A stretch of DNA of 64,000 nt. It comes from Hormiphora californensis. Taxonomy: Eukaryota; Animalia; Ctenophora. The notes beneath the pieces were generated by a model. That model was given only the letters and a program-made list of their open reading frames with translations, ran no database searches and was not told the origin of the DNA. The stretch spans positions 9,858,001 through 9,922,000 of the forward strand of contig CM035351.1 in assembly GCA_020137815.1 (NCBI GenBank), given 5' to 3'. The stretch's first letter is position 1. Every line of letters starts with the position of its first letter. The position numbers were made by a program, and so were the translations under genes. Of the stretch, positions 1 through 64,000 are shown in pieces.

Positions 1-1284
1 CTCATTTGCCGCATACGGCGTCTAGACGGCGTCGCAACGCCGTCTAGACGGTGTCTAGACGGTATACCGTCTGGACGGGTTTCGGTAAAATCAGCTAAAA
101 ACGGTACCGAAATTGCTTGAGACGGGTTATAGACGGTATCAGACGGTCTCTAGACGGGTTATAGACTGTATCAGACGGTGTTGCGACGGTATCAGACGGT
201 CTCTAGACGGTGTCTAGACGGTACCGTCCCGGTGTCCAGACGGTGTCTGGACGGTGTCTAGACGGTATCCGTCCGAAGTTGAGACGGCACGTCTGAAAAT
301 TGTACCAGACGCTGAGACGGACTTTTAGAACTCCGTCTGTATTTCAGACGGAGTTTTAAAAGTACGTCTCAACGCAGTCTAAAGGAAAATCGATGAAAGT
401 ACCGTCTAGACAACGTCTCAACTGAAACCGGTCAACATACCGTCTAAACAACGTCTAGACAACGTCTAAACAGAATCTCGCGATTCAGTTTCAAATACCG
501 TCTAGACAACTTCTCCAGCAATTTCGATACGAATACCGTCTAAACAACGTCTAGACAACGTCTTAAGCAAATCCGATACAGATACCGTCTAAAAAACGTC
601 TCATAACCGACACTATCTATCACTGATAGTATCAGCCATAGACAGTATCTCACAGTTGTATTACAACGCGATAGCTGGATGTAAGAGTGAATGTGGAGAT
701 ACCAAAACAGTATCTGTATCGGATTCGCTTAAGACGTTGTCTAGACGTTGTTTAGACGGTATTCGTATCGAAATTACTGGAGAAGTTGTCTAGACGGTAT
801 TTGAAACTGAATCGCGAGATTCTGTTTAGACGTTGTCTAGACGTTGTTTAGACGGTATGTTGACCGGTTTCAGTTGAGACGTTGTCTAGACGGTACTTTC
901 ATCGGTTTTCCTTTAGACTGCGTTGAGACGTACTTTTAAAACTCCGTCTGAAATACAGACGGAGTTCTAAAAGTCCGTCTCAACGTCTGGTACAATTTTC
1001 AGACGTGCCGTCTCAACTTCGGACGGATACCGTCCAGACACCGTCTAGACACCGGGACGGTACCGTCTAGACACCGTCTAGAGACCGTCTGATACCGTCG
1101 CAACACCGTCTGATACCGTCTATAACCCGTCTAGAGACCGTCTGATACCGTCTATAACCCGTCTCAAGCAATTTCGGTACCGTTTTTAGCTGATTTACCG
1201 AAACCCGTCCAGACGGTATACCGTCTAGACACCGTCTAGACGGCGTTGCGACGCCGTATGCAGCAAATGAGAAATTGCCCTCTG
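1..1284. mobile_element. Foldback element with arms of about 580 bp and ACCGTCTAGAC subrepeats; left end outside the window
   Basis: 1-587 is the reverse complement of about 708-1272; the right end is probably ...CCCTCTG|TA. Confidence 0.85.
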
Positions 1285-1355
1285 TATCTGTCTCTCTCCC
1301 TCTGTCTCTGTATCTCTGTCTTTCTCACGTTGCACAAGCCTACAATGCTTAAATC

Positions 1356-1935
1356 GGTGGGCGGACTCTAGTGCTACACTCTAAGTCTACAGTGGACTCT
1401 ATATCTAAATTTAGATTTAGATAAAGAGTCCAAATAAGTCTAAACTCTAGGAGGACTCTATCTCTAAAAAGTCTAAACAGGGCGGACTCTTTATCTAAAA
1501 AGTCTACAAAGAGCGGACTCTATATCTACATAAATCTAAATTAGACATAGAGTCCGCCATTCTCAGCGAACTCGAGATTTCGGCCGTTAGGCCGGAAACG
1601 AGAGTTTGCTGTACCTCTATACTAATTGAGAAGTGTTAGGGCCATTATTTGGGTTCGAGGTTAGGGTTAGGGTTATGGTTAGGGTTAGGTTTTGGGTTGG
1701 TTTAGGAATTTAGACATAGAGTCCGGGTTGGGGGATTTGGCGCCAAAACGTACCAGGGGACTCTATGTCTAAAAAGTCTACACAGGGCGGACTCTATATC
1801 TAAAAAGTCTAAACTGGGCGGACTCTTTATCTAAACTTTTTTCAAAGTCTAACTGTAGATAAAGAGTCCGGTTTTAGATATAGAGTCCGCCTTGAGTTTA
1901 GATAAAGAGTCCGTTAGCACTAGAGTCCGCCCACC
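1356..1935. mobile_element. Mutator-like MITE with 9-bp TSD GCTTAAATC
   Basis: TIR GGTGGGCGGACTCTAGTGCTA; GGACTCT subrepeats; internal TTAGGG-like tract. Confidence 0.85.
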
Positions 1936-2014
1936 GCTTAAATCATGACGGAGTGTATGCCGTTTATGCGATTGAACGTATAGGAGTGTGAGCGAGTATG
2001 CGTCTGCGTGCATA

Positions 2015-2144
<130 letters not shown>

Positions 2145-2967
2145 AGTGTGCGTGTCTACTTCTAGGATCTAGCAACACAGTACAAGTGTTTTGATCTTTA
2201 TTTGTTTAATTCTCGTTTAATTCTCTGTTTAATTCTCGTGACATGTGATCCGTTAAGATCATGTGCTTATTATAACGGGGGGCATACCCCAAATGGTCAG
2301 ATAAGTCACCATGATACCCCCCTCAGGTGGCCCTGTCATGTTAAGCACATGATCTTAACGAATCACGTGTCATGATTTAAGCACGTTAAGGTCGTTGGTT
2401 GGTTGGTTGGTATGAGCGGCTGGTGATTTGGGGGTTAAGGTCTTGCAACGTGAGAAAGAGGGACAGAGAGAGACAGAGACACAAAGAGATAGGGATAGAG
2501 TGATAGCTGAAAGAGACAGAGAGGGGATTAGTTTTGTGTGTGAACTGATACGGAGTACACTGATCCGTATCGGTTCACGATTCGGTAATCGGTACAGCTC
2601 ATTAGCGGCGGAACTGTTTACAATATCAACCGATACGGGGTACTGCTTACGATTCGGTAAACCTCATTAGCGGGGGAACCGCTTACAATGTGAACTGATA
2701 CGAAGGTATTGCTGTAATAGCTAATCACTATTACAAGGTATCGCTATTACAGTACTGTAATAGCGAGTTATTACAGGGGCCGCGGCAGGTCGGAATAATC
2801 ATCATCATCATCAATTAACATTTAATATACCGCTTTATAGCATATTGGTAAGATATCACTTAAAAAAGAAAAAACTTAACGGATACCTTCCTGCTTTCAA
2901 AAGCGGTTTTACTCTATTTGATCAATAAATTAGAGTCCATGAGCTAGTAGTGTTTATACAAATGTTC

Positions 2968-3120
2968 AAGTGTCCCTTGGTGCTTCTAACACCCTCTTTC
3001 CACGGATTATGAAGTGGGTTCCAGGGGACTGCTTTACCTTCTCCTTCAGTTCAACAACAAGCTTCTTCCGTTCTTTCCGTTCTTCTACTGTTCTATCAGG
3101 AGATATAAAGACTTTGCCAA
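2968..3120 (-). pseudogene. LINE ORF1 C-terminal fragment
   Basis: VFISPDRTVEERKERKKLVVELKEKVKQSPGTHFIIRGKRV, a typical CR1/L2 ORF1 end. Confidence 0.65.
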
Positions 3121-3761
3121 ACTTGTCGTTACAGTACCTGTACTGTAATAGCGAGTTATTACAGTACTGTAATAGCGTGTCGAGATTCTTCCGACCTGCC
3201 GAAATTTTAAAACTCTAAAAAACGACAGTTATTTAAAATCAGACTATAGTATAGTCTGATTTTAAATAACTGTCGTTTTTTAGAGTTTTCAAATTTCCGA
3301 ACCTCCAAATTTCAAGTCTCTATCTTATCAGGAATTGGAGATATGACAAATTTTGTTATTTCAGGGGTGCGACAGTTTCAAAAAATCCGACTTTATACCC
3401 TGCAGTCCCCATTTCATTCTCAAATCGCGACAGTGCGCTCAGATGGGGTCGCGGCGCCAGACAGCGCATGTAAACTTAGCATTGTTAGCATCTTGCATAA
3501 CAGAAATGTGCTGCGCGCTCTTATTATCTCACTCACCGACATGATTTCTGTGAACCATTGGTCACGCAAAAATCAAGGGGGCCGATTTCTAGAGAGAGAA
3601 GGGTTGTCCCAGTCAGTGTGGAAGATGTATTTCGAGACAAGTGAGCAGAGAGAGGGAGTATGAGAGTACGACGGTGTGTGGGTAATTTATTATAATTTTT
3701 GGGACCGGAGTCCGTTTTTTGGTTGTTTCCTTCGTTTAATTGCCTATTAAACTAGTAATAA

Positions 3762-4038
3762 GGGTCACCACACACCAAAGTTAAAATTAAAATTAAAATT
3801 TTGATTTTAAACCTGCACACACCAGCGGCCGTTAAAATTTCTCTCCCCATTCTAAAAGTAACAATCTCACGCACGATTTTGACGGTCGCGTTGGATGACA
3901 AAATTTTAACATGCCGTTAAAATCGCGCGCGAGATTGTTACTTTTAGAATGGGGAAGAGAAATTTTAACGGCCGCTGGTGTGTGCGGGTTTAAAATCAAA
4001 ATTTTAATTTTAATTTTAACTTTGGTGTGTGGTGACCC
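3762..4038. mobile_element. PIF/Harbinger-like palindromic MITE
   Basis: TAA TSD; TIR GGGTCACCACACACC; nearly fully palindromic. Confidence 0.85.
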
Positions 4039-4092
4039 TAACTTAAACATCATTCGTTAATCTAATTTAATGGTTTATAAAAACTAATGAAT

Positions 4093-4351
4093 AACTAGAC
4101 CAAAAAACAAAGGAAATTTGTTTGGAACACCCGTGGCCTTTTTCGATACTTGACGCTGCGGGAAATGCACCCATAATCTGAGCTATACTACTAGGTATCG
4201 TTGTGCCATCTCTCCAAGTTCTAACATACGCACACTTTCTCTCACTCTTCCTCACGTCTTGCTCTGACGAAGGGTGCATTTCCCGCAGCGTCAAGTATCG
4301 AAAAAGGCCACGGGTGTTCCAAACAAATTTCCTTTGTTTTTTGGTCTAGTT
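4093..4351. repeat. Inverted repeat with arms of about 80 bp
   Basis: AACTAGACC...TGCACCC and its exact reverse complement. Confidence 0.8.
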
Positions 4352-4374
4352 TCTCAGGGTTTTTGTAAACAGGT

Positions 4375-5125
4375 AACATAAATATGCAAATAACGGCTAA
4401 ACGGTGCGAGATACGACTTTTTGTCAAGTGGACGACCCCCCATAAATCGACTCTTCTGCGTCGAAATATGTCCATGAAAACATTCTAGGACCAGCTGAAG
4501 TGGAAATATTCAGAATATGCATTAAATCATGAATCAGTGCATAAATATGCATATAACGGCTAAACGGTGCGAGATACGACTTTTTGTCCGGGGGACGACC
4601 CCCCATAAATCGACTCTTCTGCGTCGAAATATGTCCATGAAAACGTTCTAGGACCATCTGAAGTGGAAATATTCAGAATATGCATTAAATCATGAACCTG
4701 CGCATAAATATGCAAATAACGGCTAAACGGTGCGAGATACGACTTTTTGTCCAGGGGACGACCCCCCATAAATCGACTATTCTACGTCGAAATATGTCCA
4801 TGAAAACATTCTAGGACCAGCTGAAGTGGAAATATTCAGAATATGCATTAAATCATGAATCAGTGCATAAATATGCATATAACGGCTAAACGGTGCGAGA
4901 TACGACTTTTTGTCCGGGGGACGACCCCCCATAAATCGACTCTTCTGCGTCGAAATATGTCCATGAAAACGTTCTAGGACCATCTGAAGTGGAAATATTC
5001 AGAATATGCATTAAATCATGAAGCTGCGCATAAATATGCAAATAACGGCTAAACGGTGCGAGATACGACTTTTTGTCCGGGGGACGACCCCCCATAGATC
5101 GACTCTTCTGCGTCGAAATATGTCC
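4375..5125. repeat. 163-bp tandem array with A/B alternation, inside a HINE-like element containing (GTAT)n
   Basis: Units start at about 4378, 4541, 4704, 4867 and 5030. Confidence 0.9.
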
Positions 5126-6299
5126 TTTGAAATGTCCTTACAACAACCAATACCGAGATAATCATAAAATTATACATAAATTATGCATAATTAATGACTT
5201 CCCATGCTCAAATCAAAATTTTACATAGCCTACGACATGTAGAATAGTCGATTTATGGGGGGTCTTCCTCGGGACAAAAAGCTCTAAATCCAGCCGTTTT
5301 TGCTCAGTTTGGTTTGTAAAAAGGTGGTGCGTATGTATGTATGTATGTATGTATGTATGTATACAGAGCAAGCGTTTGGGACCCCCCTCGTAACTTTTGA
5401 ACGAAACCATCGATCCACTTGAAATTTTAAACACTATTAGATATCATTGAGGTAGCTTTACATACAAAATTTCAGCGTGCTAGCTTGTCGGGAACATGGT
5501 TAAATAGACGCTCGAAAAGGGCGAAAGTCACATCCGTATGGTATACTGCACTGGCCCCGAATCGGGCGAAATTAAATTTTCCGCGCCTGAGTTTATCCTT
5601 TCAGATTTGATCTTATAATGTTCTAGGATGACCTTAGAAGGGGTGGGATGGTTTTTCATTGCTGGGGGCTTTGCCCCCAGACCCCCATTAGGCCACGGGG
5701 CACTTGCCAGTGCAGTGATCTAATGAAGCTAAAATGGGAGGCGGGGTATCGAGATTTGGAATCATCAGCGTACAAAAGCACGCGCAAACACAAAGGCGCG
5801 CGCGGACCTCAAAGAGCCGCGCAGCTCCATTCACTCCGCAAACAACCGATGTTTCAAATTTCTGACGGGAAGTTGTGTATCTGAGATCTCATCTCTCACT
5901 CCTTTTTTGCTTTTCTCTTCCGCTTGTAATACTACCTATTAACGTGTATCCCTTACTTCGCGGACTTTTTTCAGCAGTCAGATTCTACACATCACATCAC
6001 AGTTTGTCACAGCTCAGTTGAGCTGCAAAAACCGTTTTGCTTGTGAATCTCCCTGATTGTGAGAGCAATCTCTATCTCTTTCCCGTGCTCACAGCCTCCA
6101 CTGGTTATAGGTATTACTTCTGCTACCAGCTTCAAGGACCGGTTGAGGGTGTACACTGTACAGTTATGAAAGGGTACAGTGGAGTATTTGTGGTGAAGTG
6201 CAAGGAGACTGAGGGATATTTGATCTGTAATCTGTTGAAGGAATCTTTTCCAAGGTGTGACTGCTGGCCGTAGTTTGTGAGACACTTAAAAGACGCCTA

Positions 6300-6890
6300 G
6301 CAAGAGTAAAATTAAGACCCAATTAAGAGTATCAAAAAGCCAGAGCTAAAGGATTTTACCGAGAAAGTTCTCCATTTGCTTCGGAGAGGTGCTACCCTGT
6401 TCTTGACCGCCTGAGAAATGTAGATTGAAGGGTAAGAGAATGAAAGGAGGTTATTGGACAGCAAAGAGGAGTTAATTTCTGCACAAAAAGCCTTGGTAGA
6501 ATATCAGGATTGTCTTAAAAGTTGCAGTGTCATGTCAGTTGCTCGACCTTTTCCTCGGTACTAAAGAAGTTGTGACTGCGTGCGGTGACAGTTCCCTAGC
6601 TCCGCAGCGCATTTTTACATAAATTACGAGTGCTACAGAAAACAGGACTAACAATGCGGTTGTTTTCTCGATCCCAATGAGACTTTTTTAACAAAGATTT
6701 GCGTTACTAGTGTTTACAGCATGAAGTTCCTTGAAAGGTTCAAGGGTGGTACTGAAGAACCAGTTAAGCTGTGCCTGTCTGGACGAGAATATCGAGATAT
6801 ATCTGTCTTGCAAGAGTGGTCTAAAAGAAGTGTGATAGGTACAAAGATCTGTACATCTCCCCAGTCCGTTCACCCGAGGAATGGAAAAAC
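6300..6890 (+). pseudogene. Highly decayed LINE ORF1 fragment
   Basis: Frameshifted similarity to the 2968-3120 type (PVKLCLS..., tacatctcccca = YISP). Confidence 0.35.
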
Positions 6891-7170
6891 GTTAGCTGGT
6901 ACCCTGCAGGTGCCTAATCGAACAACCATGTGATATACTGTAAGTTATGTGCATATTTTAGAGCTGAATTGTGCCCGTTTTCTTTTATTCAAAAAGATAT
7001 CCCTGTTTCCCCCTCCAACACTCTCTTCCTTTCCCGATTCCGGTTGTTATGTTCTAACCCTCCCGTTACATTTATTTTTAAAGGGAAGCGGGGCACGCAA
7101 AAGGCAGTCTAGCTTGGCAAGATTCCGGTGCGTTTTAGTGGTAAACGGAAAACATCATTTGTCTTTTCTT

Positions 7171-7423
7171 ATTAGAAGGGTTAGGACCACATCCGCTGCA
7201 TCTCGTTTCTGCCAACTAGTGTTACAACTGTACGGAACCCTCTAGCTCCGATACCCTGTTTACAAGCCATACAGCAGGGATCTCGGCTATAATCGAGATG
7301 AATCTAGCCGAGATCCCTGCTGTATGGCTTGTAAACATGGTATCGGAGCTAGAGGGTTCCGTACAGTTGTAACACTAGTTGGCAGAAACGAGATGCAGCA
7401 GATGTGGTCCTAACCCTTCTAAT
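7171..7423. mobile_element. Palindromic MITE-like element
   Basis: Arms of about 118 bp with a short loop. Confidence 0.8.
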
Positions 7424-7523
7424 TGACATGTACCGGTGACAGTGCACACCAGGACTACTACCCATCGCTCTCGTTACCATGTGTTGGCCAGTTTAGGATC
7501 AGTTACCCCCAACCCACCCTTTA

Positions 7524-7849
7524 TATAGAGGCTACAACAAAACGATGTGCTGTCGCACCATACCATTGTTGCCATGGTGACGAAAGGGGTTTTACAGGAT
7601 AATGAGTGATGATATCACCGCGGTGCGACAGCACATCTAATTAAGGGGCGTACTGTTACACAATAGTATTGCTATGGCTTCGTTTAAAGATCCTGTCATT
7701 GGTTAAAACCGTATGGGAATGTGTTTAAACTATGATGTGCTGTCGCACCGCGGTGATTATCATCACCTCATTATCCTGTAAACCCCCTTTCGTCACCATG
7801 GCAACGATGGTACGGTGCGACAGCACATCGTTTTGTTGTAGCCTCTATA
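7524..7849. mobile_element. Palindromic MITE
   Basis: TATAGAGGCTACAACAAAACG TIR; arms of about 110 bp. Confidence 0.8.
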
Positions 7850-8823
7850 ACAAATGTCTTTTCTGTAACTTGTGAGTGGCTTCAGCCTTCATCCCCCGGC
7901 TTCATCTTCTTGAAGTCTGTTACTGATCTGGGCTTTCCATTGCCGTTAAATAGGACTGGAGGTTTCCTTATTAGTTGTTTCCGAAGATGCCGGCAGCAGA
8001 GAACCCACAAGGCTTGTCTGAGTAGGTCTTGGCGAGTTTCTTGTACTCTTCTTCAGTTTCGGCATCGAGAATTTTAATGGGATCAGTTCCTCTGACCGAG
8101 GCGGGTTAGTTGTGGGGCGGGGTGTATACTGTATAGGCTCAAAAAGGGGCCAAAATGTCGTGCAGCAACAATTCTCTCCCAGCATATTCTCTGCCCTCAT
8201 TAAAATATGCATGAGCCAACGTCTCTGTGGTCCATTAAGTAAGGGGCGATTCAAAAAGGGTGGCCAGGGGTAGGGGAAGGGGGCCAATTTCGGATATCTC
8301 TAGACAATCATGGGGAGGGGGGTTAACGCAATTCGGACTGTCCCAGGTTTTGAAGAAAAATTTCACTGATTTACTAGATATAAGTGGATGAAACTCGGAC
8401 AGGAGAAGGAAATTCCGTGATGTGGAGACCCGGGGCCGAAAGGCGTCAGGATGCAATTATATGTTGGTGCTAAAAAGGATTAAGACTTGTACAGGAAAGT
8501 CTAAAAACGTGCCAAGAAAGACTACTCGATCTGGTAAACCAGTGCCTTTGGGCCCCGGGTCATCCAAACCAATTTGATTGGTTTTTGGTACTAGTGGTAT
8601 ATGATACCAGCCTCCTTTAGTTGTCCATGATTCTGATTTTTCACTCTCTCAGTTCTCACTCGCTCTCTATCTCGGCCTCTTTATCGCCTATGGCCTAGTT
8701 GGATACGTGACACGAATCACTGTTAGGGGAGGGTAATTCGGTCTCTCTACCTCCTATGGTAGAGACCGATACGTGCAATGAAACACTATTAGGGGAGGAC
8801 GATTCGGTGTATCTACCGCTTTA

Positions 8824-9543
8824 TAGTAGGGACGATAGTGTCAGTCGATGTCAGGGATTTTAAAATTTCCCTATTCACGTGTTCGGGGAGCCTCTCCCGA
8901 GTAAAATGAGACCAATTAGAGCTCCCAATCTTTTCTCGTTCTCTTGATGGGAGTTGTTTGGATGGGGGGTAAACACACGACAACTGATTACCGAATCATA
9001 AGAAACTTCCTAGGAAAGTGATACGTTACAAATGGGTTATTATAAATCACGCTTACAAAGAAATCACGCTTACAAAGAAGGTCACGTGACTTCGTCAAAA
9101 ATCAAAAAAATGCTAATAGCTCGGCTCCTAGTTGGGGGATTGATCTACCCCTACAGATTTTTGATCAGCTTATCAGGCTCGATCAAACGCATCCGGTCTC
9201 GACCCCCCGCGTTGACCTAATTTGATAATCCTTGATGACGTCATCACCGGATTACACACTTTCAAACGCCATAGCGCCACGCCCATAACTCCGATCGACC
9301 TGAAAAAATTTTTGCCCACTAATCTAGTGGTCCCCTACCAGCTAGTATAAAAATTTAAGCCCTAAGATGTAGATTTCTGGTAGTTGCTGATGACGTCATA
9401 ATTAGCATAATCGCGAATAATTAGAGAACGAGAAAAGATTGGGAGCTCTAATTGGTCGCATTTTACTCAGGAGAGGCTCCCCGAACACTTGAATAGGGAA
9501 ATTTTAAAATCCTTGACATCGACTGACACTATCGTCCCTACTA
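8824..9543. mobile_element. TIR element (TAGTAGGG...CCCTACTA family)
   Basis: TIRs of about 120 bp; similar termini at about 39598 and 53156-53376. Confidence 0.8.
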
Positions 9544-10710
9544 TTAGTCTAGCTGGATACGTGATCAATTGCAGCCTTTTATTGCAGCCTTTTATTGCAG
9601 CCTTTTAATGCAGCCTTTTATTGCAGCCTTTTATTGGGAGCGAAGTTCTACTCACCTGCCGTCCTATTCTCCCATCGAAAAAATAAGATGACGAAAAATT
9701 TTAGGTATCTTGTCAACCATTAAGAATACCGTGCTGTATAATGTATTTAAAATAATGAAGGTTCGATGAAACTGGTTCTGATCGAAGCACCGGATCGATC
9801 TGAGAAGCTTGGCGAACTAATGTCTTAATACGGATATTTGTATCCTGAAAAAAAGTATGTTTCTTCTAAAGTGTTGTCTGCATTGTTTCCGGTGTGATGA
9901 TCTTTTTTTTCAGCAACCATCTTCATCCATTCGGTTTTATCTTTCGAATTCTACTCCAATCTTCCAAGCAATTGTCCTGAAAAAAAGGTTTTACCTTTTT
10001 ATTGTTATTAGTAGACAATGTTACAGATGATAAAAACGATGCGGATCCTGGCAAGAGTGTGATAATCCCCAAAAAGGTTAAGTATTTACACAAAATTTGG
10101 GGGGGGGGGGGGCTAAAACAATTAAGCCATCGGCCAAAATCAGGGTACTGTTTGTATTTTTTAGCTTTTTTAAAAGCTTTTGGTGTATGGTGTACGGATG
10201 TGGACTGAATCGGACTTGTTATGTGAGAGGTGGAAGTTACCAGCAGCGACACTAGTGGAAGCTCCCACGGCATCTCCCACGCCTCGCGGGAAAGCCCCCG
10301 ACCGCGAAAAAGCCCCCGAACCGCGGGAAAAGAGAGACACACAACAACTAATTAATCCCTCCCCCCACGGCCAAAAACCCCCCGCGGGGCGCGGAAAACA
10401 CCGCAAGAGCTCCCACTACACACATCCCATAACCATTCCCATCCCCACAACGAAAGTGTGACCAAAAAGGTCGTTTTCGAATTCTAACCCTGCTATGCCT
10501 TTTTGCAAAGCAAGGGCAGGGAAAAAATTGGAAAAATTCCCCGCAAAAGGATCTGCCGTTTGAAAGTGAGCACTTCGGTTCCACGGGAAGAAAAATACTG
10601 ACACACAGCCGCACAAACTTCGTGTGAGATGGTTTTTCACGCCCTAATTAAGCATGGTGTGAAAGAGAGATCTACTGAGTTATTTCATTGATCAATTAGA
10701 TGTGTGAATA

Positions 10711-10874
10711 ACACCCTCCCGAGGGGCTACCAAAAAGGCCGAATTACGCCTTTTAGGCGTAATTCGGCCTGTGCACAAGGCGTAATTCTGCGGCGTAATT
10801 CGGCCGCAGAATTCAGCCTAAAAGGCGTAATTCAGCCTAAATTTGGCCGAATTCTGCCCATGGAACAAGGGTGT
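10711..10874. mobile_element. Short TIR element with GGCCGAATTACGCC subrepeats
   Basis: TA|ACACCCT...AGGGTGT|TA. Confidence 0.55.
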
Positions 10875-11446
10875 TAGCAGCAGTACCCACTCTGGAACAC
10901 TTAGAGATCACATGCTTCTCGCTTAGAGAGTCCACAACCCCTGAATCCTTTGTCAGACACTGACTGTACATCGCGCAACCTCGATGCACAGTCAGACCCC
11001 AAACGCAGCTTTAGAACGCGCAAAGGAGAAGATGTGGCCTTCCTCACAGCATGCTGGATCTCTTCCTCAGTGCCATAAAAACTGCACAATTCTGTGCGAG
11101 AGCTGCAGAATAGGTCTTCAGATCTCGCTGCACAGTCTTTTTGACCGCACTTTATTCAGCAGACCGGATCTCGTCCTTAAGTGGATAACCTGCTCCTGGA
11201 GAGATTATCTTCCTCTGGGCCTCAGCAAGGTCCACCGTCAACTTGAGGGTACTGCCAGTGGTGTCAGCACTCCCCTCCTCCTCTTCTTTCTCAGATTCAG
11301 CCTCAATCTCAGCGAGCCGACTGTGTAGGCTCTTAGTCTCCAGAAAGTACGGGAGACACTGCTTGAACAACAGTGAGGATGCTGCCTCCAAACTATCTCT
11401 ATGGACCCCCCCCCCCCCCCGGCAACCCATATCTCTAGACTCTTAC

Positions 11447-11568
11447 CGATTATCAAATCCGCAAGTGAATAAATTTGCCGGTTTGTCATCTGTAGCCCAT
11501 ACTGCACAACAAACCATTCGTTGGTGTCCAGGTTGGGATCGTCTTGGTAAACGCTCCAAATAGTTACC
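11447..11568 (-). CDS. WDR37: WDR37-like exon (last WD40); a further short terminal exon was not located
   Basis: cgcag acceptor and gtaaga donor; phase 0 to 2. Encodes GNYLERLPRRSQPGHQRMVCCAVWATDDKPANLFTCGFDNR. Confidence 0.93.
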
Positions 11569-11689
11569 CTGCGAGAGAAGAATTAATAACTAATATGGTA
11601 CAGTAACTCTATTTGACACATCAGTCATTGGGCCAAAGTTGCTGCAACTTTGGCCCAACTTAGTTGCATGCATATTATTATGCAACTGG

Positions 11690-13400
11690 CAACATCTCGA
11701 AAAGCATGAAATTGCGTGCAGAATGGATCTACACTGCAGTAGTTAGACCGAACCTTGAATACGGGATAGAAATAACAAACACCGCACTACAAAACAAGAA
11801 AATAGCTAACAAACTGAGAAGCGTCCAAGGGAAGGCACTAAAAATGATAACTGGAGCACTAGCAACTACAGCAACGGCAGACCTAAACATTCTTACAGAC
11901 TATATTGACATAGCTGAACACCTAAAAGTGAACGTGGCAAAAACCATTACTAAACTAAGAAACGAAGGACAATGGACCAAAGAAAAACCGAAACACAACG
12001 GACACAAAAGTATTGACGATAACATAAGACGTTACATAGGCCACAAACAAATCGACACAGCCACACCGACGTCCGACACTCAACTTGGATACGGCCTTCA
12101 CCACAACCGTGCCAGACGACCCAAACGAGTACGCAAAAGAAGCTGAAAAAGAAATGGAGAGTGACACACCAATTCAATGCTACACAGACGGATCAAAAAA
12201 TGAAAAAGGAGAAACAGGCAGCGGAATATTTATAATAAAACAAAGGAAAGAAATTGTCAGAAACTCTAATAACCTACCGGACACATCGACAGTATTCCAA
12301 GCGGAAGTAATAGCCATCACGAAAGTAGCGAAAACAATGATAGAAAGTAAACAAGAACATGAAGAAATAAATATCTGGCTGGATAGCCAGGCAGCCATAA
12401 AAGCCCTAATGTTATATCATATCACTCCCGCTCCGCGCGACCATTTGCACGGTGAAATATGCACTCTGCTTCCACGGGAGCATGCAGATATAGGGGTAGC
12501 GGGATATAAGTAAGAACAGTGTCCCTCAGTGTTTTTACACCTTATTCACACACAAACACACAGAATATGACTGACAAGGTACCACACAACACATTTTACA
12601 CTCACTCTCCCTGCAGCGGGGGGAACTCAGGTTCTTCGTGCCAGCTGAGTTCTTCTAGCTCAGTCCCGTTGCCGTGGACCTGGTTGGCTGATGGTCCAGT
12701 GATTACGGTCAAATCACACCGGCTCTCTCCCCAATCTTGGGGAGTAAACTTTGCCAGAGACCTTGCCGAACTCAACTATGGCACCGAGCTCTTGCAGTGC
12801 GACTGGTCCCTGCTGGGATTTGGTTCGGCGGTCGATTGATGAGCGGTTGGTTGACGATTGATATCAGTCGTTGATCGATCGTTTGTCGGTCGGTCGTCGG
12901 GCTGAGTCTTAGTGGGGATCCCGGTTGAACTGATAATCTCACCCCAGCCAGTAACCTTGTTACACATGGCAACCCATGATTTGTAATCACCGAGGGCCTC
13001 TGCCTACTAGGCATGCCTGATGACCCTTCGGCTGTCTCCCATTTAATTATGGGGGTAAATTCTACGCCAGAGAACTAGCCTCCCTCAATTATGGCAACCC
13101 ATGATTTGTAATCACCCGGCAGCTGTAGCCTTTAAAACAGCCCTCCTGTCCAACATCCCATATTGGTCGGACGGAGGTTACCTTCTCTCGCAAAAATAGG
13201 GGTTATTCCCCTGGGGAACCTCTGCCCAAATTTTTGCCACATACTACCTTTGCAGCTCCTCCACTGCCCCGACCTAGATGAGCTACGATACAAGCTCGAC
13301 TACCAAGATATCATCAACAACATTCTCACTCCCAGCAACACACTGGATCTGCACAAATTCTCCAAATTAGTATACAGAAGTAACCTATTCGAATAAACCA
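11690..13400 (+). mobile_element. 3' part of an RNase H-containing LINE (I/R1/LOA group), interrupted by an LTR-like insert
   Basis: YTAVVRPNLEYG; RNase H motifs YTDGSK, TVFQAEVIAI, DSQAAIKAL; C-terminal HCPDLDELR at about 13260. Confidence 0.85.
12410..13241. mobile_element. Probable solo LTR
   Basis: Begins TGTTATATCAT, the same start as the LTR at 62181, exactly where the RNase H frame breaks; ends ...GCCACA. No TSD recovered. Confidence 0.45.
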
Positions 13401-14939
13401 TCCCCAACCATCCCGATCTGAAAGAAGTAGCAAACCGCAGGGCAAGAATCGCTACGGCCGGGGAATTCCACAAAACCACATCATAAGGGTCCCACTATTA
13501 AGGTAGGGCAGTTCTGGGCCATAACAAAGGGCCACCTCCGCCGTATGGCAAGTAATTACCCCGCAATAGTGCAACCCCTGGGAGCTGATAATTTGCCAAA
13601 TGCTCACCAGAAGTTTACATAAGCGTTTTCATGCTTATCTGTGCTTGCTAAGAAATTAGCTGTCCGGACCCCCAGGTTGCATGCTGATAAGTACTGCTAG
13701 CGGTTTTGACCAAAGACCTGAGGTGTGATAAGATATTTCAGCCGTCACCGATTAGATGGTGAACCCACGGTATTGTCATATCCGGCAACCCACCTACCTC
13801 TACAGCTCCCTGGAGCAGTAGTAACCAAAGACCAGTCTGTGAGACAGGTAAATTCCATCCATTGTCCTGACAATATAGGTATGTCAGTCTAATATTAGAT
13901 TCACTGTATCAAATACTCTTCTTGTGATGCCGGCGAAGGTTCGAGGGAAATGTTGAGCTTGCTCAACAAAATACCAGGACCCAAACCGGAACAACATCAA
14001 CATTATCCCTACGTGTGGGGGACGGTGGCGAAGAGTGATATTAATATAGGTTGTCTGCCGACCATTGTGGGGCAGTAAAGTGGGAGGAATGACGGGCGGT
14101 GCAAAACACACACACACACACACACTCACTCTCCCTCTTTCTCTCACTAATTACCCCCTTATCATGTTTTGTTGTTCACTATTTCCAAGAATTCCAATCT
14201 CCCTCTCTCGTATCTCTCTCTTTATCCCTCTCTTTATTCTATTGTTAAAACGTGCCAAAACTTGTTCCCTTGCGTGTGACGCTCCAGTTGCAGATTGGAG
14301 GCTGGCTCCAGTTTCTGGCGCCAGCCTCCAGTCTGCAACTGGCGCAAGCTGGGAGAGTCCCTGTGCGCGCCAAATCTTCGTTGACTAGCAGGGTTTTCGA
14401 TGTGAATTGCATGTAAAGTAGCGCGCGCGGCAGTGTCAGCAGTGTCAGCAGGGGCCTGCTTCATTGTAACTAACGTCAGTCGCAAAATCTCTAACTGGAC
14501 CCTAAGAGTTGCAGTAGTGTCTGTTAGTATTTTTGAGTGTGTTTTGCTTAGTTTGTGCTTTGTTTTGTCACATCTCTCTGTGTGTAATCACCCAATATTA
14601 TGATAGTTTTGCTTGTCATGTGTTTTCTCGCGGAATATATACTCAATAACGTCCTGCACGGCATGTGCAAGCGCTCCTATATCGCACTCGTTTCACTCGT
14701 GATGGTGAAGTTGGCACCGGTGAAGTATAAGTTTAAGACCTTCCAAGTCCAGGAAGTGTTGGTTTTTTATTGTGAAAAAGTTAAAACTGGAAATTTATAA
14801 AAACATAGAGAGCTCATAGGGCTCCGCCAACAGGGTAGAAAACCCGCGGTTAAAGGCGGCACCCTTAACACACACCTTTTTAAAGTCTATAGAAATTGTT
14901 TGTAGAAGGTAAATAGTAAAAACATGCAATTACACAGTC

Positions 14940-16450
14940 CATGAGAATAAATTGCTGTTGGAGGAGAGGATGATTTGGTGCGACTGTGCAACGTTTACAG
15001 GCCACCTTACAACGGTAAAGCAAGGTTTACTGAGGCTAACTTTCTTGATGAGTTCAATGATTACCTCTCTAACCTTTTGATGAAAAATGGAAGTCCATCG
15101 ATTATGGGTGATTTCAACTTTCAAGTACAAGACTTCAGGAACTTCTCCACAAAGAAACTCCTTAACCTTCTGGACTCGTTTGATTTTGTCCAGAATGTGC
15201 CGCTGTTGCCTACTCATCTTCAAGGAGGAACTCTGGATTTAGTTTTCTGTCAGCGTGTTATGGCCAGTAAGTTGGGGAACCTGAGGATATTTCCAGATGG
15301 TACGATGTCGGATCACTATCTGGTAATGGTGGATGTTAAGTTGGCTTCTGAAGGAAGATATGTTTCCCGAGAGAGGATGAGTGTCTACCATGATTTTAAG
15401 GCTGTAGATGTAGAGGTCTTCCGGAGTGGGCTGAGGGATATGTGTTTGGAAATTCCAGATGACGTAACACTGTTAAGGTGGTCTTGTATGATAATGTGTG
15501 GGTGAGTAGGTTTACTGTTTTGTATAACACTTGAGAACTACAGTATATATTGCAAGGCAATGTTAACTTGCAATCAGTGATCTGATGGGTATCTTCCGAT
15601 TCAAGGGGTGATGGGTCAGATATCAATGGGATCGTTCTCGGGTCCTTCCGTACTATGGTGTGAGTCGGGTGAAGAGTCTGGTGGTAAGTGAGTCCAAGTG
15701 AGTCTCAGTGCGTGTCAGTGAGTGTCCTCTCCGCTTCGTATCCTCCTTTAAGTATTGCACCGATTCTCCTCGGTAGACATAACAATTGGTTGTTATCTGA
15801 CGCATGTGTAATAGGAATTTTGCTTTACGTCAGGTGTCCTCACGTCTCTCGGTATCCATCCAGCGTAGGTAAACAATCTAGAATCCCCGGAAAGCTTGAC
15901 GTCAGGTGTCCTCACGTCTCTCGGTATCTATCCAGCGAAGGTAAACAATCTAGAATCCCCGGAAAGCTATCCAAGATGAAGTAATGAAATATGTGGATAT
16001 AACAACACCAGAACAGGCTTTGTATCTGTATGATAGAGCTTTGAAGGAGGCTGTAGATAGATTTGTCCCGACCAGACGGAGGAAATCGGTGAAGAACTTC
16101 AGGCCTTGGAGAGAGAGACAGGATGTTCGGGACACCCTGCGGGAGAGAAGAAAAGCGGAGAGGGCTTGGGAGAAGAATAAAACAGGACTAACGAAAGCAC
16201 GGTACATGGAACTCCAACGACAGTTTGAGAGGATTGACAAGGAGGCAAGAATGGAGTATGTAAAGAAGAAGCTTGAAGATGTGAAGGATGACCCTGCTGG
16301 ACTTCAGAAAATGTTGGCTCGACTACTGGGGAAGAAAGAGACTCTTCTACCGGGTGGACTGTCTGTCAAGAAACTAGCTGATAACTTTGCACAGTTTTTC
16401 TCTGGAAAGATTGATAAAATACGGTCTACTGTTAGTGACATTGACACCTA
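14940..16450 (+). mobile_element. L2-like LINE ORF2 fragment (APE and linker), split by a solo LTR
   Basis: VYRPP, MGDFNF, PTHLQGGTLDLV, SDHYLV, RPW, FAQFFSGKIDKIR. Frame DDVT|PEQ rejoins across the LTR. Confidence 0.9.
15471..16004 (-). mobile_element. Solo LTR with 4-bp TSD (ACAC), related to the LTR at 62181
   Basis: Termini TGTTAAGGTGG...GATATAACA; ACAC on both sides; shares GTGTGGGTGAGTA..GTTTACTG with 62738-62760; internal duplication of about 66 bp. Confidence 0.85.
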
Positions 16451-18030
16451 GTCCGTGCGAGATCGAGGTCGCACATAAGTGTCCGCTCCGCCCCCTAAAA
16501 AAGGGTCGTGTCTTTCAAGCCAAATTGCACGTGATCCACTGGACCGATTTGCATCCGGTTTGTCGCAAAAGACTATGAAGGCTTTAGGACTGTAACTCAC
16601 CTGGACAGTAACTCGAAAGTGAGTTATTGTCCGAAAATTGGCGTCGACATTTTTTTTTCTGGTGACTTTCTGTCCGTATTATTTTCGACTTTTTGCTAGG
16701 ACAAAAAGTCGATAGCTAGGACAAAATCTCGAAATTTAAACTCACCTAGGTGAGTTATGCGGACACTAACTCGAATTTTGTTTCGAGTTGGGGGACAGAA
16801 ACTCACTTGCTAAAACTACGAAAATGTCGAAAATTCTGGTGATATTTTCATTTTCCATGGCAGGTGAGTTTCTGTCCGGCCAATGAAATATGTTTCCAAA
16901 CAGAATTTTTGAGTTTTTTTGTTCTAGCTATCATTATTACAAGTGAAACAAGTTGTGTGGTTGACATAAATACACTGTAAAACCCATATCCCATCCCTTT
17001 CTATATCTCCCTTCATCTCTCTCTTTCCCTCTCTATCTCTAGCTCCCTTCCTCTCTCTTTCTCTCTCTCTCTTTCACTCTCTCACTCTCGCTCTCTCGGT
17101 CCACTACACGCACCACTCCCACATGGGGCCGTGAGGCCCCATGCGAGAGCAGGGTTAAATCCCCCGGACCCGGATCCTGTTGGATCTGAGGGCCCGGAGG
17201 GCCTGCGGAGTAAAGGTAGGGTAGGTAGAACAATGTACATACGGGTAAATTTAACAATGTACATATGGGTTAAGGAAAGGGGATGATTTTAAAAAGGGGG
17301 AAGTAAAGTGGGATTAAAGCTCATGGTGACGGAGCACAAGACCTCCTAAACTATCTGCAAAGAAGCCCAATCTGCTACAATGAATTCTAAGAAGAGACAA
17401 CTTATCAGGAACTGAAGAAGCAAACCGTCTGAATCTAAGGCAGCCTAAAACAAGCAGGAACGGGTTCGAGCGAAAAATAAAATAACACAAATGGATGATG
17501 ATTACATGTCGAGCCAGAGAGGACAGCCAGCCCGTTCCAGAGAAGCCAGCTGACTCCGTTCCAGAGAAGACAGCCGACCCCGTTCCAGAGAAGCCAGCTG
17601 ACCCCGTTCCAGAGAAGCCAGCTGACCCCGTTCCAGAAAAGTCAGCTGACCCCGATCCAGAGAAGCCAGCTGACCCCGTTCCAGAGAAGACAGCCACCCC
17701 GTTCCAGAGAAGACAGCTGACCCCGTTCCAGTAAGGACAGCTGACCCCGTTCCAGTAAAGACAGCTGACCCCGTTCCAGTAAAGACAGCTGACCCCGCTC
17801 CAGAAAAGACAGCCACCCCGTTCCAGAGAAGACAGCCACCCCGTTCCAGAGAGGACAGCTGACCCCGTTCCAGTAAGGACAGCTGACCCCGTTCCAGTAA
17901 AGACAGCTGACCCCGCTCCAGAAAGGACAGCTGACCCCGTTCCAGTAAAGACAGCTGACCCCGTTCCAGAGAGGACAGCCACCCCGCTCCAGAGAGGACG
18001 GCTGACCCCGCTCCAGTAAGGACAGCTGAC

Positions 18031-18080
<50 letters not shown>

Positions 18081-19222
18081 TTCCCTCTCTCCGTGCTGCT
18101 ATTCAGAAACCTAGAAAATCCAAAATCCGTCAACAGAGAAGATGATGAGGAGTCACAGCTAATATTATAGGATCGGACTGGACTCAGTAGAGAGAAGTCT
18201 TGAGTCGTAGCTGCATAGTGGGTATGGTGTCGATAAGGAGAAAGGATCCACAATCAGTAGGTCTTGCTGTGATAAATTGTCGAGGATACGTGGGTAGCTA
18301 GGCTGGTCGGGAACAGATCGGAGAGGAGAAAAACCACTGCAAGTGATGAACAGCTCTCGTTGTCTCTCCATCTCTCTTCCTCTCTCTTCGTCTCTCCATC
18401 TCTCTTCCTCTCTCTCTTTGAATGGTGTGATAGATTATCGAGTGAAGGATAGGTGAGTCACTGAGTAGGAGAGCAGCTGCAGTCTGCAGCTAGGCTGGTT
18501 GGGAACAGATTGGAGAGGAGATGTAGACCACTGCAGCAGGTGATGAACGATGACTCATTGGATGAGAGATCCGAGATCCATGACGTTCAAGGCGTTCGGG
18601 AATTCCACCCGCCTTAAGTCAAAGTAAGTCAATGACGGGAAGTGAGCCCCGGAGCTAGAGAGACAAAGAGAAGCAGAGCTCAACCAATGTATGAGTGAAC
18701 AACGAGAACTGAACTAGCCCGCCCTTTCTCCCCTCTCTCTCTGTCAGGATCTCTCTACAACTTTGCATCCCTCTCTCTGCCAACGACGCCGCCATGTCTT
18801 CCCGCCTTTTTCTCTCTGTACATGAAGTGAGTTCTAGTCCGGACAGAAAATCGAAATTCGCTAATTAAGCGGACAAAAACTCACATATTTTCCCGCCCTT
18901 TCCCTGTCACCCTTGTTCCCCCTCTCTACCGAAAGTGAGTTGTAGTCCGAATTTGTGAGTTTAGAGGGCGGACAAAAAGTCGAATTTCGACATTTTTAGC
19001 GGACAGAAACTCACCTTGACCCCCACAACTCGAACAGGTGAGTTAGTGTCCGCCCGGACTCTAACTCACCGTAAATAGTGCTAAACAGTGGGGCGGACAG
19101 AGAGTCACCTGATCCGGACTGTAACTCACCTAAATTCGACATTTTCAAAAGTGAGTTAAAGTCCGAAATTTTCGAGTTCGAGTTCGAGTTATCGTCCGTT
19201 CGAGTTTCTGTCCGGTACCCAC
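16450..19222. mobile_element. Large DNA element with GGAC(N)nACTCAC subterminal repeats at both ends; probably Mutator/foldback type
   Basis: Dense gtgagtt..gtcc / ggac..aactcac motifs at 16580-16880 and 18820-19215; truncates the L2 fragment; left TIR not seen. Confidence 0.5.
17515..18030 (+). repeat. 24-bp minisatellite
   Basis: Variants of CCAGAGAAGCCAGCTGACCCCGTT, about 21 copies. Confidence 0.9.
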
Positions 19223-19369
19223 TATAAATTGGTCCTAGTTTACTGGAAAATACCCGAGAAGTTTGTCTGTCAACAGGAAGTGGGTCAAAATTGACACTGA
19301 AGTCAAATCTATAATTTGGCTTCCGAGCCTTTTTGCACCTATATATATATATATATATTATATATATAT

Positions 19370-21050
19370 ACCTCGACCAAAACGCGGAGTTTTTACGTCA
19401 GCCGACCCGAAACCGGATTAAATTTGGGCACCCGCTGGTCTAAGGGTCTCCAAATACGTCAAAATATGTTTAAATTATCATTTGGGATCATGCAGACCTT
19501 TTAATTACATGTAATTACCCTTTAATTACATGAAATTACATTTTAATTACATGTAATTACTTCCAATTACATTCCAATTACTTCAGCACCTCGAGAGCTT
19601 TCGAACGCACCCTAGAACACCTTTATACTCCTTCTAATTGCCGAGTTCTGTATACCCCTTATTTTGACTGTTTTTCGCGTCCTACCCCTTATAGGTTTAG
19701 GTATGGCCATCACCACACCCCCTATACGTCGCGGGACCTCGAGACCTTTCCAACGAGCCATAGAACACCTCTCTACTACTTCAGGGGGCTTCAAAACTTT
19801 CACTCTAAAAATATCTATGGTTTTATGGTTTTATGGTTATGGTTACCTCGACCAAAACGCGGAGTTTTTACGTCAGCCGACCCGAAACCGGATTAAATTT
19901 TGCCACCCGCTGGTCTCAGGGCCTCCAAATATATGTCAAAATATGTCTGAATTGTCATTTGGGGTCATTTAGACCTTTTAATTACATGTAATTACCCTTT
20001 AATTACATGTAATTACATTTTAATTACATGTAATTACTTCCAATTACATTCCAATTACATTCAGCACCTCGAGAGCTTTCGAACGCACCCTAGAACACCT
20101 TTCTACTCCTTCTAATTGCCGAGTTCTGTATACCCCTTATTTTGACTGTTTTTCGCGTCCTACCCCTTATAGGTTTGGGTATGGCCATCGCCACACCCGC
20201 TATACGTCGCGGGACCTCGAGACCTTTCCAACGAGCCATAGAACACCTCTCTACTACTTCAGGGGGCTTCAAAACTTTCACTCTAAAAATATCTATGGTT
20301 ATGGTTTTATGGTTATCAGCCGACCCGAAACCGGATTAAATTTGGCCACCCGCTGGTCTCAGGGCCTCCAAATATGTCAAAATATGTTTAAATTTTCATT
20401 TCGGGTCATTTAGACCTTTTAATTACATGTAATTACCCTTTAATTACATGTAATTACATTTTAATTACATGTAATTACTTCCAATTACATTCCAATTACT
20501 TTAGCACCTCGAGAGCTTTCGAACGCACCCTAGAACACCTTTCTACTCCTTCTAATTGCCGAGTTCTGTATACCCCTTATTTTGACTGTTTTTCGCGTCC
20601 TACCCCTTATAGGTTTGGGTATGGTCATCGCCGCACCCCCTATACGTCGCGGGACCTCGAGACCTTTCCAACGAACCATAGAACACCTCTCTACTACTTC
20701 AGGGGGCTTCAAAACTTTCACTCTAAAAATATCTATGGTTATGGTTTTATGGTTATGGTTTATGGTTTATGGTTTTTTTTCATCTGGTATTAAGGGCCTG
20801 TCGGCTCGGCCCCGTTGTTTTAGTTTTAGGGGGGATGTTTTAGGGGGGATGGATTGAGTTTGGGTTATATTCGGGTCGGGGGGCCTTGCCAGGCCCCGAA
20901 TGGTTTTATGGTTTTATGGTTTTTTTTCATCTGGTATTAAGGGCCTGTCGGCTCGGCCCCGTTGTTTTAGTTTTAGGGGGGATGTTTTAGGGGGGATGGG
21001 TTGAGTTTGGGTTATATTCGGGTCGGGGGGCCTTACCAGGCCCCGAATAT
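19370..21050. repeat. Tandem array of 440-480-bp units (3 copies) plus a duplication of about 145 bp
   Basis: Near-identical ORFs recur at 19612, 20090 and 20530; AATTACAT and TTATGG sub-arrays. Confidence 0.85.
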
Positions 21051-21429
21051 ATATGTAAACGTGTATAAAATCGACCAAACTTGATATAGACGCCAATATC
21101 TCAGCAACCATTCTACATACAGGAGTTTGTAAATATTTGTGAGAAGCTCCTTCGTCTGGTCTTGAATATGAACTAAAATTTACAAGTTTTTATACTAAGA
21201 TGGGGCTTCCATGACCAATTATATGAGCAGCAAACTAAAAATTATCCAGTATACCAGTGACATTCTACACCATTTCAACACCTTTCATACAGTAGGGCAA
21301 TGGATCTCTCTTCTCTCTCTTTCTCCCAGGGGGATGGTCGTGGGAACCTCACCCGCACTAAATTCAGTTATCCCAGGAAAGAAAGGCACTAATTAGCCAA
21401 CTGAGAATGGCATTCAAGATAAAACTGTG

Positions 21430-21935
21430 CAGGAGTGATTCATAAGACCCATTTCTACTATTTTAGATGATAATAGGACATAATTAATTTTATATGCTAA
21501 CCTGAAGAATACCTTTAAGAACTGGATGGTACAGCATTGGCTCAAATGTAACGAGAGTAAGACTGAGTTTGTTCTCCTTGGAAAATCAAGCTCTCTTGAG
21601 AAGCTGGTATTTGATCCGGAAATAAGGTTTGGTGACACAGTGTTGCAGCCTATGGAATGCAGAGGAAGGACAGGGAAGACCCAAGGAGTACTTCTGGATG
21701 AGCATCTTACCTTGGAGAGGCAGGTGAACAATGTTAAGAAACAATGTGGACTGCAACTCAAGAACCTATGGCAACTCAACAAGTGTTTGGACAATAGTAC
21801 ACGGATTCTTCTTGTGAAGCAATTGGTCATATCAAAGATAGACTACTGCAATATCCTCTACTTTGGACTCCCAAAAAGGATTCTTAACAATCTTCAAAAG
21901 GTTCTAAACTCATGCGTACGGTTCATTTGTTGGCT
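21430..21935 (+). mobile_element. L2-like RT C-terminal fragment
   Basis: WMVQHWLKCNESKTEFVLLG, GVLLDEHLT, LVISKIDYCNILYFGLP...LQKVLNSCVRFI. Confidence 0.9.
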
Positions 21936-22347
21936 TTGTTCCCTTTAGTTAATAAAGTCTGTAATTTTTCATATCATCAGTTTTTTTTGAGCGTAATGTG
22001 ACCAGTTATCTTATTAGTATATCCTGAACTAGGATTGAGTTTTTTCCCAAAGTTTGTAAGAATATAAGGACTTTTTCGCGTGAGGTATACCGCTCTGAAG
22101 CTCGTCAGTGTCAGGTACAGTTTTACTGATCTGGCCCTGTCGTGTCTGTGGCGGTATACAAAACTTAATATCATTATTATTATTATTAATTTAGACAAAG
22201 TTGTTTTTTCGAGTCACAGGATCTTTAAAAACAACATGGAACGGACAACCCTAAGCTCTACCATGGCCCAATTAAGTTGACACGAGTTATGCCGTTCAAA
22301 ATACACAGGAGCTTCTTTAACAGTACCCAAAGAGAGATTCATCTTAC

Positions 22348-22491
22348 CTGCATATCATATAATCGCACATGGCGGTTATCAAATGGCACAGCCAGTGTGT
22401 GATGGGTATTTTCCGATACAGCTAGTCGATTGACACTCGCATCACAATGGATTGTTGTTATTGGTGTTCTCATATTCCTCAAATCCCAAAC
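22348..22491 (-). CDS. WDR37: WDR37-like exon (WD40)
   Basis: atcag acceptor and gtaaga donor; 144 bp, phase 0 to 0. Encodes VWDLRNMRTPITTIHCDASVNRLAVSENTHHTLAVPFDNRHVRLYDMQ. Confidence 0.93.
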
Positions 22492-23115
22492 CTGATTGAT
22501 GGGAGTTTTTGGTAGTTATTTTTTGGAAAACATTTACAACCAGTGCCCATTACTATTATCATATTTTGGGGCTCTGAATTCAGAGAGGGAGGATTCTGTG
22601 TCTCGAAAGTAACCTCTCTGGGAAAATGGTTCAGTGAAGTGAAACTCGGTAGTCGGGACGAGCTATCTCCGTCCATGGCCAACACCTCTCCAACATGATA
22701 CCTCCACGCTCGGTCCCTCCTGGAAACGTACTGGGTGACTGTACGGCTAAGCTCGGGCGGGCGAAGGGAACAGTTTGGACCCCTGGGATCAGCAACATCC
22801 AGTCAATTCGTGAACTGATCCCAAATCCTTCCTGTATTTCAACCAACTCTTTAGAGTGGGTTAACTAAGAGTTTTTACCTTTTGGTGGAGTCTATATAGT
22901 TTTTGAGTAGAACCGTTTGTGCCATTTGCGCCTTTTCGTCGCATGAACGAATCTTTAAATGGATTCTCGAATAATTTACATAATAGAGGCCCCTACAGCA
23001 TCTTCTCACATGTTTAAACGGCTCTAACTAGATAACTACAAAAGATAGAAACTATATCAAAGTTGAGACTGCACATTTGGACGATTCTCTGTCCACACAA
23101 GAAGTTTCAAAGCCC

Positions 23116-24056
23116 CAGCCCTTCATATTAGGTTGTCCAGTAAAGATTTTCGTTTGGCTTTTATAGGAAAATGGTTTGAGATAAAGCAAAATGGACTTCA
23201 CCACCGATTTTCTCACGCGATTTTGGATCGGAATAGCATGCCTGATATCGGTATATTGGCTGTTCTCGGTTCCCACCAGGCTATTTTCTCTACCCCACTC
23301 TTGTTACTGCTGTTTGGGGTTACCAAAGTTTTTTAAACGCTGCCCTAAGAAAACTGGTACAGTCTTTTTAGCTCCTATGGTGCTTAATCGATAGCAAATC
23401 GTCTGAGGATAAAATATATATGCGATTTGGGTCTCTACGCGTTCGCTAGTAACCACTAGAACAGTGAATGTAACATAAAAAGCGAAAAATATACATAAAA
23501 ACTGGCCCGTTTTGGGGTACATGTTCGAAAACGCCAATTATTCACTTTAAAAGTCAACCAATCAAATAATTGGCTTTACTATGCCTTAGAACTTACTTAG
23601 AACTATCTTTTACTGTAAAGTTTTTGATTATAAGCCAATCCTGGTGAGACCCGGAAGTGAAAGTTTCTCATTTTTATCAAACTTTTTTGGATGCCCATTG
23701 CTTAGTGTCAAATTAAAGATAAGATGATTTATTACATCTTGAACGGTAGGCAATTGTCCAATAAACAAGTTTGATGCAACAAGACATCACTCCGGTACCA
23801 TTTTCAAGAAGTACAGCAGCTTTAGTACTAAAACTCGAAAATCGCGAAGTAACCCCGTACAGCAGCAACAAGAGTGGGGTAGAGAAAATAGCCTGGTGGG
23901 AACCGAGAACAGCCAAATACCGATATCAGGCATGATATTCCGATCCAAAATCGCTTGAGAAAAAGCGTGGTGAAATCCATTTTGCTCTATCTCAAGACAG
24001 TTTCCTGATAAAAGCGAAACGAAAATCTTTACTGGACAACCTAATATAAGGGCTGT
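23116..24056. mobile_element. Mariner-like TIR element with arms of about 195 bp and a probable nested insert
   Basis: ATATTAGGTTGTCCAGTAAAG and its reverse complement at 24027-24047. Confidence 0.7.
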
Positions 24057-24207
24057 ATTCAAGTCCTGCTTTTTGTCACTTCAAAACGTCTTTTTGACTG
24101 TTTTTCGGTCATAACACTTTTGGATATGCATTGGTTAACTTAAAACCGGTTTCAAGATGATCCAAACACTCCTTCCGTGGGCACGACGCCGCACCAATAG
24201 TGGTCCT

Positions 24208-24251
24208 GACTTTCAGGCTTTTCAGCACTGCTTGAAATAAATTAATTTGAG
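24208..24251 (+). other. Diverged spliced-leader-like sequence at the LINE 5' end
   Basis: GACTTTCAGGCTTTTCAGCACTGCTTGAAATAAATTAATTTGAG aligns without gaps to 47399-47442. It has 7/44 mismatches to the ctenophore SL as I recall it and is followed by GT. Confidence 0.7.
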
Positions 24252-24347
24252 GTCTATGACCTCGAATTAAAAGACTTCCCTAGCTATGGCTTTTTAGCAA
24301 GGGTTCCTGCATGACATCTATATATCCCTGCAACTCCAACCACCAAC

Positions 24348-26155
24348 ATGGATCGACACTTCCTTGAATCTTTATCCAACCTATCTGCAGCTCGATTGGA
24401 GTGTTTCTGAACATATAAAAAAGGAGCTCTGCAAGAGGAAGAAGGACACCACTAACACTGACCCTACGCAATTCATCACCTATGAGCCATTGGATCCATC
24501 GCATCCTATTCTCGCTCAGCGAATAATAGGATGCCGGCCCGTTGAGAGCAAGAACTCACGTGCGCGCGATATAAAGCACGTTTTCAGCAGATCGCGCGTG
24601 ATAGACCGTTTTTGGAGACCTTTTTAGCTGACCTAGCACTACTCAAAGGTCAATTATGGCCTCATTTCGCATCGTGATGAATCGGCGGGTATTTACCCAT
24701 ACTCACAAGGCCATGACGATTCCCCCAGTACCCGCAGATTGTCCCAGGACCGAGTAGGAGCTTGCAGCCAGGTCTTTAAAGAATTGCTCATGTTTAGCGT
24801 CAATTTTGACCCACTATTCCTCAAATGCTGATACTCGCGGGTATTTTCCGTGAAACTAGAGACAATTGTCTGCCAGGAGCAACAAACGAGATGCAAATCG
24901 GTTGAGTAGTTCCTTGCAGCCAGGTCTTTGAAAAAGTTTGCTCTAAAATCAATAACGCGCCGGAGGCCTAGATGTGAGATCGATCTCGGTGCTGTGAGCC
25001 ACACTTTCTAGACGAGACACAGAGGGAGTTACTGAGGGGGGAAGTCAGTCAGTTCAGCGCTGGGGGTCGCATCACTAACACCTGGATCACCCTTAGTGAT
25101 CGGAGCTACGGCTGGGGAAACGCCAACTTGAGTCCTTTGGATATGACTCTGTTTCCCTGTATCAAGAGAGCACTGGAGCAGTTCAGCAGGTAGTGACCAA
25201 CGCCCTGGCCTGGAATCTTGCCTGGTTACATACTATCCAAGCGGTCAGGGTGTTGGGTACCACAACGATTTTGAAAAAGCCCTGGATGCGAACTTGAGGG
25301 GTCACATCACATACATAAAAGGGAGAGAAAGAGGGAAAGAAAAAGAGAGGGATCACATCACAAGGTAGCTCGCTTAGCTACCTGGTCTATCACTAGGACT
25401 TTGTGGGGGAGAGAGAGAGAGAGACAGAAAGATAGAGATAGCAGATAGAGAGATACATAGCGACAGACAGACAGAGTGAGGCAGAGAGGAAAAGATAGAA
25501 ACAGGTCCCTCGATTTGCGATCGGTACGATCGCCCCAGTTTTGCTAGTACTGACTAAACAGGAGTTCTCCCAACATAACAAAAATATCTCAGTGATGGGT
25601 GGGTCGATTTTGAGAGGCAAAAACGCAAAATACTCAGAAAGCTAATCTCTACTACCTACAACAAACTTGTCCAATTCTGATTCGGTCCAGTCTCACTTTA
25701 AGGGATACAGCGCCGACCTACGGGAAGCTGCAGATTATTCTTTGTTACCAGTGGATGGCTCCATGTATACCATGAAAGCTGGGTGCCAGGAAGCCTTTAA
25801 GCACAGAGTACTAAAGTGTAATAAGATCAGGGGATCTCTTGGAAAATTTGCTCTGTCCTTCAGGAGGGTAGACTCTGCAACAACTACTGATCTGGTACCA
25901 CCATCCCAACATCCTACTCAACCTGAGACAGAACATAGGTTAACCCCTCTCCCTCCCCAGGAAAGGGAGGTCACTGTCCTGATAGGGACAAGTATGTCAA
26001 AGTGGATTCCATCCGGTCCTGGGTTTATAAACATGTCAACCTCGGGTGCTAGACTCATCTCCCCGCACCCAGACTGGAAAGGAGCTACTGCACTGGATCT
26101 GCTCCGTGACCTTAAGAACCGTGAGCCAGAATTGTCTATCGGCTACCTGATAGTA
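24348..26155 (+). pseudogene. LINE ORF1 remnant: AlkB-family 2OG-Fe(II) dioxygenase domain followed by SGNH/GDSL esterase
   Basis: AlkB motifs: YEPHFLDETQRELL, SCLVTYYPSGQGVGYHNDFE (HxD at 25261-25269), LATWSITRTLW, DGSMYTMKAGCQEAFKHRV, KFALSFRR. SGNH motifs: VLIGTSM and STSGAR. Contains stops, frameshifts and insertions. Confidence 0.8.
25288..25547 (+). mobile_element. 3' half of the same Helitron family inside the AlkB ORF
   Basis: Matches 29165-29548, including the hairpin and CTAG. Confidence 0.75.
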
Positions 26156-27629
26156 CTGCCCCTTTTTTTTAGAATGAAGTATTTGCATTTTTTAAGTTTC
26201 GAGAAAATCGACTTTAAAGTTTTTTAGAGGGTTTTTCGGAACTAAAATTGTCATAGAAGCCCAAATAGTACGTCAAACGATTTATGACTTATACCACAAG
26301 AATCCTGAAGGAATTCTGCAGGACTTCCAATTATCAGCTATCATCAAATTTGTCTCAAATTGATGTCAGGCATCAAAATTGATGCCTTACTCTGTTGGTT
26401 ACTTCACTTATATTACAGTTTTGAAAATACTTCCGTTGCTAGACTGATATCGACTGAAGCATAATTTTTCGTGGTAGATACTTCAGTAATTACTTCACTC
26501 AAAAAAATACTTCATCATAATAGCAACAAAAGCACCTAAAAAGTACTTCACTTGCATATACTTCAGTAATTACTTCATTCCTAAAAATACTTCTTCAGAA
26601 CTGTATTCAAAATGCCTAAAAGTAACTTAATCGAACAAAAGTGTACATGTGCTTCAAAATCGCAATCTTACTTCAATATTTTGGATAAAATCACAAACGA
26701 AGTTAATTTTCATTTAACACGCAGTGAAGTATAAAATGTGTTAGAATTCTTGCTAGTCTTGAAAGTAACTCCAGAGCAGCAGCTGCAGACAAACAGACGC
26801 ACAGACAAACAGACGCACAAATTACAACTGCAGCAGCCTGCAGCAGCCTGCAGCAGCATAAAGAGATGGGCCGCCCGCCCTTCGGGCGGAATGTTAAAAT
26901 CATGGTGCTGATAAATTGAGCGAAAACAGAAAAACGCTATGGCAACCCTCAAACTAAGACGAACCTGCAGATAAAATCTGGAAGATTAATCTGTTCCGGT
27001 ACGAGTCATACTTTGAAATTGGTTGAGTTCGGCTTGTAATATCAGAGTGAAACATGGAGATTGGAGATTCAAGAATTTTCTTCCGACCTCTACACAGGTC
27101 CGTGTTCATAAAATATGACAGACATACAAACAGATCACAGACATACAAACAGATCACAGACAGACACACAGACAGACACACAGGCCAGTTCATTACATGT
27201 TTTAACAATCGATTGGCTGATAACCAGTCACGTGACCTGAATAATGAGCTCGGATTGGTTGTTTATTTGGTCCGGTCGGTTGCTGAGAGATAGAGAAAGG
27301 GTCTGACAGAGAGATAATATCGATGAGAGGGAACGGGAGTGAGATTGTCTCCATTCGGGTTATTCACGAAGAGGAGTATTTGTCTAGGAGTGTGGGAATG
27401 TAAGGACAGAACAGTTAGATGACAATATATTTTGTTAATATTTGGATGATTTGTATCCGTATTCTTTAATTTTTTACAAACATTTCAAATTCCCGTGAGT
27501 GTGATAGTTCAGTGACATGGGAGACAGTGGGAGGCAAAGTGACAGGGGTTACAATGGGAGGCAAAGTGACAGGGGTTACAATTGGAGATAAGGTGACAGG
27601 GGTGACAAAGGGATATAAGGTGACAGGCC

Positions 27630-28942
27630 CTCACTCACCCCCCTTCCCCAGGTCATCCTGCCTCCTAACTCACCCCCTTCCCCAGGTCATCCTGCCTCCT
27701 AACTCACCCCCCTTCCCCAGGTCATCCTGCCTCCTAACTCACCCCCCTTCCCTAGGTCATCCTGACCCCTAACTCACCCCCCTTCCCTAGGTCATCCTGC
27801 CTCCTAACTCACCCCCTTCCCCAGGTCATCCTGCCTCCTAACTCACCCCCTTCCCCAGGTTATCCTGACCCCTAACTCACCCCCCTTCCCCAGGTCATCC
27901 TGCCTCCTAACTCACCCCCTTCCCCAGGTCATCCTGCCTCCTAACTCACCCCCTTCCCCAGGTCATCCTGCCTCGTAACTCACCCCCCTTCCCCAGGTTA
28001 TCCTGACCCCTAACTCACCCCCCTTCCCCAGGTCATCCTGCCTCCTAACTCACCCCACTTCCTTAGGTTATCCTGACCCCTAACTCACCCCCTTCCCCAG
28101 GTCATCCTGCCTCCTAACTCACCCCCTTCCCTAGGTTATCCTGACCCCTAACTCACCCCCTTCCCTAGGTCATCCTGCCTCCTAACTCACCTCCCTTCCC
28201 TAGGTTATCCTGCCTCCTAACTCACCCCCCTTCCCCAGGTCATCCTGCCTCCTAACTCACCCCCTTCCCTAGGTTATCCTGCCTCCTAACTCACCCCCTT
28301 CCCTAGGTTATCCTGACCCCTAACTCACCCCCTTCCCCAGGTCATCCTGCCTCCTAACTCACCCCCCTTCCCTAGGTTATCCTGACCCCTAACTCACCCC
28401 CTTCCCTAGGTTATCCTGCCTCCTAACTCACCCCCTTCCCCAGGTCATCCTGCCTCCTAACTCACCCCCTTCCCCAGGTCATCCTGCCTCCTAACTCACC
28501 CCCCTTCCCCAGGTCATCCTGCCTCCTAACTCACCCCCCTTCCCTAGGTCATCCTGACCCCTAACTCACCCCCCTTCCCTAGGTCATCCTGCCTCCTAAC
28601 TCACCCCCTTCCCCAGGTCATCCTGCCTCCTAACTCACCCCCTTCCCCAGGTTATCCTGACCCCTAACTCACCCCCCTTCCCCAGGTCATCCTGCCTCCT
28701 AACTCACCCCCTTCCCCAGGTCATCCTGCCTCCTAACTCACCCCCTTCCCCAGGTCATCCTGCCTCGTAACTCACCCCCCTTCCCCAGGTTATCCTGACC
28801 CCTAACTCACCCCCCTTCCCCAGGTCATCCTGCCTCCTAACTCACCCCACTTCCTTAGGTTATCCTGACCCCTAACTCACCCCCTTCCCCAGGTCATCCT
28901 GCCTCCTAACTCACCCCCTTCCCTAGGTTATCCTGACCCCTA
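27630..28942. repeat. 32-33-bp C-rich minisatellite, about 40 copies
   Basis: Variants of CCTAACTCACCCCCTTCCCCAGGTCATCCTGCCT. Confidence 0.95.
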
Positions 28943-28953
28943 GCCTTTCGGAA

Positions 28954-29402
28954 TCTAACTATATCTAATGCAAATTTGGGTGGAAATGTGACACCTTATC
29001 GTCAGTGTGACGACGTGATCCGTCACTGTGACGACGTGATCCGTCACTGTGACGACGTGATCCGTCACTGTGACGACGTGATCCGTCACTGTGACGACGT
29101 GATACGTCACTGTGACGACGTGATTCGTAGGTATCACGTATCACAAGTGCTAGAGAACTGCTTGCGAACTAAAGGGGTCACTTCACATACATAAAAGGGA
29201 GAGAAAGAGAGAGAGGAAAAAGAGAGGGATCACATCACATAGCATATATCATAAGCGAGAGAGAGAGTGAAGGAGAGACAGTGAGACAGAGAGGCCGCAG
29301 ACTGCAGAACGAGACAGAGAGAGACGGAGAGACAATCAGTGAGATAGACAGAGAGATAGAGAGTAAGACAGCGAGAAAAAAGATAGAAACAGAGAGAGAG
29401 AG

Positions 29403-29494
<92 letters not shown>

Positions 29495-29548
29495 TATGGA
29501 AACAGATTCCTCGATTAGCGATCGGTACGATCGCCCCAGTTTTGCTAG
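28954..29548 (+). mobile_element. Non-autonomous Helitron
   Basis: A|TC start, hairpin GCGATCGgtaCGATCGC near the 3' end, CTAG|T end; internal 21-bp tandem repeat and (GA)n. Confidence 0.85.
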
Positions 29549-30019
29549 TGATGTAAATTTGAAACCAAACGCTAGGGCAATAACTTATAAAACCTTATGA
29601 GGTCAGTGTTTGACAACACTGTTTGTGGTGTCTCTCTCTCTTTGTCTCAGAGTGACACTCTTACATAGAGATAATCCCAGAATCATGATCACCCCGGCCC
29701 CCAGACATCTCTTCTCCACTTGTTGAGTTACCTAACAACTGGTTGTGTTGTGTCGTTACGACAGTACGGTACTGGAACATAATGCTACCTTTGAATGTGG
29801 GGTTCTAAGTTCGAAGAATGAGATTGGAGTGACGTAGTTGTGACGGTGAGGATGAGTAATTCGAGATGTGAACGATAATTATAATTACTCAGAATAGAAT
29901 AATTATTATAGGGATCGCCTCCGTTCGACCTTCATCATGATGATGCTGCAGCAAAGAACAAATCTTGGAAATTACTTCATTTGGCCGGACTTGTGTTATA
30001 AATGGCACATATTATAATA

Positions 30020-30443
30020 AACAAGAATTATTGCATTATGTATTCATAATGCGGTATTTCCCTGCCCTCCGTCGACAGGATCAGTATCACACTATCAGTA
30101 TCACAATATCAAGGCTTGGTCACAATGTGAGATGCATGCGTCCTGTATGTATGCAGTTACACAGCTGTTTTACTCTACCCTCACCCCTTCAGCAACAGTG
30201 TTGTGAGCGCCGCGCACAGCTTTGAAAAATAAGCGTCCTGACATCATATTTCATCAAAACAGTTATTTGATTTTATGAAGGAGCAGTTACTATGCTGCTA
30301 CCGTGACACACGCGATTTTGACCACGCTCGAGTTACTATTTCAAATCCGAGATTTCTAAACCCTTTATGATCTTTTTAGCACACGTGCTAAAACGATCAT
30401 CCGGGTGGATGCCCTTCGGGCATCCACCCGGGCAGGGAAAAAA
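30020..30443 (+). mobile_element. Helentron/HINE-like element
   Basis: 5' ACAAGAATTATT, palindrome GCATTATG/CATAATGC, sub-TIR TTCCCTGCCC; 3' GC hairpin plus GGGCAGGGAAAAAA. Confidence 0.75.
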
Positions 30444-31269
30444 TGAAGTATTCTTAAGTTATGAAGTATTTTTTCTGGATGCGACAAGAAGCATTTGAAT
30501 TCCACAGATTTATGAAGCATTTTCAAATTGAAGTAAATGAAGTGAAGTATCTTCTGATTTGAAAATACTTCAAACAAAATCTGCAACTGATTTATGAAGC
30601 ATTTTCAAATTGAAGTAAATGAAGTGAAGTATCTTCTGAGTGGACAATACTTCAAACAAAATCTGCAGCTGATTGAAGTATTTCAATAGAATTTTTTAAA
30701 TGAAGCAAACAACTGAAGCAAATTTTTCTGCGGTTATTACTTCTATGGTAGAAAAGTTTAACGAAGCAGTATTTATTTCCGAATTATATTAGCGAAGCAA
30801 TTGCCATTTGCTTCACTTTTCTGCAGTTTTTCAAAAATAAAAGTACTTCACAAAAAACACTTCACTCTATTTTTTGAAGATTGAGACACGAGACTTAGCC
30901 CATCTTGTAGATCTTTTTCTCCTGATCAAGATGGTATAAATAACTCAAAATCGCCAAAATTGCAAATACTTCATTCTAAAAAAAAGGGGCAGAGTAGCGT
31001 TTGGAAGGTAAATAACACCCAGCCAACCGACGTGGGCAGGCCGAGAACCATGTCATCCTATGCTACAATAACTACGGATAGTAGCACCAATATAGCACGG
31101 TCCCAGCAGCCGAGCTCCAATGCAGCACGTGAGCCAGCCCCATTTGATGAGCAGGCTTTTTTCGAAAGACTCTTGGGCGATGGACGCGAGAATGGACGCG
31201 AAAATGAGAGAAATGCTAGACGTGAGACTAGAGCCGAGACGAACGTGGAGGGAACGTTAGGGCCTGTTT

Positions 31270-34085
31270 CGCCTACGAGCAAGCTGTTACTGCTTAATGC
31301 AAGGAGTCCAGCAGGTGATACAGGTTGGAAACTCGGAGACTGTGTTACGCAAGAGAAAACTCCCAAAGTAGCCATTGCAGTAACTGAGACTTGGTTTGAG
31401 GGTTATCATTCTGATGCTCAGGTTCAGATACCAGGGTATGACGTATATAATAGAAGTGATAGAGAGAACCGAGTCGGCGGAGGCTGTGCCTTATATGTTC
31501 AATGTTCGCTGGCTGTTTCTGACAGTATATATTTTGCGAGTGGGAATAACAATATGTGTGTATGTTGATCAAATAAACACTATTTATGCTGCTGTGTATC
31601 GCTCCGAGTCAAGTGTGTTAGACTTTCAAAAGCTGATGGACAATTTGCAGACTTTTATAGATAAACACAGTGATGGATGATTATCAGAGGTCGTAATTTC
31701 TGGGGATTTTAATCTTCCTCTTTTTCAGTGGTCCGATGGTTCGTCTGTCCCGGTTGATCAGCCTAACTACAATGTTGTTGATTTCATAGACACAAACTTT
31801 CTATCCCAAGTTGTTGAGGGCCCTACAAGAGGCAACAACACGCTAGACCTTGTGTTTACCAACCGTCCAGAATATTTCAGCGATATTTCTATTACGGATG
31901 GGGGTATCTCGGACCATTTCTGGGTATCATGTGAACTATCTTTCAACCCTCTCGGTCCTAAAAGTTTATTTCTTCCCAGTACACTTGAGGGTTATCGTCA
32001 ATTGGATCTTCAGTCGGCTGACTTCACTAGTATTGATGCGGAACTAGCGGCTACTGATTGGGATCGAATGTTGACGGAATGTGAAGAACTGGGAGACGAG
32101 GATGGTTCCCTTTTTGTGGAGGCCATGCGTGACAAAGTGTTCAAAGTTGTAAAGTCACACTGTCGTCTGTCGGTTGAAGAAAATCAGAAAAGAGTTTGTG
32201 GACAAAGAACTGAAACACTTAACTAGCAGGAGACGTAAATTGGTTAAACGAGAGGACGATTCAAACAAATCGAAATCACAGATGGACTGTATTATTGGAA
32301 GGATAAAGGACCATCTGATATCAAGGGACAAGAAGTCAGAGAGGAAGGCTGTGAGCTGTCGGCGTAATTAAAGAAAACCCGAAGTTCTTTTATTCACACG
32401 TCAAGAGGAAATCAAAGGTTAAATCTTCAGTTGCACCCCTTGAGCGTGAAGATGGTTCACTAACTGTGGATCCTCAAGATAATGCTGGACTACTCCAACA
32501 CCAGTTTTCCAGTGTTTTTAGTGATCCTTCCGCTATCGACCCCGCAGAGGCGGCTGGTAACGTGGAGGACCTTGGTGAGATCCTGACAAGTTTGGAGTTT
32601 TCACAGGAATGTATCCAGACTGGCTTGAAGGAACTTAAACCATTCTCAGCATCCCCTCCTGACTGCATTCCTTCTTTTGTTCTGAAACAGTGCAGCAGTA
32701 GCCTGGCATACCCGATTTGTTGTGGAACAGGTCATTTGAAGACGGATCTGTCCCTATAGTTGCTTAAAGCAACAGTTCATAACACCGTTATTCAAGAAGG
32801 GGGCTAAATCGAAACCTGTGAATTATCGCCCAGTGTCTATAACAAGTCACCTGTCTAAAGTGTTTGAGCGGCTGGTGAGGAAACGGATCAGTGACTACTT
32901 GGACGAGATGGAGTTGCAGAGTGACACACAGCATGGTTTTAGGAAGGGGCGCAGTACCATGACACAAACCCATGTTGACATCATCCTATCTGAACTATGC
33001 GGTGATCAGGAAGTCGATGCTATCTACTTAGATTTTAGTAAAGCATTTGATTCCGTGGATATCAATGTTCTGCTAGCTAAATTGAGGTGATATGGTATTG
33101 GAGGTCAACTCCTTCAGTGGATCAGTGCGTGGATCCTGGGCAGGAATCAGTGTGTAATGGTGGATGGAGTGAGGTCGCCCTGGGTTGAGGTACTTAGTGG
33201 GGTTGCCCAGGGTAGTGTGCTCGGACCACTTCTTTTCCTCATATATATTCTTGACCTGGAGACAGTACTAGACGGTAGCATGTGTCTAACTTTTGCTGAC
33301 GATACTAAGTTTGTAAAAGCTATTTCGGATATGAATAGCCAGGCGTGCCTACAGAACGATCTTTTAAGAGTGGCAGAATGGGCAAAGAAGAACAATATGA
33401 AGTTACATGAGGACAAATTTCAGCTCTTGAGCTATAGTCTGAATAAGTCTGCTATCCTCAGACAGTTTCCTTTCGCAGCTGAAGTGTTTTCATACACTAC
33501 AAGCTCAGGTGTGCAGTTGACCCCCGAACCTGATGTTCGTGATCTGGGTGTCCAGATGTCTTCAGATGGGTCATGGACGAGGCACATTTCTATCATAGTG
33601 CGGAAGGCTTCCCTCTTGAGTGACTGGATATTCAGCGTTTTTCGGAACCGTTCTCCGGAGGTTATGGTACAGCTTTTCAAGTCCTTGGTCAGGCCTATTC
33701 TTGAGTACTGTTGCCTAGTCTGGAACCCTTCCAAGGCTGGTGATATCAAGGCTATTGAGAATGTCCAACGTTGTTTCACCAGACGTCTTGATGGTATGCA
33801 GGGTCATGACTATTGGGATAGACTGAAATTGCTCAATCTTATGTCCCTTCAGCGTCGGAGACAGCGCTACATTCTGATTCATGTGTGGAAGACGATTCAT
33901 GGTTTTGTACCTAACTCTGCCAACCTAGTATTTCAACAGCACGCTAGACTGGGTATGCGGATAGTCCCACCACCTTACCCCTATAGAGCAGAAACGAAAC
34001 GAGCTAATCAATTTCACTGCTCATTTGGTCCAAGAGCAGCTCATTTATGGAACACTCTACCAGCTAAGGCCAAATTTTCGACGTC
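31270..34085 (+). pseudogene. LINE ORF2 remnant (AP endonuclease + reverse transcriptase), CR1-like
   Basis: APE motifs: VTETWF, DRENRVGGG, GDFNLP, PTRGNNTLDL, SDH. RT motifs: NYRPVSITS, QHGFRKGRS, YLDFSKAFDSV, GVAQGSVLGPLLF, FADDTK, VRPILEY...WNP. Frameshifts and stops present. Confidence 0.95.
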
Positions 34086-35174
34086 AAGGCATCGCAATCA
34101 ATAAAGCCGCCACCGGACAGCTCCTATACCTTCTCTCCCACGAAACGACAAAACCACGAACACTCCTTGATCGGGGACAACATCGAGGAGGAGCCTCGAC
34201 ATTTGCTCCCTCTGTATGGAGGGAAGACACCAGCTTCAGGCCTGCCCTCTGAACAGGCCCACATCTCCGCTCCGGATCCTGCGGCGTTTCAACCTGTGTG
34301 CCTGCCGGGAGTTATCGAGGACCGTAAACCTGGATCCGAATACGCACATCGAGAGGACCATAGTGGACCAGTTCCTATGCGACCACCATCTTCCTCGCCA
34401 ACACGTCCAGCAGCAGCGCCCGACTGAGGACAACACCATACTCGATCTGCAACTAATTTGGCAGGTCTCGTATCCCATACCCAATTAGTTGCAGATACCG
34501 AATAATTTCACCGATTCGTCTCCCGTATCCCATACACAATTAGTTGCAGATACCGAATTACTTCACCGATTCGTCTCTCGTATCCCATACAGAGATAGAG
34601 AGATCACGTGAGAGAAACCCTATTTCTGGCTGCTAAAATCTATTTCTGGCTGCTAAATCTATTTCTGGCTGCTTGCAGCCAGAAATAGGTCTAGCAGCCA
34701 GAAATAGCAGCCAGAAATAGACTGTCGAGCAACTGTGCACCTGCCGTGAATTTTTCAAAACGTGAACCCCGGTCGGATTTCTTGAACACGTATTTTTGAC
34801 TTTAGGACGATATATCTGACGATTGGTAAGACTTGGAACGTCAATCTTGCAACCAAAATGTTCGCCAGACAATTCTCTAGAACACTGGTTTTTGTTAGAA
34901 CCATGTTGACCAATTTTTCGATGAGTTTTGATTAATTTGACGGAACCCGGTCATGACCAGTAATCGCAAGTCACGCAAAGACAGTGGGACACTACTACCA
35001 TCTTTCGATTCCAATGAATGTTCATAAATTTTCAGTGGTGATTAGGCTTGCTTTTGCGTGGGACGTGGGTGCGGTACCTTTTTTAAATGTGCATATTTCT
35101 AGCTTAGAAGATATCTCAAAATAATCTTATGAAACGAGTAGAGAAGACACCGAAGGCATTACAGTGAGAGAGAA

Positions 35175-35630
35175 CAGCCCCGATTTTGATGAAACTTGGT
35201 CAGAATAGTGTTTGGTGTCTAATTAGAAACGTCCTAGAACAAAATGAATAGAACCATCTTTCTAAGCGTGAAATTCTGCATCGATTTTAGTGGCTGTAAA
35301 CCTTTCTATGACGTTTTTGATCTGTGATGTCTATGTAACGAAAAAAACCTAAAATACCTTACCACATGAAGCATACCCGTTTGGTTTTTGGGGATAACTT
35401 CTGAACCTTACGACTACGTCATAGAAAGGTTTACAGCCACTATAATCGATGCAGAATTTCACGCCGAGAAAGATGAGTCTATTTATTTTGTTCTAGGACG
35501 TTCCTGAAACCCATAAAAGCCAAAAAAACCTAGAAAAACCTAAATTTAGGATTTGAGCACTTAAAAAAATTTTGACTTCTAATTAGACACCAAAGACCAT
35601 TTTGATTTAGTTTCATCAAAATCGGGGCTA
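35175..35630. mobile_element. Inverted-repeat element
   Basis: AGCCCCGATTTTGATGAAAC and its reverse complement, plus inner arms 35230-35312 / 35415-35502. Confidence 0.6.
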
Positions 35631-35833
35631 TTTTTACTTTAAAACCTTGACATTTAGTCCAAAACTTCAAAATTTTCGGGGTTCGCTTAGAGGTACCGGG
35701 CTACCCTAAAATGAGGCTTAATCACCGCCTTTAATGTCTTTTAATGTCCTTTAATGTCTCAGGGACATTAAAGTCGGACGTGTATGTTTAGGACATGGAT
35801 ATTAAATTCATGCGCCCCCTAATTTTCACTAAC

Positions 35834-36045
35834 CTTTGCGGTACAATCGTCGCTGGCGCTTATCACACAATCTGTGTGGCTAGTGAAGACTGCACAGGAA
35901 ACTGTCGCCGTATGGCCCTGGTACACATTAACTGAATGAATAGAAGTCCGGAAATCCCATACTCGGAATGTAGTATCCTTGCTGCAGGTGACAATAAGCG
36001 CTTGGGAGGGATGCACCGCTGTGTGTGTCAATTCTTCTTCGTGAC
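35834..36045 (-). CDS. WDR37: WDR37-like exon (WD40)
   Basis: cgcag acceptor and gttagt donor; phase 1 to 0. Encodes [70 protein letters not shown]. Confidence 0.94.
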
Positions 36046-36690
36046 CTGCGATAGTGTGTGTTTGAACCTCTCCGAACGGCAGGTGAGAAGAAGCCCGACC
36101 GGTTAAGGGACCCTTTAAGGGACCCTAGAAAGTTAAGGGACCCTTTAATGAGGTAGAACGAATCGTGAGCAGTCCTATAATAAAATGTATCGGGGAGGAG
36201 AACCTCTAGGAATGGTCTAAACCATTCCCGACTCCTCCAGGTAAAACATACCATGAATTCAAGAGGTGCACTCCTAGAAGTGAATTTTTCCATTTCTAGC
36301 CGGTGTACCTCAAGGCTGGGGAAGGTAGCCCCCCGTGCTACATCCCTCCCATCCCAGCCCCTCACGGAGAAGAAGAAGGTATCATTTCTCGATTTCGGGC
36401 AGAGCGAGGGCGGGGCCCGGAAAATTTGAGGTTATGGACGAAAAAATCAGTGTTTTGAGCTCATTTTGGCCATCTATCTCAGCCACCCAGTTCCACCACT
36501 CCTGGTGGTAAAAGATCAACAAAAAATAACAAAAGGAGCGTCACCCGTCGATGCATGGAAAACTAAGGGCGGACACACTGGGTGCATGTTGCTGAAGAAA
36601 TGTGGGAGCAATGTTTTGAAACGTTTCATCTGTTTGCTCCAAACATTCACCACAAAACATCAATGAGTTCAGGGTAATCCATGTACCTAC

Positions 36691-36863
36691 CAGAGAGTGT
36701 GTGCATAATAGTGCCAACCTCAGCATCCCAAACAAGCGCAGTCCTATCCCAGGACGCGGTTACGGCCTGAGTTCCACTATTAAGCCACTCTGCAGTGGTG
36801 ACAACGCTGCTATGACCATCAAGCGTCCGCTGAGGTGTTTTTACCACTACCGCCGCTGCCACA
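36691..36863 (-). CDS. WDR37: WDR37-like exon (WD40)
   Basis: ttcag acceptor and gtaggt donor; phase 2 to 1. Encodes VVVKTPQRTLDGHSSVVTTAEWLNSGTQAVTASWDRTALVWDAEVGTIMHTLS. Confidence 0.93.
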
Positions 36864-37254
36864 CTGAAGAAAGGAACAACATAAGTAGTCAGAAAGCGGT
36901 GAATTTCAATATGTAAAACTTGGAATATTTTGGTACATTTTTTGGGTTTCCCACATGCCAAGGGAAGTATGCCATGGGAAGTATGCCATGAGAATATGCC
37001 ATGCCTTGTAACAGTTACGTGACCAGTGGCCACAAAAGGATGTAAAATTGATGACTAAACTTTAAAACTGGGTTTCCTGGTGAATTTTTTGGCTGATGCA
37101 ATGTTAGTTACTATGTTATTCATGGCAGTTGCTATAGTAACCAAGTCAGTTCGGTGAGTTACGGTTTTGTACGGTTTTGTACGGACCATACATAAAAGTA
37201 TCCGAAATTCCTGTTTTTTTCTACTAATTTTATTACTATGTAATTTCGATTCTG

Positions 37255-37660
37255 GATAATTTTCTCGGTAAGAAATTGCGATCCGGGGAAATTTCTGGCT
37301 TAGAAAATACGATTCGAGAATTTTTTTCGGTAAGAAATCGCGATTCGGGGAAATTTCTCGCTTAGAAAATACGATTCAAGAAAATTTTCTCGGTAAGAAA
37401 TTGCGATTTGGGGAAATTTCTCGCTTAGAAAATACGATTCAAGAAAATTTTCTCGGTAAGAAATTGCGATTCGGGGAAATTTCTCGCTTAGAAAATACGA
37501 TCCGAGAAAATATTTTTGGTAAGAAAATGCGATTCGGGTAAATTTCTCGCTTAGAAAATACGACTCGAGAAAATTTTCTCGGTAAGAAATTGCAATTCGG
37601 GAAAATTTCTCTCGCTTAGAAATTGCGATTCAAAAAGATTTCTCTCTTAGAAATTCCGAT
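37255..37660. repeat. 30/61-bp tandem repeat
   Basis: TTTCTCGGTAAGAAATTGCGATTCGGGGAAATTTCTCGCTTAGAAAATACGATTC units. Confidence 0.85.
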
Positions 37661-37967
37661 TTTTCGTACAAACAGTACAAAAAACTACAACAAATTATGG
37701 AGGTGGGTGCCTAGTAAAAGTTCATGGACGGGTTCCTTTTGTACCAATGTACCACCTAGGAACGTTTGTCGTGTATTTATTATCTTTCATTCGAAATTCA
37801 AAAAAGTAAACATCATTGATTCAGATTTCGGAAATTTTGAATAGAATATTTCCTTGTGTTTTGATAAAGAACAATTAAAACATGATTAAAACATGTTTTT
37901 ATCTTCCAATTATAAGAAAAAGTTGCTAATTTTGTATGAAACCACAGTTTAATAGGAATTTATGACA

Positions 37968-38855
37968 CACTAGAAAGCCCATTGTTAAGTCCTACAACAC
38001 CCCCCCCCCCCACCGTCTCTATATCCCCCCTCTCAATCTTCGTCTCTCCATGTCGGGGTAAAGAATACGGAGATTGGTAGTTGTAGAGCGCTGGTGATAA
38101 ACATCAAGGGAAATCCCGCTGAATAACATGTAGAATCAGATGATAAAGATCCGTAGAATTGTAGCTGTGTAGAGAATCAACGGGGTACGCAGGTAGAAAG
38201 GCTTTGCCAATCATGGCGGCCCCAGCAGTAGATCCCAAAACACCAACAACAACAACCACAGGAACACGCAACAAACAACCAATAACATGCACGCGCAGTA
38301 TCCCCCCTCCAATACCCCTCCCAAGCCACCTCCTTGGCAACCCCCACCATTTGCACGTGATGATAGGACATCATCCTCATCACGCCACGCATTTGTACTT
38401 TATAATAAGGACTAGAAAGCCCATTGTAGTCCTACAACAGCCCCCCCCCCCACCCGTCTCTATGTCTCCCCCCTCTTACTATTCGTCTCTCCATGTCGGG
38501 GTAAAGAATACGGAGGTTGGTAGAGTGGTAGAGCGCTGGTGATAAACATCAAGGGAAATCCCGCTGAATAACATGTAGAATCAGGTGATAAAGATCCGTA
38601 GAATGGTAGCTGTGTAGAGAATCAACGGGGTACGTAGGTAGAAAGGCTTTGGCAATCATGGCGGCCCCAGCAGAAGATCCCAAAACACCACAGGAACAGC
38701 ACAGGAACACGCAACAAACAACCAACAACATGCACGTGCAGTATCCCCCTCCCATACCCCTCCCAAGCCACCTCCTTGGCAACCCCCCTCTATTTGCACG
38801 TGGGATACTCCATACTCCTCCTCACTACGACGTTCATTCCTACTTTATAATAAGG
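37968..38855. repeat. Diverged tandem duplication of about 443 bp
   Basis: ACTAGAAAGCCCATTGT at 37969 and 38411; paired ORFs 38104/38549. Confidence 0.85.
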
Positions 38856-39067
38856 ATTTATGATCATAAACTAAAGTTTCAACGATCAGAAAAGCTTTGT
38901 TTAATCATTTATACCCGTTTTATTTTTTTGTATTTTTTTGTACTTTTTTGTACTTTTTTGTATTTTTTTTGTATTTTTTTGCTTGAGGAAAGGCTTGTTT
39001 TTTTTCCGTACAAACATACAACAAATAGGTTGGAACCCCCCCCCCCCCCCCCCGATAGTTGATAGAA

Positions 39068-40328
39068 GTTTATGGACAACTGAGACAATGATTTTATTGC
39101 AGGAAATAAATCACACGACGGTTTCGTCGAACATCGACATCATCAGGCTGCTAAAATAAGGTCACATTAATTAAAATTTAAATTTGACTTGCCAAAATAT
39201 TTTCCCGCCAAAACCGAAAAAGCCTAATAACCCTAGAACGGGGTGGGGCCAAGGTCTGGCCCCACTAGGTTTTGATCACCTCATCTAGCCCGATCGAACG
39301 CGACCAATGACGACCTCCTACGACGACCTAAACCCGTAATCCCACGTGGTGCCAGCCAACCGCCAGCCAAACGGTATCTATCACCTGGTATCAAAATCTA
39401 AGCTCTAAGTGACCAGGAACTGGTATTATTAGTGCTAATTGGTTATAACGTCATAAATCACATAATTACGAATAATTAGTGAACCGGGGGTGGTAGAGAC
39501 CTGCGGGATGGTGCTTTGGACTTTTCATAGAGTCCTTAATCATATCAGCAAGTCAAATTTAAAATTCCAGACCCAACTTCCCACAACTGACCCTACTACT
39601 CCACGATACTTAAACTTCCCTATATTAGTGAATCATTTTCTGAGTTTGTAATTTCATTCATACGGTCACACACTCTTCCCATCCGAGTTGTGTTTACACC
39701 AGGTACCAAGTTGAGAAACCTGTTTTGCAAATCGAGACCGTACGACAGAACACACTGTCACATTACTAACTGTCTTGTATGCCCCCTCATGACCCATCCT
39801 ACTTTGGATTGTACTGTCAAGGGAGTGGTATACAAGATAGTGTGTAAATTATGTAATGAAATATATGTGGGTGAGACGGCTAGACCGTGCCGTGAGCGTT
39901 TCAAGGAGTACAGATTGGCAGCGAAATCGCCCAATATCTACCCTAACGAAGCACTTGCAGCATACTACCAATCACAACACAATGGAGAACCCCCTGATTT
40001 AGAGTTTGACATATTGGCAACTGGCTTGGACCAGCCAGTCAGACGAAAAGTCACGGAGGCGATCCTAATCAAATCTCTTAAACCTAGCATTAACAAACGA
40101 GAAGAGGGAGAAAAGATCGAACAATATATTATCTGATACAGTATCTGATTTCTGATTCCTAGTTTGCGTGTGATGTATATATTGTATAGTTCCTATTTCG
40201 TGTATTTTAGATATTAGACATTAATTAATGTGACCTTATTTTTAGCAGCCTGATGATGTCGATGTTCGACGAAACCGTCGTGTGATTTATTTCCTGCAAT
40301 AAAATCATTGTCTCAGTTGTCCATAAAC
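39068..40328 (+). mobile_element. 5'-truncated Penelope-like element (Neptune-like) with inverted partial pLTR
   Basis: GIY-YIG ORF to 40136 (CHITNCLVC linker, GVVYKIVCKLCNEIYVGETAR, RKVTEAILIKSLKPSIN). 39068-39174 is the reverse complement of about 40220-40328. A MITE-like piece lies at about 39175-39600. Confidence 0.9.
40244..40286 (+). ncRNA. Minimal hammerhead ribozyme motif in Penelope pLTR (inverted copy at about 39110-39152)
   Basis: CTGATGA, then stem II GTCGA/TCGAC, then GAAAC; stems I and III are weak. Confidence 0.65.
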
Positions 40329-40875
40329 CTCTGTACAGTGTTTAGTTTATTATTAAAGTGCTGATTTATAATTTTATGTTGATTGACGTGTGTGATTTAC
40401 TATCTAACTATATCTAATGCAAATTTGACCGGAAATGTGACACCCTATCGTCAGTATGACAACGTGATTCGTCAGTGTAACGACGTGATCCGTCAGTGTG
40501 ACGACGTGATCCGTCAATGTGAAGATGTGATTCGTAGGTATGACGTATCACAAGTGCTTGAGAACTTGAGGGGTCAAATCACATACACAGAAGGGAGAGA
40601 AAGAGAGAGAGAGAAAAGGCGAGGGATCATATTTCAGTGTTCCCTATTCCAGCTACCATTTCACCGAAATTCGCCCGTAGGGCGAACGGGTTTGCTAGTA
40701 TATTTATAATTAACACTATGTTTTTGTAGCCCGATGAAGAGGTAGATCCTCGAAACTTGTTGCGACATTAGGTATAATACCCGTCTAGTTCATTTGTTCA
40801 GCCCAGAGAGAATAATAAAAACTCTGACTATCAAACATGAGGCTAATAAACAGTTATCCGATCACCCAACTGTCT
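40329..40875 (+). mobile_element. pLTR fragment of the second Penelope family, carrying a Helitron
   Basis: Matches 44868-45052 plus the tail seen at 43967-44037. Confidence 0.8.
40403..40698 (+). mobile_element. Non-autonomous Helitron with the same 5' end as 28954
   Basis: TCTAACTATATCTAATGC start, hairpin TTCGCCC/GGGCGAA, CTAG end. The empty site TACTA|TATATTT is visible at about 44948 with no TSD. Confidence 0.9.
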
Positions 40876-41764
40876 ACTGGGGTTGGTAATGAAATTCCCC
40901 CTCTGCGCTAGCTCACGGAGGGGTAATAATATCGCTTGTACGTTGGGAAAAAAATTCCTGTGTCCAAACTACAAAACAGAAAGTTCTAATTATTTGAACA
41001 TACCGAGGAAATTGTCTGAGCTACCTTTACATACCGGAATTTTTCGATATTTTGGCCATTAACACTGTTTTTGTTTTTGTAAACTATGAAGATGCTGGAA
41101 TTTGGCTACAAAAAGCTTCAGAAATGTGCAAAATGCCATTCCAAAGGTATTAGAGGTGGATTCATTGATAACTAAGCTATAGTCGAGTCAGAATAAATTC
41201 CACAAGATTGGAATTTTATGCCCATATAAGGAGTTCTGCGACACACCTCTGTTGTTAAACATGTGGTGGAATCGCTACCGGTCGTTACTTTCTGTAGAAT
41301 TCAGGTCCTGGTTACTATACAAACTAGTACCATACGTTTTAGATAGGTTTTAGACAAGTTTTCGATAACTTTTCATGAGAAGGTCCTGTAAATTTTCATT
41401 TTTAGGTAGGCGGTATTGTCACCCCTATATGCAATAATAGGGGTGACTTCGTAACCAACTACTGGGGTGAGAACCGACTAAGTGAAAAGTTAACCATTTT
41501 GCCCCGGTTTACCCTAATATCATTATTCAGTGCTTGTTCTGCTAGTCGCGTGTGCGGGGACGAGATAATCTTGCGCACTGCGCGCTAATGGAGTCCGCGC
41601 GTTACGTCAAGTGTGTTACGAATAAGAGTCTCAAATCGAGTCTGAAACTTGTGTAAGTTGTAACCTGTTTCAAATTGTAACCTGTTTCAAATTGTAAATT
41701 GTTTCAAATTGTAAATTGTAAACTGTTTCAAACTGTTTCAAATTTCTTATGAAAATGTATATAT

Positions 41765-42118
41765 AGGAGTTTCATGCTTGGAGTGGGGGCCACTGTGGGA
41801 CCTCCGAACTGTGGGAACTTCAAACTTTTCCAAGAGGGCAGCAAGAAGATGGAAAGCTCTGATGATGAACTAGATACACGGACCTACCTGCGGGAAACAG
41901 ATGTGGAAGAAGAACACGTCCGATACTGTCAAGAACAAACCGTGGAGTGGGTAAGCGAGGTATTAACCCTAACCGGTGGGTTCGGTGAAATAAACCCGAA
42001 CAGAGTGCAGCAGTATGGACCACAGACAGCGGAAGTTTGGAATGATCTGAAGGTCCCCTCCAGAACCAAACTCAATGCACTGACCAAGCCAGTGCTTTTA
42101 GACCTTGTGGAGGTGTCA
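41765..42118 (+). pseudogene. Probable LINE ORF1 N-terminal fragment preceded by a split SL-like sequence
   Basis: AGGAGTTTCA (41765) and TTCAAACTTTTC (41819) flank an inverted copy of the motif at 47308-47345. Then ATG MESSDDELD..., open for about 90 codons and truncated. Confidence 0.45.
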
Positions 42119-42315
42119 TAACCGACATAACCGACATTTTGACAAAAAATGTTCATTTTGGATATGTTCTTCAATTTTGAGAGCTTTTTCATGAACGGGA
42201 TCGTGTTCCGCAGGCCAAAATTAGTCGATTACAACCGAAATTTGCTTTCCACCAAGAAAAAACTAAAGTGGTCAAAAAACCAAAGTGGTCAAACACATTG
42301 CTGAACTAAAGGCAA

Positions 42316-43113
42316 AACAAGAATTATTGCATTATGTGTTCATAATGCTGAGTTTCCCTGCCCTACCGTTTCATATGTCAGTGACATTGTCACTGCCAAC
42401 AGGATCAAGGCTTGGTCATATTAATGTAATTTGAGATGCATACGATCTAGCTGTCAATATACTTCTCACATAGCTTAGAGTTAGCTAACTCCCAATCACA
42501 TGACACTTGCTAAGGCAGCGGATTACGGGGGCCCGGATGAGACGCCCGTACCAGTCGCCCGTACATTTGCTTTGCGCATTACGTTTCACCACACTTTCAC
42601 CACAACGAAACACATGCACGTGACGCGCATGTACCTTATTTGTGGTGAAAGTGCGATGAAACGTAATGCGCAAAGCAAATGTACGGGCGACTGGTACGGG
42701 CGATCTATACGGGCGATCTATTCGAGCCCCCGTAATCCCCCGTGTAACCAGCTTTTGACATTCCAACTTAACTACTTATCTAACATCTCACACTCGACTC
42801 GCAAGATGAAAATTTGTATGTAACACGCGAAACGCACGGCAGAGCATTTCATGTTTTGTTGAGTGGCGCGCACACACACGTCCATCAAACTGTGTCAATG
42901 AGGTGTTTGATGAAGGAGTAGCTCGTCACTGTGCGCGCGGCTCCAGTTGCTACACCGTTGCCCTCGCAACGAAAGTGTGACCAAAATGGTCCCTCTACCG
43001 ATTAGTTAGTATACCAAAATGTCGTTTTCGAATTCTAACCCTGCTATGCCTTTTTACAAAGTAAAAAGGCATCCGGGTGAATGCCTTCGGCATTCACCCG
43101 GGCAGGGAAAAAA
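42316..43113 (+). mobile_element. Helentron/HINE-like element with nested palindromic MITE (42526-42732, TA flanks)
   Basis: Same termini as 30020-30443. Confidence 0.75.
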
Positions 43114-43966
43114 TCAGGAAACAGTCATGGTGACTGCATCAGATACATCAGGCTTCGCCTAAGCTTCTCAATGGTCAGAAGCGTCACCCTTTCGATCCGT
43201 GGATTCCGTGGGAAGAAGACCGAAACTACATCTGATGATCTATGGAACATGAGAGTGTGTCAATGAACAATTGTTTTTTTAATTTATTATTTTAGTCCGT
43301 GATAGCGCAAGAGCGCATGTATATTGATAACAACTGAGAACTCTCAGCATCAAAGATTGTTTACGGGAGTGCTCTCCCCCCCAAAAAAAAAAAAGAAAGA
43401 AAAAACTAAAAAAAATTAAAATTCATGCCCACGATTCTGCAAGTTAGTAAAATTAGCAAGAAAAAAAAGGGAGAAAAATTTTTATTTTTGTTCATAAAGT
43501 GGATATCTGAAGGCTTAAACTGAAAGTACAGTCGGACCCCGATTTAGGGACACCCTCGGGGGAAAGGGTCTTGTCCACTAAATCGGGGTGTCCACTAAAT
43601 CGGGGTGAGCCATATTTGGCCCATAAAAACCTATTTTATGCCCAAAATGCTATATTATTAAGACTAAAGACACCTCTAACTGTTATATATGCAATATTCA
43701 TATATTGATGACATGATCATTTCTGATTAGAAATAGGAAAATATAAAATAATTTTTTTTCAAAAAAATTGTGGAAAAATTTTCTAAGTTATACCAGCCCG
43801 TCCGATTTGTGTTTCGAATCAGTGCAGCTTACTGGATGTCCTGTCTACAGGGTGTCCCATATATTCTGTGGGTCGGTTGGCGAGCTGTCACGCAAAAACG
43901 GTGATAGTTGTGTGAAAACAAACTACGGGAGTGTGCTGGATTAATTCCTTCCTAACTGATGGCTTT

Positions 43967-45052
43967 AGACAGTTGGGTGATCGGATAACTGTTTATTAGC
44001 CTCATGTTTGATATTCAGAGTTTTTGTTATTCTCTCTGTGGCTGGACAAATGAATCAGACGGGTATAATGACGCTACCAGTTTCGAGGATCTACCTCTTC
44101 ATCGGGCTACAAAAATAAATAGTGTTAATTATAAATATATAGTAAAAAACTAAAATCACACACGTCAATCAACACAAAATTATAAATCAGCACTTTAATA
44201 ATAAACTAAACACTGTACAGAGGAGCAAGTCTCATATGATCAGTACAGAGTGAACTGAAGTTACCGTTACAATACAGCAGGTGAGATGCAGTGATAAACA
44301 AATAGGGCGTGCATGAGGTGATACACAAGGACTATCACAAATTAATACAAACTATTACGCACACAAACACACGAACCCACTGGACAACAACAACAACAGC
44401 AACTAAATATTAAATTAAATATCTCGTAAGTTCGGAACATTCCTCTTTATTGTTCATACCAGGTCTCAGTTTCTGTATATACATGGCCTCTAAAATTTTC
44501 CTCTTTAAAATGTTTCTCTCGGTGGTTACTATCTTAACCCCCTAAACTCAGTTTTAAGATATTAACCACCGAGAGAAACATTTTAAAGAGGAAAATTTTA
44601 GAGGCCATGTATATACAGAAACTGAGACCTGGTATGAACAATAAAGAGGAATGTTCCGAACTTACGAGATATTTAATTTAATATTTAGTTGCTGTTGTTG
44701 TTGTTGTCCAGTGGGTTCGTGTGTTTGTGTGCGTAATAGTTTGTATTAATTTGTGATAGTCCTTGTGTATCACCTCATGCACGCCCTATTTGTTTATCAC
44801 TGCATCTCACCTGCTGTATTGTAACGGTAACTTCAGTTCACTCTGTACTGATCATATGAGACTTGCTCCTCTGTACAGTGTTTAGTTTATTATTAAAGTG
44901 CTGATTTATAATTTTGTGTTGATTGACGTGTGTGATTTTAGTTTTTTTACTATATATTTATAATTAACACTATTTATTTTTGTAGCCCGATGAAGAGGTA
45001 GATCCTCGAAACTGGTAGCGTCATTATACCCGTCTGATTCATTTGTCCAGCC
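43967..45052. mobile_element. Palindromic truncated Penelope-like element (second family), TSD ACTGATGGCTTT
   Basis: Arms of about 500 bp fold at about 44545. The right arm encodes the GIY-YIG tail KILTTERNILKRKILEAMYIQKLRPGMNNKEE. The left arm has an extra tail of about 70 nt. The 12-bp duplication is single-copy in the opposite arm of the host MITE. Confidence 0.88.
44981..45028 (+). ncRNA. Variant hammerhead motif (CCGATGA core); other copies at about 44065-44112 (-) and 40726-40770 (+)
   Basis: CCGATGA-A, stem II GAGG/CCTC, GAAAC, tggtagc, then GTC cleavage triplet. Confidence 0.65.
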
Positions 45053-47396
45053 ACTGATGGCTTTGTTTTTAAATTAAATTTCAAAAGTTCATTTTTCATG
45101 AATGAACATTCCTGTCATTCATTCGTGAATTCTGAAATATTGTTTACCTTGAGTAAAAAACTTTTCTTTGGCTCGAAATTATCTTTCCAATGAGCACCAT
45201 AAAAATCAAATTGAAGCACCGGATCGCATGGCAGGTGAGAAAATACAAATGCATGATTTTGGCCATTCCTGCGACTTTCAATCAGCTGTATCACCGCTAC
45301 TTTCAGTTCAATCCTTTTAAAAGTTTGGGTGAACATTGGTGAAGATAAGATCTTTGCTCACAAAAAAAATCAAGTTCAAAACTCAAAGTTCATTTTTCAT
45401 TTTTGGTAGTTCATTCCACTCATTCAGGAACAAACATCCCTAAAGTGACGAAAAGGTTTGGGTTTTGTTTGGCCCATGTCCTGAAACGACAGAGAGGAGT
45501 AAAAACGTGTTTCCGGGCTAGTTAGTGGGTGTCCATGTGATCATTATGATATCTGACACCTTTGCTGAGCCATAATTAAGAGATTTTCTCAAACTCAAAC
45601 ATGGGATACAAGTATTCTGCGATTGGTATCGTGCACCAATAACAAGAGATCCCATAGCACCTCAAAAATTATGATTAGCTAAATGAAATGAGTTTATTTA
45701 CGATTGAAAAGATTAAAACCAATGTAAAGTCGGACTAAACGAACATTTTCAAGCGTGAATCAACTCATTTCATTTAGCTAATCATAATTTTTGAGGTGCT
45801 ATGGGATCTCTTGTTATTGGTGCACGATACCAATCGCAGAATACTCGTATCCCATGTTTGAATTTGAGAAAATCTCTTAATTATGGCTCAGCAAAGGTGT
45901 CAGATATCATAATGATCACATGGACACCCACTAACTAGCCCGGAAACACGTTTTTACACCTCTCTGTCGTTTCAGGACATGGGCCAAACAAAACCCAAAC
46001 CTTTTCGTCACTTTAGGGATGTTTGTTCCTGAATGAGTGGAATGAACTACCAAAAATGAAAAATGAACTTTGAGTTTTGAACTTGATTTTTTTTTGTGAG
46101 CAAAGATCTTATCTTCACCAATGTTCACCCAAACTTTTAAAAGGATTGAACTGAAAGTAGCGGTGATACAGCTGATTGAAAGTCGCAGGAATGGCCAAAA
46201 TCATGCATTTGCATTTTCTCACCTGCCATGCGATCCGGTGCTTCAATTTGATTTTTATGGTGCTCATTGGAAAGATAATTTCGAGCCAAAGAAAAGTTTT
46301 TTACTCAAGGTAAACAATATTTCAGAATTCACGAATGAATGACAGGAATGTTCATTCATGAAAAATGAACTTTTGAAATTTAATTTAAAAACAAAGCCAT
46401 CAGTTAGGAAGGAATTAATCCAGCACACTCCCGTAGTTTGTTTTCACACAACTATCACCGTTTTTGCGTGACAGCTCGCCAACCGACCCACAGAATATAT
46501 GGGACACCCTGTAATTAGCGGGTTCAAAACGAACAGATACGTGATACCATGCCGAATCGGGGCACCCTAACCGGGTTAGGAAGTATGAAAATTTCAAAAT
46601 AACTTTTTCTCTCAAAATTTATGGGGAGCACCGATCAAAGCATTGACAATCGTACTGTAAAATTTTGCAAAAAAGTTTTAAAATTTTTTAAACGTATACC
46701 AGCCACGTCCGAATCGTGTTTTGAATCGGTACATCTTATCACATGTCCTGCTGCTAATTAGACGGTTCGGAACGAATCGAAAAGTGATCCCCATCGAATC
46801 GAAATTTTGACGCTTGGTGAACTTGTGATTCAATGGCCCCATGGGGATCACGTATCGGTTCGTTCCGAAACTTCTAATTAGCAGCAGGACATGCGATAAG
46901 ATTCACTGATTCGAAACACGATTCGGACGTGGCTGGTATTTTCAAAAAAATTTCACAAAAAATTTCACAAAAAAAATTCAAAAAATTTTTGGGGGAAAAA
47001 AATCCTGTCCCTAAATCGGGGTGTCCCTAAATCGGGGGTCCCTAAATCGGGGTCCGGCTGTAACAGCTGTATAAGTTGTCACGAGACGATTGATATGTGT
47101 ATTTTGTTCGAAATAACGCCCTAAAACATACTTTTTGAAATGAATATGCCCATATATGGGCATAGCTCGTGCCAACGTAATTGGGCCATGGTAGAGCCAA
47201 AACTTTGTGATAAAATGTTTTAGAATGATCGTAGGAGCTCATTTAACCCGATACCAAGTGAAATTTTGAATTAAATTAGGCATTTGAAAAAATAGCACAC
47301 GCGAGACCAGTTCGAAGGTCACACAGTGGCCCCCACTCCAAGCATTATGATGCTGCGGACGGTGACACCAGCCCTTCAAGGTTGGGACAGCAGTAT

Positions 47397-47442
47397 AGGA
47401 GTTTCAAACTTTTCAACACTACTTTAAACAAATTAACTTGAG
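47397..47442 (+). other. Spliced-leader exon-like sequence at the 5' end of a LINE
   Basis: AGGAGTTTCAAACTTTTCAACACTACTTTAAACAAATTAACTTGAG, about 1 mismatch to the recalled Pleurobrachia/Hormiphora-type SL. Followed by GT; no clear Sm site seen. Confidence 0.8.
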
Positions 47443-50139
47443 GTGTACGTATGTAAAGAGCGCCGTACACCACCCACAGTAAGCTCTCTCAAGAAGAAGA
47501 TCATCAACTACATCAGTTAGTCACTCTGAAGTTCGGACCACGCCACCCTCAGCCACATCATCATCCTGGGTCCTAACCCCGTCAGTCCGGCATGACGTGT
47601 TTTAGGTGGATTGTTGGCCCTGGCAGAGAAGCTGAAAGACAAGCAAGCTGATGCAGTGAAGTCAGTGATAACGCTTTTTCAACCAGGGAAGACTGCTACA
47701 GCGAATTCGAACAAAGTGACAACGGTAGGGAGACCAAACCTGAACGAATGCAGTACATTCTTGGGAATAGATGCTCTGTACTCAAAGGGCAACAAAGCGT
47801 TCTCAAATAAGGATCAACTAACGAAGATGATAGTCTAGTAAGGTCCAACTTAACATATTAATAGGTGCATCTGAATGCCTGGAATGTGGAGAAAACTTCA
47901 CCTTCCAGCGAGGGAGGAGAGAGATACTGAGGTCCTATGCAGTCAGCCCTCTCATGACTGTGAGAAAGTTGTGGGAGTGTGCGAGTCTAGGGATGAGGAT
48001 GGTATGCTGTCCCTGACCTCGGACGTCTGGCTATGTAGTGCATGTTTCAAACCAAAAGTAACGGAGACAGTGAGCAGCCGAGCTTCACTTCGACACCAAT
48101 GGCCAGTCAGACGGAAAAGAAGGATACCAGTGACCATCCCATGCAATTTCCGTCGCCACGTGACACAGCAACTCCAGGAGGCGGCTGAGGAGAGGGAAAC
48201 CGACGTTGAAGACGAAGAAAAGGGAAAAGCAACAGAAAAAGAGGAAGACGAGAAGGGCGAACTGGAAGAAGGAGAGATAGAGCAAGAAGATACGAGTAAT
48301 ATGGACGTGAAGGCACAGGAATTAGCCACAGCATTGAAGGAAGTTGAACGCAAGCAGAAAGATGAGGAGAAGTTTCCAAACACTGCTTCAACAACATGTT
48401 ACCGGTTAAAAACTGGGGCCTGCCCGCACGGCTTGCGGGGAAATAATGCAGCAGAGGGGAAACCAAACTGCACAAACTTTCACCCGAAGATATGTAAGAA
48501 GTTTTCTAGGAGTGGAACTGGAAAAGACGGGTGACCAGGGTGATAAGTGCAAGAGACTACACAAGACGAGATGCCCCGCTGCAAAGGAATCATGATGCGT
48601 AGACCAAACATGTAAGCTTTTACACCATCGTGGCACAGTCAGAGCCTGGAACGAGAAAGAGAAAAAGCAGAAAGGGTGAAGTTAAGATAGCAGTAGGGGC
48701 GAAAGGAGAAGAGTCTTATAGAAAAATTACAGCGAAGAACGATGCCGGTGATCGGAGCCAGCGATGGAGACCCCAGAGCGAGCAAGCAAAACAAAAGGCA
48801 GAGAACCTATCTGGAAGGAAACAAGCTCCCGAACTGCGAGGTAATCGTGAGAACTCAGCTCGGGGACAGCTAAACCAAAGAGGCAGACAGCAAACCCGGC
48901 ATACTACCTGACAGACACACGGTAGAACGGGAGACTGGGACAGAGGGAGACCGAAAGAGAGATGGGGCATGGGAAGAGGCTGTACTAATGACATTATGAC
49001 AAGTTCAGGCCCTTCGTCATTATCGTAATTGATCATATCTCCGGTTCCTGATAAGCTACAGAAATCTATTGCATACCGTTGGAAAGGAAATTTTAAGGCC
49101 CATTGAATGGCGTTGGTTTGAAGTCTTATCAGGAACAGGAGTTATGAGCCAAAACGTGAAAAGTTGATGTTAAAAAACTTTTTTACGTGTTTGAAAAAAC
49201 CCAAATTGGTGTGGCGCGCAACTTTTGCGTGTGCTGTTCTAAGCGCTCCTACTATTAGATAGAAATGAAAGCAGCAGATGGACTACACTATGGAGTGGAA
49301 AAAATGATGAGCAAGGGGAGTCTTTTTTAGACCAGCGCTCCATTCTGAAGCGACTAATGTAAACGGAACAGATGATTAGGAGGAGCCTCAGGTTAGGAGA
49401 CCAGAAAATGGAGGACAGGCAATTGGAAAGGGGAGGATGGAGGAGAGGAAACCATTTGGCGGGATCATATTAAACATGCAGTCAGCAAACCCAGGAGCCA
49501 GGAGCAGCTGCTCTTGGAAAATTGGAGCCTTAAAGGGGATAGTGGAAACTAGTCCGTTCAAGGTTCCTTTTATTGCTCTAACAGAAACCTGCTTGCGGGA
49601 CGGGATCGAAGATAAGCAGATCTCTCTAGGAGAAGAGTATGCTATTAACCGCAGGGATAGGGATGGCAGGACGGGAGGAAATGCAGAGAGAGAGATAACA
49701 GTTAATTGTGGGCCAAGAGGAACAGTTGCCAACAGACATGTCATTTTATCGTGTTTCCAGTGATTCTTTGTGATCTTTACACAAATCTGTCATAAGAGGG
49801 CGTCCGTCTATCGAGACACAAACTCACGGCAGTGCACGGCGCAATAGACCGGTGCAAATTGTTCGTGCGGGGCGGGCGTCTATTTGAGCGAGCGGGGTCT
49901 ATACACCCCCCAAAACTTACCAGTAGAGAACGTGGTATCGTTAGATTACGATCACTGCCAACTACTGATATATACATATATATGCACGGCACCAACACCC
50001 AAATGGATCATAGGGGTAGTTTACAGGGCCCCTTCGGTAACGGTGGGAAACTTCAAGGCAGTCTTAAATCGGATCAAAAAGTACATCCAGGGGATGTATG
50101 ACCATGTGGTCTGCATTACGGGAGACTTCAACACCCCTT

Positions 50140-51876
50140 AGCTGGTATTAATAAACGGGGATTCGCGGATTCGCGGATAATGTCCCGGATCGCGGATAAA
50201 ATCGCGGATAATTAATCCCGGATTGGATCGCGGATCGCGGATAAGTAATCACGGATTGCGGATCGGGGATAAGTGATTGCGGATTGCGGATTGCGGATCG
50301 CGGATTGCGGATCGCGGATTGCGGATCGCGGATAAGTAATCGCGGATTGCGGATCGCGGATTGCGGATCGCGGATTGCGGATCGCGGATCGCGGATTGCG
50401 GATCGCGGATAAGTAATCGCGGATTGCGGATCGCGGATTGCGGATCGCGGATAAGTAATCGCGGATTGCGGATTGCGGATCGCGGATAAGTAATCGCGGA
50501 TTGCGGATTGCGGATCGCGGATAAAAAATCGCGGATAAAAAATCGCGGATAGAAAATCGCGGATAAAAAATCGCGGATAAAAAATCGCGGATAAAAAATC
50601 GCGGATAAAAAATCGCGGATAAAAAATCGTGGATAAAAAATTGCGGATAACAAATCGCGGATAACAAATCGCGGATAAAAAATCGCGGATAAAAAATCGC
50701 GGATAAAAAATCGCGGATAAAAAATCGTGGATAAAAAATTGCGGATAACAAATCGCGGATAACAAATCGCGGATAAAAAATCGCGGATAAAAATTGCGGA
50801 TAAAAAATCGCGGATAACGTTTTTATCTCTTTTTAGGTAATTTGTGGTCATTCTCAGGTGATTTTGATCGATTCCAGGTCATTTTGCTCATTTCTATGTC
50901 AATTTGGCCATTTCTGTACCATTTCTTGGCCACGTTGGTCAATTCTAGTTCATTTCCAGGTCATTCCTGTATATAGTGCATTGTGCTAGACCATTTTCGT
51001 GTGGATTTAGATGGTTCTGGGACACTTTGGTCAATTACGAGTAATTTATGTGTATATTTGGATACTTTTAGGACTCTAATGTGACCGAAGTGTCCTAGAA
51101 CCATCTAAATCCACACGAAAATGGTCTAGCACAATGCACTATATACAGGAATGACCTGGAAATGAACTAGAATTGACCAACGTGGCCAAGAAATGGTACA
51201 GAAATGGCCAAATTGACATAGAAATGAGCAAAATGACCTGGAATCGATCAAAATCACCTGAGAATGACCACAAATTACCTAAAAAGAGATAAAAACGTTA
51301 TCCGCGATTTTTTATCCGCAATTTTTATCCGCAATTTTTATCCGCGATTTTTTATCCGCGATTTTTTATCCGCGATTTTTTATCCGCGATTTTTTATCCG
51401 CGATTTTTTATCCACGATTTTTTATCCGCGATTTTTTATCCGCGATTTTTTATCCGCGATTTTCTATCCGCGATTTTTTATCCGCGATTTTTTATCCGCA
51501 ATCCGCAATCCGCAATCCGCGATTACTTATCCGCGATTACTTATCCGCGATTACTTATCCGCGATCCGCAATCCGCGATTACTTATCCGCGATCCGCAAT
51601 CCGCGATTACTTATCCGCGATCCGCAATCCGCGATTACTTATCCGCGATCCGCAATCCGCGATCCGCAATCCGCGATCCGCGATTACTTATCCGCGATCC
51701 GCAATCCGCGATTACTTATCCGCGATCCGCAATCCGCGATCACTTATCCCCGATCCGCAATCCGCAATTACTTATCCGCGATCCGCGATCCAATCCGGGA
51801 TTAATTATCCGCGATTTTATCCGCGATCCGGGACATTATCCGCGAATCCGCGAATCCCCGTTTATTAATACCAGCT
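50140..51876. mobile_element. 1.7-kb foldback element with 3-bp TSD CTT and ATCGCGG arrays
   Basis: TIR AGCTGGTATTAATAAACGGGG; removing it restores GDFNTPCIEW. Confidence 0.9.
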
Positions 51877-52462
51877 CTTGTATAGAATGGGACCCACCTA
51901 CGACTGTTGTGCTGGGGATTTCAGGGGACATCGAGGAACACGACTGGGAGGAAATTTACAATTATAGCTGTTATACTACTAGAACATGCCTAGAAAGTTT
52001 CATGTCAAAATATCAAACGGTGTGGCCACAGTTCGTAAATCAATTTTCCAAAAAATGTGCAGGGGCAACCCTAAAATGTGTAGGGGCACCCAAAAAAGGT
52101 CATTTTTGTATGCCTATAACTAATCAATTTTGACTATTCCCACTTTTTGTAGATCATTTTTTATGCATGAAGAACATTCCTACAAAGTTTCAAGTCGATA
52201 TTTCAAGTAGAACGGAAAATAAAAACGGTGCAGGGGACAAAACACGCCATGTGCAGGGGAACGGTACAGGGGCTGATTTTTAATAGCCTATAATTAATAA
52301 ATTACATATACTTAAAAAAATTAAAAATTCGGCTCCACTACTTTTTTTGTTTTTTCTGTTTTCTTCGGGTCGGAGGTGCCTGCCGGCACCTAAATAATAT
52401 GGGTCCTTCTACTTTCTAGTCATGTAATTTCTATTAGTTTTTGACATAATCATAATACATAC

Positions 52463-52615
52463 TTTTCTTCTTGTTCTCCTTCACTAAAGTCTTCTTCAGA
52501 GTGAGTAACAGTCTCGTCTGGAAATATTTCATAATTTTCAGGAACGTCACAACTCCACACATGAGTACTTCGATCGCCACTTGCCGTTAAGACAAGTGGT
52601 AGTTGGGGATGAAAC
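52463..52615 (-). CDS. WDR37: WDR37-like exon (WD40 end plus acidic linker)
   Basis: ttcag acceptor and gtatgt donor; 153 bp, phase 2 to 2. Encodes FHPQLPLVLTASGDRSTHVWSCDVPEN...EEDFSEGEQEE. Confidence 0.92.
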
Positions 52616-52678
52616 CTGAAAATTCATGACAATAGTAAGGTGTTTTTAAGAGCTGCGTGTTGTGTAGAAAACCTTTTG

Positions 52679-53808
52679 GGGCAGGTCGGTAGAACTTCGA
52701 CAGAATTTAGGGTAGGTCAATTTAGGGTAGGTCTGAATTTAGGGTAGGTCAATTTAGGGTAGGTCTGAATTTAGGGTAGGTCTGAATTTAGGGTAGGTCA
52801 ACTTAGGGTAGGTCTGAATTTAGGGTAGGTCTGAATTCAGGGTAGGTCCGTAATGTATCGTTTATCAAAGCATTGCAATTCGACATTAGATTCTGATTAG
52901 GTCGCTGAACCGCGTCCCGTATCTCGTATCTCTTCGATCTTAGTCACCGATTAGGTCGCTGAACCACGTCCCGTATCTCGTGTCAACTCATTGAAATTCG
53001 AGGTTAGACACAGATTAGGTCACTGAACCACGTCCCGTATCTTGTATCAAATCATTACAATTCGAGGTTAGACAAAAATTAGATGGCAAACGAATTTCAT
53101 TTGATGCGATATGGAACACAGTCTACCGACCTAACTCAGTTCACCTACTTTAAGTAGTAGGGTAGCGACTGGCTATTTGAAATGGCGGCTAATTTGAAAT
53201 ACCCCCTCTACAGGCCAGCAGTTGCACCAGATTTGGATTTTTAGACATCAGTGGGCTAGTCAGAACTCATGCCAAGCCCACTGATGTCTAAAAATCCAAA
53301 TCTGGTGCACCTGCTGGCCTGTAGAGGGGGTGTTTCAAATTAGCCGCCATTTCAAATAGCCAGTCGCTACTCTACTTAGTGTCGGTGACTCGAATTTCAA
53401 TGAGTTGATACGAGATACGGGACGTGTTTTAGGGGCCTAATTTGAGTCTAACCTCGAATTTCAATGAGTTGACACGAGATACGGGACGTGGTTCAGCGAC
53501 CTAATCGGTGACTAAGATCGAAGAGATACGAGATACGGGACGCGGTTCAGCGACCTAATCAGAACCTAATGTCGAATTGCAATGCTTTGATAAACGATAC
53601 ATTACGGACCTACCTTAAATTCAGACCTACCCTAAATTCAGACCTACCCTAAATTGACCTACCCTAAATTCAGACCTACCCTAAATGCACCTACCCTAAG
53701 TTCAGACCTACCCTAAATTTACCTACCCTAAATTCAGACCTACCCTAAATTCAGACCTACCCTAAATTGACATACCCTAAATTCTGTCGAAGTTCTACCG
53801 ACCTGCCC
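52679..53808. mobile_element. Foldback element with TTTAGGGTAGGTC subrepeats and a nested palindrome (53156-53376)
   Basis: TIR GGGCAGGTCGGTAGAACTTCGAC; related GGCAGGTCGGAA ends at about 2784 and 3200. Confidence 0.85.
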
Positions 53809-54288
53809 AAACCGCTGAACACGACCCTGACCATAAAAAGTTGATATATCAAGAACATGCCAAACACTGGTGTAAAACACACATATTTTACTTTTTTCGG
53901 TAAAAAGTAAACTTTTTTAATCGCCTGGCCCACGTAATTGACATACACTACCCCAATTCCGTTTTCAGGATGTAGTAGACAATTGTCCATAGTTTCATAT
54001 CTACCCTTAAACTATTGGCCAAGTCGACAAAATTTTCACTTAGCACACCCTAGACTGCGCACTTCCGATCATCATGGATTTTTTTTGGTAATACTAGACA
54101 CCCATATGAGACATTTGGTGAAGAAATTAGCTTGTTACAAATTTTGCCCAAGATTTGGCCCTTTCTTCATTAGTACTCCCTAACTAGTAAATAGGGATGA
54201 CAAACTTCAAATCACCATCTATGTATTTTCTCTAATTTACAGAACATTGTTTTGCTCTGATTTTCACCACCTCCATTCTTACATTTTC

Positions 54289-54357
54289 CATCAGTGGTGT
54301 AGTGGTTACACCATGGACTCTCACCCCGATGATCAGGGTTCGAATCCGGATGGGGTG
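54289..54357 (+). pseudogene. tRNA-derived (SINE head-like) sequence
   Basis: A box TGGTGTAGTGGT and B box GGTTCGAATCC; stems degenerate. Confidence 0.55.
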
Positions 54358-54645
54358 ATTTGGCTTACTCTTTACTTTCATGATTTTTCTCTCTTTATTC
54401 ATACCAATGTGTTGTAACATGACACTGATAACATCACAATATCATAGAAGAACGCTTGTCAGTGCATATGTGTGAGATCTCTCTCATCGATGTCAGGATC
54501 TCTAGTCGGTAGAGAGGGAGCGTAGGAGGTAGCCTGTGATAGTCACGGATCCCGCAGCGCACGATCTGCCAATTGCTGAAAAGTCATACTTTGTAGACTA
54601 GAGATCCAAACATTATATAGAGCGCTGAATAGTGAAATAAGCACA

Positions 54646-54716
54646 AGGTTGGTGGTCGAGTGGTATGAATCTCGCCTGTCAAGCGGGAGACCCGGGTTTG
54701 ATCCTCAGGTTTGACA
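54646..54716 (+). pseudogene. tRNA-Asp(GTC)-like pseudogene or SINE head
   Basis: TGGTCGAGTGGT..CTCGCCTGTCAAGCGGGAGACCCGGGTTTGATCC; acceptor stem broken. Confidence 0.55.
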
Positions 54717-55171
54717 AAAACTCAAAATTTTTTTTAAATGTAACCCTTTGTTATTATGTACATATAATACTCTAGTTAATTAATCGATGTGTTGAAACTT
54801 AATTAATAAAATAGAAAAATTTGTTTCCATCCTACTCAATTTTTTTAAACTCAGGATCCTAGTCGGATTGAGATACTTTGACACTGGGTCACTGTGTGTA
54901 TTGGCCCCAATCTTGCTCTCTCTTACTCAAATATGTTAGGAACAGTTGCAACTAGGTGCCAGTTAGTCTACACACAGTTTGGGGACGTCTGTTGACTATT
55001 TTTTAAACCAGTTTAATCGCCCTGCCGGGCGATTAAACTCCAGTTGGCTCTCCCCAGCTAGCGCTGGGAAAAGCCAACTTGATAACGCGCCAAGCTACAA
55101 ACGTTCATAGTTCATTTGTGCCATACCACTAGAAAACACTTGCAATGTCAGTGCTTAACCCCGAAACTAAC

Positions 55172-55342
55172 CTGATAGAGTTAACACTGCCAGAATGGCC
55201 GAGGTACTTCAGTAGACAGTTTTTACCATCTGCTTGCCAAATTCGAGCCGTTTTATCATTGCTAGCTGTGCCAATAATAGCCTTTCCTTTCAACCAAGAG
55301 CAATAACATACATCCCAAACGCCGTCTTTGTGTCCTGAATAT
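55172..55342 (-). CDS. WDR37: WDR37-like exon (WD40 repeats 1-2)
   Basis: tttag acceptor and gttagt donor; 171 bp, phase 2 to 2. Encodes YSGHKDGVWDVCYCSWLKGKAIIGTASNDKTARIWQADGKNCLLKYLGHSGSVNSIR. Not in the ORF track. Confidence 0.92.
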
Positions 55343-55410
55343 CTAAATGTATAAAACGAATCAATGAGTATTATAGATTTAAAGACATTTACTTAATAGG
55401 TATATAGGTA

Positions 55411-55675
55411 CAGGGTGGTTCAGAAACATGGAGCCACTTTGAGATAACTTAAGTGTCAATACAGTTCGCTCTCCAATGTACAGTGTAATTAAACACCTAT
55501 CTTCACAGTCTCTTGACTAGAAAAAGCGTCCCCTGAGGATTGCGATCGACAGAGAGTCACTCTTTCCTTTTGAAATGACAGGGAAAACGTTGAAATTCGG
55601 ATCCGTACAATAGAGAGAGGATTGTATTTTCCCCATTCTTATCTCCAAGTGGCTCCATGTTTCTGAACCACCCTG
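55411..55675. mobile_element. Tc1/mariner MITE
   Basis: TA|CAGGGTGGTTCAGAAACATGGAGCCAC TIR. Confidence 0.85.
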
Positions 55676-56520
55676 TATATAAGATAAGTTATATGAGTTA
55701 TAAACTCTAGCCACTGGCTCGTTATTTCAGATAGCTTTCTCCCAGTGCGCCGCTGGGAGAAGCTACCTGGAGTTTATCCGCCAGTGGCAGATAAACTGGT
55801 TTAAACCAATAACGTGAAGGTGGTCAGAGTATATATCCTACTTTTATTATTTAGTTGTTTGTTTGAAGTATTACACACTAACAAGAGAGACTGGCAAGTC
55901 AGCTCTGTTGACCTAAATTTCGGCAGGATTTCAGCCGGCGACCATATTTAAATTTCAGGATAGAAACAATCCTTGTGTTTCAGTACACATTCGTATTTTT
56001 CACAATTGTGCGAAGTTTTGAGGACACATGCCTTCATTTGGTCCTTTTAAATTTAAAATGTGGATGAAATCACCAGAGATTAGTTCTAACTTCATTGAAT
56101 CTGAATCTTAAAAAATCGGCAAGATATCGGCAGATCTGATATCTATATTCCTCGCATATTCCTTAGGAATGGGGAGGGAAAGTTGACAATTTCCTGCCGG
56201 AAAATAAAAAAATTGAAATTTTCTAAACTAATCAAGTTTTAGCACTAACCCCACTAATTTTGGGACGCTGAATCACGTGAGCTACTTGCTCTTTGAGTAA
56301 GAGAGAGAGAGAGCAAGATTGGGGCCAATACACACAGTGACCCAGTGTCAAAGTATCTCAATTCGACTAGGATCCTGAATTTAAAAAAAATTGAGTAGGA
56401 TGGAAACAAATTTTTCTATTTCATGTCATTGCCCACTATCCCCACTAATTTTTATACGCTGAATCACATGAGTTACTTTTCGAAGTTCTCCGGGGTCAAT
56501 TAAAGGAGCTAATTGGTATA

Positions 56521-57516
56521 CAGTCGGACCCCGATTTAGGGGCCCCCGATTTAGTGGCACCCCGATTTAGGGACATATTTTTTCCCCCGATATAAGAAAT
56601 TAACCTTATTTGACCCCGATTTAGTGGACACCCCGATTTAGTGGACAAGAGCTAGGGTGTGACAAACGCCCCGACCTTCTTCGATTGCTCCAAATAATTT
56701 TTTGGGTGTGAGGTTTGACTTGAAATGAAATAATATGAAGTTTGAAGTCAATCGGATGTAATTAAGGGGTCGCCGAGAATTAATTATGATTTTACCTGTT
56801 GCGCGAGTGAAATTCGCCGTTTAAGTGACTTCCGGGAAGTTTTGGCGTTCCTCTCGAACACCATCTGATCCGGAATGGCCATGTTTATATACGACTTATG
56901 AAGCAACATATGGTCTAAAATGCAGTTTTGGAGCTAGGAGCGATTTTCTGTTTGATAACTTAGTCACGTGACATGTAGCTTACTGGGCATAAAATCGCCC
57001 GTAGCGCCAAAACTAAGCATTTTAGGCCATATGTTGCTTCATAAGTCGTATATAAACATGGCCATTCCGGAGCGGATCCTTTTGTCAAAAATCAATTTGG
57101 GCCACCCGATTAGCCACAATCAGCATCTTGGCCCACACGCATGACGTCATAATTGAAATTCACTTATTCGCCCATAACTCCAAAACTAAGCATTTTAGAC
57201 CCTATGTTGCTTCATAAGTTGTATATAAACATGGCCATTCCGGATCGGAAGTGTTCGAGAGGAACGCCAAAACTTCCCGGAAGTCACTTAAACGGTGAAT
57301 TTCACTCGCGCAACAGGTAAAATCATAATTAATTATCGGCGACCCCTTAATTACATCCGATTGACTTCAAACTTCATATTATTTCATTTCAAGTCGAACC
57401 TCACACACAAAAAAATATTTGGAGTGATTGGATGAATTTGAAAAAATGATGGGGCGTTTGTCACACCCTAACAAGAGCCTTTCTCCCGAGGGTGTCCCTA
57501 AATCGGGGTCCGACTG
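56521..57516. mobile_element. CAGTCGGACCCC MITE containing a hAT-like insert
   Basis: TA TSD; an uninterrupted copy lies at 57670-57815. Confidence 0.85.
56653..57470. mobile_element. hAT-like MITE with 8-bp TSD ACAAGAGC
   Basis: TIR TAGGGTGTGACAAACGCCCC; long subterminal inverted arms. Confidence 0.9.
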
Positions 57517-58173
57517 TAATTGGTCGTTAATTGGTAAAAATTAACAAGTCCGATTGTTACAATCGTGAAATTGAAAAATCGGCAACTTTTTTGTTATTCT
57601 CTGGCGATTCCCGGCAGCTTCAAATTGGCGTGCCACCGGGTGTAAGTGTGGAACCAAATTTTAGTAATACAGTTGGACCCCGATTTAGTGGCACCCCGAT
57701 TTAGGGACAGGATTTTTCCCCCCGATATAGGAAATTAACCTTATTTGACCCCGATTTAGTGGACAAGAGCCTTTCCCCCGAGGTCCGAGGGTGTCCCTAA
57801 ATCGGGGTCCGACTGTACGAGGCTAAAAATTGAATGGCAAAAATTTTAAATTCGTGGCATTTTTTGAAATCTTTGCTCTGGGTAGGGCTGATACACCTTG
57901 TGTCCTCTACAAATTCCCGAAGTTTCAGCCTTCTAGCCTTAAAATTATAATTAAGGGACCTTAAAAACCGCAATTTAGGCTCCTATTTTTTCCAACTTTG
58001 AGGGGCTGTAGCATAAATATGAATTCGAGTTAAGGGCTAAAATTGCATTTTTGAGGTCTCCTAAGTATGCCCTAAGTATGCCCCATATGGTGAGCTAAGC
58101 GGACACTCGAAAACAAGAATAAATGCATTATGTTTCATAATGCTATGTTTCCCCGCCAACCTTTCATCCCTAA

Positions 58174-58463
58174 GGGGAAACTCTAACTGAATGGCATCCC
58201 ATTAATGGGATCCCATCAACAGTAAAACTCTAACTGATAATGGACCACAGTGATGGTTCTTTCTCTGTATTCTCTCTGTAGGCAGTACATCTATGTACTG
58301 CCTACAGAGAGAATACAGAGAAAGAACTATAGGGCATGCCCGGGCACGGGCGCGCACACAGAGAGAATACAGAGAAAGAACCATCACTGTGGTCCATTAT
58401 CAGTTAGAGTTTTACTGTTGATGGGATCCCATTAATGGGATGCCATTCAGTTAGAGTTTCCCC
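58174..58463. mobile_element. PIF/Harbinger-like palindromic MITE
   Basis: TAA TSD; TIR GGGGAAACTCTAACTGA. Confidence 0.85.
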
Positions 58464-58849
58464 TAACATGAAGGCGGACAGACATTTCGGATGATTTATA
58501 GATCACGCAAACAGTATAGAACAAACCCTTGTGTTTTAGTTGCACTAAATTGCGTGCCACATTGCGGAATTGCGCACCACACATTTCCTGAAAACGTGTC
58601 AATGAAGTGGTTTATGAAGGAGCAGGTAGTTGTTGTGTGCGCAGCTCTAGTTGCTACATGTTGCCCCTCGCAACCTGAAACGGGACAAGAGAGCTGACTT
58701 GCTACACATAGTCACTATATCCGTTTAGATTTCTAAACCCACTATGCCTTTTTGCAAAAGGCATCCGGGTGAAGGCCTTCGGCCTACACCCAGGCGGGGA
58801 AAAAATTTCGCCGAGGAGTACCCTTAATAGTTACGATTATAAAACATAC

Positions 58850-59090
58850 CGAGTTACAAGCTTTATATGTACAGGAGGAAGATTAACAGGGCGAAAAGAA
58901 CTGACAATTTTATTCGTCTGTTCCTTGTATTTGATCATCACTTTCTTTGAAAATTGACTTGGGTTCTTCCGGAGATGCTGCCATGCACCATCCAACTCAA
59001 AGGTGTGCATATTGCTGATTCCTTCCTGTTGCTTACTTTGATCATCGTGATATTTCAGCTGCCGTTCCATTTGTCGTAACTTGGCTTTTA
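58850..59090 (-). CDS. WDR37: WDR37-like host gene exon (end of N-terminal coiled coil and linker)
   Basis: ttcag acceptor and gtatgt donor. Encodes KAKLRQMERQL...SQFSKKVMIKYKEQTNKIVSSFRP, resembling WDR37 [22 protein letters not shown] as I recall it. Phase 1 to phase 2, matching the next exon. Confidence 0.85.
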
Positions 59091-59140
59091 CTGAACGAAA
59101 AGAAAAAATCATTTGGACAAAGAACTGCATCAGGGAGGAT

Positions 59141-59230
59141 CCCGGCTCGAAATGTTCTTGAAGGTGCGACCAATGGGGATTTCTCCATTGGAAAGGTGTG
59201 ATTTAGTAATATTTCACAAAAATCGCGAAT

Positions 59231-59305
<75 letters not shown>

Positions 59306-59837
59306 AGAGAGACTATGTGTGTGTGTGTGTGTGTGTCACACAACCAACACTTGTTCTCCCTCCCATTCTCACACACACACACACACGCACACACACACAA
59401 ACACACATACGCAGGGGGAATTAGTGTTGGTTGTGCGTAATGCACCGACAATAGTCAAGAAGAGAAAGGGGAAGATTGGAGAGATTCATACACTACCATT
59501 GCAATTGGCTCTCTAAATTGTCAATATAGGGTGAGACTAGATTTCCAATCTAATCAGAATATTTCCAATGCCAGTGCCCCATATTGCCACGCGCTTGGAA
59601 ATCTCACCCTGTGTGAGGAGATGGACGTAACACGCGAAAAAATAAAGTTTCATATGCCATTTTTTGAAAATTTTTAAATTTTTCAAATTTCTCCATTTTG
59701 AGAATAAATAACAATTTCAGTTTTATTACCTTTCTCTCATCAAATTTTGAAATGTTTTTCTAATTTATAAAAGTGAGATTTTAGGTCTAAAAGTGAGATC
59801 AATTACATTGTCATATTGGCGAACATTTCGAGCCGGG
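59141..59837. mobile_element. TIR element with 8-bp TSD GGGAGGAT
   Basis: 17-bp TIR CCCGGCTCGAAATGTTC; contains (GA)n and (CA)n. Confidence 0.8.
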
Positions 59838-59994
59838 GGGAGGATAGGCACTGAAGTTAAGATTGCGAATTGAGATCTCAACATCGTCACACACTCTGAA
59901 GTTTCAAGTTCAAAATTTTAGGGAAATATGGAATTATGGAAATATTGAATAAATCAGCCATCTTTGACTGAGAAATTATTTGCAAAAAGCTAAT

Positions 59995-61965
59995 TTTTTC
60001 CCTGCCCGGGTGATCTTTTTATCACGCACGTGCTAAAAAGATCATTCAGGGTTTAGAAATCAGCAGATTGTGTAGTTAACTAAAAGTGTCCGTCCGTCCG
60101 TCACGGACAACGCCTAACGACAAGTCTGCTCCTTCATAAAACTTTCATCTCACGCTTCGTTGATTCAACAAAGGAAATGATTAACACACATTGTGGCGCG
60201 AAATTACTCGCTCATAGCACTTACAGCCATGCTATGAAGCCATGCTATGAAGTGATAGAACGTCTTCCAAGCATGAAACTACTGTCACACTAGTGACTCG
60301 AGTTGAGATGCGGTTAAAGTTGAAGCACTTGGTAACCAACTGGGGTCTCCTAAGCAACTGACTTGGTTGCCAATTGCCATAGCAACTGTCCTGGTTACCA
60401 TAGGAATTGCTTTGGTTACCATAGCAACTGCCTTTGGTTACCTTAGCAACTTACCTAGTTACCTTAGTAACCAACATCGCATCAGCCAAAAAATGCTCTC
60501 TGAGCACAAAATTCATCAGGAAATCAAGTTTTGAAGCTTATTCATCAATTTTAAATCCATTTGGCAGGGAAACACCGCATTATGAATACATAATGCAATA
60601 ATTCTTGTTTCACTGGTAAATCTCTCGAGGTGAGGGGGAGGGGCTGCCGGAAGAATCTCATGCCTCATTTGCGATTTTTAGGGTAGCTGAGATTTTGAGA
60701 TTGAGGCAAAAGACGTGAGATTTATGAGATTTTTGAGACAAATCTGCGATTTTTCCGAATAAAGTCACACATTTTTCTCAAAAATTTCAAAGAAAGGAAG
60801 AATTATTGCATTATGTATTCATAATGCGGTGTTTCCCTGCCACAAATGGATTTAAAATTGATGAATAAGCTTCAAAACTGGATTTCCTGATGAATTTCGT
60901 GCTCAAAGAGCATTTTTTGGCTGATGCGATGTTGGTTACTAAGGTAAATAGGTTAGTTGCTATGGTAACCAAAGTAGTTGCTATAGTAACCCGGACAGTT
61001 GCTATGGCTTAGGAGACCCCAGTTGGTTACCAAGTGCTTCAACTTTAACCGCATCTCAACTTGAGTCACTAGTGTGACAGTAGTTTCATACTTGGAAGAC
61101 GTTCAACCACTTCATGGCATGGCTGTAGGGCGCCCAAAGTGATTTCAGGTGGTAGTGGGAAGTGCTATCAGCGAGTAATTGTGCGCCACAATGTGTGTCA
61201 ATCATTTCCTTTGTTGAATCAACAAAGAGTGGGATGAAATTTTTATGAAGGAGCAGACTTGTTGTTAGGCGTTGTCCGTGACGGACGGACGGACGGACAC
61301 ATTTTGTTAACCCACACGATCTGCTGATTTCTAAACCCTGAAATACAAAGTACATAATACAAGATTTAATAATCGTTTATTAAAACTTTTATTACTTGGT
61401 AATCAGCTCCAGAATCTTGATCCTGTCGAGCGCTTTACCAGAAATCCCTTTATAAGCAAACATAAACCCTGAAATATCTTTTTAGCACGTGCGTGCTTAA
61501 AACATCATCCGGGGTAATGCCCTTCACCGGGTGAATGCCCTTCACCCGGGCAGGGAAAAAAATTTCATAGAAAGGAAAAATGTCCATTCTAAAGTTTGGG
61601 ATAGAAACAATCCTTGCGTTTTTTAACCAACAAGAATTATTGCATTATGTGTTCATAATGCGGTGTTTCCCTGCCACAAATGGTGCTAAATTGATGACTA
61701 AGCTCCAAAACTCGATTTCCCGATGAATTTTGCACTCTAAGAGCCATTTTTTGGCTGATACGCTGTTAGTTGCTATGGTATCCAAGTGGTAGCTATGGTA
61801 ATCAAAATTCAAAGCACTTGCTATGATAAGTAAGGTAGTTGCTTAGGAGACCCTGGTTGGTTACCAAGTGCTTCAACTTTTATACCTTCGCTCATCTTAA
61901 CTCCAGTCACTTGCAATTATTGTGTGATAGTAGTTTCAAGCTTGGAAGACTTGCTACCACATCAT
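59995..61965. mobile_element. Cluster of three Helentron-like copies: 59995-60610 (-), 60798-61562 (+), 61630-61965 (+, truncated)
   Basis: Same terminal motifs; GTCC microsatellite; the first two copies form a long inverted pair. A 3' fragment also lies at about 58480-58803. Confidence 0.75.
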
Positions 61966-62180
61966 GGTACCACTGCATGATACGGCAACCCCAAAAACGG
62001 GACACACTGCATTATACGGCAACCCCAAAAAGGCAACCCAAAAACGGGGCGCCACTGCACTATACGGCAACCCCAAAAACGGGGCACCACTGCATTATAC
62101 GGCAACCACAAAAAAGGGGCACCACTGCATTATACGGCAACCCCGAAAAAAAACACACGGGGCACCACTGCATTATACGG
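61966..62180 (+). repeat. Tandem repeat of about 38 bp
   Basis: GGGGCACCACTGCATTATACGGCAACCCCAAAAAC, 5-6 copies. Confidence 0.85.
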
Positions 62181-63227
62181 TGTTATATCATGATTCCTTC
62201 ACATTGACTTCATCATGTACGCGGAGAGATTACATCATGCCTGGGAACCACAGGATGGCTACGATGATATTGGATACCTCGAGGAGTACCTACGTCAAGC
62301 GGAATCGATAAGATGTTTTACCTACCATCTTTGATATGACTACGAGGAGCACCTACGTCAAGCAAGAACGGGAAGATGTTTAACATACGATCTTTGTTAT
62401 GTCTATCGTGATGACAGAGGAAACAAGGCACTGCACTATATAACCGAGATGAAGAACTGGGAAGAGGACCGATCCGCTACTACCACACAGCATCCCTATA
62501 GCGGAACAAAGACCCCTACCTCCCCTGCACCGCCAAGCTATCCTCCTTGACTCTCCCACGGATACCCGATTGTAATAGCAAGATTACCTTCACCTTGCTA
62601 TAACCTGTAGTTGTCTCGTGTACCCTATTCCCTAAACCAGTAAACTTTACTCACCCACACGTCACGGGTCACCACACAACCACCTTAACAAGTGGTCCCG
62701 TATCAGGCTCCACTTGTTAAGGTGGTTGTGTGGTGACGTGTGGGTGAGTAAAGTTTACTGGTTTAGGGAATAGGGTACACGAGACAACTACAGGTTATAG
62801 CAAGGTGAAGGTAATCTTGCTATTACAATCGGGTATCCGTGGGAGAGTCAAGGAGGATAGCTTGGCGGTGCAGGGGAGGTAGGGGTCTTTGTTCCGCTAT
62901 AGGGATGCTGTGTGGTAGTAGCGGATCGGTCCTCTTCCCAGTTCTTCATCTCGGTTATATAGTGCAGTGCCTTGTTTCCTCTGTCATCACGATAGACATA
63001 ACAAAGATCGTATGTTAAACATCTTCCCGTTCTTGCTTGACGTAGGTGCTCCTCGTAGTCATATCAAAGATGGTAGGTAAAACATCTTATCGATTCCGCT
63101 TGACGTAGGTACTCCTCGAGGTATCCAATATCATCGTAGCCATCCTGTGGTTCCCAGGCATGATGTAATCTCTCCGCGTACATGATGAAGTCAATGTGAA
63201 GGAATCATGATATAACATATCCCCCTT
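62181..63227. mobile_element. Inverted pair of LTRs joined by a PBS-like spacer; PPT adjacent to the right copy
   Basis: TGTTATATC...CCTTAACA at 62181-62690 and its reverse complement at 62715-63217. Spacer on the minus strand reads AGTGGAGCCTGATACGGGACCACT. AAGGGGGATA (minus) at 63218-63227. Confidence 0.85.
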
Positions 63228-64000
63228 GTTTATTAAAAGGTAATTACATTGACCTTTGGGCTATGTAATTTCCTTATCAGTGTAAGGTACATATTTTATG
63301 TATTCATTCATACAACGATGATTTTTTATTGGTGACAATGTTTGCCCCTACATTTGTAACCTTTTCGCATATATGCCGATTCGAGGTTGAGAAATGCATT
63401 CATACATGGCAGAGTGAGATTTATTAACAATTATTGATGTAGATTCAAACCAGGGTTTTGGTTGTGACGACATTTTTAACCTGTTGTATACATCGTATGA
63501 GGTTGATAAAATTCACTCATACAAGATGGCAGAGTGAGAAGTTAGGGGTTGGCTTATTCCATATTATAAAAACTTCGTACGAATACTACCATAGTTATAA
63601 CAGCCATGTGCATATTTGTAGGTGCAAATATTTAATATAGTTCCAAGCGAAGATGTTGGAATTTAAGCGTGTGATCCAGTAGTGTATACTGTATGTGATC
63701 GTTTTGTGTTCATAACACTCTTCTTGTCCATCTTCCGAATACGTGAAAATGGTCGAATCCTCAATCCATATCACTAGCCTGCCAATCCATCCCTGGGTGA
63801 TAAACCAGTTTTTCGATCCCTCAGCCGAAAATTAGATGTGTCCAAAGATCGGGGATAACTATTTGGTTCCAATGGGTAGGGTGGGTTATCAATGACAGGA
63901 CGCTAGGGCAACCTTGCAGTAGCGATTTATTCTTTCCTGGAGATCTTGTCCTCTATCTTTCTCCTTTCTTTCTCTTGCCGGTACTTCCTCAGCTCTTCCT

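Follow-up and report, generated by a model that had tools for sequence, protein, structure and literature searches.

A decayed LINE of the ctenophore Hormiphora californensis with a probable AlkB dioxygenase–SGNH esterase front gene

Does a ctenophore LINE encode its own nucleic-acid demethylase? The question is raised by a 64,000-nucleotide stretch of Hormiphora californensis contig CM035351.1 (the window), in which the pieces of an AlkB-type dioxygenase and an SGNH esterase lie upstream of an APE endonuclease and reverse transcriptase (APE-RT). To our knowledge, retrotransposons with nucleic-acid-modifying enzymes are rare. Our preferred reading, to which we give a probability of roughly 60%, is that the locus is a dead LINE, likely of the CR1 group, with an AlkB-esterase front gene, that its live form probably had three genes and that the front gene has a predicted demethylase function. 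The features on which this reading is built are as follows.

24348–24489, forward strand: front gene piece 1, with start codon and N-terminal helices (tblastn to P0001 residues 1–47, 89–93% identity)
24490–24994, no strand assigned: insert 1, unclassified; 7-bp target-site duplication at 24483–24489 and 24995–25001
25002–25296, forward strand: front gene piece 2, with the AlkB lid region (SYGWG) and HxDxE at 25261–25275 (tblastn to P0001 residues 47–146)
25297–25663, no strand assigned: insert 2, with a 6-bp target-site duplication; holds TRTLW at 25392
25670–26155, forward strand: front gene piece 3, with a damaged strand, the rest of AlkB, a Pro-rich linker and SGNH blocks I–II
26156–30992, no strand assigned: insert 3, a DNA-transposon-like element with 37-bp terminal inverted repeats and a 4-bp AGTA duplication
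30997–31005, forward strand: last three surviving front-gene codons (AFG), which follow insert 3, just ahead of block III
31006–31260, forward strand: probable leftover 3' end of a middle gene, from its translation
31242–34065, forward strand: ORF2, APE endonuclease and reverse transcriptase (Pfam Exo_endo_phos_2, RVT_1)

The front gene is a broken copy, split by three inserts at about the places given in the initial annotation, each with a target-site duplication (7, 6 and 4 bp). An intact database protein of 449 amino acids, P0001, is 87% identical to the window gene over 290 aligned window residues, and in tblastn its residues 1–319 are colinear with the pieces between the inserts; piece 3 matches P0001 at 85% identity across 94% of the query. 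Thus, the proposed succession of AlkB and then SGNH pieces follows the order of P0001, with AFG next, except that one motif assigned to it is foreign: TRTLW lies within insert 2 and therefore outside the AlkB gene, and was rejected as an AlkB strand. W..SY.WG is absent as written, and SYGWG is present. Single frameshifts occur near 24402 in piece 1 and near 25187 in piece 2, and the AlkB strand at insert 2 is damaged, with 12 unmatched codons compared with 17 in P0001. Insert 2 is a repeat with further copies in the window at 29163–29549 and 40559–40632, and insert 3 contains nested repeats, including a 34-bp × 38 minisatellite at 27629–28942. Taken alone, the largest window fragment, 25646–26224 (a 193-aa frame), gave zero Pfam matches and a 160-aa window fragment gave nothing useful against the PDB; the domain calls for the window gene come from its intact relatives and from profiles made from those relatives. 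The 2OG-Fe(II) and SGNH assignments were accordingly recovered by Pfam from intact P0001 (PF13532, E 1.3e-11; PF13472, E 3.3e-12) but not from the fragment, and PF13532 was above cut-off in a further protein, P0002, as well.

Consistent with the initial annotation, the HxD...H iron triad is kept in the window copy (codons 25261, 25267 and 25802). The RxxxxxR motif of piece 3, which follows the distal His, is incomplete: Lys replaces the first 2OG-binding Arg at 25844, as had been noticed, and the last Arg is at 25862. This change is private to the window copy, and Lys as a family trait was ruled out, because Arg is present in 126 of 127 family domains. On the esterase side, the block I Ser (25991) and block II Gly (26045) are retained and the S and G blocks run to AFG, where the esterase ends; the second half of the reported SGNH domain is lost, and a lax profile search found blocks III (Asn) and V (His), ∼127 residues, nowhere in the window. 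In agreement with the initial annotation, the window copy is dead, and we read it as an internally deleted pseudogene of a LINE.

The fusion that the window copy suggested is nevertheless well represented by relatives. Both domains (AlkB from HxD onward and near-whole SGNH) were found in 120 of the 181 proteins collected, and 99 of these fusion proteins represent separate 50%-identity clusters. Among family domains chosen with a family-built profile, which favours conserved ones, H, D and H were present in 127/127 AlkB domains, all five of H-D-H-R-R in 125/127 and the HxDxE form in 121/127, and S, G, N and H were all present in 117/120 SGNH domains (block I being GTS in 75 and GDS in 28 of 120). 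The median pairwise identity of the AlkB domains is 32%, and the retention of both active sites at this level of divergence argues for strong and long-lasting selection on the enzyme. Named relatives are ctenophores, namely Pleurobrachia for the front gene and Bolinopsis and Mnemiopsis for the reverse transcriptase (RT). Taken together, these results confirm that AlkB and SGNH are genuinely fused in this family and that the fusion is common and keeps both of its active sites.

These results also bear on whether a host gene or a processed ALKBH pseudogene merely adjoins the LINE by chance. A lax profile search found no second AlkB-esterase copy in the window, as a lone neighbour would predict, but a single host ALKBH-like gene would not yield ∼100 50%-identity clusters with a fused esterase, identity to ALKBH2/3 in structural alignments is only ∼20%, and two members, P0112 and P0135, join LINE ORF2. 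We regard this explanation as largely refuted and, in agreement with the initial annotation, the processed pseudogene as ruled out by the family size, the fused esterase and the two ORF2 joins.

We next consider which AlkB this is. In a structure model of the fusion protein (pLDDT 82), the AlkB fold, with lid and double-stranded beta-helix, superposes on ALKBH2 (Z 22.1, rmsd 2.7, 175 aligned) and matches ALKBH3 (Z 20.9, rmsd 2.9, 175 aligned) and FTO (Z 18.7); virus proteins, including RNA-virus polyproteins, are also strong fold matches. Against the PDB, the family profile matched ALKBH2/3 at 1e-13 to 2e-15 and Escherichia coli AlkB at 2e-3, and neither ALKBH5 nor FTO at E up to 0.01. By a rough pattern, 67 of 120 proteins have a Y-x-W lid motif, which may correspond to the ALKBH2 lid aromatics. 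Judged by profile and predicted fold similarity, the family AlkB is ALKBH2/3-like, which points to m1A/m3C over m6A as the predicted substrate; of the substrates proposed initially, m1A/m3C would fit the closest relatives, whereas m6A is unsupported by them. Human ALKBH2 and ALKBH3 are the best sequence and fold matches and share HxDxE..H..RxxxxxR, but they are stand-alone repair enzymes, whereas the family AlkB is fused to an esterase. Plant RNA virus replicase AlkBs, which according to PMC2553587 resemble ABH2/ABH3, repair m1A/m3C and prefer RNA, are likewise carried by an RNA-based mobile genome, but form part of a replicase, with no esterase and no retroelement.

The only published case of AlkB in retrotransposons that we found is one orchid lineage, in which Ty3/Gypsy elements of Phalaenopsis have acquired an ORF for AlkB, described in PMC9289625 as a recent gain and an m6A eraser; it is the one retrotransposon AlkB with a tested activity, and its m6A substrate speaks against our m1A/m3C prediction. 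Both it and the window element have a retrotransposon-borne AlkB-family dioxygenase proposed to act on the element's own RNA. However, the Phalaenopsis element is an LTR element with a separate AlkB ORF, an m6A eraser in one lineage, whereas the window family is that of an animal LINE with an AlkB-esterase fusion, deep, diverse and ALKBH2/3-like by similarity. The orchid precedent, the structural match to FTO and the possibility that AlkBH3-clade members act on m6A in DNA (PMC4738411) would all suit an AlkB that, in the same element, removes m6A (RNA) or 6mA (DNA) to escape silencing, rather than repairing m1A/m3C. We consider this quite improbable, given that the profile matches ALKBH2/3 and neither ALKBH5 nor FTO, and that HxDxE is of the ALKBH2/3 form in 121/127 domains.

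The esterase was compared with the type IV esterase ORF1 of CR1, L2 and RTEX elements, of which ZfL2-1 is an example. As described in PMC3905857 and PMC4120745, that ORF1 shares with our family an SGNH domain that has intact catalytic residues, is preceded by an N-terminal helix and is encoded upstream of APE-RT; the predicted N-terminal helix of the fusion protein has 22 residues (14–35), and type IV ORF1 has a coiled coil. The family profile matches ZfL2-1 (4c1b) at E 8.9e-8, with bacterial esterases scoring higher. Unlike type IV ORF1, the family has a nucleic-acid enzyme (AlkB) fused in, and its fusion gene probably does not adjoin ORF2. PMC3905857 reports no Repbase esterase ORF1 with a structural RNA-binding domain, and the AlkB fusion would be an exception to these published LINE esterases, which are without a structural nucleic-acid-binding domain. 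Further, the transposon-specific His of the ZfL2-1 type (H191), at position −4 relative to the block III Asn when numbered as in PMC3905857 and with no gap assumed, is present in 0/120 proteins. The missing His suggests that the family esterase was captured separately from the ZfL2-1 kind.

Is the fusion gene part of a LINE? As proposed initially, APE and RT, both with Pfam matches, lie downstream on the same strand as the front gene. ORF2 of the window is 69–83% identical to residues 14–959 of the 1005 residues of P0303, a relative whose best PDB match is L1 ORF2p; it changes frame five times, is interrupted by two or more in-frame stops and lacks the last ∼45 codons; a lax profile search found no LINE 3' tail in the window, the 3' end of the element being cut at 34065. 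From its C-terminal motifs, we presume the RT to be of the CR1 group; the RT tree comprises database relatives only. The link to a LINE is not unique to the window copy, because P0112 and P0135 are joined in frame to LINE ORF2. In P0112, AlkB and half an SGNH domain are followed within a few residues of the cut esterase by the start of APE (Pfam E 3.9e-4, under the curated cut-off); it was not matched by the ORF2 profile, its ORF2 lineage being more distant. In P0135, the AlkB-esterase continues in frame into the linker between APE and RT (ORF2 profile E 2e-12), and the ORF2 part is again more distant from the window lineage (24–30% identity). Both joins bear out the claim that the fusion is tied to LINE ORF2 sequence, although the greater distance of their ORF2 lineages counts against a pairing with this very RT.

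The initial annotation had made the fusion the ORF1 and placed APE-RT directly behind the esterase. This has to be revised, because ∼250 bases that resemble the tail of a middle gene intervene. We infer a deletion junction at ∼31006, right after AFG. The region from 31006 to 31260 contains a low-complexity stretch, 'FFERLL' and a helical tail, and its stop (31258–31260) overlaps the ORF2 start. From 31006 to ∼31240 it matches neither the missing esterase half nor P0303, the nearest full ORF2, whose match to the window begins at 31242. It weakly resembles the tail of the gene preceding APE in a neighbouring LINE (a score reached by 16/1000 shuffles), although Pfam found nothing meaningful in it or in one reading frame of the finger gene in that LINE. 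Relatives in the RT clade carry, as the gene ahead of APE, one that encodes Cys/His fingers (P0289; window 47600–49460). The ∼250 bases are probably what a deletion has left of a middle gene, namely its tail. A contig is listed for 32 full-length members; 15 of them are on contigs >4 kb and 12 of these 15 contigs are 5.0–6.0 kb long, which fits three genes.

Alternatively, the LINE could have had two genes, with the AlkB-esterase fusion as sole ORF1 and the 250 bases as a spacer or ORF2 leader. In CR1, L2 and RTEX, ORF2 is directly preceded by an esterase ORF1 that starts with a coiled coil (PMC3905857), APE in P0112 begins a few residues behind the cut esterase, and one frame is open from 30885 into APE. 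However, P0303 begins only ∼27 residues ahead of the APE core, the remnant reads as a helical tail that stops where ORF2 starts, much as the finger gene in the neighbouring LINE does, and two genes would need ∼4.5 kb, short of the contig cluster; we therefore find two genes unlikely. With regard to the three-gene layout, front-gene and ORF2 queries found no intact element DNA in metagenome, viral and genome contigs; hence, we infer this layout and the pairing with this RT. Five long contigs belong to the nearest front-gene clusters (5802, 5626, 7677, 5816 and 5893 bp), and none of these lengths recurs among the contigs of the eight nearest RT clusters, so the pairing with this very RT is drawn from the window itself.

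AlkB-esterase and APE-RT meet at a break point in the window, and a chimera could account for it and for the lack of contig-size pairing: deletion, insertion or template switch would have brought an AlkB-esterase gene of another element or LINE lineage up against a 5'-truncated LINE. SGNH genes are indeed common to LINEs, Penelope-like and LTR elements (PMC5408684). Against this, the front gene and APE-RT are on the same strand in colinear order, their nearest relatives are about equally close (87% and 83%), the tree of the front gene resembles that of the RT in shape near the window copy, a profile search of the window found none of the remaining esterase behind the LINE, and P0112 and P0135 are likewise joined to LINE ORF2. 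We consider a chimera rather improbable and retain a three-gene LINE as the preferred reading.

In the proposed mechanism, the element would encode, in order, the AlkB-esterase, a zinc-finger RNA-packaging gene, of which only the tail would remain here, and APE-RT. The front-gene product, in which an N-terminal helix precedes an ALKBH2/3-like AlkB dioxygenase that is fused to an SGNH esterase, would enter the RNA-protein particle of the element. There, with Fe(II), 2-oxoglutarate and O2, AlkB may strip m1A/m3C-type methyls, which prevent base pairing and would bring reverse transcription to a halt, off the RNA template or new single-stranded cDNA, and the esterase may bind membrane or lipid, as proposed for the ZfL2-1 esterase.

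Our search of published papers found no account of an AlkB-esterase LINE, and PMC13343379 mentions neither AlkB nor 2OG. The locus opens the testable question of whether methylation of LINE RNA or cDNA, as damage or as a mark, holds back retrotransposition and of whether elements carry their own eraser, and P0001 and P0002 are intact natural proteins suited to assay. More tentatively, ctenophore LINEs of several lineages might share a portable AlkB-esterase counter-defence gene that erases host methyl marks on element RNA or cDNA that block reverse transcription, an idea that we hold to be possible but doubtful. If true, this family of nucleic-acid demethylases would be the first to be encoded by LINEs, kept active in ∼100 divergent lineages and sometimes doubled, and would hint that an early-branching animal lineage restricts retrotransposons through methylation in a hitherto unknown way.

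A search with the largest piece of the window front gene (25670-26149) retrieved two database proteins, the intact 449-aa P0001 (85% identity) and P0002 (51%). Both contain 2OG-FeII_Oxy_2, and Lipase_GDSL_2 scores over the cut-off in P0001 and slightly under it in P0002. Because the window pieces tile residues 1-319 of P0001 in order (87% identity over 290 aligned residues) and both domains occur in P0001 and P0002, the AlkB-SGNH fusion proposed in the initial annotation holds. The window DNA is eukaryote-type and rich in repeats, and the pieces of this one gene lie between 24348 and 31005, interrupted by three inserts; downstream, on the same strand, Pfam identifies an APE endonuclease and then a reverse transcriptase (RT), together forming ORF2. 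The latter aligns to residues 14 to 959 of the 1005 residues of P0303, the intact ORF2 protein nearest the window RT. With five frame changes, at least two stops and a cut-off at 34065 in its ORF2, the window copy is dead, as had been stated from the sequence alone.

Features of the element and its surroundings in the window
14951-15502 (+): part of a further APE endonuclease (Pfam E 1.6e-9) whose LINE is less closely related
23116-23323 and 23849-24055: MITE-like pair of 209-bp inverted repeats (92% identity) immediately upstream of the element
24490-24994: insert 1, 7-bp target-site duplication
25297-25663: insert 2, 6-bp target-site duplication
26156-30992: insert 3, 4-bp (AGTA) target-site duplication and 37-bp terminal inverted repeats; looks non-coding; within it are a minisatellite (34-bp x 38), tandem repeats of 21 bp and 82 bp, and a sequence related to insert 2
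34065: 3' cut-off of ORF2
34204-34420 (+): C-x2-C-x4-H-x4-C zinc knuckle and more Cys/His directly beyond the cut LINE 3' end; resembles part of a gag from a different element
39591-40133 (+): weak GIY-YIG match (E 0.004, under the cut-off) that may be what is left of a Penelope-like element
47600-49830 (+): a second LINE, also decayed and from the same broad clade; it shows PHD-like clustered Cys residues and CCCH-like fingers (~48395-48630), and its helical tail stops where APE starts, near 49460

Some details of the initial annotation require revision. TRTLW, taken there for an AlkB motif, sits at 25392, within insert 2, and the genuine AlkB strand after HxD is damaged in the window copy. 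The Lys noted in place of the first 2OG-binding Arg is indeed present but confined to the window copy: 126 of 127 family domains have Arg. SGNH blocks follow the AlkB domain as far as AFG (31005), but a search of the whole window for the esterase Asn and His blocks found no match, and APE-RT does not follow the esterase directly, as 31006-31260 intervenes. This stretch can be read as a low-complexity linker, 'FFERLL' and a helical tail, with a stop at 31258 that overlaps the ORF2 start; the nearest ORF2 begins only ~27 residues upstream of the APE core. It shows no match to the lost half of the esterase (score reached by 66, 82 and 471 of 500 shuffles in the three frames). A Cys/His-finger gene precedes APE in P0289, a relative in the RT clade, and in the second decayed window LINE (~47600-49830), where it ends in a tail similar to that of 31006-31260, a weak likeness whose score was reached by 16 of 1000 shuffles. 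No AlkB or esterase match was found upstream of this second LINE. We read the arrangement as a deletion that took the esterase end and most of a middle gene before APE.

With a family profile built from 16 members, 408 representatives scored E 1e-30 or better, and the listing covers the best 150 of these 408; 148 of the 181 family proteins collected match both domain profiles. AlkB from HxD onward and a near-whole esterase are present in 120 proteins (99 of them new 50%-cluster representatives), comprising 127 AlkB domains, as some proteins have two. In this set, which was selected with family profiles and is biased toward conserved domains, H, D and H are invariant in 127/127 AlkB domains, H-D-H-R-R is complete in 125/127, and the catalytic S-G-N-H is complete in 117 of 120 proteins. 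Because the active sites are conserved at such divergence (median pairwise AlkB identity, 32%), the sequences imply that both enzymes are probably under selection. A subgroup of 560-770 aa (P0094, P0096, P0097, P0101-P0104 and P0163) has two tandem AlkB domains ahead of the esterase; P0096 is on a 9.2-kb contig. The few relatives bearing species names are all ctenophores: a Pleurobrachia bachei protein falls in the cluster of P0004, a family member 38% identical to the window front gene, and RT matches include Bolinopsis microptera (48%) and Mnemiopsis leidyi (46%).

AlphaFold2 models P0001 (mean pLDDT 82.3, pTM 0.49) as two domains and a disordered linker. Foldseek placed ALKBH2 first (E 1.8e-12) and ALKBH3 next, with FTO and ALKBH5 near 1e-8, and VIA comparisons of the model gave Z 22.1 for ALKBH2 (rmsd 2.7, 175 aligned), 20.9 for ALKBH3 (2.9, 175) and 18.7 for FTO (2.7, 182). 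Among PDB matches of the family profile, ALKBH2/3 scored 1e-13 to 2e-15 and E. coli AlkB 2e-3; ALKBH5 and FTO were absent from the 36 matches. The HxDxE Glu is retained in 121/127 domains. Fold matches about as good occur among virus proteins, including RNA-virus polyproteins, and plant-virus AlkBs likewise resemble ABH2/ABH3, repairing m1A/m3C with a preference for RNA, according to the accessible text of PMC2553587. As to the esterase, among matches of the family profile bacterial esterases (1e-12) outrank that of ZfL2-1 (8.9e-8), a LINE with a known esterase-type ORF1, and the His termed transposon-specific in the accessible text of PMC3905857 is absent from 120/120 family esterases. Thus, although it behaves like a LINE esterase gene, the family esterase differs in two features from the ZfL2-1 type; it may be a separate capture.

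In two of the 184 proteins checked, P0112 and P0135, the reading frame continues past AlkB and a cut esterase into ORF2: in the former it reaches the APE start (Pfam E 3.9e-4, under the cut-off) and in the latter the APE-RT linker (E 2e-12, profile of 90 ORF2 proteins). Such joins may have arisen by deletion or in assembly. Among contigs of 32 full-length members, 17 are below 4 kb and 12 of the remaining 15 are 5.0-6.0 kb, a length that suits a LINE with three genes. Front gene and RT have nearest relatives at similar distances (87% and 83%), and FastTree trees of 25 front-gene rows and about 43 of 121 RT rows show one local pattern: the window copy groups first with a single sister and next with a pair, within a well-supported long-branch clade. 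On the opposing side, locus scans of metagenome, viral and genome contigs with front-gene or ORF2 queries yielded no intact element DNA, the nearest front-gene and RT clusters have no contig size in common, and the ORF2 sequence joined in P0112 and P0135 comes from more distant lineages. Overall, we consider that the AlkB-esterase gene is part of a LINE (probability about 0.88); its pairing with this window RT is also likely, at somewhat lower confidence.

The literature matches listed include none that describes a LINE-borne AlkB, annotation in Repbase or subscription journals being possible, and no paper joining AlkB, SGNH and a retrotransposon was found in the literature searched. The AlkB-esterase LINE gene is new in this sense; AlkB in a retrotransposon is already known from orchid Gypsy, as the accessible text of PMC9289625 describes.

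The mechanism that we propose is prediction throughout, and we favor it modestly. The esterase is predicted to provide membrane or lipid contact, a role put forward for the ZfL2-1 esterase in the accessible text of PMC3905857. Most likely, the AlkB-esterase protein would accompany the RNA-protein particle of the element, where AlkB is predicted to demethylate the RNA template or single-stranded cDNA oxidatively, with m1A/m3C-type groups as its targets. Such lesions prevent base pairing and stall polymerases, and the methyl groups removed could come from chance damage or host defence. Given the distant ORF2 partners in P0112 and P0135, these joins would mean that the AlkB-esterase gene is either old or portable.

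Follow-up and report, generated by a model that had tools for sequence, protein, structure and literature searches.

How did a sequence resembling a trans-spliced leader (SL) come to stand at the head of a broken retroelement inside a ctenophore intron? The question is raised by a 64,000-nt stretch of the Hormiphora californensis genome (GCA_020137815.1, contig CM035351.1, positions 9,858,001 to 9,922,000; here "the window"), in which a motif starting at 24208 resembles the SL and lies just ahead of a decayed open reading frame. The explanation that we favor, with a probability of roughly 0.6, is that the motif is a decayed ctenophore SL exon heading a dead retroelement with an AlkB-esterase ORF1, likely a LINE of the CR1 type, and that it was placed there by trans-splicing followed by reverse transcription. 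Four observations stand behind this: the motif matches the SL, it lies 96 nt ahead of ORF1, a second species has the same junction, and three unrelated LINEs carry near-perfect SLs. The features of the locus are:

24114..24211, no strand assigned: high-copy repeat, ending on the first letters of the 24208 motif
~24211..24251, plus strand: spliced-leader relic, SL positions 4/5-44, with six substitutions (four A>G, one T>G, one C>T)
24211-24218 with 24230-24237, plus strand: predicted 8-bp stem within the relic that the canonical SL lacks
24242..24270, plus strand: predicted 13-bp hairpin, in which the final 10 letters of the SL and GTC are paired with element bases 24258-24270, covering the AG|GT junction
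24252..24347, plus strand: element 5′ UTR, 96 nt; the same segment lies behind the SL end in organism B
24348..26155, plus strand: broken ORF1 encoding an AlkB-like 2OG-Fe(II) oxygenase and a GDSL esterase, matching protein P0001
24348-24401, 24403-24486, 24996-25187, 25150-25287, and 25655-26155, plus strand: the ORF1 pieces
24483..24994, no strand assigned: 512-bp high-copy insertion interrupting ORF1; the organism B contig lacks it
26156..30992, no strand assigned: nested DNA transposon, bounded by terminal inverted repeats and flanked by a 4-bp target duplication, as read from the sequence against P0001
31236..34086, plus strand: broken APE-RT ORF2, presumably CR1-like, in the same orientation as the AlkB ORF1

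The preliminary description had reported an ungapped match to a motif at 47399, ending TTTGAG|GT shortly before the ORF1 ATG at 24348, and this was borne out: 24208-24251 and 47399-47442 agree at 36/44 positions, while the next-best site in the window, scanning both strands, reaches 26/44, and the maximum over 200 shuffled windows is 28/44. The SL match stops precisely at the exon end. Compared with the ctenophore SL as printed in PMC8527503, 24208-24251 is identical at 37/44 positions, and 24209-24251 matches the exon of an SL RNA gene found on metagenome contig L017 (below) at 36/43. The earlier count of seven differences, four of them A>G, holds against the published SL, but one of the seven, a G>C, lies at the junction with the upstream repeat. 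In contigs of three DNA runs covering 24000-25300 (agreement 0.41-0.45), the common sequence of this repeat starts near 24114 and stops at 24211, where unrelated flanks take over; its summed depth in organism A exceeds 300,000, with diverse loose ends behind 24211. Since the common sequence extends to 24211, positions 24208-24210 (perhaps also 24211) belong to the repeat, a later arrival that covers the first letters of the motif at 24208. The G>C difference is therefore a junction effect, and the relic itself has six changes in 40-41 nt, at SL positions 9, 10, 18, 23, 27, and 31. There is a GC-rich hairpin near the end of the repeat, which may on that account be a rolling-circle (Helitron-like) element. 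Neither head, 24208 or 47399, matched an SL, ribozyme, or snRNA family in Rfam; we weighed an HDV-like ribozyme at the heads by visual inspection and set it aside, the stems being simple local hairpins.

ATG 24348 is the true ORF1 start, with codons 1-18 being 89% identical to the intact relative P0001, and the five pieces of ORF1 match that protein at 72-93% identity. P0001 has a 2OG-FeII_Oxy_2 and a Lipase_GDSL_2 domain; the latter makes this an esterase-type ORF1, as expected of a CR1-group LINE (the type is described for CR1 and L2 in PMC4120745). The combination of AlkB with a GDSL esterase in ORF1 occurs in several ctenophore protein clusters, of 61-103 members. AlkB capture is known from orchid Gypsy elements (PMC9289625); a literature search returned no paper on the AlkB and GDSL-esterase pair in a LINE.

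The window copy is dead, its ORF1 being broken by frameshifts, the 512-bp insertion, a further insertion after 25287, and the DNA transposon. Behind the transposon ORF1 picks up again for three codons (30997-31005) before the match to P0001 is lost, with about 130 ORF1 codons missing. The RT relatives of the ORF2 at 31236-34086, which we assign to the CR1 clade provisionally, come from Bolinopsis and Mnemiopsis. This ORF2 likely belongs to the AlkB ORF1, which would make the element a LINE. A weak search for long fusions of P0001 with an APE-RT found 0 among 7995 candidates, and none of the best 120 of 1328 RT relatives was tied to P0001 or P0002. The statement that a LINE with a different ORF1 carries the same leader is thus upheld as to the SL relic before the AlkB ORF1, but as to the LINE only at the level of likely, no intact relative having been found that joins ORF1 to ORF2. 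A short ORF with a CCHC-like knuckle (34087-34485) lies directly behind ORF2 and is probably part of another element; no 3′ end of the CR1-like element was found.

Other copies were sought in sequence data from two organisms, here A and B. In organism A (two samples), junction and body depths are alike, at about 440-790, and the window copy appears to be single-locus, depth being a rough guide. The preliminary description had looked to other full-length copies for presence or absence of the motif: in organism B, a contig spanning 24235-24369 has 17 or more letters of the SL 3′ end running straight into the 5′ UTR and ATG, differing from the window at 16 other letters and one gap. By this comparison of sequences, the SL head is a family feature in two species. 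The organism B contig has a depth of 405, close to the 375 of the element body; six other listed contigs of the same run have 18-99. It is clipped at SL position 27, where the window has a stem-forming G and which is the sole SL position comparable between the species; because of the clipping there, this G is probably private to the window copy. Of the ORF1 differences from organism B that were listed, 26 in number, 16 fall at third codon positions (P 0.003), so the two lineages diverged while still coding.

Some related heads agree with the window head just behind the SL and part from it further on, after 24263 in organism B and after 24269 and 24290 in organism A. The two in organism A have depths of 2829 and 1568, about four times that of the AlkB locus; they are possibly sister families or short non-autonomous elements.

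The window contains a second SL-headed element, and both lie antisense within introns of the same host gene:

47399..47442, plus strand: near-perfect SL, 43/44 to the published SL, heading a second broken LINE
47596-48908 (ORF1 pieces) and 49467-50138 (APE pieces), plus strand: the second LINE
11450..55392, minus strand: host WD40 gene, with exons near 55132-55392, 36650-37054, 35822-36124, 22491, and 11529

The 47399 head matches the SL gene exon of L017 at 42/43 positions. Another LINE relic, the third in the window, lies at 14951-21936 and is uninformative, having given neither an ORF1 match nor an SL match. The host gene, which we take to be WDR37-like, is about 44 kb long, and its introns are full of nested LINEs, foldback elements (23116-24055, 44035-46404, and 52676-53811), and tandem repeats (27640-28940 and 50150-51870). 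There is also an RNase H-bearing retroelement fragment at 11664-12510, and a fragment at 39591-40133, without a Pfam match, that is presumably the GIY-YIG endonuclease of a Penelope-like element.

Further examples came from metagenome contigs, scanned with the 3′ half of the SL and a required GT behind it. The 20 loci recovered comprise 11 mRNA-like contigs starting with the SL, six that match the pattern only and were set aside as chance (L007-L010, L012, and L013), one SL RNA gene, and two LINEs; scans of viral contigs and prokaryote genomes found nothing. GT is forced by the scan pattern, so the loci give no GT frequency, but the occurrence of SL|GT in 11 of 20 as ordinary mRNA-like contigs means that a GT behind the SL is no sign of a splice donor.

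Of the two LINEs, L011 (4950 nt, minus strand) is intact, with an ORF1 of 473 aa, an APE-RT of 1008 aa, and an (ATT)n tail, and it begins with 43/43 SL after just 5 nt of flank. At the amino-acid level it is 55-65% identical to the third LINE relic of the window (14951-21936). In L016, 150 nt of flank precede the SL, of which the last 35 letters are present; a cut on the SL 5′ side is as expected from incomplete cDNA. Their ORF2s are only 24-28% identical to the CR1-like type, and downstream of the SL none of the four heads (24208, 47399, L011, and L016) has clear similarity to another (local scores 12-17). The suggestion that SL acquisition is recurrent among LINEs of this genome therefore gains from SL heads on four unrelated retroelements, but two of the four are known from metagenome contigs and perhaps belong to other genomes.

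The SL RNA gene on L017 provides a standard of comparison. It is a true ctenophore-type SL RNA gene, with an SL exon, a GTAAG donor, a structured intron, and a U-rich Sm-like site, and it shares a 778-bp tandem unit with 5S rRNA (L017:692-830, 263-381, and 1041-1159). At the first G of the published cDNA leader, L017 has C and the 47399 head has G; the first G of the published leader may come from the cap.

At all four heads (4/4), the homology sets in close to the 5′ end of the SL, or right at it, and ends precisely where the exon does. Reverse-transcribed trans-spliced RNA would leave just such a trace on unrelated retroelements: an exon-only match, cut where the exon ends. The two window heads are leader exons rather than insertions into SL genes, since neither the L017 intron (P 0.63 and 0.44) nor the L017 upstream DNA (P 0.89 and 0.51) matches them, bearing in mind that this metagenome contig is perhaps from another species; from 24252 onward the sequence is a 5′ UTR leading to ORF1, unlike the L017 intron, and the features of an SL RNA gene are absent. 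In the sequence of events that we propose, element RNA would be trans-spliced with the host SL and the spliced RNA reverse-transcribed to its 5′ end, leaving the leader exon in DNA. Active lineages would refresh their leader from host SL RNA at each cycle, with which the near-perfect leaders on the intact L011 and on the decayed 47399 element fit; the source RNA may be either a read-through RNA spliced at the head or the transcript of a master copy that has an acceptor upstream. The six changes of the 24208 copy would then mostly be decay. The element's own first bases are predicted to fold back on the SL end.

Private decay is favored by the difference at position 27, by the copy being dead and apparently single-locus, and by the A>G and C>T drift of its body. 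In addition, a weak check gave no sign of a minor SL variant, 0/5 RNA contigs from run X22 (organism A) being at least 95% alike. Six changes in 40 nt are nevertheless a high number for it, with P 0.017, 0.08, and 0.42 at assumed rates of 5%, 7.5%, and 13%, respectively. Other observations count against the trans-splicing reading. Contigs of the RNA-like run X22 cover SL bins only, with none on the element. About 85 nt behind the SL of L016, a 13-letter stretch resembles the L017 SL RNA intron (P 0.006, uncorrected, in one of four heads).

The predicted folds are also difficult to accommodate. Three of the relic's substitutions create G-C pairs of the 8-bp stem; this stem-building has P 0.007 when the observed types of change are scattered randomly and P 0.001 when the changes themselves are random, both being post hoc. 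The 13-bp hairpin has a z of -4.6 for 24240-24320 and was equaled in stability in 13/5000 shuffles. It buries the AG that re-splicing would need, which counts against re-splicing at the relic. So does the GAG itself, which is unusual as an acceptor. Neither the 13-bp hairpin nor the stem-building substitutions are explained by the trans-splicing reading; tentatively, the fold-back arm could be a new kind of feature.

These folds are the main attraction of an alternative in which trans-splicing supplied the SL a single time and the element has since inherited it, hard-wired, as an internal promoter or translation leader, with the fold-back arm hiding AG|GT and the substitutions selected for structure. 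All 13 pairs of the hairpin (13/13) are kept in organism B despite three changed letters, in one contig and with a chance of about 1/8 to 1/27, and at 47399 a weaker 8-bp stem (47442-47449/47464-47471) likewise covers the GT (146/5000 shuffles); no notable fold is seen at the L011 and L016 heads (z 0.69 and 0.26), which speaks against an inherited structure. In organism B the head is as deep as the body, so that copies with an SL head appear to be the rule; a fixed leader accounts for this as well as trans-splicing does. There are precedents of a sort, in that SL relics have been proposed as promoters in Symbiodinium (PMC5585692) and 5′ hairpins mark C. elegans mRNAs that are not trans-spliced (PMC9984361). 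But the G at SL position 27 is absent in organism B, and a near-perfect host SL has been kept on the three other heads, so that a one-time capture seems to us possible but rather doubtful. It is less easy still to see the SL as mere flank, through insertion of the elements just behind SL genes or scattered SL copies. Targets would be abundant, with 718 SL copies in one ctenophore genome (PMC8527503), and SLACS, CRE, and NeSL are likewise non-LTR elements lying directly behind SL sequence; these, however, insert in SL genes and use an RLE endonuclease (PMC4640811), while the ORF2s in the window, L011, and L016 are of the APE type. SL-gene upstream DNA was found at none of 24208, 47399, and L016 (P 0.08 for L016), the 19 letters behind the L011 tail differ from the SL intron, and the pairing of the element arm with the SL end implies that the two were transcribed together. 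Target-site preference is thus improbable as the origin of these heads.

The A>G bias had raised the question of editing, by which ADAR would have altered the leader before reverse transcription. Four of the six changes are A>G (P 0.004-0.03, depending on the assumed transition rate), and two of these replace an A opposite a C in the stem register. The canonical SL segment, by contrast, has no predicted fold (0 kcal/mol), and the element body drifts in the same direction: compared with organism B it has 11 C>T and six A>G vs. three T>C and two G>A (35 listed sites, changes not polarized), making C>T the commonest difference. The excess of A>G in the SL (4/16 A) over the body (6/~63) has P 0.11. 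Editing is accordingly a most improbable source of the changes, and the earlier conjecture is not supported. The A>G changes at 24216 and 24225 turn both TTTCAA words of the SL into acceptor-like TTTCAG (P 0.05); selection for such words was considered and rejected, since whatever lies upstream of an acceptor in use is not passed on.

The step from leader to LINE is already published for another phylum. In parasitic flatworms, SL fragments occur at 597 LINE/LTR loci, and the proposed explanation is that retrotransposon RNA was trans-spliced and then integrated (Calvelo et al. 2025, PMC12582326); as described there, and as in the ctenophore heads, a partial leader without other SL RNA features is found at retrotransposons. 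The ctenophore case differs in that single elements are resolved, with leaders of full or near-full length and a predicted fold-back arm on the SL end. Dinoflagellate retrogenes also carry SL relicts (Song et al. 2017, PMC5585692, citing Slamovits and Keeling 2008), where, as in the window, a decayed SL upstream of an ORF marks a retroposed trans-spliced RNA; the carriers there are host genes, often with tandem relics, whereas here they are retrotransposons, with tandem relics in 0/4 heads. In Hydra, TE transcripts receive the host SL, in about 30% of reads; the available text of that study (PMC12220107) concerns RNA and describes no SL-headed genomic copies, while the ctenophore evidence is at the DNA level only. 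For H. californensis itself the same 44-nt leader is reported in 718 genomic copies, and the available text (PMC8527503) describes neither a link to LINE 5′ ends nor an SL RNA gene in the 5S repeat. A literature search found no report of SL-headed LINEs in ctenophores; supplements of PMC8527503, PMC12220107, and PMC12582326, Repbase, and subscription papers lay outside it and may hold one.

It is conceivable, though we would put it forward as speculation, that ctenophore CR1-type LINEs have domesticated the host SL as a 5′ module. The antisense arm would clamp the SL 3′ end and the splice junction, switching the RNA between a spliceosome substrate and a protected, host-mimicking mRNA, and LINE heads would make up a large share of the hundreds of SL copies in ctenophore genomes that lack an explanation.

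If LINEs do take their 5′ end from host SL RNA, the promoter or ribozyme that usually defines that end may be dispensable. Part of the 718 genomic SL copies would be explained, copies that confound gene annotation; for separating true ctenophore SL genes from relics, the SL RNA gene in the 5S repeat provides a reference. The leader would, in addition, serve as a built-in clock, each copy starting from a known sequence.

Follow-up and report, generated by a model that had tools for sequence, protein, structure and literature searches.

In the 64,000-nucleotide stretch of Hormiphora californensis DNA analysed here (GCA_020137815.1 CM035351.1:9858001-9922000; hereafter the window), a copy of the ctenophore spliced leader (SL) stands just upstream of the first open reading frame of a LINE, which raises the question of whether the leader is part of the retroelement, a trace of how its RNA was processed, the site into which it inserted or a neighbour by chance. 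The LINE, which we call element 1, and its upstream flank comprise the following features:

47296-47393, strand not assigned: high-copy repeat, about 95 bp long, beside the SL; a separate unit outside the element (own loose ends, drop in depth).
47399-47442, plus strand: SL exon copy, head of element 1 (43/44 identical to the Hormiphora leader, PMC8527503).
47442-47471, plus strand: predicted hairpin with an 8-bp stem, containing a GT donor-like site at 47443-47444 (folding; donor pairing probability 0.999).
47443-47565, plus strand: 5′ untranslated region (UTR) of element 1, with no Sm motif and apparently common to two ORF1 lineages (contigs of runs X1 and X5).
47566-49473, plus strand: broken ORF1 with PHD-like and CCCH-like Cys/His clusters and an insertion at ~48994-49256 (tblastn of P0001, E 3e-107).
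49476-51960, plus strand: ORF2 fragment, N-terminal part of an APE endonuclease, with interruptions at ~49680-49899 and ~50140-51876 (pairwise likeness to the LINE at 30885-34101).

The preliminary description of this DNA had placed a near-identical ctenophore SL at the 5′ end of a LINE, and that placement held. By-eye comparison of 47399-47442 with the 44-nt H. californensis leader, as given in PMC8527503, yielded 43 matches, above the 90% identity mark, with the single mismatch at leader position 39 (47437). Because P0001 aligns from its residue 1 at 47566 in tblastn, ORF1 starts 123 nt below the leader; the earlier figure of about 170 bp is likewise accurate, as 47566 lies 169 nt below the position from which it had been counted (47397). 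A 20-nt core of the SL occurs once in the window and in none of 100 shuffles. SL copies are numerous in ctenophore genomes, with 718 in H. californensis and 491 in M. leidyi according to PMC8527503. Run X11, which carries the same species label and which we guess to be RNA, contributed 257 contigs on 47290-47589, with depth confined to the six bins of 47390-47449; these contigs match the SL alone and have varied loose ends, and transcript starts and strand are invisible in contigs. Rfam at the gathering threshold gave no matches, ARAGORN gave no genes, and SL pattern scans of viral and prokaryote collections gave no hits.

Directly 3′ of the SL exon stands GT, both here (47443-47444) and in a second head in the window described below (24252-24253). 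The preliminary description had reported a GT followed by a hairpin and no evident Sm site, and both statements are borne out: the GT lies within the predicted hairpin, and 47443-47565 contains neither an RA(T)3-6 Sm motif nor a T4 run. The predicted hairpin scored z −3.44 for a 36-nt piece chosen around it, whereas contexts of 84-149 nt, at z −0.80 to +0.72, are not unusually stable. When leader and GT were held fixed, 2 shuffled sequences and 6 random window segments, out of 500 of each, reached the donor pairing of 0.999. The folding energy of the head as a whole is ordinary, 82 shuffles and 134 random segments out of 500 of each being as low. In both heads the donor lies inside a stem-loop of the predicted fold, and a donor-containing hairpin is among the SL RNA features listed in PMC12582326. 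Like SL RNA genes as defined by the SLIDR criteria (PMC7986045), element 1 thus has a leader exon, a GT and a donor-containing stem-loop, but its sequence continues into a LINE UTR and ORF1, and an AT4-6G Sm site 20-60 nt downstream is found in neither head, the consensus being that of SLIDR and not one taken from ctenophore SL RNA. By these criteria the head of element 1 is not a complete SL RNA gene. Candidate AG acceptors are present in its UTR at 47479, 47516 and 47552.

The coding part of element 1 has the layout of an APE-type LINE, an ORF1 followed by an ORF2 that opens with an AP endonuclease-like domain. ORF1 is broken: the start position reads CTG, codon 10 is an in-frame stop, and there are both frameshifts and insertions. 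The window contains ORF1 and part of the endonuclease, the 3′ part being absent; no reverse transcriptase remnant was found downstream of the ORF2 fragment. A homologue search with the ORF1 fragment returned two full-length relatives, P0001 and P0002, and a wider search returned 992 proteins at E up to 0.001. The ORF1 Cys/His clusters are invariant across 14 aligned relatives, with a weak match to Pfam zf-CCCH (E 0.94). The ORF2 fragment shares 35% identity over 55 aa (pairwise E 4e-6) with the endonuclease of the LINE at 30885-34101, which carries RVT_1, and matches Pfam Exo_endo_phos_2 weakly (E 0.26). None of 23 candidates proved to be a homologue of the element 1 endonuclease, no relatives of the element ORFs were confirmed in viral and prokaryote collections, a PDB search gave one match only (E 0.29), and an atlas search with P0001 gave a best score of 0.81, which we treat as a lead only. 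The motifs of the related LINE at 30885-34101 are presumably those of CR1. We therefore describe element 1, from these motifs together with its ORF1 type (PMC4120745), as a broken APE-type, CR1-like LINE.

A second SL-headed element, element 2, occupies 24208-26155:

24208-24270, plus strand: head of element 2, with an SL variant at 24208-24251, GT, and a predicted 13-bp hairpin at 24242-24270 (ungapped scan, folding).
24348-26155, plus strand: broken ORF of element 2, with AlkB (2OG-Fe(II)) and SGNH esterase domains (match to P0154).

In an ungapped scan of both strands, 24208-24251 matched the element 1 SL at 36 of 44 positions, the remaining hits reaching 25-26 and the best hit in 30 shuffled windows reaching 27; against the published leader (PMC8527503) it scores 37 of 44, below the 90% mark. 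Its predicted hairpin pairs the 3′ end of the SL with bases downstream (z −3.51 for 95 nt), and, with leader and GT again held fixed, its donor pairing was matched by 7 shuffles and 2 random window segments out of 500 of each. A C-preceded T5 run lies at 24291, 39 nt below the donor. The two heads lack any likeness after the GT, so no common SL intron is visible. The ATG of the element 2 ORF stands 96 nt below the SL variant, and the ORF matches residues 1-319 of the 449 of P0154 at 72-93% identity in five pieces; both P0154 and P0155, which are encoded on contigs of 5.6-5.8 kb, carry PF13532 and PF13472. The ORF is likely a LINE ORF1. Esterase domains characterise some CR1/L2 ORF1s, but no ORF2 linked to this ORF was found in the window, and element 2 is therefore a likely LINE only. 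The ORF2 at 30885 was considered as its partner and rejected, since the frame upstream of that ORF2 resembles, by eye, the end of the other ORF1 type.

The layout of SL, GT and predicted hairpin is thus present in two elements with unrelated ORFs. Both SL-like copies found in the 64 kb have a same-strand ORF start no more than 125 nt below them; with two known starts, an unselected second copy would fall so near one by chance with a probability of about 0.002, or of about 0.01, by hand estimate, if ten ORF starts are allowed. CR1/L2 LINEs have ORF1s with a PHD (type III) or an esterase (type IV) domain according to PMC4120745, which parallels the PHD-like clusters of element 1 and the SGNH esterase of element 2, whereas the CCCH-like fingers and the AlkB domain set the present ORFs apart, the terms 'CCCH' and '2OG' having no occurrence in the main text of that paper.

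Copies of the junction elsewhere were sought in contigs from five of eleven sequencing runs (X1, X3, X5, X9 and X11), none of the eleven being listed as RNA; contig depth in them is not copy number. X9 gave no contig on this stretch and X11 none over the hairpin, and neither absence counts as evidence. X1 (study P1), the best-matching run, may be the source of the window, X5 belongs to study P2, and bridging was taken to require 31 letters on each side of the junction. The profile of 47290-47589 resolves into three units, namely the repeat at ~47296-47393, the leader and the LINE head. The leader unit reaches a summed depth near 1e6 and has mixed flanks on both sides; from 47450 on, depth is at the LINE level of about 900-5500, and at 47390-47399 it drops to about 1e4 between two high plateaus. 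The repeat has loose ends of its own before 47296 and behind 47341-47393 and a partial second copy at 41774-41811, and as a separate unit in the contigs it was ruled out as an SL promoter. No conserved SL-gene promoter flank was found upstream of the SL, where this unrelated repeat stands. The preliminary description had listed insertion into an SL gene, in the mode of NeSL and SLACS, among its options; the unrelated repeat with its own ends and the mixed flanks of the SL copies disfavour insertion into a conserved SL gene array. The comparison of flanks proposed there does not separate a retrocopy of trans-spliced RNA from a leader fixed in the 5′ UTR, because a head that forms the 5′ terminus would likewise yield differing flanks from copy to copy.

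Across the junction of leader and LINE, an 80-nt X5 contig (47424-47503, one difference) has a depth of 2299, about 4-8 times that of the window-identical LINE contigs of X5 (277-541); its 19 SL-side letters fall below the 31-letter rule. An X1 contig covering 47457-47565 without differences, at a depth of 2146, stops right at the point of first difference of a divergent ORF1 contig, 47566, which lies 31 nt from the end of that divergent contig; within ORF1 the two lineages are separated by 28 differences in 213 nt and 29 in 269 nt (about 11-13%). From this shared end point, the divergence in ORF1 and the structure of the contigs in general, we infer that the head is common to both ORF1 lineages and to several copies; the ratio of head to the window's own flank in X1 is only about 2 (2146 versus 949). 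A further X1 contig of 172 nt, at a depth of 243, aligns over 47419-47486 only and joins the last 24 SL bases and the hairpin to a different upstream part, as expected for a copy 5′-truncated within the SL; its 24 SL-side letters are also below the 31-letter rule. In the DNA runs, the best-supported loose ends fall immediately after 47442, with 9 contigs in X1, 21 in X3 and 17 in X5 (agreement 0.45); those upstream of SL copies have an agreement of 0.4-0.59. Many genomic SL copies thus lack the GT and resemble relics of trans-spliced RNA.

A metagenome scan yielded, among 180 pattern hits, one locus (L001), which is the single outside relative found. It is identical to the start of ORF1 at 220 of 273 nt, has ATG at the ORF1 start position and keeps 34 of 36 UTR bases; above 47530 it shows no relation to element 1, and so it is without the SL head. 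CTACAG stands where the similarity begins and is a possible acceptor, and the palindromic upstream part of the locus may be a truncation flank.

We give a somewhat better than even chance to the reading in which the SL exon and GT hairpin form a fixed, heritable head that a CR1-like LINE family took over from an SL RNA gene. It is favoured by the near-perfect leader, the deep junction contig and the head shared across lineages, as well as by the position of both SL copies near ORF starts, donor pairing far above the null and the precedent of LINEs headed by small nuclear RNA sequences; the shortness of the junction contigs, the low depth ratio in X1, the headless L001, the missing Sm site, the unlike sequences of the two heads after GT, the ordinary folding energy of the first head, the status of element 2 as a likely LINE only and the many SL copies without GT limit it. 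The options of the preliminary description fared unequally: a merger of its SL mimic fixed in the 5′ UTR with capture, one half of its insertion-or-capture option, fits best, and its retrocopy of a trans-spliced mRNA fits less well because the GT takes part in a hairpin pairing across the junction in both elements.

Such a head could have arisen through a template switch of the reverse transcriptase from LINE RNA to SL RNA, which is abundant, or through read-through transcription of a LINE from a dispersed SL gene; after fixation it would place the leader at the start of every new copy. The element RNA would then resemble a trans-spliced mRNA, which we infer would aid its capping and translation, and the leader would perhaps also aid transcription start or act as an internal promoter. 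Work by Hannon and colleagues in 1990 is said to describe an internal promoter of a nematode (Ascaris) SL gene. By hiding the donor, the hairpin would spare full-length RNA from splicing to the AGs at 47479, 47516 or 47552 and keep it for retrotransposition.

An alternative that we regard as unlikely holds that LINE RNA made from a host promoter received the SL at an acceptor before 47443 and was retrotransposed as capped RNA, the GT and hairpin being part of its first exon. That the leader in many genomic SL copies stops exactly at the exon boundary, with varied sequence behind it, agrees with this reading, as does the possible acceptor in L001, and the 5′-truncated copy fits it equally well. 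G or GT is in any case frequent after splice acceptors. Elsewhere, SL was present on about 30% of Hydra transposable element Iso-Seq reads (PMC12220107), and 597 flatworm loci with partial leaders beside LTR or LINE elements are so interpreted in PMC12582326. Against it stand the GT and the stem across the junction in both elements, the lack of tandem relic leaders upstream and the candidate UTR acceptors still present in the shared head. It also needs re-use of a GAG acceptor at the junction, and such re-use is rare. This reading and that of an inherited head can merge, if a trans-spliced retrocopy founded the family and its leader then became fixed.

Slightly less likely again is a target preference, in which the LINEs integrate at the donor of dispersed SL genes or immediately downstream of it; the SL would then belong to the target, and transcription from the SL promoter would run on into the element. 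SL copies are very abundant, with 718 and 491 in the two ctenophores (PMC8527503), retroelements that target SL genes are known (NeSL, PMC4640811), and the T5 run below the element 2 donor is near the usual Sm position (PMC7986045), but the upstream flank is not conserved, with an unrelated repeat abutting the SL and loose-end agreement of 0.4-0.59. One copy has only 24 SL bases, which also counts against an SL target. The endonuclease of element 1 is moreover APE-like, whereas NeSL, SLACS and CRE elements use a restriction-like endonuclease, so element 1 does not belong with NeSL and SLACS. Chance placement of a dispersed SL copy beside a LINE in a repeat-dense region is very improbable. The abundance of SL copies, the nested repeats of the window, the lack of an SL in L001 and the shortness of the junction contigs speak for it, but the depth of the junction contig exceeds that of single-locus contigs, another copy is flanked differently and the layout recurs in a second element.

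With the inherited head as the preferred reading, element 1 would work like a small-RNA-headed LINE. The closest known case is that of the Tx1-Mar LINEs and SINEU (Kojima 2015, PMC4494074), in which an APE-type LINE begins with part of a spliceosomal small-RNA gene (U1 or U2); that paper ascribes the heads to template switching and leaves the mode of transcription open. Here, by contrast, an SL exon with its donor heads a CR1-like element, two unrelated types of ORF carry such a head and no target preference was seen. The flatworm partial SLs beside LTR and LINE elements (PMC12582326) and the trans-spliced transcripts of Hydra transposable elements (PMC12220107) also tie the SL to animal retroelements, but in the flatworm copies a partial leader is described as the sole SL RNA feature, whereas here the leader is full length, the GT lies in a hairpin and both are apparently common to copies. 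NeSL-1 (PMC4640811) and SLACS/CRE are likewise non-LTR elements adjoining SL sequence; they target SL genes, whereas element 1 has an ORF1 and an APE-like ORF2 start and its SL-gene flank is not conserved. Among titles and abstracts, with most subscription journals and Repbase outside that scope, we found neither a ctenophore SL-headed LINE nor a report of AlkB in a LINE ORF1; the analogues already known are the U1/U2-headed Tx1 LINEs and the flatworm partial SLs by LINEs.

The occurrence of the layout with two ORF types admits a broader idea, which we advance tentatively: several unrelated ctenophore LINE families may have repeatedly recruited the SL exon with its hairpin-masked donor as a portable 5′ module, serving as internal promoter and mRNA disguise, and many dispersed SL copies would then be LINE heads and not SL RNA genes. 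The hundreds of scattered ctenophore SL copies (718 and 491) are presented in the parts of PMC8527503 available to us without an account of their nature. If many of them are LINE heads, their dispersion would be explained and counts of SL genes would change. Retroelements would, moreover, be using the host's trans-splicing signal against the 5′-end problem of LINEs, that is, to secure a promoter, a cap and translation.

The open reading frame of element 2, the broken element that lies below the second leader variant, encodes an AlkB-type 2OG-Fe(II) dioxygenase and an SGNH esterase in one protein, which is likely a LINE ORF1. Its protein relatives P0154 and P0155 are intact (448–449 aa) and encoded on contigs of 5.6–5.8 kb. 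Among the papers listed by a literature search for AlkB in LINE ORF1, AlkB was described only for orchid LTR elements. The second leader variant differs from head 1, the leader copy at the 5′ end of element 1, at 8 positions, 4 of which are A-to-G changes, and several of its changes create, within 24208–24237, an 8-bp hairpin inside the exon.

The features of the window considered here are as follows.

24348–26155 (+), dioxygenase and esterase ORF, identified through P0154 and P0155
41762–41830 (+), leader pieces and part of the ~95-bp repeat in inverted orientation
30885–34101 (+), CR1-like ORF2 with endonuclease and RT, frameshifted, 5′ part interrupted
14951–15502 (+), further endonuclease fragment (Pfam Exo_endo_phos_2, E = 1.6e-9)
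~12150–12400 (+), RNase H-like reading, judged by eye from a motif
47296–47393, high-copy repeat of ~95 bp with variable ends at 47341–47345 and 47391–47397
44144–46404, 50140–51876, 52766–53689 and 62181–63217, among numerous long foldback (inverted-repeat) elements
35822–36124 (−), WD40-like reading frame seen by eye, probably a host exon

Some of the long foldback elements hold internal tandem arrays of 14–17 nt, and one foldback element breaks up the endonuclease of element 1. The leader scan of the window found no leader-like copy near the CR1-like ORF2. In L001, the metagenome locus related to element 1, a perfect palindrome (33–63) lies directly upstream of where similarity to the element 1 UTR begins.

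The segment at 41762–41830 opens with 13 bases across the 5′ end of the leader, identical to 47394–47406, followed by part of the 95-bp repeat in inverted orientation and then by 12 more leader bases. This arrangement stands before the ORF at 41753–42118 and is possibly a third leader-derived head, in rearranged form.

Follow-up and report, generated by a model that had tools for sequence, protein, structure and literature searches.

Two LTR copies joined tail to tail through a spacer matching tRNA-Lys(UUU): a rearranged retrotransposon copy and its possible origin in faulty reverse transcription

In the window (the whole stretch of DNA analysed, 64,000 nt), the region 62181-63227 consists of two back-to-back LTR copies joined via an 18-nt spacer that matches tRNA-Lys(UUU). 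The fold is a real rearrangement, recent and at a single locus, and the structure is a one-off fossil. The element itself is an LTR retrotransposon of the integrase type, present here as a rearranged copy. How did such a copy arise? It is very probable that the fold itself formed at the cDNA stage. The full explanation that we favour, tentatively and short of conviction, is that this is a three-LTR copy with an inverted core, made by one faulty reverse transcription and integrated once via two normal ends. The features are these:

61966-62180, plus strand: host tandem repeat with a unit of about 35 nt, the insertion site of the element; high-copy in the genome
62177-62180, plus strand: ACGG, left copy of a likely 4-bp target-site duplication, read from the sequence
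62181-62690, plus strand: left LTR, 510 nt, TG...CA; its U3 end abuts host DNA
62666-62672, plus strand: 7-nt insertion, in the left arm only, between two 5-nt repeats; six equivalent placements, starting at 62661-62666
62691-62695, plus strand: AG-TG(G) after the left LTR, spacer plus the first 2-3 letters of a primer-binding site (PBS), read from the sequence
62695-62712, minus strand: putative 18-nt copy of the tRNA-Lys(UUU) 3' end, positions 59-76, by match to the tRNA of contig L001 plus CCA
62713-62714, minus strand: AG between LTR and primer copy, read from the sequence
62715-63217, minus strand: right LTR, TG...CA, 503 nt; lacks the 7-nt insertion, as is usual in the family
63227-63218, minus strand: polypurine tract (PPT), AAGGGGGATA, read from the sequence; directly adjoins the LTR
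63228-64000, minus strand: 3' part of the internal region, running off the window; its frame ends with two in-frame stops at 63777-63998

On the minus strand, from 63227 to 62181, the order is PPT, LTR, AG, 18-mer, CA-CT and an inverted LTR that ends at 62181, followed by the host tandem repeat. An earlier, sequence-only reading had described this same order, with a 503-nt LTR followed by AG, the 18-mer and a fold-back LTR, and the description is correct. It had also held that the arms are identical apart from a 7-nt indel near the fold. Alignment agrees: there are 0 mismatches and one gap, at 62666-62672, with the additional letters on the left-arm side. A repeat scan of the window gives arms of 485 nt at 100% identity, so the arm match is not due to chance. 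The fold-back copy does stop at the terminal TG, as had been noticed; at 62181 it gives way to the host repeat and the PPT is absent there. Compared with the left LTR, the core and the LTR attached to it run in the opposite direction; no sense core lies between two direct LTRs here, and the element copy at this locus is rearranged. The right LTR has a TATA-like motif at LTR position 257 and an internal 63-nt tandem duplication. The AG-TG(G) at 62691-62695 may represent the end of a short plus-strand strong-stop template. Because tail and stem have 1 nt in common at the join, the tail is 17 or 18 nt long.

One concern with any perfect palindrome is that it was made by the assembly or the library. 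The arms are indeed perfect, the library types are off record, and one of the two samples that carry the joint (S1 or S2) may be the source of the assembly. At least half of the stretch is present in six organism A runs, which come from three samples in two studies. Contigs were compared for four of the 16 listed runs over 62630-64000, and for two of those four again over 62080-62775. The fold together with the 7-nt insertion is spanned, with 0 differences, by a contig of run X1 (62655-62751, depth 27.8; sample S1, study P1) and by a contig of run X2 (62636-62743, depth 431.9; sample S2, study P2). The same joint in two samples of two studies is not an assembly fold-back, which is what the sequence-only reading had feared. 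In X2 the left host junction (339), the fold (432) and the PPT junction (390) have nearly equal depths. The PPT is crossed with 0 differences by an X2 contig (63189-63453) and by a contig of run X4 (63189-63456). The left host junction is crossed in X1 (62142-62210) and X2 (62116-62209) with 30 and 29 LTR-side letters, overlaps slightly below the 31-letter threshold. Among the eight pieces listed for X4 (sample S3) none spans the fold, and the depth over 62630-62675 is 58; run X8, from organism B, has zero cover over that interval. No RNA runs are among the listed carriers of the stretch. An artefact would have to account for a joint and insertion seen twice at the depth of neighbouring junctions, for a loop that is tRNA sequence and not adapter, and for a left arm that ends at a host junction. 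Largely refuted already, it is very improbable indeed.

What is the spacer? It had been called PBS-like and tRNA-derived, and a tRNA that fits it has been found. Metagenome contigs were scanned for a consensus T-loop motif together with the complement of the spacer, and this gave one locus, on contig L001. ARAGORN identifies it as tRNA-Lys(TTT). The gene is without encoded CCA, has a T-run downstream and is of eukaryote type. Once CCA is added, the spacer matches the exact complement of this tRNA over 18 nt, positions 59-76. The next base is A58, which we take to be the modified-base (methylated A58) stop for tRNA-primer copying. L001 is a metagenome contig and not host genome, and the spacer match rests on its tRNA; nothing in the L001 flanks matches the window beyond the 15-nt tRNA end. 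The gene (L001 198-273, minus strand) has a T at the discriminator position. Its 20-letter 3' pattern occurs in 1 contig across the whole metagenome collection, and the isoform looks lineage-restricted. A scan with the tRNA pattern gave 0 viral contigs and seven prokaryote contigs, 0 of the seven being tRNAs. No tRNA gene was found within the 64-kb window.

Perhaps the 18 nt were already in the chromosome. In this scenario a tandem element with one shared LTR (PPT-LTR-PBS) suffered a break or template switch inside a genomic 18-nt PBS, and its repair produced an inverted duplication. LTR elements often occur in tandem (PMC11042837), and several other long inverted repeats lie in the window. 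However, the relatives' PBSs do not fit. The LTR-PBS contigs listed are of two kinds, which match tRNA-Lys(UUU), after a 2-nt spacer, over 10 nt (X1/X4 type) and 12 nt (X2 type) only. In both types these 10-12 nt are followed by a mismatched stretch and then by 6-7 nt matching the T-loop complement (loose ends at 62701 and 62703). The PBS of the family thus looks split in two parts, much like the two-part PBS of Ty1. Spacer letters 13-18 are missing from the PBS contigs listed for both relatives. The U5 end differs in these two contigs, which apparently belong to relatives, and the PBS of the source element may not be the same as theirs. Another clue is depth. In bin 62680-62703 the leftover depth is 470 against 3887 in X2 and 137 against 250 in X1. 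A contig with an 18-nt PBS, if it were as deep as the fold, would need more than this, which counts against a genomic 18-nt PBS. Judged by these matches, letters 13-18 were likely copied from the primer itself and not from a genomic PBS, and the comparison supports the spacer as a tRNA-primer copy. A chromosomal fold-back would, in addition, require a break that hits the 18-nt limit exactly and rejoins at PBS position 2-3, and it leaves a second tRNA match, to positions 46-54, without explanation. It is quite improbable.

This second match concerns the 7-nt insertion, which lies 19-25 nt from the left arm's U5 end. The X2 depth over 62630-62675 (375.6) is explained by the fold contig alone, which makes the insertion private to the left arm. 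Where did the letters come from? Positions 62661-62669 equal tRNA positions 46-54 (9 nt), and 62666-62672 equal positions 44-50. This is the stretch just past the A58 stop. Of 7568 simulated duplications, 24 gave a tRNA match of at least 9 nt, as did 70 of 20000 shuffled tRNAs and 49 of 20000 pieces drawn at random from the window, so that its chance is about 0.003 across the three nulls for a match noticed post hoc. A simple duplication of neighbouring sequence would also account for five of the seven letters, and slippage that added two further letters is a possible alternative. The new strand's end at the insertion point is complementary to tRNA 46-50, and these 5 nt offer a possible way onto the tRNA template.

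The host junctions bear on how the molecule was integrated. The host repeat has a summed contig depth of up to 553,888 in X2, against 339-432 at the single junctions, a summed depth being no copy number. The sequence-only reading had predicted a duplicated ACGG beside a far U3 end. A second ACGG does exist, but it adjoins a U5 end that is oriented like the left arm. There, a U5 end without the insertion is followed by ACGG and the continuing host unit, in X2 with 11 loose letters and in X4 with 28. This junction was found in two of four runs over 62630-64000 and found again in X2 over 62080-62775; among the loose ends listed, 24 of 108 rows for the first interval and 12 of 32 for the second, there is none in X1, and no far U3-ACGG junction either. 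Left junction and U5-ACGG amount to a 4-bp duplication around normal U3-to-U5 ends, the two junctions not being linked on one molecule. For an unrelated insertion at the same repeat phase and strand, the chance is 0.00001-0.001 under assumed ranges with target preference excluded. The U3 end of the left LTR is likely the element's true left integrase end.

This matters for the snap-back that the sequence-only reading had proposed. There, the tRNA-tailed plus strand of a minus-strand element primes itself and recopies the LTR as far as the PPT nick, and the product integrates by two U3 ends. With one abnormal event it would account for the loop, for the LTR copy stopping at TG, for arms that are identical and for an error near the fold. 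Self-priming by reverse transcriptase on HIV-1 minus strong-stop DNA is known in vitro (PMC6088434), and the predicted U3-ACGG junction could be outside the loose ends listed. An observation that does not fit is the U5-ACGG of X2 and X4, which LTR recombination cannot derive from a two-U3 structure. Another is that no second identical LTR-AG-PBS joint shows in X2, although contigs cannot prove its absence. The X2 fold contig starts 30 nt before the insertion and ends 30 nt past 62713, as unique 31-mers predict (k=31 assumed). It continues without a break to 62743, where a second copy with the same U5, AG and a 10-18-nt PBS would be expected to cut it at 62724-62732. The X1 fold contig reaches 62751, beyond the branch point that a U5-ACGG junction should create; this argument from the contig graph thus does not hold for X1, and even for X2 it may be flawed. 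The pairing is a further difficulty. The tail pairs over 1 nt, and in a 120-nt fold this pair has a probability of 0.004; nowhere in its own 523-nt strand does the tail find a complement of at least 4 nt. With 1 nt of tail-stem pairing, the joint can be explained just as well by transfer to a second strong-stop strand, or by the joining of two ends, as by a snap-back. This evidence does not support the fold-back arm as the new U3 end of a minus-strand element with its normal 5' LTR outside the window, and the simple snap-back geometry is probably wrong. As an explanation of the locus, it is improbable.

What if the host junctions and the fold arose separately? An ordinary insertion or solo LTR with its ACGG duplication might later have undergone LTR-homology recombination with a same-subfamily cDNA, without integrase. 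The incoming cDNA could have been hairpin-closed, tail-to-tail or a circle with an inverted core, with a deletion perhaps afterwards, and the fold would still be a product of reverse transcription. Under this hypothesis both host junctions need no special cause. There are about ten near-identical LTR copies in X2, by a rough estimate from depth (3085-3968 against 339-432). The Tf1 cDNA often enters existing elements integrase-independently, and about half keeps a single-stranded PBS tail (PMC11042837); LTR circles predominate in fly oocytes (10.1101/2022.09.25.509424). However, the Tf1 products in the accessible part of that study are direct tandems or conversions, none inverted (PMC11042837). 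Moreover, the step count is at least equal and no crossover is visible, the left arm being equal to the right arm apart from the insertion. Two stages are possible, if rather unlikely.

A single faulty reverse transcription, our preferred explanation, might have proceeded as follows. Plus-strand synthesis would copy the still-attached primer and stall at A58. The sense strand would then extend past the LTR and include a copy of the tRNA-Lys(UUU) primer that ends at position 59. The imperfect PBS of the family would leave the tRNA-copied tail unable to anneal normally. Its 3' end, with 1 nt of pairing, may then jump or fold onto a short strong-stop strand ending LTR-AG-TG(G), or join the primer's CA remnant. 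About 26 nt into the new strand the polymerase would briefly template on tRNA 44-54, which would produce the 7-nt insertion. Synthesis would continue to the template's end, the terminal TG, and this would be why the PPT is absent from the inverted LTR. With a core inverted between direct outer LTRs two joints are needed, and the second, outside the window, would return to a forward LTR and thereby give a normal U3 and a normal U5 end. Integrase would insert the molecule once, with a 4-bp duplication. The product, LTR(+), tRNA copy, LTR(-), inverted core, LTR(+), would be a dead copy.

Several observations point this way. The 18-nt match is exact and ends beside A58, whereas the relatives' PBSs listed match over 10 and 12 nt only. 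The insertion has its 9-nt tRNA match, about 0.003 in three nulls, with the reservations that it was seen post hoc and that 5 of 7 letters equal a local duplication. The arms are identical over 503 nt despite many common family variants. U5-ACGG is present in X2 and X4, the X2 depths of junction, fold and PPT are about equal, and the limits of the X2 fold contig coincide with unique 31-mers. Other observations do not help. No single molecule ties U5-ACGG to the locus, and the host repeat is present in many copies; X1 is without U5-ACGG among the loose ends listed and its fold contig runs to 62751. Two abnormal jumps are required. The tRNA copy in Ty1/Ty3 is 12 nt and not 18 (PMC5371799).

Ty1/Ty3 would provide the parts for such a joint. 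Their plus-strand priming is repeated: a first strand, described as a dead end, carries a copy of 12 nt of tRNAi-Met, and a second one stops at the U5 end; the PBS is bipartite (PMC5371799). With two such plus strands, both joint partners would be present in one particle. The likeness to the dead-end strong-stop is an LTR followed by a primer-tRNA copy other than the inherited PBS; the difference is that the Ty1/Ty3 copy is of 12 nt and in particles, whereas here 18 nt of tRNA-Lys(UUU) are joined to an inverted LTR in a chromosome (PMC5371799). Plant three-LTR elements offer another comparison. They have a flanking target-site duplication (TSD), involve template switching, and their two cores share an internal LTR (PMC1950507; 10.1101/452573). 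On our preferred explanation the present structure would resemble them in having a third LTR inside one insertion, a single TSD and near-identical LTRs (PMC1950507). It departs from the Sabot and Schulman type in the inverted direction of its internal LTR and core, in the one core that is visible and in a joint formed by a tRNA copy (PMC1950507). Two complete same-direction cores sharing an LTR were not found, and the PPT-linked core in X2 is at single-junction depth.

PBS-tailed cDNA ends can also be captured without integrase, as in Tf1 (PMC11042837) and in HIV-1 junctions with 2-15 PBS letters (PMC2797772). As in these captures, an unprocessed U5 end keeps its dinucleotide and primer letters and is joined by microhomology; unlike them, with their tails joined to host DNA or a direct-repeat element, the tail here meets another LTR tail to tail (PMC11042837; PMC2797772). 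In flies, second-transfer PBS annealing depends on alt-EJ factors (10.1101/2022.09.25.509424). No LTR pair joined tail to tail via a full primer copy was found in a full-text search, judged by titles and abstract openings and reaching few subscription journals and little older retroviral work.

Inverted repeats in a retroelement are shared with DIRS and Penelope-like elements. DIRS have them at the element's two ends and are not known to have a PPT, tRNA PBS or TSD. In Penelope-like elements they overlap the end of a GIY-YIG reading frame, and no PBS or PPT is known. In contrast, the present copies abut, their LTRs end in TG...CA, and they come with a PPT and a site for a tRNA primer; they look one-off, not the family's normal form. 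A DIRS or tyrosine-recombinase retroelement was rejected because the arms abut and a PPT and tRNA match are present, and a Penelope-like inverted repeat because a PBS and PPT are present and the adjacent frame is without a Pfam match.

The family to which the element belongs has TG...CA ends, a PPT abutting the LTR and, in relatives, a tRNA-complementary PBS after a 2-nt spacer. Contigs of the runs show that the LTR family is multi-copy and polymorphic, with many common variants. The internal region is covered by organism A contigs, and by organism B contigs that are more diverged and have gaps. Organism B, a second species (run X8), has a diverged relative of the LTR and internal region over 62715-64000. 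The element's coding part is outside the window; a 74-residue frame fragment inside it had 0 of 99 candidates at E<=1 and 0 Pfam families. Its single representative match, P0002, was set aside as repeat-inflated, 9 of its 29 identities being repeated four times. The LTR end pattern was found in 0 viral contigs. Two other arrangements were considered. A large internal palindrome with two PPT-linked cores was rejected, as X2 has one contig at single-junction depth over 63228-63411, and the depths in X2 speak against a solo-LTR allele with the same left junction, since that junction (339) is not deeper than the fold (432).

What might the locus tell us? It probably preserves, within a chromosome, an intermediate of reverse transcription that is otherwise met with in particles alone, with the primer copied to beside A58, longer than in the PBSs of the relatives seen. 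Possibly the rest of the tRNA also served as template. The sequence-only reading suggested a route to genomic palindromes; the present locus is the single case that shows it. Should the inverted-core structure prove right, a molecule whose plus-strand transfer failed would still be able to integrate and seed a perfect palindrome. A single locus is a curiosity for retrotransposon specialists, and its weight depends on further cases. One speculation, which we regard as a long shot, is that a PBS which is short and split need not make the tRNA-tailed plus strand a dead end: a jump or fold with the tethered tRNA as passing template would regularly rescue it, giving integrase-competent inverted-core three-LTR copies. 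If true, perfect palindromes of 500 bp would arise again and again from copies of this kind, and transcription from the left LTR would yield hairpin and antisense RNA directed at the family itself.

The window as a whole is eukaryotic-looking, repeat-rich DNA with a WD40 coding stretch and other retroelement fragments. The WD40-repeat stretch (55132-55392, minus strand; PF00400, E 5e-8) is probably a host-gene exon, about 7 kb from the insertion. A reverse-transcriptase fragment (33091-34104; E 3e-9) and an RNase H fragment (12040-12513; E 1e-6), both on the plus strand, apparently belong to other retroelements. There is a second perfect palindrome at 44144-44947, with 394-nt arms at 100% and a 16-nt spacer. 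Its right arm opens with a 47-residue frame that is 40% identical to the end of frame 39591-40136, and that frame has a weak GIY-YIG match below the Pfam cut-off. This palindrome is likely a Penelope-like inverted repeat. Further long inverted repeats, at 45053-46404, 205-1090, 50140-51876 and 52687-53801, three of them with internal tandem arrays, resemble fold-back or miniature DNA elements.
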